Of a stretch of 32,452 nucleotides of DNA, positions 1 to 32,452 are shown in pieces. Within the stretch, counting starts at the first letter, position 1. The number at the start of each line of letters is the position of its first letter. Both the position numbers and the translations under genes were made by a program. Source of the DNA: a bacterium (GTDB lineage: Bacteria > ARS69). The notes under the pieces are model-generated. The model searched no databases. It had not been told where the DNA came from and was given only the letters and a program-made list of their open reading frames with translations. The DNA is taken from positions 1-32,452 of the forward strand of contig JALGZO010000673.1 of NCBI GenBank assembly GCA_025774865.1. Direction: 5' to 3'.

Positions 1-52
1 AAGTCGGGTTCGGGGTGAGCAGGGTGAAATCACGCCAGGGCCACGTTTCCAT
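1..52 (-). CDS. 5' end of a hypothetical protein running off the left edge (METWPWRDFTLLTPNPT...)
   Basis: ATG at 52 with GGGAG about 8 nt upstream. The frame is open to the edge, with an in-frame alternative ATG at 109. Same strand as the upstream operon. Too short to assign. Confidence 0.3.
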   Translation of the reverse strand, partial: METWPWRDFTLLTPNPT

Positions 53-153
53 CGGCGTGTCTCCCTGATTGATGTCACTCGGGCCCGGGATAGCGGACCG
101 CTCGCTCATGTACTCTAGCGGATGAGGGGGACGCCTCCACCAGGATTCCGTCT

Positions 154-2085
154 TCAGTCGGCACCGGTATCGCCCGTCGAGCTGCCGGACTCTCCGGCCT
201 CGGCCGCCACAACCAGCTCTTCGAACATTCCCGGGTCCGCCCAGTCGCGGTGACAGAAGACGCAGTTCCCGCGGCTCGTGGGAAGCGCGGGATCCTCCTT
301 CTTCTCCTGCTCCCGGAGACGATGACACTCCAGACAGCTACCGTGCATGGCGTCCTTGTATCCGGGCGCCAGGTGGGCGAACCCCTTCTTCTCGTAGGAC
401 GCGAGCCCCACCATGTTCTCCCGGTGGCACTTCACGCAGGCCTCGTACGTCTCCCGGCGATCCGACAGGTCGGCGGCGAGGAATTCCCGGCGATCCTCCT
501 CCTTCTCGAAACGCTCTTCGTGCTGCACCATCCGGAACATCGGCGTGGGCACCTCCATGTCCAGATGGCAGCGACGACAGCTCGTGTTGTTGTCGGCCGG
601 ATAGTTCAGGTGGTGGCACTTGATGCACGTCTCCTCGACCTTCTCGAACTCGTAGACCTTCAGGAACTCCTCCTGATGCTTCTTGTGATCGAAGGCCGTG
701 ACCATGCCGTTACGGTTCGCGTCCAGACTGAACTTCGTCCGCATCTCGTCATTTGCGATCACGGCCGGATTCACCGGCTGGCGAATGGGTTCGAACGCGC
801 CCGTCGCCTGGGTCTTCAGCGCGGCCCACGTGATCGGCGTGAAGAGCACCGCGATCCGGACGAGGCGCCACACGAAGGCCCCGGTCACCTCCTTCCCCTC
901 TTCCCGCGTCCAGACGTCCCCCGGTGGCTCGTGCCCCGGCGCGTCGCCGAAGCGTCCCGCGTCATCGATGACGTGGAACCGCTCCAGAAGGAAGAAGAAG
1001 ACGAGGCCGACGATCGCCAGCACCCCGAAGCTGATCACGAGCTCACTGACGTTCGGGAAGTAGACCGCGTTCGACGATCGAAAGTAGCCCACGATCCCGG
1101 TGTCGATCCGGTGCATCGCGAGTCCGAGGAACGCGCTGACGCCGGCGACGGTCAATCCCGCCGTGCTGCGACGCATCTTCGGCCGGGAGAAGAGCACGAC
1201 CGGGATGATGGCCTGGAGGAGGATCTCCACGAAGAAGACCCGGCTCTCCCACGTCTGGTCCGGACCGAACACGAAGTTCCACTTGCCGTTGACCGTGAAG
1301 TCGGCCGTCCGGATCACCGCGTAGATCGCCAGGAGCCACGCGCTTCCTTTCGCCAGGCCGGACAAGACCGCCGGATCGTTCGGACGCCCGTACAGCCGGC
1401 CCGTGAAGAGCATCAAGAGGATGATCGTCGCGATCCCGCCGCCCATCGCGGAGACGAGAAACTCGGGTGGAATCCAGAGGCTGAACCACAGCGGGTGAAG
1501 CCGCGTCGGCGAGGCCATGAAGATCGAGCCGAGCGAGCTGTGGTGCATCGTGGAGAGCGTGATACCCAGCACGACGAACGGTAGCATCCGCTCGTGCATC
1601 CAGTGCGTGATCTTCTTCAGGGGAAATCGCTCGGTGACGATCGGCACGAGCTCCAGCGCCGTGACACCCCAGTACATCGACACGCACCAGAACACTTCGA
1701 AGAGGAACGAGTGTGGGTTCCACATGAAGAAGGGATGCCATCCGCGGTGCGGCAGCCCGATATCGAAGATGAGCGCGAAGAGGCTCGAGCCGTAACCGAG
1801 GAACCCGACGAGCACGCTGACTCGCGCCACGGGCCGGTACCGCTCCATCTGGAAGATGTAGATGATCGAGGCGACGACGAACCCGCTCGTGGCGAGCGCC
1901 GCTCCCGCGACCATGTTGAATACCTTCCACCAGCCCCATGGCAGCGCGTCCATCATGTTCGTGGAGGCACCGAGGCCGAACGCGAACCGTCCGATGCCCG
2001 CGACCATCCCCGCGATGGCGAGCGCCCAGAGAACGTCCTTCATCGGCTGGAGGAGTCGGCTGCGTCCGGTCACCATTCGGGGCAT
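154..2085 (-). CDS. NrfD/HybB/HmcC-family integral membrane subunit fused to a C-terminal pentaheme cytochrome c3-like domain
   Basis: N-terminal part has HybB/HmcC motifs (GLGASTNM..PWG.W, DIG.P.R..HP, S.LFEV.WC, LSTMHHSSLGS, LHPLW) and about 10 hydrophobic helices. One extra helix follows, then FDHKKH and five CxxCH motifs (CIKCH, CRRCH, CVKCH, CLECH, CVFCH). Confidence 0.88.
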   Translation of the reverse strand: MPRMVTGRSRLLQPMKDVLWALAIAGMVAGIGRFAFGLGASTNMMDALPWGWWKVFNMVAGAALATSGFVVASIIYIFQMERYRPVARVSVLVGFLGYGSSLFALIFDIGLPHRGWHPFFMWNPHSFLFEVFWCVSMYWGVTALELVPIVTERFPLKKITHWMHERMLPFVVLGITLSTMHHSSLGSIFMASPTRLHPLWFSLWIPPEFLVSAMGGGIATIILLMLFTGRLYGRPNDPAVLSGLAKGSAWLLAIYAVIRTADFTVNGKWNFVFGPDQTWESRVFFVEILLQAIIPVVLFSRPKMRRSTAGLTVAGVSAFLGLAMHRIDTGIVGYFRSSNAVYFPNVSELVISFGVLAIVGLVFFFLLERFHVIDDAGRFGDAPGHEPPGDVWTREEGKEVTGAFVWRLVRIAVLFTPITWAALKTQATGAFEPIRQPVNPAVIANDEMRTKFSLDANRNGMVTAFDHKKHQEEFLKVYEFEKVEETCIKCHHLNYPADNNTSCRRCHLDMEVPTPMFRMVQHEERFEKEEDRREFLAADLSDRRETYEACVKCHRENMVGLASYEKKGFAHLAPGYKDAMHGSCLECHRLREQEKKEDPALPTSRGNCVFCHRDWADPGMFEELVVAAEAGESGSSTGDTGAD

Positions 2086-2086
2086 G

Positions 2087-2974
2087 TCATTCCTCTTCGC
2101 TTCCGGGCGTCTCGTCCGGCCTTCCGTCGGCCGCCTCCCGCGCCCGCTCGGCCATCAACCGCTGGCGGCGCCGCAAGAACCACGCCCCGACGAGCCCCGC
2201 CCCCACCGTGAAGAACTGCACCGGCGTCACGAGAACCCAGCTGTGCAGCAAGTGGGGGATGGATTCGGTCTCGAGTGACGGCACCCGCATCTTCGCGAAC
2301 TCCGCGGACGTCGGGATCCGCAGGGCGTCGTTCAGTGGCACGTCGCTCAGGTAGATCACGGACGTCCCGCCGAACTCGCGCTCGCCGTACACGTGGTCCT
2401 GATAGAGGTCCGGCTGCTCGGCGATGCGGCGCTTCGCCTCCTCCAGAAGCTTCTCGCGGGGACCGAAGACCGTGGCCCCGGTCGGGCACGCCGCGGTGCA
2501 CGCGGGCACGCCGCCCTCCACGCGGCACTCGTCGTTCATCTTGCACTTGCGAACGAAGGGCAGGGCTTGATCGTACTCGTAGCGCGGAATCATGAACGGA
2601 CACGCGAGCATGCAGTAGCGGCAGCCGATGCACTTGTCGGCGTCGTACTCGACCGCGCCGTCGGGCGACTTGGAGAACGCTCCCACCAGGCACGCCGACT
2701 GGCATGACGCCTCCCGGCAGTGCAGACACTGCCGGCGGACGTTTCGCCAGGTTCCTTCCTCTTTCCCCGGGATCCGCACGATGGACGTGTACCGGCGCCC
2801 GGACAGCCCGTCGTCGGCCCGGTAGCGGGTCGGGATCTCACGGGGAAGCTTGTTTTGAACGACGCACGCTTCTACGCACCGCTCGCAGCCGATGCACTTC
2901 GTCACGTCCGTGAGGATCGCCTTCTCGGGGCTCACCTTTCCGGGACCGGCTTCCTGCGTTTGCGGTGTGCTCAC
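2087..2974 (-). CDS. HybA/HmcB/FdnH-like 4Fe-4S ferredoxin subunit with C-terminal membrane anchor
   Basis: Cys motifs CIGCERCVEAC, CLHCREASCQSAC, CIGCRYCMLACP, KC...PACTAACP. YGE.E.GGT motif and a C-terminal hydrophobic helix. GTG start with GAGGAG RBS. Confidence 0.9.
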   Translation of the reverse strand: MSTPQTQEAGPGKVSPEKAILTDVTKCIGCERCVEACVVQNKLPREIPTRYRADDGLSGRRYTSIVRIPGKEEGTWRNVRRQCLHCREASCQSACLVGAFSKSPDGAVEYDADKCIGCRYCMLACPFMIPRYEYDQALPFVRKCKMNDECRVEGGVPACTAACPTGATVFGPREKLLEEAKRRIAEQPDLYQDHVYGEREFGGTSVIYLSDVPLNDALRIPTSAEFAKMRVPSLETESIPHLLHSWVLVTPVQFFTVGAGLVGAWFLRRRQRLMAERAREAADGRPDETPGSEEE

Positions 2975-2995
2975 GTCGGACTCCTCGCAGCCTCG

Positions 2996-4504
2996 TCAGA
3001 GACCGAGGTTCGGGTTCACGGGTTCGATCCGGAAGTAGTCCTCCCACGTCTGCGGCCCGGCGCCGAGCTGGACGTGGCACTCGAGACAGAGCTTCCGGTA
3101 GGCGTCGTCGTAGCCGGGGGCCTTCGATCCCACGGCCGCGCTGCCCGGCACCGGACCGCTCTCGCCGTGGCACTTCGAGCAGGCCTGGATGCGTTCGGCC
3201 TCGCCGGTCCAGGCCGCGGCCGCCTTCGTCGCCGTCACGGGCAATCCGTCGTGCTGGAGGATTCCGTGGTGACAGTTGCGGCACGAGAAAGACCAGCTGA
3301 CCGCGTGGTCCCGGTGGTTCCAGGCGAATCGGCCATCCGGCCCTTCGTAGACGTAGACGTTCACGTCTTCCCGCTCCGTCGCCACGGCGTGCCAGGAGAG
3401 AAGGCCGTTCTCTTTCTCCTGGTGGCAGCCGAGGCATCTCTTCCGCAGCGCCTCCGCGACCGGCGGGTTGTCGTAGAGACCGGTGCCGTGACAACGGTTG
3501 CAGGACATGTGCGGCTGTTCGATCGCGGCGTCCGCGTGGTGGCACTTCACGCACTCCATGCCCTCGCCGTACTGCGCGTGGCGGTCGTGATCCCAGAGCA
3601 CGAGCCCCACGTCCAGGTCGGCGAGCAGCGACGGGTCCGGCTCGTGACAGTCGTTGCAGGCCACCGGCAGATCCTCCGGGCCGCCCGCGAAGTCCGTACG
3701 GTGGCACTCCGCGCACCGCTGGTGGACCGCCTGCTCGAGCGCGGGCCGCTGCACCTCGGTGTCGACGACCCATCCCCCGTGACAGTCTTTGCAGGTCCGC
3801 CGATCCTCCTCGGGGTTCGCGACGACGTGACAGCGCCCGCATTCCCCATGCTTCGCCTGCTCGTGAGATTTCTGCCCGGTGGCGAGCAACAGCCCTTCTG
3901 TCGCTGCCGTCTCGTGACACGCGGAGCACGCGCGATAGTCTGCCTCGGACTGCGCCTCCTCGTCCTGGTGATGGCATGACAGGCAGCGTTCGTGCAGCGT
4001 CGCCGCCCCTTCGATCTCGTAGCGGCGCGCGTGGGCGTGGTGGTCCCAGCGCACGAGCCCGTGCAACCCCGAGAACTCCTGCGCGTGGCAGTCGCGACAG
4101 CCGACCGGACCGGCCTGCATCGCCGTGTGACATCCGAGGCACCGCCCGTGGTACGCGGTCATCGGCGGTGGACCGTGGTCGTCGCCGTACTCCGGCGTCT
4201 CGACTTCGACCCCGTGGAACCCGGCCAAGAGGACCGCGTCCTGGTTCGTCTGCGTCTGGTGACAATCGCGGCACGGCCGAGGCTCCTGGACACCCGCCCG
4301 CTCCTGATGGTGACAAACCTGACAGTTCGCGATGTCCTTCATCCGGGCGTGCATCTCATGGTTCCAGACGACGTTGCCGAACCGCGACGGCAGAACCATG
4401 TCCGGTTCGAGCGCGGGACGAGCCAGGTAGGCGAACACGCCCACGCCGATGGAGAGGAAGAGACCCGTGATCAGGAGCGTGAGCGGGATGCGCCGGCGTC
4501 TCAT
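2996..4504 (-). CDS. 16-heme cytochrome c built of cytochrome c3-type repeats (HmcA-like size), N-terminal signal/anchor
   Basis: 16 CxxCH motifs counted, plus four W[ND]HxxH c3-type distal-His motifs. Start reassigned to ATG 4504 (MRRRRIPLTLLITGLF..., basic plus hydrophobic), which overlaps the rseC stop (ATGA). Confidence 0.9.
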   Translation of the reverse strand: MRRRRIPLTLLITGLFLSIGVGVFAYLARPALEPDMVLPSRFGNVVWNHEMHARMKDIANCQVCHHQERAGVQEPRPCRDCHQTQTNQDAVLLAGFHGVEVETPEYGDDHGPPPMTAYHGRCLGCHTAMQAGPVGCRDCHAQEFSGLHGLVRWDHHAHARRYEIEGAATLHERCLSCHHQDEEAQSEADYRACSACHETAATEGLLLATGQKSHEQAKHGECGRCHVVANPEEDRRTCKDCHGGWVVDTEVQRPALEQAVHQRCAECHRTDFAGGPEDLPVACNDCHEPDPSLLADLDVGLVLWDHDRHAQYGEGMECVKCHHADAAIEQPHMSCNRCHGTGLYDNPPVAEALRKRCLGCHQEKENGLLSWHAVATEREDVNVYVYEGPDGRFAWNHRDHAVSWSFSCRNCHHGILQHDGLPVTATKAAAAWTGEAERIQACSKCHGESGPVPGSAAVGSKAPGYDDAYRKLCLECHVQLGAGPQTWEDYFRIEPVNPNLGL

Positions 4505-4956
4505 CGCGACACCCGCCGCAGGATGCGTGCGACGAACGGGGTCAGCCGTGGGTCCCCGGCGGCCCGCCGGTCGACCCACCGGAGGACCCCGAAGGCGAGA
4601 GCCGCGCCGGATACCGCACCCAGAAACGCCGCCGCGTCCGCGACCAGTCCGGAACTCGTCGGCAGCGTTGTCCCCACGATCGCCCCCGCGACCATCCCGA
4701 GAAGCGGTACCACCCACACGAGAAGCGACAGCCGCAGCAGGCCGTGCTGGGGGAGGTCGAGCTCGACCGTGTCACCGGGTTCAGCGCCGACCGCGTTCCG
4801 GACCGTCACGATCTCGACGCAGGCCTCGGGATCCGGGAGCGTGCACGTGCTCGCCTCGGAGCAGCCCGTGCACGCCGAGCCGCGCGACGTGGAGACATCC
4901 GCGAGGGACCCCTGCGCCGAGACCACGACGCCGACCGAAGTGCTGCTCGCCTTCAA
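4501..4956 (-). CDS. rseC: RseC/MucC (SoxR-reducing system) family membrane protein
   Basis: SACTGCSEASTC motif, N.VGA.PGD.V motif and two C-terminal TM helices. Probable TTG start at 4956 with GGAGGG RBS about 9 nt upstream. RseC genes commonly neighbour rnf/rsx. Confidence 0.8.
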   Translation of the reverse strand: MKASSTSVGVVVSAQGSLADVSTSRGSACTGCSEASTCTLPDPEACVEIVTVRNAVGAEPGDTVELDLPQHGLLRLSLLVWVVPLLGMVAGAIVGTTLPTSSGLVADAAAFLGAVSGAALAFGVLRWVDRRAAGDPRLTPFVARILRRVSR

Positions 4957-4982
4957 TGTCGCAATCCCTCCCTTCGCATGAG

Positions 4983-7124
4983 CTAGACGTCCGGCGAGAC
5001 GCGCATGAACTCGGCGAGGTGCTCGCGCAATCCCCGCCCGTTCGTGTGGTGGTCGCGCTCGACGTCTTTGAAGAAGCAAAGCGTCCCACATCGCATGCAG
5101 CGATTGGCCTCTGCGCGCATCAAGTCTTCGGTCACGACGAGGTCGACCTCGTCGAACGTGTGGATCCGTTCCTCGACCGGAAGCTCGGGGTGGCGCGTCG
5201 CGGGCAGCTGCTCGACGCCGTCGATCTCGACGGCCCGTGACTCTTCGAGAGGCGTGGGGCCCTTGAACGTGCCCGGCGGCATCCACGGCTTCTCTCCGTT
5301 GAGAAATTGATGGATCGAGCGCGCCGCACGACGGCCGCTCCCCACGGCGTCGACCAGCAGCGCGGGGCCGGTCCAGAGGTCGCCACCCGTGAAGATGTTC
5401 GGGACGTCGGACTGCAGCGTTTGTTCGTCGGCCTGGATCGTGTTCCACTTCGTGACCTTCAGCCCCCGCTCCTTCAGGTCGTCTGTGTACCAGTCGGGCA
5501 ACGGCTTCTGACCGATCGCCGCGATCACGACGTCCACGTCCATCATGGTTTCGGAGCCCTCGATCGGGACGGGACGCCGCCGGCCGGAGTCGTCCGGCTC
5601 GCCGAGCTCCATCCGCAGGAACTCGATTCTCCGGAGCTTTCCCTCCTCGTCACCGAGGAGTCGCGTCGGCGCGGCGAGGAAGTGGTACTTCACGCCTTCC
5701 TCCTCCGCCGCCACGATCTCGACTGCGTTCGCCGGCATCTCCTTGCGCGTCCGCCGGTAGAGAAGCGTGACCTCCGACGCCCCCATTCGGAGAGATGAGC
5801 GACAGGCGTCCATGGCGGTGTTGCCGCCGCCGACCACGACGACCCGCTGCCCGGAGAGATCCACGTGGATGCCGAGCTCGCGCTTCTCGAGGAACTCCGT
5901 CCCCTTCCACACGCCATCCAGGTCCTCTCCGTCGCAGCGGAGCGACGAGTTGTCCCAAGCGCCGAGCGCGATGAGGACCGCGTCGAACTCCGACTCGAGA
6001 TCCTCGATGAAGAAGTCCTTCCCGAGCCCGAGCTCGACGCGCGTCTCGACCCCCAGGTCGAGAATCTCCCCGATCTCGACGTCCAGGACCTTCTTCGGCA
6101 GGCGGTACTCGGGGATGCCGTAGCGCATCATGCCGCCGAGCTCCGGTTTGGATTCGAAGATCGTCGGGTGATGGCCGAGGCGGCGCAGGAAGTACGCAGC
6201 GGTGAGCCCACAGGGCCCTCCGCCCACGATCGCGACCTTCTTGCCGGTGCTCGGCAAGACGAGGGTCGGGCGGCGCTCCGAGACGTTCATCTCCCAGTCG
6301 GCGCAGAAGCGCTTGATGTAGTTGTGGTGGACCGGCTCGTCGTCGATCGCGACCCGGCGGCACCCGACTTCGCAGGGGGCCGGGCACACCCGCCCGCAGA
6401 TCAGCGGCAACGGATTGCGTTCCTTCACGACGTTGATCGCTTCGGCATAAAGGCCGTTCGAGGCGAGATCCACGTAGCGAGGGATGTCGATCTGAGCCGG
6501 GCAGAGCTGAGCGCACGGTGCATGACATTCGCCGACGGCATTGAAGTGCAGCAACCGCTCGCTCAACTTGAAGACCTTGATGATGTTCGTGGGACAGACC
6601 TCCTCGCACTTCCCGCAGCCGACGCACTTGTCCGCGACGACGATGGGGAAGCCCTCGTCGCCCCGCTCCAGCGCGTCGAAGGGGCACTCGCGCACGCAGG
6701 TCCATCCACCCAGGCAACCGTTCTGACACGTGATGTCGCCGCCGAAGAGCTCGAACATCGAGCGGCAGTCGAGTGCGCCGTCGTAGCGGTATTTGCGGTC
6801 GGCGCGGTCCCCTCCGGCACAGCCGTGGATCGCGACGCGAGGCTCCGCGCTGCCCGCTGCCCCGCCGAGGATCCCGGCGACCCTCGCGGTCGTGTCGCTG
6901 CCGCCGGCGATGCACGCGTCGACCGAGGCCTTTCCGGCCACCATCGCCTCTGCGCACGCGGAGCAGCCCGAGAATCCGCAGCCACCGCAGTTCGCGCCCG
7001 GGAGCGCGTCCTCCACCTCCGCGATGCGCACGTCGACGTCCACGTGGAAGACCCGTGCCGCCACTGCCAGCACGCCGGCCGCCGCGAGCCCGATGCCTGT
7101 CATGATGATTGCCGGTTCGTACAT
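4983..7124 (-). CDS. rnfB: RnfB fused to a GltD/NfnB/SudA-like FAD/NAD(P)H oxidoreductase (about 713 aa)
   Basis: N-terminal TM helix, LPGANCGGCGFSGC RnfB cluster and two ferredoxin motifs. Then APC...CP, CGRVCPAPCE.GCRR, GGGPCG (FAD), GGGNTAMD with LYRRT (NADP-type) and C-terminal RCMRCG. ATG 7124 overlaps the rnfA stop. Confidence 0.9.
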   Translation of the reverse strand: MYEPAIIMTGIGLAAAGVLAVAARVFHVDVDVRIAEVEDALPGANCGGCGFSGCSACAEAMVAGKASVDACIAGGSDTTARVAGILGGAAGSAEPRVAIHGCAGGDRADRKYRYDGALDCRSMFELFGGDITCQNGCLGGWTCVRECPFDALERGDEGFPIVVADKCVGCGKCEEVCPTNIIKVFKLSERLLHFNAVGECHAPCAQLCPAQIDIPRYVDLASNGLYAEAINVVKERNPLPLICGRVCPAPCEVGCRRVAIDDEPVHHNYIKRFCADWEMNVSERRPTLVLPSTGKKVAIVGGGPCGLTAAYFLRRLGHHPTIFESKPELGGMMRYGIPEYRLPKKVLDVEIGEILDLGVETRVELGLGKDFFIEDLESEFDAVLIALGAWDNSSLRCDGEDLDGVWKGTEFLEKRELGIHVDLSGQRVVVVGGGNTAMDACRSSLRMGASEVTLLYRRTRKEMPANAVEIVAAEEEGVKYHFLAAPTRLLGDEEGKLRRIEFLRMELGEPDDSGRRRPVPIEGSETMMDVDVVIAAIGQKPLPDWYTDDLKERGLKVTKWNTIQADEQTLQSDVPNIFTGGDLWTGPALLVDAVGSGRRAARSIHQFLNGEKPWMPPGTFKGPTPLEESRAVEIDGVEQLPATRHPELPVEERIHTFDEVDLVVTEDLMRAEANRCMRCGTLCFFKDVERDHHTNGRGLREHLAEFMRVSPDV

Positions 7125-7699
7125 CAGATCATTCCCTTGAACGCGTAGAAGGAGAGGGCCATGAGGCCGGCGGTCACGAGCCCGATACCGGTTCCCTGCA
7201 TCGGCTTCGGGACGTGCGCCGTCTCGAACCGCTCCCGGATGCCCGCGAAGAGCACCAGCGCCAGCCCGAAGCCGGCTGCCGATGCCGCGGAGAATACGAT
7301 GGTTTCGAGCAGGTTGAGCTCTTCCTGGACATTGATGATCGCGACGCCCAGGACCGCGCAGTTCGTCGTGATGAGCGGCAGGAAGATTCCCAGCGACTTG
7401 TAGAGGGTGGGAATCGACTTGCGAAGGAACAGCTCGACGAACTGCACGAGGGTCGCGATGACGAGGATGAACGCGAGCGTCCGCACGTAGCCGATGCCGA
7501 TCGGGATCAGGAGGAAGCGGTCCACCGCCCACGTGATCACACCCGCCAGCGTCAGCACGAAGAGGACCGCGCCGGACATGCCGACGGCGGTGTCCATCTT
7601 CTTCGAGACCCCGAGGAACGGACAGTTCCCCAGGAACCTCGCCAGCAGGATGTTGTGGATGAACACCGCGCCGATGACGAGCTCGAGGTAGTGATCCAT
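7124..7699 (-). CDS. rnfA: Rnf electron transport complex subunit A
   Basis: NILLARFLGNCPFLGVSKK and LGIFLPLITTNCAVLG signatures; six TM helices. Confidence 0.96.
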   Translation of the reverse strand: MDHYLELVIGAVFIHNILLARFLGNCPFLGVSKKMDTAVGMSGAVLFVLTLAGVITWAVDRFLLIPIGIGYVRTLAFILVIATLVQFVELFLRKSIPTLYKSLGIFLPLITTNCAVLGVAIINVQEELNLLETIVFSAASAAGFGLALVLFAGIRERFETAHVPKPMQGTGIGLVTAGLMALSFYAFKGMI

Positions 7700-7709
7700 T
7701 GCCGACCCC

Positions 7710-8360
7710 CTAGCTCGTCTTCGACGGGAAGAGGTTCATGATGCCGAGCAGGAGCCCGAGTGCGACGAATGCTCCGGGCGCCTGCGCGAAGAACGCGAAC
7801 GGCTCGGCGAGGAACACCCTCTCGCCGAAGAAGAGAGTCAAGGTCCCCGCTCCGAAGAACTCGCGCACGGCACCCAGCACCGTCAGCGCGATCGTGAAAC
7901 CCAGTCCCATCCCGAGCCCGTCGGCGATGGAAGGAATCAGCCCGTTCTTTCGCGCGAACGCCTCGGCCCGGCCGAGGATGATGCAGTTCACGACGATCAG
8001 CGGGATGAAGAGCCCCAGGCTCTCGGAGAGCTGGAAAAAATACGCCTTGGTGATCATCTCCACGCAGACCACGAAGGTCGCGATGATCACGATGTACGCC
8101 GCCACCCGGACTTCGTTCGGAATCACCTTGCGTAGAGCCGAGACCAGGAAGTTCGAGCAGACGAGAACGAACGTCGCCGCGATCCCCATGCCGAACCCGT
8201 TCTCGGCGGTCGTGGTCACCGCGAGCGCCGGACAGAGTCCCAGCACGAGCCGGAAGGGCGGGATGTCGGTCCAGAGTCCCTTCGTGAACTCGCGCGCCAC
8301 GGCGGCGGCGCTCATCCGCGGGCGGACGGGAACGGCGATCGGCACGGACGGCGCGCTCAC
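7710..8360 (-). CDS. rnfE: Rnf electron transport complex subunit E
   Basis: LGLCPALAVTT and LGLFIPLIVVNCIILGRAEAFA signatures. Confidence 0.96.
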   Translation of the reverse strand: MSAPSVPIAVPVRPRMSAAAVAREFTKGLWTDIPPFRLVLGLCPALAVTTTAENGFGMGIAATFVLVCSNFLVSALRKVIPNEVRVAAYIVIIATFVVCVEMITKAYFFQLSESLGLFIPLIVVNCIILGRAEAFARKNGLIPSIADGLGMGLGFTIALTVLGAVREFFGAGTLTLFFGERVFLAEPFAFFAQAPGAFVALGLLLGIMNLFPSKTS

Positions 8361-9010
8361 GAGACACCTCCTGGCTCATCCTCGTCCACCCGCAGCGCCT
8401 CCAGATCGTCGCGGATCGCGGCCTCGTGCTCCCTGAATTTCGTCATCGCCGCGTCCACCGCGTCGGCGACGGCGCGGCTGGAAACCGTTGCTCCGGTGAT
8501 CGCGTCGATGGCGCCGCCGTCCTTCTTCACTTTGAACATGGTGTCACCGGCGAGCCCCGCGAACTGCTCCGTGAACGCCTCCTCCCGCACCCGCGTGCCC
8601 ACGCCGGGTGTCTCGCTCATCGTCGTCACGCCGACGCCGGTGACTCCCATCGACGCGAGGTCGACGCCGACCATGACCCCGACGTCGCCGCCGAATCCCT
8701 GGCCCGCGCCTTCCAGCGCGACCGCGGCCGGGCGCCCGTCCTGCTTCAGCACGAAGAACAGGAGTGGACTCCTTTCGCCGATCTCGACGAGGTGCTTCTC
8801 CGCGAGGAGCTCCTCTTCGAGACCGAGACGATCCTCGGGACCGATCTCCCGACCCATCGCTTGATAGATGTCCACCACGGCGGGGATCTTCTTGAACTTG
8901 AGCACGTTGTTCGCGGCGAGCTCGTACGTCGCCTCGTGAAGCGCGCCGAGGGACAGCCCGCTTCCGAGCGTGATCAGGCCGAGCACGAGGAGCATGCGCG
9001 TGGAAGTCAC
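8357..9010 (-). CDS. rnfG: Rnf electron transport complex subunit G (FMN-binding)
   Basis: N-terminal TM helix; G.GFGG, ETPG.G and the DAITGATVSS covalent-FMN motif. GTG 9010 overlaps the rnfD stop (alternative ATG 8995). Confidence 0.92.
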   Translation of the reverse strand: MTSTRMLLVLGLITLGSGLSLGALHEATYELAANNVLKFKKIPAVVDIYQAMGREIGPEDRLGLEEELLAEKHLVEIGERSPLLFFVLKQDGRPAAVALEGAGQGFGGDVGVMVGVDLASMGVTGVGVTTMSETPGVGTRVREEAFTEQFAGLAGDTMFKVKKDGGAIDAITGATVSSRAVADAVDAAMTKFREHEAAIRDDLEALRVDEDEPGGVS

Positions 9011-9969
9011 GGGGTCACCGCCTCCTGCCGCCGGATCCGGAACCGATCGAGCAACGGGGTCAGGATGTTCATCAGGATCACCGCAAACGGTACGGCGTCG
9101 GCCCAGACCCCGAAGCCTCGAATCAGGACGATCAGGAACCCGAGTCCGAAACCGTAGAGCCACATCGCGCGACGGTTCGCCGGCGAGCACGTGGGATCGG
9201 TGGCGAGGAAGAACGCCGCGAGGAACACGTGGCCCTTCAAGAACTGGTCGCCGAAGCTCCCCTCCAGGCGCCCGGCGAAGAGGAGCGCGAAGACCGCGAC
9301 GCCGCCGAGAACCCCCAGGGAGATCTGCGGTCGGATAACTCCCCGCGCCCAGAGGAAGAGACCGCCGAACGCGGTGAGCAGGACCGAAGTGGATGTGGCC
9401 GACGCGACGCTTGCCATCCCGACCGGGTAGATCCAATGAGGCCACGACAGAACGAGGACCAACCAGCCGATGACGGCGGGGTGCATCGGGTAGCTCCCGA
9501 TGCCGCCGAAGAGCTGCTTGCCGAGGAACACCGCGACCACGACTCCGATCAGGAGCACCCAAACCGGAACCGTCGGCGGTAAGAGGAGCGCCAGCAGAAC
9601 TCCCATGAGAGCCGCGTGGCCGTCGAGCGCCCGATAGGGCTGGCGCATCGCGATCTGCGAGAGGTACTCGACCAGAACCGCGAAACCCGAAGCCAGCGCG
9701 ACCGTCCCGAGAATCCCGAGCAGCCAGAGCGGACCGGTGTCGATTCCCATCTCGACCGCCAGCATCTTCACGATCGGGCCGAGCGAGCCGACTCCGGCGT
9801 CGGCCGGATCGAGAACGGCGGCTTTCGGCCCGAACGCGTGTCCGATGGCCCCGAAGAGCGCGGTCGGCATCAGCGCCAGCACCGTCAGGTGGTGAGCGCG
9901 CGTGAGACCGCGACGCGCTCGTACATGCGGAGCGGCTCCGACGGTGTAGTGAGTGGAGGGATCGGGCAC
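9007..9969 (-). CDS. rnfD: Rnf electron transport complex subunit D (short variant)
   Basis: LLLPP..P, KQLFGGIG..P.HPA, FFLATDP..SP and IR.FG....VPFAVIL.N...P..D motifs; position between rnfC and rnfG. Confidence 0.92.
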   Translation of the reverse strand: MPDPSTHYTVGAAPHVRARRGLTRAHHLTVLALMPTALFGAIGHAFGPKAAVLDPADAGVGSLGPIVKMLAVEMGIDTGPLWLLGILGTVALASGFAVLVEYLSQIAMRQPYRALDGHAALMGVLLALLLPPTVPVWVLLIGVVVAVFLGKQLFGGIGSYPMHPAVIGWLVLVLSWPHWIYPVGMASVASATSTSVLLTAFGGLFLWARGVIRPQISLGVLGGVAVFALLFAGRLEGSFGDQFLKGHVFLAAFFLATDPTCSPANRRAMWLYGFGLGFLIVLIRGFGVWADAVPFAVILMNILTPLLDRFRIRRQEAVTP

Positions 9970-9973
9970 GGCG

Positions 9974-11344
9974 TCAGTCCTTGGTCACGGTGGCGACGGG
10001 AACGGCGATCGGGTCCGGCTCGCGCGGAGCCGGGGTGGGACCGGCGGTGTCGTCGGCGACGATCGCGGCCGTCGCGGCGATCTCGCGCTTGGCGAGTCGG
10101 ATGTGTTGGAGGATCGGACGCCGGGCCGGACAGACGGTGGCGCAGAGTCCGCATTCGATGCAGTCGTCCAGGCCGTAGTCAGGCGTCCGGTCGAAGAGAC
10201 TGAACTCCGCGAAGCGCGTCAGCTGGTGAGCCGGAAGTTTCTCCGGACACACGTCGAGGCACCACCCGCAGTTCACGCAGGGCTCATCGCTCCAGTCGCG
10301 GAACGTGCCCTTCTTGATCAGCATGAGCGCGTCGACGGTGGCGTCGACGGCCGCATCGAGCGAGTACTGCGCGAGCCCCCGGAATAGCCCCCCGGTCACG
10401 ATCTTGTCGCCGGGCTCGGGCTCGACACCGGCCGCGGCAAACACGTCGCCGAGGCGCGTGCCCATGGAAACGCGGAAGTTGCCGATCGACGCGCCGGAAG
10501 AGTCGAGGATCGTCACGACCCGGCTCGAGGGAACCCGACCGAGCTCGACGGCACCGAGGGCCGCGAGGGCGCGGGCGAGCGGGATGACGGCCGGCCGCGC
10601 GCCCTTCACGCGGACGCGGCGCGCGACCGCCTCCGGGAGCGTCGCCGGATACTCGGCGGCGAGGGGCAGGATCTCGATCCCCGCGCCAGCGGCCGCCATA
10701 CGGATCGCCGCCGCCCGCGCTTCGAGGACGGCGAGGACCGGCCGGTCGGCGCCAGCGAGGCGCGCCACCAGGAGGGTCGCGCGGGCGGCCGCGCTCGGAT
10801 CGTCCAGCAGAAGACTGAGCGCCGCCGTGATCCCGGGCTCGGGGTCGGCGGCCAGGACGACGACGGTATCGGCCGCCTCCGGCAGCTCGAGCTGAACGCC
10901 GGCCTTCCGCAAACGAACCCGAAGATCGTCGACCGAGGCGCAGCTCGGGTCGAGCGGCGCGAACGCTGTGTCGCCGTTGCCGGCGGGCTCGAGGAGGACC
11001 GCGAGCCCGGGCTTTCCGCCCCGGACGTCGGGCGCCTGTTTCACGCCGGCGATCCTGCCCGCCGTGGGGCTCGGGACGATGGGGAGGTCGCCCACGGTGC
11101 CGAGAGGCTGCCCGGCGGCGACCTCCTGGTCCGCCGTCACCGATGGCGACAGCCGCGGTCCGCTCACGTCGGAGCGTCCCAGAAAGATGGCGAGGGTGTC
11201 GGGAGCGGGAAGCTCGGTGAGCGGGGCTGGCTCCACCGCCAGTGGGTACCGCGCTTCCGGCACGGCGAGGAGCCGCCGGAGCAGGCGAAAAAGTCCGAGC
11301 CTGGGGCGCCCCGTCGCTCCAGGGGCATGCGCCGCCGTTGTCAA
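9974..11344 (-). CDS. rnfC: Rnf subunit C, divergent (keeps two 4Fe-4S motifs, NADH/FMN loop degenerate)
   Basis: N-terminal sandwich/barrel-like V.AGQ.LG...SP..G.I, SLBB-like GT...D....G region, CVNCGWCLDVCP and CIECGLCATVCP. First gene of the rnfCDGEAB order. Start uncertain: TTG 11344 with GAGGGGAG RBS, or TTG 11377. Confidence 0.85.
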   Translation of the reverse strand: MTTAAHAPGATGRPRLGLFRLLRRLLAVPEARYPLAVEPAPLTELPAPDTLAIFLGRSDVSGPRLSPSVTADQEVAAGQPLGTVGDLPIVPSPTAGRIAGVKQAPDVRGGKPGLAVLLEPAGNGDTAFAPLDPSCASVDDLRVRLRKAGVQLELPEAADTVVVLAADPEPGITAALSLLLDDPSAAARATLLVARLAGADRPVLAVLEARAAAIRMAAAGAGIEILPLAAEYPATLPEAVARRVRVKGARPAVIPLARALAALGAVELGRVPSSRVVTILDSSGASIGNFRVSMGTRLGDVFAAAGVEPEPGDKIVTGGLFRGLAQYSLDAAVDATVDALMLIKKGTFRDWSDEPCVNCGWCLDVCPEKLPAHQLTRFAEFSLFDRTPDYGLDDCIECGLCATVCPARRPILQHIRLAKREIAATAAIVADDTAGPTPAPREPDPIAVPVATVTKD

Positions 11345-11425
11345 ACGCTCGCTCCCCTCGCGGACCCGAACGGGCAAAACAAGGAGCCCCAGCCAGCCTG
11401 CGGGCAGATCCCGGATATCCCGCCA

Positions 11426-11460
11426 GCTCTGGATTACCAGAGCAAGAATTCCTATATTCT
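11426..11460. promoter_or_regulatory. Divergent rnf/ior promoter region with a perfect inverted repeat GCTCTGG-ATTA-CCAGAGC and an AT-rich TATATT element
   Basis: 7-bp perfect arms at 11426-11443. AGAAT-N6-ATTCT at 11445-11460 contains TATATT. This is an AT-rich patch between divergent operons. Confidence 0.45.
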
Positions 11461-11537
11461 AATTGTCGGGGATTCGTCCGACCGTCAAGGGTCAGCGGAC
11501 GGCGACCGGCGACCATCGGGAGCATCGGGGGACCTCG

Positions 11538-13322
11538 TTGAAGCAGCTCATGTCGGGGAACGAGGCGGTCGCTCGGGGCGCCTGGGAAGCAGGGACCCAC
11601 TACGCGACGGGCTACCCGGGCACCCCGAGCACCGAGATCATCGAGACTCTCTCCGGGTATCCCGGCGTCACCGCGGAGTGGTCGACGAACGAGAAGGTGG
11701 CCTTCGACGTCGCCACGGGCGTCTCACTCGCGGGCAAACGGGCTCTCGTGACCATGAAGCACGTCGGCCTCAACGTGGCGGCCGACTCCTTCATGGTTCT
11801 CCCCTACTCCGGCTGCATTGGCGGGTTCGTCGTCGTCTCCGCGGACGATCCGGGGATGCACTCGTCCCAGAACGAGCAAGACAACCGCTACTTCGCGAAG
11901 TTCGGCAAGGTCCCTCTTCTCGAGCCGGTCGATCCCCAGGAAGCCAAGGACTTCGTCCGCATCGCGTTCGACATCTCCGAGCGGTTTGAAACCCCGGTGC
12001 TTCTCCGCACCACGACGCGCATCTCGCACACGAAAGGCGTGGTGACGCTCGGGGAGCCCGTGACTCCTTCCCCGAAGAGCTACGAGACCGACATCCCCCG
12101 CTTCCTCGTTCCTCCTTTCGCGCGCCGGCTCCGACCCTTGGTCGAGGAGCGGCTCGAGCGTCTGCAGGAGTTCAGCGAGAGCTTCGAATACAACCGCGTG
12201 GAGGAAGGGGATCCCGGCGTCGGCGTGATCACGAGCGGCGTGGCCTACCAGTACGCCCGCGAGGTTCTACCGCACGCCACCTACTTGCGGCTCGGGATGT
12301 CGTTCCCGTTCCCCGTCGCGATGGTGCGTCGCTTCTGCGAACGTTTCGATCAGGTGCTCGTCATCGAGGAAGGAGAGCCGTTTCTCGAGGAGTCTCTTCG
12401 CGTCAACGGAATCGACAACGTCGTGGGTAAGCAGAAGATTCCGCTCACGGGCGAGCTGAACCCCGAGATCCTGGCGCACGCGATCCACGGGACACCGCCC
12501 CCGAAGTCCTACGCCGACGAGATGCCGATTCCGCCCCGGCCACCGCTGTTCTGCCTCGGCTGCCCCCACCGGGGCGTGTTCTACGCGCTGAAGAAGAGGA
12601 TGAAGGCCGGCGTGGTCGCTCTGGGCGACATCGGTTGCTATACGCTCGGAGGGCTTCCACCGTACTCGTCGATGCAGACCTCACTCTGCATGGGAGCGAG
12701 CGTCGGGAACGCGCTCGGCTTCGCCCAGGCGACGGGAGACAACGGCGATCGCAAAGCCGTGGGCATCATCGGCGACGGCACATTCCTGCACGGCGGGATT
12801 CCAGGATTGATCGACATGGTCTACAAGAAGAGCCTGGCGACTCTCGTCATTTGCGACAACTCGACGACGGCCATGACCGGCCAGCAGCAGAATCCCGCGA
12901 GCGGCAAGACGATCGCGGGGGAGGCTGCGCCGCGCGTCGATCTCGTGCGGCTCATCGAGTCCATCGGAGTGGATTTCGTCCGCGTGATCGACCCGTACGA
13001 CATCCAGGATCTGCGTAAGACCTTGAGTGCGGCGATCCGGCACCCCGGTCCATCGGTCGTGATCGCGCGGCACGCCTGCCTGATGATCCGTGAGGAACGG
13101 GAAAAGGTGCGGGAACCGATCCGGTTCGACCCCGAGCCCTGCAATTTCTGCAAGGCTTGCTACGAGTTCGGGTGTCCCGCGATCGATTGGAGCGACGAGT
13201 CGGGTCCGATCATCGACGAGCTGCAGTGCATGGGGTGCGAGATGTGCGCCACGTTCTGCGGACCGGGGGCCCTGCAGCCGGCGGAAGCGGTCGGTCTGGC
13301 GCTGGGGGACGGGGCGTCATGA
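11538..13322 (+). CDS. iorA: Indolepyruvate:ferredoxin oxidoreductase subunit alpha
   Basis: GNEAVARG, YPGTPSTEI, NEKVA, MKHVGLNVAAD, DDPGMHSSQNEQDNR, RPP.FC.GCPH, GDIGCYTLG, TPP motif GDGTF.H.G...DN..TAMTG and two C-terminal ferredoxin motifs. TTG start with GGGGGA RBS. Confidence 0.95.
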   Translation: MKQLMSGNEAVARGAWEAGTHYATGYPGTPSTEIIETLSGYPGVTAEWSTNEKVAFDVATGVSLAGKRALVTMKHVGLNVAADSFMVLPYSGCIGGFVVVSADDPGMHSSQNEQDNRYFAKFGKVPLLEPVDPQEAKDFVRIAFDISERFETPVLLRTTTRISHTKGVVTLGEPVTPSPKSYETDIPRFLVPPFARRLRPLVEERLERLQEFSESFEYNRVEEGDPGVGVITSGVAYQYAREVLPHATYLRLGMSFPFPVAMVRRFCERFDQVLVIEEGEPFLEESLRVNGIDNVVGKQKIPLTGELNPEILAHAIHGTPPPKSYADEMPIPPRPPLFCLGCPHRGVFYALKKRMKAGVVALGDIGCYTLGGLPPYSSMQTSLCMGASVGNALGFAQATGDNGDRKAVGIIGDGTFLHGGIPGLIDMVYKKSLATLVICDNSTTAMTGQQQNPASGKTIAGEAAPRVDLVRLIESIGVDFVRVIDPYDIQDLRKTLSAAIRHPGPSVVIARHACLMIREEREKVREPIRFDPEPCNFCKACYEFGCPAIDWSDESGPIIDELQCMGCEMCATFCGPGALQPAEAVGLALGDGAS

Positions 13323-13876
13323 CGGAGGGGATCACGAACGTTCTGATGGCGGGAGTGGGAGGGCAGGGCGTCCTCGTCGCGGGCGAGACGCTGGCGCTCG
13401 CCGCTCTGGCGGATGGGCTCGAGGCCAAGCAGTCCGAGGTTCACGGGGTAGCGCAGCGCGGGGGAAGCGTCGTCAGTCATGTCCGGTTCGGGCCGAGAGT
13501 CCACTCGCCGCTCATTCGATGCGGCGAGGCCAGCGTGCTGTACGCCGCCGAACGCCTCGAAGCGCTTCGTTACGCGCACCACCTGAAGCCGGGTGGCAAC
13601 ATCGTCATGGATGATCGCGCGATCCAACCCATCCGGATGCCGGATGCGCCCGACACCCAGTATCCGGAAGAGGTTCCGGAGTTTCTCCGCAGCAAGCGGT
13701 ACGAGGTTCTCGTGCTCGAAGCCGTTCGCGAGGCGGAGACCCTGGGCGACAAGCGCTGCGCCAACGTGCTGCTGCTCGGGGCGCTCGCGACCCGGCTCCA
13801 GATCGGCGACGAGGCGTGGAATCTCGCCCTCCGAGAGCGGCTTCCCGCGAAGGTCCTGGAGCCGGTTCCCTCCTGA
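13319..13876 (+). CDS. iorB: Indolepyruvate:ferredoxin oxidoreductase subunit beta (C-terminus looks short)
   Basis: GVGGQG, SEVHGVAQRGGSV.SHVRFG, E.LEALR and NV.LLGAL motifs. ATG overlaps the iorA stop (ATGA). Confidence 0.92.
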   Translation: MTEGITNVLMAGVGGQGVLVAGETLALAALADGLEAKQSEVHGVAQRGGSVVSHVRFGPRVHSPLIRCGEASVLYAAERLEALRYAHHLKPGGNIVMDDRAIQPIRMPDAPDTQYPEEVPEFLRSKRYEVLVLEAVREAETLGDKRCANVLLLGALATRLQIGDEAWNLALRERLPAKVLEPVPS

Positions 13877-13950
13877 GCTGCGGCCGCTCCTCCCGCTCGC
13901 CCGCGCTCCGTGCGATATTCCCGGAACCGCAAACCACGGAGAGACCGTCG

Positions 13951-14853
13951 ATGAAAACCCGGCTCCTCGTCTCGGTACTGATCGTCTCGGGAGTACTCCA
14001 GGCCCGACTGACCGCCGCCCAGATCATCGTCATCGGCGAGGATCGTCGCGCGTCCGCGTCCGCCTTCGTGTCATCCGGGAAGGACTTCGATCAGGAGCAG
14101 CACTCGGAGGTCGCCCCGGACGCGGGACCGTTCGACGTGTCCCTGTTCGCCGACGCCGCGATCACGGACGCCAATGCGAGCGCAAGCGCCAGCCAGATCT
14201 CGGTGATCGCCACGAGCTTCCTCCGCGCCGAAGGAACCGCCACCGGAGTCGCGGAGGTCTTCGTGGAGGACGCGACGGCTTACGGGGCTTCCCAGTCCAA
14301 CGTCGCGATCCGATTCGTGCTGGCACAGCCGGCCGCCTTCTCCCTCGTGGGTTTCATCGAGGGTGAAGCCAACGCGACGATGACCGTACAGCTGTCGCGG
14401 CCGTTCGAGACCGTCGCGTGGTACAGCGCGACCGACGAGCGAATCGACCTGAACCAGGACGGTGCTCTGGAGGCGGACACCTACGATCTCAACGTCACCT
14501 GCTCGGCGGTCGCGGCGGTGTTCTCACCCGGCGCCGCCCAGCAGGGAACCGGCCGCTACGATGTCCTCATGGCCCTCGGCCAGAGCACGGATGCCCCGGT
14601 TCTCGCGGCCCCGTCCGTCCGGGCGTTTCCGAATCCGTTCCGCGAAAGCACCCGTTTGACGATTCCCGACGGCACGCGTGAAGTCCGGATCGTGGACGCG
14701 CGGGGCCGACTCGTGCGCACGCTCTCCGCTTCGTCCACCGTGCTCTTCGACGGTCGAGACGCCGGGGGGCGTCCGCTCGCAAGCGGCGTGTACTGGGTCA
14801 CGCTGATCGGGGCGGAGGATCCGCAGGCGGTCAAGCTGGTTCGCCTGCGGTAG
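13951..14853 (+). CDS. Secreted protein with C-terminal FlgD-Ig/T9SS type A sorting-like domain
   Basis: Signal-peptide-like N-terminus MKTRLLVSVLIVSGVLQA. Beta-rich Ala/Ser middle region. C-terminus AFPNPF...I.D.RGR.VR.L...DGRD..GR.LASGVY...K.V. GGAGAG RBS. Confidence 0.8.
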   Translation: MKTRLLVSVLIVSGVLQARLTAAQIIVIGEDRRASASAFVSSGKDFDQEQHSEVAPDAGPFDVSLFADAAITDANASASASQISVIATSFLRAEGTATGVAEVFVEDATAYGASQSNVAIRFVLAQPAAFSLVGFIEGEANATMTVQLSRPFETVAWYSATDERIDLNQDGALEADTYDLNVTCSAVAAVFSPGAAQQGTGRYDVLMALGQSTDAPVLAAPSVRAFPNPFRESTRLTIPDGTREVRIVDARGRLVRTLSASSTVLFDGRDAGGRPLASGVYWVTLIGAEDPQAVKLVRLR

Positions 14854-16074
14854 TCACCGGCGACGCTTCGCCGAGCTCCGCCTCCTCCTCTTCGCCGCGG
14901 CCTTTCGGGTGCTCTTGCGCGCGGTCTTCTTCTTCGCCGCTTTCTTCGTTCCCTTGGCTCCCTTGCGGGCAGCTTTCTTCTTCGCCGCTTTCTTCGGTGT
15001 GCGCTTGCGCGCAGCTTTCTTCTTCGCAGCCCTCGTCCTGCTTCTCGGCGCGGCCTGCTCGGCTCCGGTGGGGTGGTCGCCCGGTGAAAGGAGCTCGATG
15101 TCGAGCGCCTGGGTCACGAAGTGGATCGGGTTGATGATCGTGGTCCCGGGTTGTTCCTCGGTGCCCTGCGAGCCGCCGAAGAGCAAGCCGATGCACGCTC
15201 CGTCGGAGTCGTAGACGAGCGATCCCGAGTCGCCGCCGCTCGAGAACTCCTCCTCGCTCGGGGCCTGCGACACGATGATCTGGTCCACGAACGTAGCCTT
15301 CTGGAACAGGCTGTACTTGACCTGGACGGTGCCGAAGAGAGCCTGCACGAAGCCCTGCGTGTGCTCGGTAGTGCGGCCGGTCTTCTGGACGAACTCACCG
15401 AGGTCGCTCTCGTCAAGGCGACGGGGGGCCACCGGAAGCCCGGGGCCGACATCCACCGTATTCCAGAGAACGTCGCCCGGGTCGGGCGTCGCGATCGCGC
15501 AGTCCACCCGGTTCTCCGCGCCCGGCGCGAAGTCGATCGGGGCGAAACGCGTGAGCCGGGCAATCCGGTCCCGCGGATCCTGGCCGCCGTCGGCGGGGCC
15601 CGGTTGAAGGACCGGGTCGCCGATCGTGGCGTCGTTGGACTCCGCGAGCACGTGATTGTTCGAGAGGATGACCACATCGCCGGTCACCCGGTCGCGGACG
15701 AGACCGCCGAGCGTCCCCGCCGTGATGTTCACGTGCCCCACGCTGATGCCGCTCCGGGCGGGGCGTTCGCGCTGCGTGTACTCCAGCGCGTTGAAGCGGG
15801 CCGCCTGCACGTCCGTGATGAACTCGAGCACTCCGCCCTGGGCACGATCGTCGGGGACGCTGAGCGTCCGCGGAATGCGGTTCGAGAGCGGAAGCCGGCG
15901 GAGCGAGAGCTTCTCGTTCACGTAGACCACGATCGCGAGGTCTTTGAGGTTCTTGCCGGCGGTGCGCTTGCGGCCGATTGCAAAGCCGTTGATGCAGTCG
16001 CAGTGAAGAAGCTGCAGGAACTGGTTGACGCCTCGGACGAGGCGCTTGTGGTCGCGGAACGATGCCCGTGCCAT
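14854..16074 (-). CDS. Trypsin-like (S1/NAL1-type) serine protease with Lys/Ala/Arg-rich histone-like C-terminal tail
   Basis: Catalytic-triad motifs LSNNHV (His), DCAIA (Asp) and GDSGS (Ser), plus GTLGG, QPG..DGG and K.GRTT..T.G. About 65-aa basic tail. ATG 16074 with GGAGG RBS. Confidence 0.82.
14857..15050 (-). repeat. Low-complexity coding repeat, AAKKK(A/T)ARK three times, within the protease tail
   Basis: Translation [44 protein letters not shown]; repeated TTCTTCTTCGC(C/A)GC on the + strand. Confidence 0.8.
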
Positions 16075-16123
16075 CACTTCCCTCCTATCCCATCCACCCG
16101 CGGCACGGCCGAACCCGCCGGGT

Positions 16124-16339
16124 TCAGCGCGCCCGGAACTCTGACGTCAGCTGGACTTCCACCGGGAAGCCCTCGATCTCCTCGGGCAGGTCGCTCGGAC
16201 GCTGCCCGCTCCTGGTGTAGACCACGATGCAAAATCCTTCCGGATCCTGCGAGGACCGGCCGATCGCGACTCCGATCACGGACTCGATCTCCATCAGGCG
16301 CGCCCGATGGCGATCGAGTGCATCCTTGATCACGGACAT
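16124..16339 (-). CDS. Small protein (about 71 aa) resembling the N-terminal domain of the adjacent protease
   Basis: Pattern V.GVAIG......IVVY.......LP..I.G.PV.V....F.A parallels INGFAIG...IVVYV...IP..L......TDV....F.A in the downstream protease. Start could lie a few codons further upstream. Confidence 0.72.
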
Positions 16340-16445
16340 GTCGGGCTCACGAACATGGTTCTTCCCAAAGAATTCCGCACACATCGAACATCGGCAAGGA
16401 TCTGCCAAGGATCAAGGCAAATCAGCCACCGACGGCGTCCGTCGC

Positions 16446-17981
16446 TCAGTGCTTGTGCAGATCCTTGTGCATGATCCGCCGGAACTCGGTGATCTGCTCA
16501 GGCTTCGAGAGACTGGACAGGCGCGTCGCGAGATCCCGGTCGCTTTCCTGCCGGAGCTTCTCCGCCACGAGATCGATCCAGACGGGCGCGAAGCCGCGCT
16601 CCTCCAGGAACGCTCGTCGCGCCAGCAGCCGCTCCGCCGCTTCGGCGGCACTCGCGGGGAGAGTCTCGAGCGAGTCCGTCACGCCCGCGCCACGACCTCC
16701 ACCATGGTCGACCTCGAGCGACTTCGCGCGGTCCAGCGCTTCGTCCCGAGACAAACCATCCGCGACGCACAGCGTGACCGCCGCCAGCAGCAGGTGCGGA
16801 AATGCGCTTCCGTCGGGACTGCGAAACTCGACCGTGGCTTGGGAGCGCGCGTCCGGCGGCGGGCCCGACTCCGACGGATTCATGGCCTGGTCCATCCTGG
16901 TCGCGGTGCGGAAATCGAGCGGGATCCGGATGAGGCTGGAGCGATCGTGGCGTCCCCAGCAGACGTGAGTCGGCGCTTCCTGCCCCGGGACGAGGCGCAG
17001 ATAGCTGGAAGCGACCGTGTTTCCGAACGCCGTGAGGGCGGGCGCCTCGCCCAGCAGACCGCCGATCAGCCGGAGGGCATCCTCGGAGAGTTCTCCATCG
17101 TCGTCGCGCATCGTGTTGCGTCCGTCCCGCTCCAGGGCCAGGTGAAGGTGCATTCCGCTGCCGGCCATCCCCGGCTCGAGCTTCGGCGAGTACGTGACGG
17201 ACGCGCCGTACCGGTCGGCGATCACCCGGATCAGCCAGCGGGCCACCGACACCCACGTGCCCAGGTCCTCCACCGGGACGAGTGAGAGCTCGAGCTCGTA
17301 CTGCTCGGCGCGATGTCCTTGGAGCTCCGGATTCTCGGACTCGATCTGATCCAGGTAGCCGACCTCGCCGTGGCAGTACTTGACGCTCCCGGTCACCTCG
17401 CTGACGACGCGGAGGATCTCGTCCGCGACGTCTCGGCCGTGCAGGTACGGTTCGGCCTGGTGGTAGTTGCGCTGTGCCTTGCCGGTGAAGCGATCGTCGC
17501 CTCGTTCCATGATGAGATAGAACTCCAGCTCCGCGAGGGCGCGAAGCGTGGCGCCCGTCGAGGTTCGAAGGTTCTCCACCGCCGCGGCCAGCAGGTTGTC
17601 CGGAGTCACCGGACATGGTGAACCGTCGCGACCGGCGAACCGGCAGACGATGTCCATCTCGTCGGCCGCCCACGGATTCCGGAACGCCCACCGGTAGACG
17701 GGAACGACGTACAGGTCGCTTCCGGAGGAGTCGAAGAGGCCGGGGAACAGACTGGACCCATCGACGCGCTCACCGAAGGCTAGAACGCGCTCGAGATGCT
17801 CGGGATCCACGATGGGTATGCGCAATTCGCGGAGCTTGCCGTCGAACCCGGGGTAGCGGAGGTTGATCACGCGGATGCCGTCTTCCAGCACGAAGCGCAC
17901 GAGATCCTGCCGCTGCCACCGGTCGGGCGGCTTCCGAAGGCGCCGGACGAGCGGGCGCACGTCGTGGACGGGCTCTTCCAT
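16446..17981 (-). CDS. glnA: Glutamine synthetase family protein (GSI-like, about 500 aa type)
   Basis: GERVDGSSLF, ELEFY, H.EVG, Q.E.E, PK....AGSGMHLH, SYLRLVPGQEAP, R...IRIP and EFRSPD motifs. Confidence 0.9.
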   Translation of the reverse strand: MEEPVHDVRPLVRRLRKPPDRWQRQDLVRFVLEDGIRVINLRYPGFDGKLRELRIPIVDPEHLERVLAFGERVDGSSLFPGLFDSSGSDLYVVPVYRWAFRNPWAADEMDIVCRFAGRDGSPCPVTPDNLLAAAVENLRTSTGATLRALAELEFYLIMERGDDRFTGKAQRNYHQAEPYLHGRDVADEILRVVSEVTGSVKYCHGEVGYLDQIESENPELQGHRAEQYELELSLVPVEDLGTWVSVARWLIRVIADRYGASVTYSPKLEPGMAGSGMHLHLALERDGRNTMRDDDGELSEDALRLIGGLLGEAPALTAFGNTVASSYLRLVPGQEAPTHVCWGRHDRSSLIRIPLDFRTATRMDQAMNPSESGPPPDARSQATVEFRSPDGSAFPHLLLAAVTLCVADGLSRDEALDRAKSLEVDHGGGRGAGVTDSLETLPASAAEAAERLLARRAFLEERGFAPVWIDLVAEKLRQESDRDLATRLSSLSKPEQITEFRRIMHKDLHKH

Positions 17982-18130
17982 GATCTCTGTTTAGCGGAAT
18001 CGGGCGTGCCCGACCAGGCTGAACGCGAGGAAGGCACTACCAGGGCATGTCGAGCATATGGCCCGGGGATGTGGCAATCTACTCGGGCTGATGTTCTCGT
18101 GATCGGAGAGAGCGGAAGGGAGGCAACCAC

Positions 18131-19150
18131 ATGGACTCGGCCATTCGCTCCCGCATTACCGGTGTCGGTTCGTACGTACCACCACGGGTCGTCACGAACC
18201 AGGAGCTCACGGAGTACATGGACACCTCTGACGAGTGGATCGTCGAGCGGACCGGCATTCACACTCGCCATTGGGTGGATCCGGAGACGTCGACCTCCGA
18301 CCTGGCCCTGGAGGCGGCTCAGCGCGCGCTGGCCGCCGCTGGCGTGGACGGACCCGACCTCGACATGATCATGCTCGCCACGCTGAGTCCGGATCACCAG
18401 TTTCCGGGAACGGCATGCTTCCTCCAGGCCAAGATGGCCTTGCCCGGAGTCCCGGCTCTGGACGTGCGTCAGCAATGCAGCGGTTTCATCTATGCGATGG
18501 CGATCGCCGACCAGTTCATTCGCGCCGGTACGTATCAGAAGGTGCTCATCGCCGGCGCCGAAGTTCATTCGAAGGGGCTCGAGCTGAGCACGCGAGGCCG
18601 CGACGTCAGCGTGTTGTTCGGCGATGGAGCGGGCGCGGTCGTCGTGGAAGCGGCTCAGGTCACCGATCCCGAGCGCGAGCCCCACGTCTTTTCCACCCAC
18701 CTCCACGCCGACGGGACCTTCGCCAAAGAGCTCTGGCTCGGCGCACCCGGGATGGGGTACGTGGGACCGTACGTGAACGAGGGGGCGTTCGAGCGAGGCG
18801 AGCAGTACCCGCAGATGAACGGGCGCACGGTCTTCGTCCACGCCGTGAAGCACATGGCCGAATCCGTGATGGAAGCCCTCGACGCCAACGGCGTGGAGCT
18901 CGAGGACGTAGAGCTGTTCTTCTTCCATCAAGCGAACCAGCGCATCAGCGAGGCCGCCGCGCATCGACTCGGCATTCCCGGCGACAAGGTGTTCAACACG
19001 ATCGACCGGTTCGGAAACACGACGGCGGCTTCGATCCCCATCGGCCTGGACTGCGCCGTTCAAGCGGGCAAGTTGCAGCCCGGCATGCTGGTCGCCTGCG
19101 CGGCGTTCGGCAGCGGGTTCACCTGGTGCTCTCTGCTGCTCCGGTGGTGA
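18131..19150 (+). CDS. fabH: 3-oxoacyl-ACP synthase III
   Basis: DTSDEWIVERTGI, catalytic Cys (QQCSGF), His (HQANQRI) and Asn (GNT), LFGDGAGA and FGSGFTW motifs. Confidence 0.95.
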   Translation: MDSAIRSRITGVGSYVPPRVVTNQELTEYMDTSDEWIVERTGIHTRHWVDPETSTSDLALEAAQRALAAAGVDGPDLDMIMLATLSPDHQFPGTACFLQAKMALPGVPALDVRQQCSGFIYAMAIADQFIRAGTYQKVLIAGAEVHSKGLELSTRGRDVSVLFGDGAGAVVVEAAQVTDPEREPHVFSTHLHADGTFAKELWLGAPGMGYVGPYVNEGAFERGEQYPQMNGRTVFVHAVKHMAESVMEALDANGVELEDVELFFFHQANQRISEAAAHRLGIPGDKVFNTIDRFGNTTAASIPIGLDCAVQAGKLQPGMLVACAAFGSGFTWCSLLLRW

Positions 19151-19241
19151 TCCGGGAGGTCGGCGAATCCGTTTCGAGCCGGTGGAGGCGCCGTCGTGAA
19201 CTCGCATGAGGGCCGGCCCGAGATCGCCAGGGCGCCTCCCC

Positions 19242-19270
19242 TTGACGACATCCGGATATCTGCATATCTA
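19242..19270 (+). promoter_or_regulatory. Sigma70-like promoter (TTGACG-17 bp-TATCTA) with an imperfect palindrome in the spacer, candidate ArsR operator
   Basis: -35 at 19242-19247, -10 at 19265-19270. ATCCGGATATCTGCAT (19250-19265) matches its reverse complement at 12/16 positions. It lies about 35 nt upstream of the ArsR gene. Confidence 0.6.
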
Positions 19271-19304
19271 ATACCGGACCCGGTACTCGTGAAAGGGCCC
19301 GGAG

Positions 19305-19643
19305 ATGTCGGAAGCGATCCCACAGGCAGCTATCGAAAGGCTGGTCAACGACTTGGAGCTGGCCGAGCAGCGTGCGGAGATCCTCCGGGCGCTGGGGAAC
19401 CCGGTCCGTCTCCGCCTCGTGGCGCGGCTCTGCTTCTCCCAGGAGAGAACGGTCAGCGAGCTCTGCGACGAGCTCGGCCTCGCCCAGTCCACGGTGTCCC
19501 GGCAGCTGGGGGCGCTTCGGCTCCTGGGCCTCGTTCGCTGCCGGCAGGACGGCGGCTTCCGGTTCTACTCGCTCGCCCTTCCCCAGGTCGTGTCGCTCAT
19601 TGAGTGCCTGGCCACGTGTCGGCCGGACTTGCCCCACCTGTAG
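19305..19643 (+). CDS. ArsR/SmtB family transcriptional regulator, possibly persulfide-sensing
   Basis: LRALGNPVRLRL...TVSEL...LGLAQSTVSRQL..LR..GLV.....G....YSL winged helix; five Cys including a C-terminal CxxxC. Confidence 0.9.
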   Translation: MSEAIPQAAIERLVNDLELAEQRAEILRALGNPVRLRLVARLCFSQERTVSELCDELGLAQSTVSRQLGALRLLGLVRCRQDGGFRFYSLALPQVVSLIECLATCRPDLPHL

Positions 19644-19664
19644 AGGAAGAAAGGGTCGCGGAAG

Positions 19665-21878
19665 ATGGGGGTCACACGGCGTCAGTTCCTCAAGATCGGC
19701 GGAGCCGCCGCCGGCGCCAGCGTCGGCTCCGGGCTCGTCACGGACTGGTGGGGTCTCGATCCGGACGTCGTCCACGATCCGGCCACCGACGGCGACCGAA
19801 TCGTCCCCACGTTCTGCGAGATCTGCTTCTGGAAGTGCGGCGTCCTCGCCCACGTGAAGGACGGCCGCGTCACGAAGATCACCGGCAATCCCGAGCATCC
19901 TCTCTCCCGGGGCCGACTCTGCCCCCGCGGCACCGGTGGCACCGGTCTCCTCTACGATCCGGATCGGCTGAAGAAGCCGCTCCTTCGCCGAGAGAAACGT
20001 GGCGCGCAGTCCTTCGAGGCAGTCAGCTGGGACGACGCACTCGACACCGTCGCGGAAGGGATGCTGAAGATCCAGGAACGCTACGGACCCGAGGCACTTG
20101 CCCTCTACAATCACGGCTACGGGGCGAGTTGGTTCAAGCACCTCCTTCGCGCCTACGGTTCTCCGAACATCGCCGCCCCTTCCTATGCCCAGTGCCGCGG
20201 ACCTCGTGAGGTCGGCTTCCAGCTGACCTTCGGCGCCGGGGTCGGTTCTCCCGAGAAGACCGACATGGCGAACTCGCGGGTCATCACCCTGATCGGTTCG
20301 CACCTCGGCGAGAACATGCACAACACCCAGGTCCAGGATCTCGCGACCGCGCTCGATCGTGGCGCCGAGCTCGTGGTCGTCGATCCGCGCTACTCCACCG
20401 TCGCCGGCAAGGCGCGCTACTGGCTCCCGATCAAGCCCGGCACCGACCTCGCGCTGCTCCTCGCATGGATGCACGTGATCGTGAAGGAAGGGCTCTACGA
20501 CCGCGATTACCTCGACCGGTACGCCATCGGCCTCGACGAGCTGAAGAAGCACCTCGAGGACAAGACTCCGGAATGGGCGTGGGTGCAGACGACGATTCGG
20601 CCCGAGACGATCGTGGAGACGGCGCGCTTTCTCGCCGGCGCGCGGCCAGCGTCCCTCGTTCACCCGGGGCGCCACGTCACGTGGTACGGCGACGACACGC
20701 AGCGGAGCCGGGCCATCGCGATGCTGAACGCGCTGCTCGGTTCCTGGGGACGGCGCGGGGGATTCGTCTTCCCGAATCAGATCTCGCTCCCGAAGTACCC
20801 GTACACGGCCTACGGCAAGAACCCGCCGCTTCCCGCTGACACCCCCAGGGGCACGGTCTACCCGCTCGCGGACGCGACCCTCGCCTCGGGAATGTGCGAC
20901 GCGAGCATTCCGGGCACGGCCGACTACGACATCAAGGGATGGATCGTCTACGGCTCGAATCTCCTGCAATCCCTGCCCGATCCGGAGAAGACGAAGCGGG
21001 CCCTGCAGGAGCTCGACCTCGTCGTCGTGGTGGACGTGCTGCCGGCGGAGATCGCGGGCTGGGCCGACGTGGTGCTGCCCGAGTGCACGTACCTCGAGCG
21101 GTGCGACGAAGTACACACGCCGGCCTATCAGGAGCCCTTCCTCGCGGTGCGCCAGCCGGTCGTCCCGCCCATGTACGACACGAAGCCAGGCTGGTGGATC
21201 GCGCGCGAGATCGCCCACCGGATCGGTCTCGCGGACTACTTCCCCTGGGAAGACAGCATCGAGTACGCGAAGCAACGCGTGAAGTCCGGCGGCTTCGACT
21301 GCGACGTGCTCATGGAGAAGGGAGTCGTCGTCGCCGACGCCGGGCCGGTCACGATCGAAGAGGGACTCGAACCCGACTTCCCCACCCCTTCCGGCAAGAT
21401 CGAACTCCATTCCGAGCAGCTCGCGGACGCGGGCTTCGATCCCGTGCCGAACTTCACGGCCCCCGAGGAACCGCCGCCGGGACACTTCCGGCTCCTCTTC
21501 GGACGGGCCCCGGTCCACACCTTCGGCCGGACCACGAACAACCGCTTCCTCTCCGAGGTCTACGACGAGAACGAGATCTGGGTGAACGCGCGCATGGCCG
21601 AGGAGCTCGGCCTCGAGAACGGCGAGCGTGTGACGCTGGTGAACCAGGACGGCGTGCGCTCCGAGCCGATCCGTGTGAAGGCCACCCAGCGAATTCGGTC
21701 CGACTGCGTGTACATGGTGCACGGCTACGGGCACAGCGCGAAGGGATTGCGGTTCGCGCGTGGTCGTGGCGCGGATGACAGCAAGCTCGTCACACGCTAC
21801 CGCACGGATCCGATCATGGGGGGCACGGGAATGAACGTGAACTTCGTGCGGATCGAGAGAGCCGGGGTACCGGCATGA
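19665..21878 (+). CDS. psrA: Polysulfide/thiosulfate reductase catalytic molybdopterin subunit
   Basis: Tat signal TRRQFLK, CEICFWKC...LCPRG 4Fe-4S motif, PSYAQCRGPR (Cys Mo ligand region), DVVLPECTYLER and C-terminal HT.GRT.NN domain. Confidence 0.9.
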   Translation: MGVTRRQFLKIGGAAAGASVGSGLVTDWWGLDPDVVHDPATDGDRIVPTFCEICFWKCGVLAHVKDGRVTKITGNPEHPLSRGRLCPRGTGGTGLLYDPDRLKKPLLRREKRGAQSFEAVSWDDALDTVAEGMLKIQERYGPEALALYNHGYGASWFKHLLRAYGSPNIAAPSYAQCRGPREVGFQLTFGAGVGSPEKTDMANSRVITLIGSHLGENMHNTQVQDLATALDRGAELVVVDPRYSTVAGKARYWLPIKPGTDLALLLAWMHVIVKEGLYDRDYLDRYAIGLDELKKHLEDKTPEWAWVQTTIRPETIVETARFLAGARPASLVHPGRHVTWYGDDTQRSRAIAMLNALLGSWGRRGGFVFPNQISLPKYPYTAYGKNPPLPADTPRGTVYPLADATLASGMCDASIPGTADYDIKGWIVYGSNLLQSLPDPEKTKRALQELDLVVVVDVLPAEIAGWADVVLPECTYLERCDEVHTPAYQEPFLAVRQPVVPPMYDTKPGWWIAREIAHRIGLADYFPWEDSIEYAKQRVKSGGFDCDVLMEKGVVVADAGPVTIEEGLEPDFPTPSGKIELHSEQLADAGFDPVPNFTAPEEPPPGHFRLLFGRAPVHTFGRTTNNRFLSEVYDENEIWVNARMAEELGLENGERVTLVNQDGVRSEPIRVKATQRIRSDCVYMVHGYGHSAKGLRFARGRGADDSKLVTRYRTDPIMGGTGMNVNFVRIERAGVPA

Positions 21879-22441
21879 GCGCGCGGAGGAAGCGCCACGC
21901 GATGATCGTCGACACGACTCTCTGTGTCGGCTGCCAGGCGTGCGTCCTGGCCTGCAAGGCGGAGAACGACGTTCCGGACGGGTACTGCCGCGATTGGATC
22001 GTGGAGGAAGTCCGAGGCGAGTTCCCCGGGTTGCAGGCGGAGATCCGCTCCGAGCGCTGCAACCATTGCAGCCATCCCCCCTGCGTCACGGCCTGCCCCA
22101 CCGGGGCGAGCCACGTGAACGAGGGGGGTACGATCCTCGTCACCCACGACAAATGCACCGGCTGCAAAGCCTGTATCTCCGCCTGCCCCTACGACGCCCG
22201 CTTCGTGCACCCGAACGGATACGTGGACAAGTGCACGTTCTGTCTGCACCGCGTGCAGCGCGGCCAGCTTCCGGCCTGCGTCGAGGTCTGCCCGACCTCT
22301 TGCCTCCACTTCGGCAACCTCGAGGATCCGGCTTCCGACGTCGCCCGGCTCCTGCGCACCCGACCCTGGAAGGTGAATCAGCCCGAGACCGGCTGCGAGC
22401 CGAACGTCTTCTTCCTGACCGGGAGGGAGCGTCATGCGTAG
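21875..22441 (+). CDS. psrB: Polysulfide reductase 4Fe-4S subunit (PsrB/NrfC family)
   Basis: CVGCQACVLAC, CNHCSHPPCVTACP, CTGCKACISACP and KCTFC...PACVEVCP motifs. Confidence 0.92.
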   Translation: MSARRKRHAMIVDTTLCVGCQACVLACKAENDVPDGYCRDWIVEEVRGEFPGLQAEIRSERCNHCSHPPCVTACPTGASHVNEGGTILVTHDKCTGCKACISACPYDARFVHPNGYVDKCTFCLHRVQRGQLPACVEVCPTSCLHFGNLEDPASDVARLLRTRPWKVNQPETGCEPNVFFLTGRERHA

Positions 22442-23411
22442 CGTCACCGAGCTCCTCGAGGTCGTTCACGGACGGCACAACGAATTGATCGATCCCGGCC
22501 TCCACGTATGGGGCTGGGAGATTCCGGTCTATCTCTTCCTCGGCGGGCTCGCGGCGGGGCTCCTGATTCTGCCGGCCGCCCTCGAGTGGCGGCGCGAGCG
22601 GGAAGGCGACGATCAACTCGCGACGGCCGTGCGCTGGGCTCCGCTCATGGCCCTCGGGATGATCTCGATCGGGATGCTCGCGCTGTTTCTCGATCTCGAG
22701 TTCAAGCTGCACGTGTATCGCTTCTACCTCTCGTTCGAGGCAGCGAGCCCCATGTCCTGGGGCGCCTGGATCCTTCTCCTCGTCTACCCCGTCGGCTGGT
22801 TTCTCGGGATCGGCCTCACGAACTACCGGGAACGGGCGCGCCTCGGGCGCGGTTGGACGCGCACCGTGGTCGAGCTCACGGCGCGCGTGTTCCGAAATCA
22901 CCGTGAGGTGGTGCTGGCGGGAAACGTCGTCGCGGGCGTGGCGCTCGGGACGTACACCGGGCTCCTGCTCGGAGCACTCGCCGCCCGACCGCTCTGGAAC
23001 AGCACGATCCTGGGTCCGCTCTTCCTCGTGTCCGGCCTCTCGACGGCGGCCGCCTGGCTCTCGCTCTTCCGTCTTCCCGAAGCGCTCCACCTCCGGCTCA
23101 GCCGCTGGGAGATGGGACTTCTCGGAACCGAGGCGGCGTTCCTCGCCATGTATCTGCTCGACCTCGCAACCGGAGCGCGAGCGAGCGCCGCCGCGGCCCG
23201 CGTCCTTCTCGGCGGGCCGTGGACCGGGCCGTTCTGGTCCGTCGTCTTCGGAATGGGGCTCGCGGTCCCCTTCGCCCTGAAGTGGGTGGAGACGACGCGC
23301 CACCAACGGCCCGCGCTCGCCGCTCCCGTCCTGGTTCTCCTGGGGGGCTTGGGTCTCCGCTGGATCCTGGTCGCGGCCGGACAAACCGCCTCGTACGCGA
23401 TGTTGCCGTAG
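22434..23411 (+). CDS. psrC: Polysulfide reductase membrane anchor (PsrC/NrfD family)
   Basis: WGWEIPVYLFLGGL, LDL, SPMSWGAWIL, YTGLLL...RPLWN and LRW motifs; eight TM helices. Confidence 0.9.
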   Translation: MRSVTELLEVVHGRHNELIDPGLHVWGWEIPVYLFLGGLAAGLLILPAALEWRREREGDDQLATAVRWAPLMALGMISIGMLALFLDLEFKLHVYRFYLSFEAASPMSWGAWILLLVYPVGWFLGIGLTNYRERARLGRGWTRTVVELTARVFRNHREVVLAGNVVAGVALGTYTGLLLGALAARPLWNSTILGPLFLVSGLSTAAAWLSLFRLPEALHLRLSRWEMGLLGTEAAFLAMYLLDLATGARASAAAARVLLGGPWTGPFWSVVFGMGLAVPFALKWVETTRHQRPALAAPVLVLLGGLGLRWILVAAGQTASYAMLP

Positions 23412-23425
23412 GAAGGAGCTTCGAC

Positions 23426-23980
23426 ATGCGCCCTCGACCTTTCTGGAATCCTTACCTGGCCGGCGTCGTGCTCGGTGTCGTGCTCCTCGCCTCGTTCCTC
23501 GTGATGGGCTGGGGGCTCGGCTCGTCCGGCGCGGTCACGCGCTTCGGAGTCGGCGCCGCCCACCTGATCGCTCCCGAGGCCGTCGAGTCGAACGACTACT
23601 TCGCTCGTTACCTGGGAGACACGCACATCCTCGACGACTGGCTCGTCTTCCTCGTGCTGGGCGTCTTCCTCGGCGGGCTCTTCGGGGCCTACACGGGAGG
23701 GCGACTCCGCTCCGAGGTGGTGCGAGGCGAGGTGTTCGAGCGACAGCGCGGAAGCGGCGGAGGCCCTCGTCGGTTCGGCGTCTCCCCCCGCACGCGCCTC
23801 GCGCTCGCGCTCTCGGGCGGCGTGATCATGGGGATCGCGGCCCGCCTGGCTCGCGGCTGCACGTCTGGACAGGCGCTCACCGGCGGCGCGCTGCTCTCGG
23901 TCGGCGCGTGGGTCTTCATGTTCGCGGTGTTCGCCGGAGGCTACCTCGTGGCTCCGCTCGTGCGGAGGCAGTGGCGATGA
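23426..23980 (+). CDS. YeeE/YedE (TsuA/PmpA-like) sulfur-compound transporter half
   Basis: WNPYLAG, GLGSSG, G.FLGG and ARLARGCTSGQALTGGA motifs. ATG 23426 with AAGGAG RBS. Confidence 0.88.
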   Translation: MRPRPFWNPYLAGVVLGVVLLASFLVMGWGLGSSGAVTRFGVGAAHLIAPEAVESNDYFARYLGDTHILDDWLVFLVLGVFLGGLFGAYTGGRLRSEVVRGEVFERQRGSGGGPRRFGVSPRTRLALALSGGVIMGIAARLARGCTSGQALTGGALLSVGAWVFMFAVFAGGYLVAPLVRRQWR

Positions 23981-25149
23981 ACGAGCTCCCCCTCTACATG
24001 AAGGATGCGTTCGGTCATCCCGCGGGTCTCGTGATCGCCACCGCGCTGGGTTTCGCGTTCGGCTTCGTGCTCGAAAGATCGGGATTCGGACGCGCGTCGA
24101 TCCTCGCCGCGCAGTTCTACTTCACGAACCTTCGCGTCCTGAAGGTCATGTTCGCCGCCATCGTCACGGCGCTGCTCGGCATCACGATCCTCTCGGGGCT
24201 CGGCATCCTCGATCTCGAAGCGATGCGCGTCCCGGAGACGTGGCTCTGGCCGCAGCTCGTCGGCGGGCTCTTGCTCGGCGCCGGCTTCATCATCTCGGGC
24301 TACTGCCCGGGAACGGGCGTCGTGGCCCTGGCGTCGGGAAAGTGGGACGGGCTCGTGGCGATCGTCGGGGTGATGCTGGGATCGGTGGCGTTCGGGTTCG
24401 CGTATCCGTTCCTCGCCGGTTTCTACACGAGCGGCCACCTCGGAGTCCTGCGGCTCCCGGAGCTTCTCGGTTTACCGCAGGCGGTCGTGGCGGCCGCCGT
24501 GGTGCTCATGGCGCTCGGGATGTTCGCGGGCGGCGAGATCGTCGAGAGGAAGTTCGGACCGCGCGGCAACCGCCGGCTCGAACGTCCGAGATCGGGCGAT
24601 CCAGTCCATCGGCGCCGCGTGTTCGCAGGGCTGTCCGTGGCGATGGGGCTCGGTGTCCTGACGCTCTTGGCCCCGAAGGCGGCGACCGTCGAGGCGTCGC
24701 GCGGATTCGGCTCGATGAGCGCGCGCGAGCTCGCGACCCGTCTCGTGGAGGATCCGTCGAGCGTGTGGCTGGTCGATCTTCGGGACGAAACGGAGAGCCG
24801 GATTCCCGGCGCGATTCCCTTGGCGGGAGACGACACAGCGCTACTGGCTGATCTTCCCTCGACTCGCTCGCTCGTCCTCTACGCGGAGGCCGACCCCGAG
24901 GTACCTGCCTCTGCGCACCACTTCGACGGAGATGTCTTCGTTCTCGAGGGCGGGTACCGGGCCTTCGCCAGAGAGATCCTCGAGCCGCCGGTTCTCTCTC
25001 CGGAAGCCACGGCGCACGACGTCGACGATTACCGGCTACTCTCCGCGCTACACGCGTACTTCACGGGAGCGTCGGTCGTCGAGGCGCCACCGGCCGTGAC
25101 CCCGAGGAAGTTGCAACGGAAGACACCCAAGAAGGGCGGCGGCTGTTGA
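23977..25149 (+). CDS. YeeE/YedE transporter half fused to a rhodanese-like domain and a C-terminal KKGGGC tail
   Basis: FGFVLERSGF, VLKVMF.AI and GYCPGT (YeeE). Then LVDLR...IPGAI...LVLY...VLEGG (rhodanese fold). ATG overlaps the previous stop. Confidence 0.85.
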   Translation: MNELPLYMKDAFGHPAGLVIATALGFAFGFVLERSGFGRASILAAQFYFTNLRVLKVMFAAIVTALLGITILSGLGILDLEAMRVPETWLWPQLVGGLLLGAGFIISGYCPGTGVVALASGKWDGLVAIVGVMLGSVAFGFAYPFLAGFYTSGHLGVLRLPELLGLPQAVVAAAVVLMALGMFAGGEIVERKFGPRGNRRLERPRSGDPVHRRRVFAGLSVAMGLGVLTLLAPKAATVEASRGFGSMSARELATRLVEDPSSVWLVDLRDETESRIPGAIPLAGDDTALLADLPSTRSLVLYAEADPEVPASAHHFDGDVFVLEGGYRAFAREILEPPVLSPEATAHDVDDYRLLSALHAYFTGASVVEAPPAVTPRKLQRKTPKKGGGC

Positions 25150-25177
25150 TCGCCGTGTCAGGCAAGGAGGTGCCGTC

Positions 25178-25660
25178 ATGCTGCAGGCCACGGTGAAGAG
25201 AGTCGAGGGGTACAGCCTCCTCGGCAAGTCGAACAGCAACCACTGGATTCCGATGGACGGCCCGAAGAAGATCGGGGCCGAGGACGCGGCCGCTCGCCCG
25301 AAGGAGCTCCTGCTCCTGGCGCTGGGAGGGTGCACGGCCTTCGACGTCGAAATGATTCTCCGCAAGCGACGCGTGCAGCTCGATCGGTTCGACGTCGAGC
25401 TCGAAGCCGACGAAGCCGGCGATCACCCCATGGTCTTCACGGAGGTCCGGATGACCTATCGCTTCGAGGGCGAACAGGTGCCGGCGGCCGACGTCGAGCG
25501 AGCGATTCGGCTCTCGGAGGAGAAGTACTGCTCCGTGAGCGCGATGCTCCGGAAGGCGTTCCCGATCCGGTGGAGGGCCACGATCAACGGCGACGAGGTC
25601 CTCACCGGCCCGGCGCCCCCGGAGCCCGACATGATGCGACTCGCGGGCCCGGCCGCGTAG
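25178..25660 (+). CDS. OsmC/YhfA family protein
   Basis: RPKELLL.ALGGCT..D and LSEEKYCSVS two-Cys motif; AAGGAGG RBS. Confidence 0.9.
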   Translation: MLQATVKRVEGYSLLGKSNSNHWIPMDGPKKIGAEDAAARPKELLLLALGGCTAFDVEMILRKRRVQLDRFDVELEADEAGDHPMVFTEVRMTYRFEGEQVPAADVERAIRLSEEKYCSVSAMLRKAFPIRWRATINGDEVLTGPAPPEPDMMRLAGPAA

Positions 25661-25661
25661 C

Positions 25662-26873
25662 CTACCCGCGCGCCACGACGACCGCCGTGGCGTCATCGGG
25701 GTTCGGCCGCCCGCCCGCGTGCCGCTCCGCGTCGTCGAACAGATCCCGGAGAATCTCGGGCCCCGTCCGGTCGAGGTCGCGCCGGACCGATCGCTCCACG
25801 CCCTCCTCACCGAAGAAGCCGCCGGACGGATCGAGCCGCTCCAGCAGGCCGTCCGTCACCGCGACGAAGACCTCGCCCGGGTGCAGCCGCGCCCAGCCGC
25901 TCCGGAAAACGGCCTCCGGCACGGGCCCGAGGATCGTCCCCCCGAGCTCCAGTCGCCGGGCGGGTCCCGCCCCGATGATGAGAGCGGGCGGGTGTCCCGC
26001 GTTCACGTAGGTGATCGTTCCGTCCGAGTCCAGCTCACCCGCGAACAGCGAGACGAACCGGCTGGACAGACGGCTTCGCGCGATCACGCGATTGAGCCGC
26101 GAGACCACGTGCGAGAGCTTGAGGCCGCCATCGCACCCCATCCGGAATCCGGTCACCACGTCACGCGCGAGCAGCGCCGCGCTCAGCCCGTGGCCGCTCG
26201 CGTCCCCCACGGTGACAGCGAGGGTATCCGCGTCTCCCGAAAAGAAGTCGTAGAGATCTCCGCCGACCGCCTCGGCCGGGACCGAGCGCGCAGCGAGGGT
26301 GAAGCCCCGAAACTCCGGTAACGGCTCGGGGAGGAGGCTCCGCTGGATCTCTGCGGCCTGCTCGATGTCCGATTTGAGATCGCGCAGGCGCGTGCGGAGG
26401 TTGATCGCGTTCCGTAGCGTATTGAGCGTGAAGTCGAGGTTGTCCCGCTCCCACCCGGAGCGCAGTCCGAACGCCACGATCCGGCGTGGCTCCCCGCGAA
26501 GCAGCAGCGCCGCGGACTCCCGCCCGCAGCCGATCCGCTCTTCGAGCTCGCGCTGAATGCCTTCGGCCGATTCCTCGAAGATGTAGACGCCGTGCTCCAG
26601 GACGCGCTGGATGGGCGGATACTCCTGCGGGACGAGGAGCTCCTCGTCGCCTGCGGTCGAGGTGCCCGCTGCGAGGAGGAACCCGTCCATGTCCTCTTCG
26701 TAGAGGCGCCAGCTCTCCAGGAAGAGCGTGGAGCCGAAACGCTCCACGATCTGCCGGGCCACCTCGGCGAATCCCTCCGTGGTGCCGGCCGCCGGCGCCT
26801 CGTGGAGGAGCTGCTCCAGATCGCGATAGAACTGCTTCGGCTGGAAATCCTGCACATAGCCGGTATCCGGCAT
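25662..26873 (-). CDS. PP2C/SpoIIE (RsbU-like) Ser/Thr phosphatase with N-terminal GAF-like sensory region
   Basis: A.EIQ.SLLP, VGGDLYD, GDASGHG..AAL, NAGHPP, TDGL.E and DDAT motifs. Confidence 0.92.
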   Translation of the reverse strand: MPDTGYVQDFQPKQFYRDLEQLLHEAPAAGTTEGFAEVARQIVERFGSTLFLESWRLYEEDMDGFLLAAGTSTAGDEELLVPQEYPPIQRVLEHGVYIFEESAEGIQRELEERIGCGRESAALLLRGEPRRIVAFGLRSGWERDNLDFTLNTLRNAINLRTRLRDLKSDIEQAAEIQRSLLPEPLPEFRGFTLAARSVPAEAVGGDLYDFFSGDADTLAVTVGDASGHGLSAALLARDVVTGFRMGCDGGLKLSHVVSRLNRVIARSRLSSRFVSLFAGELDSDGTITYVNAGHPPALIIGAGPARRLELGGTILGPVPEAVFRSGWARLHPGEVFVAVTDGLLERLDPSGGFFGEEGVERSVRRDLDRTGPEILRDLFDDAERHAGGRPNPDDATAVVVARG

Positions 26874-27035
26874 CGGCTCCTCCGGTGGAAGGGGATCGAG
26901 CCTCCAGGATGTCGCGATCGGTTGAAGTCGACCAGGGGCCGCCGGTGAAGATTCGCGGTGGCCGGCGGCTGAACCTGGGCGGACGAAGAAAAGCGTTCAG
27001 AGATGACCGAGATCATGCCCGATTTCATGACCCGA

Positions 27036-27055
27036 TATACTTTTAACCTGGTCAA
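27036..27055 (+). promoter_or_regulatory. Candidate -10 (TATACT) and adjacent imperfect palindrome TTAACC-T-GGTCAA, candidate MarR operator
   Basis: AT-rich patch between the divergent PP2C and marR genes; TATACT at 27036-27041 and palindrome at 27043-27055. Confidence 0.5.
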
Positions 27056-27135
27056 GGAGTGGCCCCCACCGGCGCTCCCTGACCCCGGGGCAAGCGCTCG
27101 CGGCGGACTCCGGGGATTGGTGGGACCACCAGGAG

Positions 27136-27807
27136 ATGACGACCATGGGAAGAGGGCCCACGGTCGAAGCGATCCGTGACTTCCTGGGAAGTGGACACAT
27201 CTTCACGTCGGCCGTCGACGAGCTGATGCGGGAGCAGTTGCGGGCCGTCTCAGACGCCTCGGTCACGGTGGCCCAGCTGAGGTTGCTCCTCTTCGTCTCC
27301 CGCACCCACTCGCAGACGCTCCACGCGGTCGCCCGCTTCCTGGGAGTGAGTGACGCCGCCGCGAGCAAAGGCGTGGACCGCCTCGTGCGCTGCAACCTAT
27401 TGCGCCGAGTCGAGGCGCCCCTCGACCGCCGGGCGATCCACCTTTCTCTGACGGAGGGTGGTCGACGCCTGATGAAGCGCTTCCGCGCGGCCAGGAATCG
27501 CGCGCTGACGACCCTGTTCCGAGAGTACTCCGACGGCGACCTGCGTCGAATCTCGGATCAGCTGGACCATCTATCCGCGACGATCATCGTCCGCGAGGAA
27601 GATCGAGAGACCATCTGCTCTCGCTGCGGAATCTATTTCCGAAGCAGGTGCCTGCTGCGGGAGAGGGAGAACCGGACTTGCGCGTTCCACCTCTCTCGTC
27701 GCGACAGCCACGAGCCCATCGTTCTCGCCCCTGATGTCGTGTCGAACGATGCGGCCTTCGGCTCGAGGAAGGAAGCCGACCACGATGAAACCCACGATCA
27801 GAACTGA
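27136..27807 (+). CDS. MarR family regulator with Cys-rich C-terminal extension
   Basis: T.AQLRLL...VARFLGVS.AAASK.VDRLV...L.R......DRR...L.LT..G winged helix; tail CxxC-x7-C-x9-C; AGGAG RBS. Confidence 0.88.
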   Translation: MTTMGRGPTVEAIRDFLGSGHIFTSAVDELMREQLRAVSDASVTVAQLRLLLFVSRTHSQTLHAVARFLGVSDAAASKGVDRLVRCNLLRRVEAPLDRRAIHLSLTEGGRRLMKRFRAARNRALTTLFREYSDGDLRRISDQLDHLSATIIVREEDRETICSRCGIYFRSRCLLRERENRTCAFHLSRRDSHEPIVLAPDVVSNDAAFGSRKEADHDETHDQN

Positions 27808-28366
27808 GGCCGACCGGGACCCCGGGTTCACGAGCTGGATCGGGAGCCTCCCCGCCGCGACCGGGGTCGCCCAGTGCATTCACTGCGGGCTGTGCGCCGG
27901 CAGTTGTCCCCTCGCGACTTACATGGACAGGAGCCCCCGCCAGCTCCTTTACCTCGCGAGAGAGGGCTTCAAGGAAGACGTCCTGAAGAGCTTCACCATC
28001 TGGCTGTGCACCAGTTGCTACACGTGCACGGTGAGGTGCCCCCGGGGAATCAAGGTGACGGAGCTCATGTACGCGCTGAAGCGAAAGGCCATCGAGGAAG
28101 GGCTCTACCCGAAGCGGTTCGCCATCCCGATCCTGGCGCGAGAGTTCCGCAAGATGATCCTCGCTCGGGGTCGCGTCACCGAATCCCGTCTCGTCCTGAA
28201 GCTCATCTTGAGGACGAACGTGATGAGACTCCCGCGCATGTTCCGCATGGGGCGGGATCTCCTGAGAGCGGGGCGCTTCAGCCTGGGGGGCGAGTCGATC
28301 AAGGGGCGTGAGCAGCTCGTGAAGATCCTCGACGCGGTCGAGCAGGAGAAGGAGATGGCGGCATGA
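27785..28366 (+). CDS. hdrC: Heterodisulfide reductase subunit C
   Basis: CIHCGLCAGSCP and IWLCTSCYTCTVRCP motifs. ATG 27785 with AAGGAAG upstream. Precedes hdrB. Confidence 0.92.
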   Translation: MKPTIRTEADRDPGFTSWIGSLPAATGVAQCIHCGLCAGSCPLATYMDRSPRQLLYLAREGFKEDVLKSFTIWLCTSCYTCTVRCPRGIKVTELMYALKRKAIEEGLYPKRFAIPILAREFRKMILARGRVTESRLVLKLILRTNVMRLPRMFRMGRDLLRAGRFSLGGESIKGREQLVKILDAVEQEKEMAA

Positions 28367-29241
28367 ATCGGTATCTCTATTACCCCGGCTGCTCCGTCAA
28401 GGGCACCGCGAAACCGTACGAGGAATCGCTTCTTGCGGTATTCGAGGCTCTGGACGTCCGGCTGGACGAGCTCGACGACTGGAACTGCTGCGGCGCCACG
28501 GCCTACATGTCCATCGACGAAACCCAGGCGGTGGCCCTGGCGGGAAGGAACCTCGCGCTGGCCGAGCAGGACGGTCTGGACCTCGTCACCCCCTGCAGCG
28601 CCTGCTACCTGGTTCTCCTGAAGACTCGGAACCAGCTCCAGGACGACCCCGAGCTTCGCACGCGCGTGACGGGCGCGATGCAGAGGGCCGGCCTCGGGTA
28701 CGAAGGTACCGCCCGGGTCAGACATCCCATCGACGTCCTCGTGAACGACATCGGACTGGACGCGATCTCCGCGCGCGTGACCGCGCCGCTCGAGGGTGTG
28801 AGGGTCGCGCCCTACTACGGATGTCAGATCGTTCGCCCCTACGCGCTCTTCGATTCGCAGGAAGATCCGCAGACGATGGACAGGATTCTGGAGGCCGCGG
28901 GGACCACGGTCGTTAACTACCGGTTCAAGACCCGTTGCTGCGGGGGGAGCCAGACGGGGACGCTGCCGGATATCGGCCTGCATCTCGTCTATGGTCTTCT
29001 CAAGGAAGCACTGAACCAGTCCGCCGACATGATCGCCACGGTCTGCCCCCTCTGCCAGTTCAACCTCGAGGTGCACCAGAAAGAGATTCAGCGTCTCTAC
29101 GGAATCGAGCCGTTGCCGGTCGTCTACTTCACCCAGCTCCTGGGACTGGCCCTGGGCGTACCGACACGAAAGCTGGGGCTGCACCGCTGCATCGTCCCGG
29201 CCGAGCCCGTGTTGATGAGGAGGGTCGCACATGTCGGCTGA
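28363..29241 (+). CDS. hdrB: Heterodisulfide reductase subunit B (CCG domains)
   Basis: YYPGCS, WNCCGA, PCSACY, YYGC...RP, CCGG and CPLCQFNL motifs. Confidence 0.95.
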   Translation: MNRYLYYPGCSVKGTAKPYEESLLAVFEALDVRLDELDDWNCCGATAYMSIDETQAVALAGRNLALAEQDGLDLVTPCSACYLVLLKTRNQLQDDPELRTRVTGAMQRAGLGYEGTARVRHPIDVLVNDIGLDAISARVTAPLEGVRVAPYYGCQIVRPYALFDSQEDPQTMDRILEAAGTTVVNYRFKTRCCGGSQTGTLPDIGLHLVYGLLKEALNQSADMIATVCPLCQFNLEVHQKEIQRLYGIEPLPVVYFTQLLGLALGVPTRKLGLHRCIVPAEPVLMRRVAHVG

Positions 29242-31243
29242 CCATGGAAACGGCGACCGGGCACTCGACCAGGGTCCTCCCAAGATCGGCGTCTACGTCT
29301 GCCATTGCGGCACCAATATCGCCGGCGTCGTCGACGTAGAGCGGGTGGCGAAGTACGCGGCCACCCTTCCGGGCGTCGCGCTGTCCCGGGACTACAAGTA
29401 CATGTGCTCCGATCCGGGGCAGGAGCTCATCAAGCAGGACATCGAGGAACACGCACTCAACCGCATCGTGGTCGCCTCGTGCTCGCCCTGCCTGCACGAA
29501 AAGACGTTCCGCAACGCCACGAGCGAAGGCGGTCTGAACCCCTTCTTCTTCCAGATGGTCAACATCCGGGAGCACGACAGCTGGGTTCACTCGGATCGCG
29601 AGGAAGCCACGGCCAAGGCGGAGGATCTGGTGCGCGCCGCCGTCGCGCGGGTCGCGCGTCACAAACCGCTCGAGCGGCGTCGCGTTCCCGTCAATCCCAA
29701 TGCGCTCGTCGTGGGAGGAGGCATCGCCGGGATTCAGGCGGCGCTCACGCTCGCCAACGCCGGGAAGCACGTTTACCTGGTGGAGAGAGAGCCGAGCATC
29801 GGCGGACACATGGCGAAGTTCGACAAGACCTTCCCCACTCTCGACTGCGCCGCCTGCATTCTCACCCCCAAAATGACCGAGGTGAAATCGCACCCGAACA
29901 TCACGCTCTGGACCTACTCGGAAGTCACCACGGTCGAGGGTTACGTGGGCAACTACCACGTCACGGTGAAGAGGAAGCCCCGCTACGTCATCGAGGACCT
30001 CTGCGTGGGTTGCGCGGAATGCGTGGAGGCCTGCATCTACAAGAAGGGCAAGTACTCGGACGATTTCAACCTGGGTCTGAGCAAGCGCAAGCCGATCTAC
30101 CTCCCCTTTCCGCAGGCCGTGCCGCCGGTTGTCGTCATCGATCGAGGAGCGTGCGTCGAGTTCAAGACCGGCAAATGCGCGAAGACCTGCGTGGAGGTCT
30201 GCGGGGAACGCGAAGCGATCGACTTCGAACAAGTCGAGAGTGTGGAGACCGTCGACGTCGGGGCGATCATCCTGGCCACGGGATTCAAGACTTTCAACCC
30301 GCGGCGTACGCCGCACTACGGCTACGGAGTGTACCCGAACGTCTACACATCGCTCGAGGTCGAGCGTCTCGTCAACTCCTCCGGCCCGACGAATGGCGAG
30401 GTCCTCATGCGCGACGGTAGCAAGCCCGAGTCGATCGGGATCATCCATTGCGTGGGGAGCCGGAACGCCAACACCAACGCGTATTGCTCCCGAGTGTGCT
30501 GCATGTACTCCCTGAAGCTCGCCCATCTCCTCCACGAGAAGACGGATGCGGAGATCTACGAGTTCTACATCGACATGCGCACCCCGGGGAAAGGGTTCGA
30601 AGAGTTCTACAACCGCGTGGCCGAGGAAGGAGTCCACCTCATCCGGGGCAAGGTGGCGAGCGTGTCTCCCACCGAGGACGGCGACGAGAAGGTGGCCCTG
30701 CACGTCGAGGACACGCTGGCCGGCATGGTGCGGAAGATTCCCGTCGACATGGTCGTTCTCGCGGTGGGGCTCGAGGCGCAGGAGGACGCGGAGGAAGTCC
30801 GGCGGCGGTTCAACATCACTTGTTCCAGCGAGGGCTTCTTCCTGGAGCGACATCCGAAGCTGGCCCCCGTGAGCACGTTCACCGACGGCGTTTTCGTCGC
30901 CGGTTGTTGCCAAAGCCCGAAGGACATCCCGGACACCGTGGCCCAGGCGGGCGCCGCCGCGGCGGAAACGCTCGCGCTGATCGACGCGGGTCACGTGGAG
31001 CTCGAGCCGAACACGGCCTTCGTGACAGAGGAGGAGTGCTCCGGCTGCAAGACCTGCGTCGCACTCTGCCCCTACTCGGCGATCTCCTTCGACGAGGAGA
31101 AAAAGGTGGCCGAGATCAACGAGGTGCTCTGCAAGGGCTGCGGGGTCTGTGTCGCCGCGTGTCCGTCCGCGTCCATTACGCAGAACCTCTTCGAAGACGA
31201 AGAGATCTTCGAGGAAATCGAGGGGGTGCTCAGTCATGCGTGA
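29231..31243 (+). CDS. hdrA: Heterodisulfide reductase subunit A (electron-bifurcating FAD/Fe-S)
   Basis: VYVCHCG.NI, MCS.PGQ, SCSP..HE.TF, NIRE, GGGIAG, DKTFPTLDC..C, HCVGSR...YCSRVCCMY, GCCQSPKDI and two C-terminal ferredoxin motifs. Confidence 0.96.
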   Translation: MSADHGNGDRALDQGPPKIGVYVCHCGTNIAGVVDVERVAKYAATLPGVALSRDYKYMCSDPGQELIKQDIEEHALNRIVVASCSPCLHEKTFRNATSEGGLNPFFFQMVNIREHDSWVHSDREEATAKAEDLVRAAVARVARHKPLERRRVPVNPNALVVGGGIAGIQAALTLANAGKHVYLVEREPSIGGHMAKFDKTFPTLDCAACILTPKMTEVKSHPNITLWTYSEVTTVEGYVGNYHVTVKRKPRYVIEDLCVGCAECVEACIYKKGKYSDDFNLGLSKRKPIYLPFPQAVPPVVVIDRGACVEFKTGKCAKTCVEVCGEREAIDFEQVESVETVDVGAIILATGFKTFNPRRTPHYGYGVYPNVYTSLEVERLVNSSGPTNGEVLMRDGSKPESIGIIHCVGSRNANTNAYCSRVCCMYSLKLAHLLHEKTDAEIYEFYIDMRTPGKGFEEFYNRVAEEGVHLIRGKVASVSPTEDGDEKVALHVEDTLAGMVRKIPVDMVVLAVGLEAQEDAEEVRRRFNITCSSEGFFLERHPKLAPVSTFTDGVFVAGCCQSPKDIPDTVAQAGAAAAETLALIDAGHVELEPNTAFVTEEECSGCKTCVALCPYSAISFDEEKKVAEINEVLCKGCGVCVAACPSASITQNLFEDEEIFEEIEGVLSHA

Positions 31244-31718
31244 GGCGACCCAGAAGCCCGGCGTGTCAAAGCCGGACGCTCACGAGCCGAAGATCATCTG
31301 CTTCTTCTGCAACTGGTGCACCTACCTGGCGGCGGATCTCGCGGGCACGTCCCGCATGAAGTATCCGGCCAACGTGCGCGTGATCCGGCTCATGTGCTCC
31401 GGGCGATTGGACCCGCAATTCGTTCTCGACGCGTTCGCGAAGGGAGCCGACGGCGTGCTCGTCGGCGGGTGCCACCCGGGCGACTGCCATTATCAAGAAG
31501 GCAACTACAAGGCTCTGAGACGTTGCCGTTTTCTGCGGCCGCTCCTCGAAGGCATGGGGATCGACCGGGAACGGTTTCGCCTCGAATGGATCTCGGCGTC
31601 CGAAGCCGACAAGCTCCGGGCCGTGGTCGACGAAATGGTCGAGGATTTGCGGGCCTTGGGGGCGCTGAGAATGAGCGTACCGGAAGAGGTCTTCGCCGAG
31701 GAGGCGAGCGTGTCATGA
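31236..31718 (+). CDS. mvhD: Methyl-viologen-reducing hydrogenase delta subunit (2Fe-2S)
   Basis: FCNWCTY.AADLAG, MCSGR.DP, GADGV...GCHPGDCHY..GN and WISASE motifs. Confidence 0.95.
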   Translation: MREATQKPGVSKPDAHEPKIICFFCNWCTYLAADLAGTSRMKYPANVRVIRLMCSGRLDPQFVLDAFAKGADGVLVGGCHPGDCHYQEGNYKALRRCRFLRPLLEGMGIDRERFRLEWISASEADKLRAVVDEMVEDLRALGALRMSVPEEVFAEEASVS

Positions 31719-32452
31719 GTGAGGCAAAGCCGAAGGTCGGTTTCTACTGGTGCGCGAGCTGCGGTGGCTGTGAGGAAGCGGTCGTGGATCTCGCGGAGAA
31801 GATCCTGGACGTCGTCGAGGCGGTCGACATCGTCTTCTGGCCCGTCGCCCTGGACTTCAAGAGGAAGGACGTAGAGGCCATGGAGGACGGCGCCATCCTC
31901 GCGACGTTCGTCAACGGCGCCGTTCGCACGACCGAGCAGAAGGAGATGGCGCAGCTCCTGAGGCGGAAATCGCAGCTCCTGATCGCGTTCGGCGCCTGCT
32001 CCCACTTGGGAGGCATTCCGGGGCTGGCGAACCTCTGGGACCGCCGGAGCGTGTTCCAAACCGTGTACCGGGACTCCCCCAGCACGGTCAATCCCGAGGG
32101 CGTCTTTCCGAAGACGCGATTCGCCGACAACGGCCGCGAAGTCACTCTTCCCGGGTTCTACGACACGGTGAGAACTCTGGATCAAGTCGTGGACGTCGAC
32201 TACTACGTGCCCGGTTGCGCTCCGACTCCGAAGATCATCCTGCAGGCGCTCGAGGCGCTGCTGAGCGGAGAGCTGCCGCCCAAGAGGACCGTGCTCGCCC
32301 CCGACCACGCTCTCTGTCTCGAGTGCCCACGCAAGGACTCGCGTCCGAGCGACCTGGCGATCACGGAGTTCAAGCGACCGCACGAAGTGCTCATCGACGA
32401 GGATACGTGCCTGCTGGCGCAAAGCGTGCCATGCATGGGGCCGGCCACCCGC
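31715..32452 (+). CDS. mvhG: F420-non-reducing [NiFe]-hydrogenase small subunit, partial (runs off the window; absent from the ORF track)
   Basis: Manual translation from ATG 31715: MSEAKPKVGFYWCASCGGCEEA...NGAVRT...AFGACSHLGGIPGLAN...DYYVPGCAP...CLECPR...CLLAQ..PCMGPATR. ATG overlaps the mvhD stop. Confidence 0.92.
   Translation, partial: MSEAKPKVGFYWCASCGGCEEAVVDLAEKILDVVEAVDIVFWPVALDFKRKDVEAMEDGAILATFVNGAVRTTEQKEMAQLLRRKSQLLIAFGACSHLGGIPGLANLWDRRSVFQTVYRDSPSTVNPEGVFPKTRFADNGREVTLPGFYDTVRTLDQVVDVDYYVPGCAPTPKIILQALEALLSGELPPKRTVLAPDHALCLECPRKDSRPSDLAITEFKRPHEVLIDEDTCLLAQSVPCMGPATR

Follow-up and report, generated by a model that had tools for sequence, protein, structure and literature searches.

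The window that we analyzed, a stretch of 32,452 nucleotides of bacterial DNA, contains a cluster of ten genes at positions 154-11344, all on the minus strand, with junctions ranging from -4 to 26 nt. The order is rnfC-D-G-E-A, an rnfB fused to a GltD/NfnB-like domain (rnfB::GltD), rseC, a 16-haem HmcA-like cytochrome c, an HmcB/HybA-like iron-sulfur protein, and an HmcC/NrfD-like protein with five fused haems. With our choice of start codons, the junctions from rnfC onward are 4, 11, -4, 10, -1, 26, -4, 21, and 1 nt. The gap of 26 nt lies between rnfB and rseC and the gap of 21 nt lies between the cytochrome and the iron-sulfur protein, while the stop codon of rseC overlaps the ATG of the cytochrome (-4 nt). 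The preliminary description of this DNA had reported ten same-strand genes with overlapping or short junctions and a total of 21 haems, and our coordinates, junction lengths, and counts of CxxCH motifs (16 in the cytochrome and 5 in the HmcC/NrfD-like fusion) agree with this. Upstream of rnfC is a divergent intergenic region (11345..11462), followed by an iorA-like ORF that starts at 11463 on the plus strand; from its position only, we presume that this region holds the promoter of the cluster. A simple scan gave no sigma-70-like match in this region and no promoter-like sites in the cluster. There were six terminator-like sites (5.0 +/- 2.6 expected), none of them inside the gaps between minus-strand genes.

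We assigned genes to families by using Pfam and NCBIfam profile models with their cut-offs. The membrane core subunits are rnfE (7710..8360; PF02508, 212.7 bits; TIGR01948, 241.9 bits, cut-off 213.4) and rnfA (7124..7699; PF02508, 194.1 bits; TIGR01943, 257.6 bits, cut-off 229.3). rnfD (9007..9969) matches PF03116 (219 bits) and rnfG (8357..8995) matches FMN_bind (58.6 bits). For all subunits, the Nqr models from NCBIfam score below the Rnf models. The rnfC gene (9974..11344, with an uncertain start at TTG 11344 or alternatively at 11377) is degenerate, with just 140.1 bits for TIGR01945 (cut-off 245.95). Its product retains a trace of the N-terminal barrel-sandwich and two [4Fe-4S] motifs, and among solved structures it is closest to RnfC chains (7zc6_C and 9eri_C). 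The FMN/NADH site is absent: Complex1_51K scores 21.1 bits (cut-off 31.2), and Pfam and NCBIfam gave no SLBB domain. Three motifs that are found in 4/4 canonical RnfC are missing from all eight RnfC of operons with RnfB::GltD. Similarly, Complex1_51K scores 162-168 bits in 3/3 canonical RnfC, and in seven of the eight variants it is undetected or at or below about 21 bits (the eighth has 42.5 bits). The same genome also encodes a canonical RnfC (506 bits).

The flavin sites of the other subunits point in the same direction. In an alignment of 14 RnfD proteins, the flavin-attachment loop, which bears the threonine, is present in 4/4 canonical proteins and absent from those of clusters linked to Hmc-like genes (7/7) and from the Desulfovibrionaceae-type rows (3/3). 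RnfG has an N-terminal membrane anchor and a predicted outward-facing FMN domain, and the flavin-attachment motif is kept in all 14 aligned RnfG. (The best NCBIfam model for RnfG is RnfG_DVU2794, at 158.1 bits with a cut-off of 205; ApbE is encoded elsewhere in the genome.) Both RnfG and RnfD have clade-specific insertions after the first membrane helix, in 7/7 Hmc-linked rows and 0/7 others; in the window's RnfD, the insertion is about 38 residues. Because the FMN/NADH motifs of RnfC and the flavin loop of RnfD are lost and the RnfG site is kept, electrons probably exit the pump on the outside via RnfG. This sequence evidence speaks against the classical ferredoxin:NAD+ reaction, in line with the preliminary suggestion.

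The proposed inlet is the 713-residue RnfB::GltD (4983..7124; PRK12771, 494.7 bits), which has one N-terminal membrane helix. Residues 1-190 contain the iron-sulfur domain PF04060 and Fer4 domains, and residues 200-597 contain Fer4_20 and Pyr_redox_2; the fused part is a GltD/NfnB-like module for FAD, NAD(P)H, and two [4Fe-4S] clusters. Matches in the PDB agree with this division: residues 4-191 match RnfB (9eri_B and 7zc6_B), and the closest solved relatives of residues 176-686 are NfnB-like chains. The FAD and NAD(P)H dinucleotide motifs are conserved in 11/11 homologues. In a quick tree, the RnfB::GltD of Hmc-linked clusters form one clan (8 rows, SH-aLRT 100), with 65-75% identity within the clan and at most 58% identity to the sulfate-reducer type.

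Downstream of rnfB, rseC (4501..4956; RseC_MucC, 94.3 bits) starts with TTG after a good Shine-Dalgarno sequence and encodes a small membrane protein with two helices and an N-terminal Cys motif. The cytochrome (2996..4504) has 16 CxxCH motifs, four Cytochrom_CIII stretches, and a single transmembrane segment, an N-terminal helix that looks uncleaved and is found in 6/6 homologues. A profile of six homologues matches high-molecular-weight cytochrome c structures (2e84, 1gws, and 1h29; E = 4e-20 to 9e-20). The iron-sulfur protein (2087..2974; HmcB model, 224.7 bits; HybA, 195.4 bits) has motifs for four [4Fe-4S] clusters and a C-terminal membrane helix. None of its six homologues examined has an N-terminal signal peptide. 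Alignments of the HmcB and HybA models to this protein begin at profile position 37-38, just 7 codons are open upstream of its GTG start, and no partner with a Tat signal is encoded in the cluster. The last gene (154..2085; PF03916, 58 bits; HmcC model, 227.6 bits; HybB, 223.6 bits) encodes ten helices followed by one more, the 11th, and ends in a cytochrome domain with five haems. In the available text of the NrfD review, the 10-helix core ends on the N-side; because the 11th helix follows such a core, we place the haem domain outside. D108 and S126 are invariant in 5/5 proteins and map, approximately, to an acidic position and a serine that the same text ties to quinone binding. Genes for the futalosine pathway of menaquinone synthesis are present in the genome. 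HmcB and HmcC are the best models, but the module, originally labelled "Hmc-like", is closer to Nhc than to Hmc: genes for HmcD, HmcE, and HmcF are absent.

A search of gene neighborhoods for rnf followed by rseC, a multihaem cytochrome, HybA, and NrfD found that the linkage is conserved in two small phyla (7 genomes) and on 5 metagenome contigs. The full set of genes occurs, identically ordered, in G000, G002, G029 (where it is divided between two contigs), G044, G045, and G047, with 16-18 haems in the cytochrome and 5-6 haems in the HmcC fusion; in G046, the locus breaks off within the cytochrome gene. As the gene set and order are shared with six other genomes, the arrangement is more than chance. 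Carriers account for 2/12 genomes of the window's phylum and 5/13 of the second phylum, where all five genomes of one family have the linked cluster. Among 13 metagenome loci, rseC adjoins the cytochrome in five, and rnfB::GltD is also visible in four of those five. The flanking genes differ in every relative inspected, so the ten genes move as one block. The proposal that the module could feed the nearby Psr is not supported by this comparison, as the link to Psr is not conserved. Rnf2-type operons without Hmc-like genes also occur: the linkage is seen at 0/20 such loci from the sampled phylum and at 0/3 Desulfovibrionaceae-like loci. A small cytochrome gene upstream of rnfC is present in 9/14 Rnf2-type operons of the sampled phylum and absent from the Hmc-linked clade.

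Co-transcription of all ten genes, as first described, is plausible in the window's lineage only. In 8 of the 12 loci with readable orientation (L013, L105, L129-L132, L111, and L112), rseC is on the opposite strand, so rnf and the cytochrome module cannot share a single simple transcript in most carriers. Where rseC is inverted, the cytochrome module would need its own promoter or antisense read-through.

We propose, with a probability of about 0.5, that the cluster encodes an Rnf2-type Rnf whose outlet has moved outside, and an Nhc/Hmc-like quinone reductase module as the recipient of its electrons. NAD(P)H would enter at the FAD of the GltD/NfnB-like domain on RnfB, and the RnfB clusters may be a second entry point, for reduced ferredoxin. 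From the iron-sulfur clusters of RnfB, electrons would move on to the [2Fe-2S] centre that RnfA/E hold in the membrane and then to the FMN of RnfG, which faces outward. Next would come the 16-haem cytochrome, anchored in the membrane, and after it the 5-haem domain. The haems would then deliver them to the HmcB-like 4x[4Fe-4S] protein, the HmcC/NrfD-like quinone site, and menaquinone. Judging from the motifs, the pump probably releases its electrons on the outside, where RnfG would hand them to the haems and these, in turn, to menaquinone. In the Rnf of A. woodii, as described in the available text of PMC11889175, Na+ accompanies the electron across RnfA/E as far as the RnfG FMN, and the role of RnfD is confined to electron transfer. 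Because the published Rnf stroke is complete once the electron crosses RnfA/E to RnfG, the assembly would act as an ion-pumping NAD(P)H/ferredoxin:menaquinone oxidoreductase. The sequences show gene content and order, conservation, which cofactor motifs are kept or lost, and the predicted topology; we infer that the two halves are physically coupled, what the donor and acceptor are, which way the electrons flow, and that ions are pumped. The cluster suggests that electrons from NAD(P)H or ferredoxin in the cell may have a path to the quinones of the membrane. The missing signal peptide of the HmcB-like protein (6/6 homologues) counts against the proposed wire: if this protein stays in the cytoplasm, then the outside wire is wrong. 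The model also does not account for the role of the two [4Fe-4S] motifs that RnfC retains.

The two halves could instead be independent neighbors, that is, an Rnf2-type complex with its own reaction and an Nhc-like periplasmic cytochrome:menaquinone oxidoreductase with other periplasmic donors, adjacent due to a shared redox network or joint transfer. Several observations speak against coupling. The inversion of rseC in 8/12 loci implies separate transcription units; Hmc and Nhc complexes are autonomous and function without Rnf in Desulfovibrio (available text of the NrfD review and PMC4215793); in the latter source's account of D. alaskensis G20, dhcA is part of the rnf transcript, but no fitness phenotype was seen for it where rnf mutants had one; and Hmc-like genes are absent from the 20 Rnf2 loci of the sampled phylum and the three Desulfovibrionaceae-like loci. 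Nevertheless, we consider independence rather unlikely, because the linkage holds in 7/7 inspected genomes of the Hmc-linked clade, from two phyla and with unrelated flanks; this clade lacks the small cytochrome of other Rnf2 operons and has its own insertions in RnfG and RnfD; and with the flavin sites of RnfC and RnfD gone, the pump needs an outside acceptor.

It is also possible, but we think unlikely, that the same chain runs in reverse, driven by the ion gradient. Menaquinol would be oxidized at the NrfD-like subunit and electrons would return through the haems, RnfG, and RnfA/E to RnfB::GltD, yielding NAD(P)H or reduced ferredoxin during growth on high-potential donors. Rnf complexes are reversible (available text of PMC12174285 and PMC11889175), a canonical Rnf is already in the genome for the forward ferredoxin:NAD+ reaction, and ferredoxin-dependent IorAB and Hdr/Mvh-like enzymes are encoded near the cluster in the window. 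However, the sequence sets no direction, the adjacent IorAB more naturally makes reduced ferredoxin than uses it, and the neighborhood is not conserved. Least probable, in our view, is that the haems are an outlet to periplasmic or extracellular acceptors, with the HmcBC-like part as an anchor or side branch. The available text of the review PMC12174285 reports MmcA from Methanosarcina in both intracellular and extracellular transfer, and 21 haems far exceed the need of a short hop to a quinone site. But there was no gene for an outer-membrane conduit or a porin-cytochrome in or beside the cluster at the loci inspected, and the NrfD core is highly conserved, including D108 and S126 at the putative quinone positions.

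The Rnf half of our cluster, with RnfB::GltD and the degenerate RnfC, is already in print: the available text of PMC5109826, which cites Woehlbrand et al. 2016, describes an Rnf2 or Desulfobacula toluolica Tol2-type Rnf of Desulfobacteraceae, in which RnfB is large and RnfC is without the NADH/FMN domain. The shared features are an RnfB of about 700 amino acids with an extra NAD(P)-binding flavoprotein part, an RnfC from which the NADH-ubiquinone-oxidoreductase and SLBB domains are absent, a gene for a cytochrome c within the cluster, and the coexistence with an Rnf1 of the A. woodii type in one genome. Here, however, the partner is not a small cytochrome upstream of rnfC; instead, rseC and the genes for the 16-haem, 4-cluster, and NrfD::5-haem proteins are downstream of rnfB. 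Also, RnfB::GltD forms a separate clan here, and RnfD and RnfG have extra insertions. The preliminary description did not mention this precedent for the Rnf half; we found no description in the literature of the linkage to a full cytochrome/Fe-S/NrfD module.

The two precedents that had been named, DhcA from Desulfovibrio and MmcA from Methanosarcina, do appear in the papers (available text of PMC4215793 and PMC4023990). In dhcA-rnfCDGEABF of Desulfovibrio (available text of PMC4841214 and PMC4215793), a multihaem cytochrome is likewise cotranscribed with rnfCDGEAB; furthermore, our RnfG matches the D. vulgaris-type model best, and two Desulfovibrionaceae loci (L017 and L018) have the same RnfB::GltD fusion. 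That operon differs, in these accounts, in that the decahaem gene is upstream of rnfC, it has no FeS/NrfD genes, and it is closed by rnfF/apbE. The Hmc (HmcABCDEF) and Nhc (NhcABCD) complexes of sulfate reducers share the order of cytochrome, 4x[4Fe-4S] protein, and 10-helix NrfD-like subunit, and, as in Hmc, the cytochrome has 16 haems, with HmcA structures as its best solved relatives. All three proteins are far under the cut-offs of the Hmc equivalogs (cytochrome 71.6/400, HmcB 224.7/420, and HmcC 227.6/550). Without HmcD/E/F there is no cytoplasmic exit, as in Nhc. Unlike in Hmc or Nhc, a signal peptide is missing from the FeS protein, a 5-haem domain is fused to the NrfD subunit, and the module is behind an rnf cluster.

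If our proposal is correct, then the assembly functionally parallels the Rnf-MmcA of Methanosarcina and Na+-NQR. In M. acetivorans (available text of PMC4023990 and of the review PMC12174285), NAD(P)+ is unused at RnfC, a multihaem cytochrome c is co-encoded, and the model has electrons moving from the outward RnfG flavin through the cytochrome to methanophenazine, a membrane quinone-like carrier. This system is archaeal, has just one cytochrome, and lacks both an FeS/NrfD quinone module and a GltD domain on RnfB; we liken the cytochromes by role. The comparison to Na+-NQR is in how it works only: NQR is Rnf-derived, with an NAD(P)H-oxidizing flavoprotein at the inlet, an RnfC homologue that lacks the nucleotide site, and quinone as the acceptor. 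In NQR, RnfB is replaced by NqrF and quinone is reduced at NqrA/B, on the inner side; in our cluster, RnfB is still present and carries an extension, the FeS motifs of RnfC persist, and quinone would be reduced in a separate NrfD-type module that is reached via outside haems.

Ten ORFs, all on the minus strand, fill positions 154-11344 of the window. With the starts that we chose, the junctions in cluster order are 4, 11, -4, 10, -1, 26, -4, 21, and 1 nt, which reproduces the ten-gene layout of the preliminary description, including its two wider gaps (26 and 21 nt). All six Rnf subunits were matched by Pfam and NCBIfam, in the order rnfC, rnfD, rnfG, rnfE, rnfA, rnfB. RnfA, RnfE, and RnfB (TIGR01944, 79.2 versus a cut-off of 68.7) score above their NCBIfam cut-offs and RnfC, RnfD, and RnfG score below; the score of RnfC is weak (140 bits versus a cut-off of 246). 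RnfB has 713 amino acids. It begins with 190 residues of ordinary RnfB sequence, and residues 200-686 are GltD/NfnB-like, with sites for FAD, NAD(P)H, and two [4Fe-4S] clusters (PF04060, Fer4_20, and Pyr_redox_2). After rseC (4501-4956) come a 16-haem cytochrome, an HmcB/HybA-like protein with four clusters (2087-2974), and an HmcC/HybB/NrfD-like membrane protein that carries haem motifs at its C-terminus. We count 16 CxxCH motifs in the cytochrome and five in the NrfD-like protein, so the 21 haems that had been claimed are confirmed. The contig stops 153 nt past the NrfD-haem gene; in relatives, the genes downstream of it are unrelated (a thiolase, a membrane protein, or a gene on the opposite strand).

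The Rnf half of this cluster belongs to the published Rnf2 or Tol2 type. The Tol2-type Rnf of D. toluolica has an RnfB of about 700 amino acids with NAD+-binding sites, and the large RnfB of the window, with its NAD(P)-binding part, shares this feature. The window's RnfC also agrees with the Tol2 type, in which RnfC is without the NADH-ubiquinone-oxidoreductase and SLBB domains. D. multivorans has the A. woodii-type Rnf1 and Rnf2 together, with a small cytochrome gene beside Rnf2. The paper behind these descriptions, which names the type, regards the electron partner of its RnfC as something that "has to be identified" and its mode of action as awaiting a test (PMC5109826). The window's own genome also encodes a canonical RnfC (506 bits), which lies on a different contig. 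Between them, contigs C620 and C540 (loci L183 and L106) hold this canonical RnfC and a second, short RnfB-like gene; the genome therefore pairs an ordinary Rnf with the variant, as has been reported for D. multivorans.

Rnf2-type clusters often have a small cytochrome c gene upstream of rnfC, whereas the window's cluster does not: neither the window nor loci L129-L132 have an ORF with a CxxCH motif in that position. Such a gene is present at loci L017-L019. A genome scan found the full RnfB::GltD fusion at 3 of 80 loci, where the gene upstream of rnfC has 10, 10, or 4 haems. We also sampled 401 genomes from the phylum of Desulfovibrio. Strong matches to RnfB::GltD (E ≤ 1e-150) were found in 50 of them, and we inspected 20 of the matching loci. 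Fourteen are rnfCDGEA-B operons, and in nine of them rnfC is immediately preceded by a 4-8-haem gene; none of the 20 has an Hmc-like trio beside rnfB. The other six (L167, L171, and L173-L176) are full-length RnfB::GltD-like genes that stand alone, the surrounding 6-8 kb or so being free of rnf genes. At two of these loci, a 3-haem ORF lies 4-6 kb away, as does an ORF with weak similarity to HybA. In our tree, the stand-alone copies nest among the operon-borne ones. The Hmc-linked clusters thus differ from other Rnf2 in having rseC and a three-gene module downstream of rnfB instead of a cytochrome upstream of rnfC. What is new relative to Rnf2 is the attached Nhc/Hmc-like module, the fusion of NrfD to haems, and a fully stripped NAD+ branch.

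RnfC shows the degeneration of the NAD+ branch. The RnfC of the Rnf complex (the Fd:NAD+ oxidoreductase) has a Nuo51-type FMN/NADH domain and an SLBB domain, and the window's RnfC is without both: Complex1_51K scores 21.1 bits (Pfam cut-off 31.2) and there is no SLBB hit. We aligned 12 RnfC proteins, four canonical and eight from RnfB::GltD operons. The Nuo51-type FMN/NADH site is represented by three motifs, which all four canonical proteins share and all eight others lack. In Pfam searches, three of three canonical proteins have Complex1_51K (162-168 bits) and SLBB; among the eight variants, Complex1_51K is absent or at most 21 bits in seven and reaches 42.5 bits in the eighth, and SLBB is never found. 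The two [4Fe-4S] cysteine motifs are kept in every RnfC from RnfB::GltD operons, with a single Cys-to-Ser change in one protein.

RnfD has lost its flavin site as well. The loop with the flavin-attachment threonine is kept in 4/4 canonical proteins, replaced in 3/3 of the Desulfovibrionaceae type, and deleted in 7/7 of the Hmc-linked ones. The corresponding threonine motif of RnfG is present in all 14 aligned proteins, and both dinucleotide motifs of the flavoprotein part of RnfB are present in 11 of 11; the closest solved relatives of that part are NfnB-like chains. The Hmc-linked RnfD (9007-9969 in the window) has an insertion of about 38 residues past its first helix (residues ~47-85), and the Hmc-linked RnfG (8357-8995) has an additional segment past its membrane anchor (residues ~48-62). 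Both insertions are found in 7/7 Hmc-linked and 0/7 other Rnf systems, and might provide a surface on which the cytochrome docks.

The attached module resembles both Hmc and Nhc. HmcA is a 16-haem protein. The window's cytochrome has 16 CxxCH motifs, and HmcA structures are its best matches in the PDB, but it scores only 71.6 bits against the HmcA model NF045713 (cut-off 400). The HmcB and HmcC models are the best matches for the other two proteins, yet the scores are below the equivalog cut-offs (224.7 versus 420 bits and 227.6 versus 550 bits). Hmc also has a cytoplasmic exit, made up of HmcD, HmcE (a cytochrome b), and HmcF (HdrD-like), which has no counterparts in the Hmc-linked cluster. 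In this respect the module is the same as Nhc, which is described as a cytochrome c, a protein with four [4Fe-4S] clusters, and a 10-helix NrfD-like protein, without cytoplasmic subunits (PMC8076601). However, NhcA has nine haems rather than 16, and in the ORF layout there is no extra small gene, as would be expected for an NhcD-like protein, between or after the window's three module genes. The NrfD-like subunit is above the cut-off for PF03916 (58 bits versus 25.8). Its D108 and S126 are invariant in 5/5 proteins and lie near Asp109 and Ser129 of HybB, which stand for the acidic residue of helix 2 and the quinone-pocket serine (PMC8076601), although this mapping is approximate, as it comes from a near-collinear profile alignment only.

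As to topology, the 16-haem cytochrome has an N-terminal membrane helix in all six homologs. The 10-helix NrfD core ends on the N-side (PMC8076601), so the 11th helix that follows this core would place the 5-haem domain outside. A run of arginines comes after the C-terminal helix of the HmcB-like protein, and the positive-inside rule would accordingly put its cluster domain outside too. The protein has no signal peptide in 6/6 homologs (the window's and five others), and no Tat-signal partner for its export is encoded in the cluster. Only seven codons are open upstream of its start, and the HmcB and HybA profiles begin 36-37 positions earlier. Elsewhere in the window's genome, contig C334 (locus L016, 7100-9441) has a second pair of HybA-like and HmcC-like genes, cut by the contig end. 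We set this pair aside as a paralog, as it lies behind ORFs that resemble two-component or sigma-54-type regulators and no rnf genes are nearby.

The linkage of Rnf to this module is conserved. In the window's phylum, the cytochrome is found in 2 of 12 genomes (the window's own and G002), all 12 being from one family; in a second small phylum, it is found in 5 of 13 genomes, which are all five members of one family. The full gene set is present in the same order in four of these relatives (G002, G044, G045, and G047). In G029 it is divided between two contig ends that match up, and in G046 the contig terminates within the cytochrome gene. Scanning metagenomes with an alignment of the cytochrome gave 13 loci. 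In five of these rseC adjoins the cytochrome, and four of the five also have either rnfB::GltD or all of the rnf genes; the cytochrome match is weak at the remaining eight, which lack rnf. Genome contigs were also scanned with peptide words from a protein of the window, and no Hmc-linked clade member was among the hits. The flanks of the cluster vary (thiolase, lipase, or pilus or secretion genes), and because they differ in every genome, the ten genes behave as a unit. The proposed linkage is therefore borne out in two phyla and in metagenomic loci, and it is probably conserved beyond these two phyla.

We built a quick maximum-likelihood tree from 31 RnfB::GltD proteins, in which the eight Hmc-linked ones form one clan (SH-aLRT of 100). 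The proteins from the window and G002 are placed among those of the second phylum (support of 86), which is suggestive, but no proof, of lateral transfer. In a large protein collection, the RnfB iron-sulfur domain is combined with the flavoprotein part in 115 of the 120 best-matching clusters. The first 81 of these 120 (P0001-P0081) share 62% identity or more with the window's RnfB::GltD, the same range as for the Hmc-linked clan, and their source names are only "FAD-dependent oxidoreductase" and similar.

Co-transcription of all ten genes had also been proposed, and here the comparison with relatives is less favorable. Only in the window and at loci L108-L110 is rseC on the same strand as its neighbors; the remaining 8 of 12 loci have it on the opposite strand, still placed between rnfB::GltD and the cytochrome gene (for example, at 6874-7398 of L013 and 2595-3053 of L105), so its strand flips between otherwise collinear clusters. 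In the window, the stop codon of rseC overlaps the ATG of the cytochrome gene. At the opposite-strand loci, a divergent gap of 59-80 bp precedes the cytochrome module, so the module would need its own promoter in this gap, or read-through of antisense rseC. A single operon is thus possible in the window's lineage only, and the inversion of rseC in most carriers argues against it elsewhere. Overall, the observations of the preliminary description hold, and its interpretation holds in part.

Simple scans for expression signals, which are weak evidence at 64-72% G+C, found no promoter-like site in the window and six terminator-like sites, which is no excess over shuffled sequences (5.0 ± 2.6). 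None of the terminator-like sites is in a minus-strand gap of the cluster. Promoter and terminator scans of the region between rseC and the cytochrome in three relatives gave nothing decisive, and no Rfam family was found across the entire window. The cytochrome at L110, which has rseC on the same strand, is 60% identical to the window's, versus 68% for that of G002, which has rseC on the opposite strand; since L110 is farther from the window, rseC may have been inverted more than once. We considered whether rseC is an invertible element, but no inverted repeats convincingly bracket the gene (L105 has one 19-nt pair, but it is inside the adjoining coding regions). An rseC beside rnf has precedent: that of C. 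ljungdahlii immediately precedes rnfC, has a transcript of its own, and is needed for Rnf-dependent autotrophy (PMC9124969). The presence of rseC fits the Rnf half of the cluster, and its variable orientation agrees with an accessory gene being expressed on its own.

In the Rnf of A. woodii, Na+ moves with the electron via RnfA/E to the FMN of RnfG (PMC11889175). Because RnfB, RnfA/E, and RnfG are intact in the cluster even though the flavin sites of RnfD and RnfC are lost, the pumping stroke is still feasible. With those flavin sites gone, the electron would have to exit from RnfG, on the outside. RnfG might then pass electrons to candidates encoded next door, the membrane-tethered 16-haem cytochrome and the 5-haem domain; from there they would reach the clusters of the HmcB-like protein and a quinone site of the NrfD type, where menaquinone would be reduced. 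Past the cofactor motifs and the topology, we infer the steps of this path from sequence. The window's genome contains ApbE and genes of the futalosine pathway; we did not find menA in its assembly (which is 93% complete). We tentatively propose that the cluster encodes an Rnf-derived, ion-pumping NAD(P)H/ferredoxin:menaquinone oxidoreductase supercomplex, with an outer-face exit via RnfG, a membrane-tethered wire of 21 haems, and menaquinone reduction of the NrfD type. The RnfA/E pump might be one coupling site and electrogenic proton uptake by NrfD a second, and menaquinone might be the acceptor for the whole Rnf2 class. We put the probability of this proposal at roughly one in three.

Several observations weaken this path. 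The HmcB-like protein has neither a signal peptide nor a partner with a Tat signal, and the clusters that RnfC has kept have no role in the path. Also, in D. alaskensis, the cotranscribed dhcA had no fitness phenotype where rnf mutants had one (PMC4215793). The same components might instead run in reverse, with the ion gradient driving electrons from menaquinol to NAD(P)+ or ferredoxin. This is a live alternative because the sequence does not give the direction.

The surroundings of the cluster in the window point to an anaerobe with ferredoxin-linked metabolism. Divergent from rnfC is iorAB (11463-13876), which resembles indolepyruvate:ferredoxin oxidoreductase and might supply reduced ferredoxin locally; we did not find it beside the cluster in the relatives that we inspected. 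At the other end (27734-32452), an hdrC/B/A-like trio, with a gene for a MarR-family regulator upstream, is followed by a gene similar to the small subunit of hydrogenase, which runs past the end of the window. Also present in the window are glutamine synthetase, psrABC, and sulfur-transport genes.

In the openly accessible full-text literature, judged by titles, abstracts, and passages, we found no description of an rnf cluster with a cytochrome/FeS/NrfD module behind it. In a 2025 review of Rnf and NQR, the Methanosarcina cytochrome is the sole extra subunit mentioned (PMC12174285). A 2021 review of NrfD proteins includes no Rnf-associated member, and the words 'rnf' and 'fused' are absent from it (PMC8076601). 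Another paper covers ordinary Rnf only (PMC9324843). Rnf2-type complexes are common, as indicated by the 50 of 401 genomes and the 115 of 120 best protein clusters, and a flavin-stripped inner NAD+ branch together with a complete quinone module is the clearest genomic hint so far to their electron partner. Our proposal gives a concrete and testable answer to what these complexes reduce. If it is correct, then labels such as "ferredoxin:NAD+ oxidoreductase" or "FAD-dependent oxidoreductase" cause metabolic reconstructions to miscount the energy-conserving sites of these anaerobes.

A precedent is found in Methanosarcina, where electrons are proposed to flow from RnfG to a cytochrome c and then to methanophenazine (PMC4023990). 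The logic is the same, but the window's cluster adds an inlet for NAD(P)H and a complete quinone reductase module, and, if the supercomplex exists, it would be a testable bacterial counterpart to the Rnf-cytochrome system of Methanosarcina. It would also be a second, independent solution to the task that is performed by Na+-NQR.
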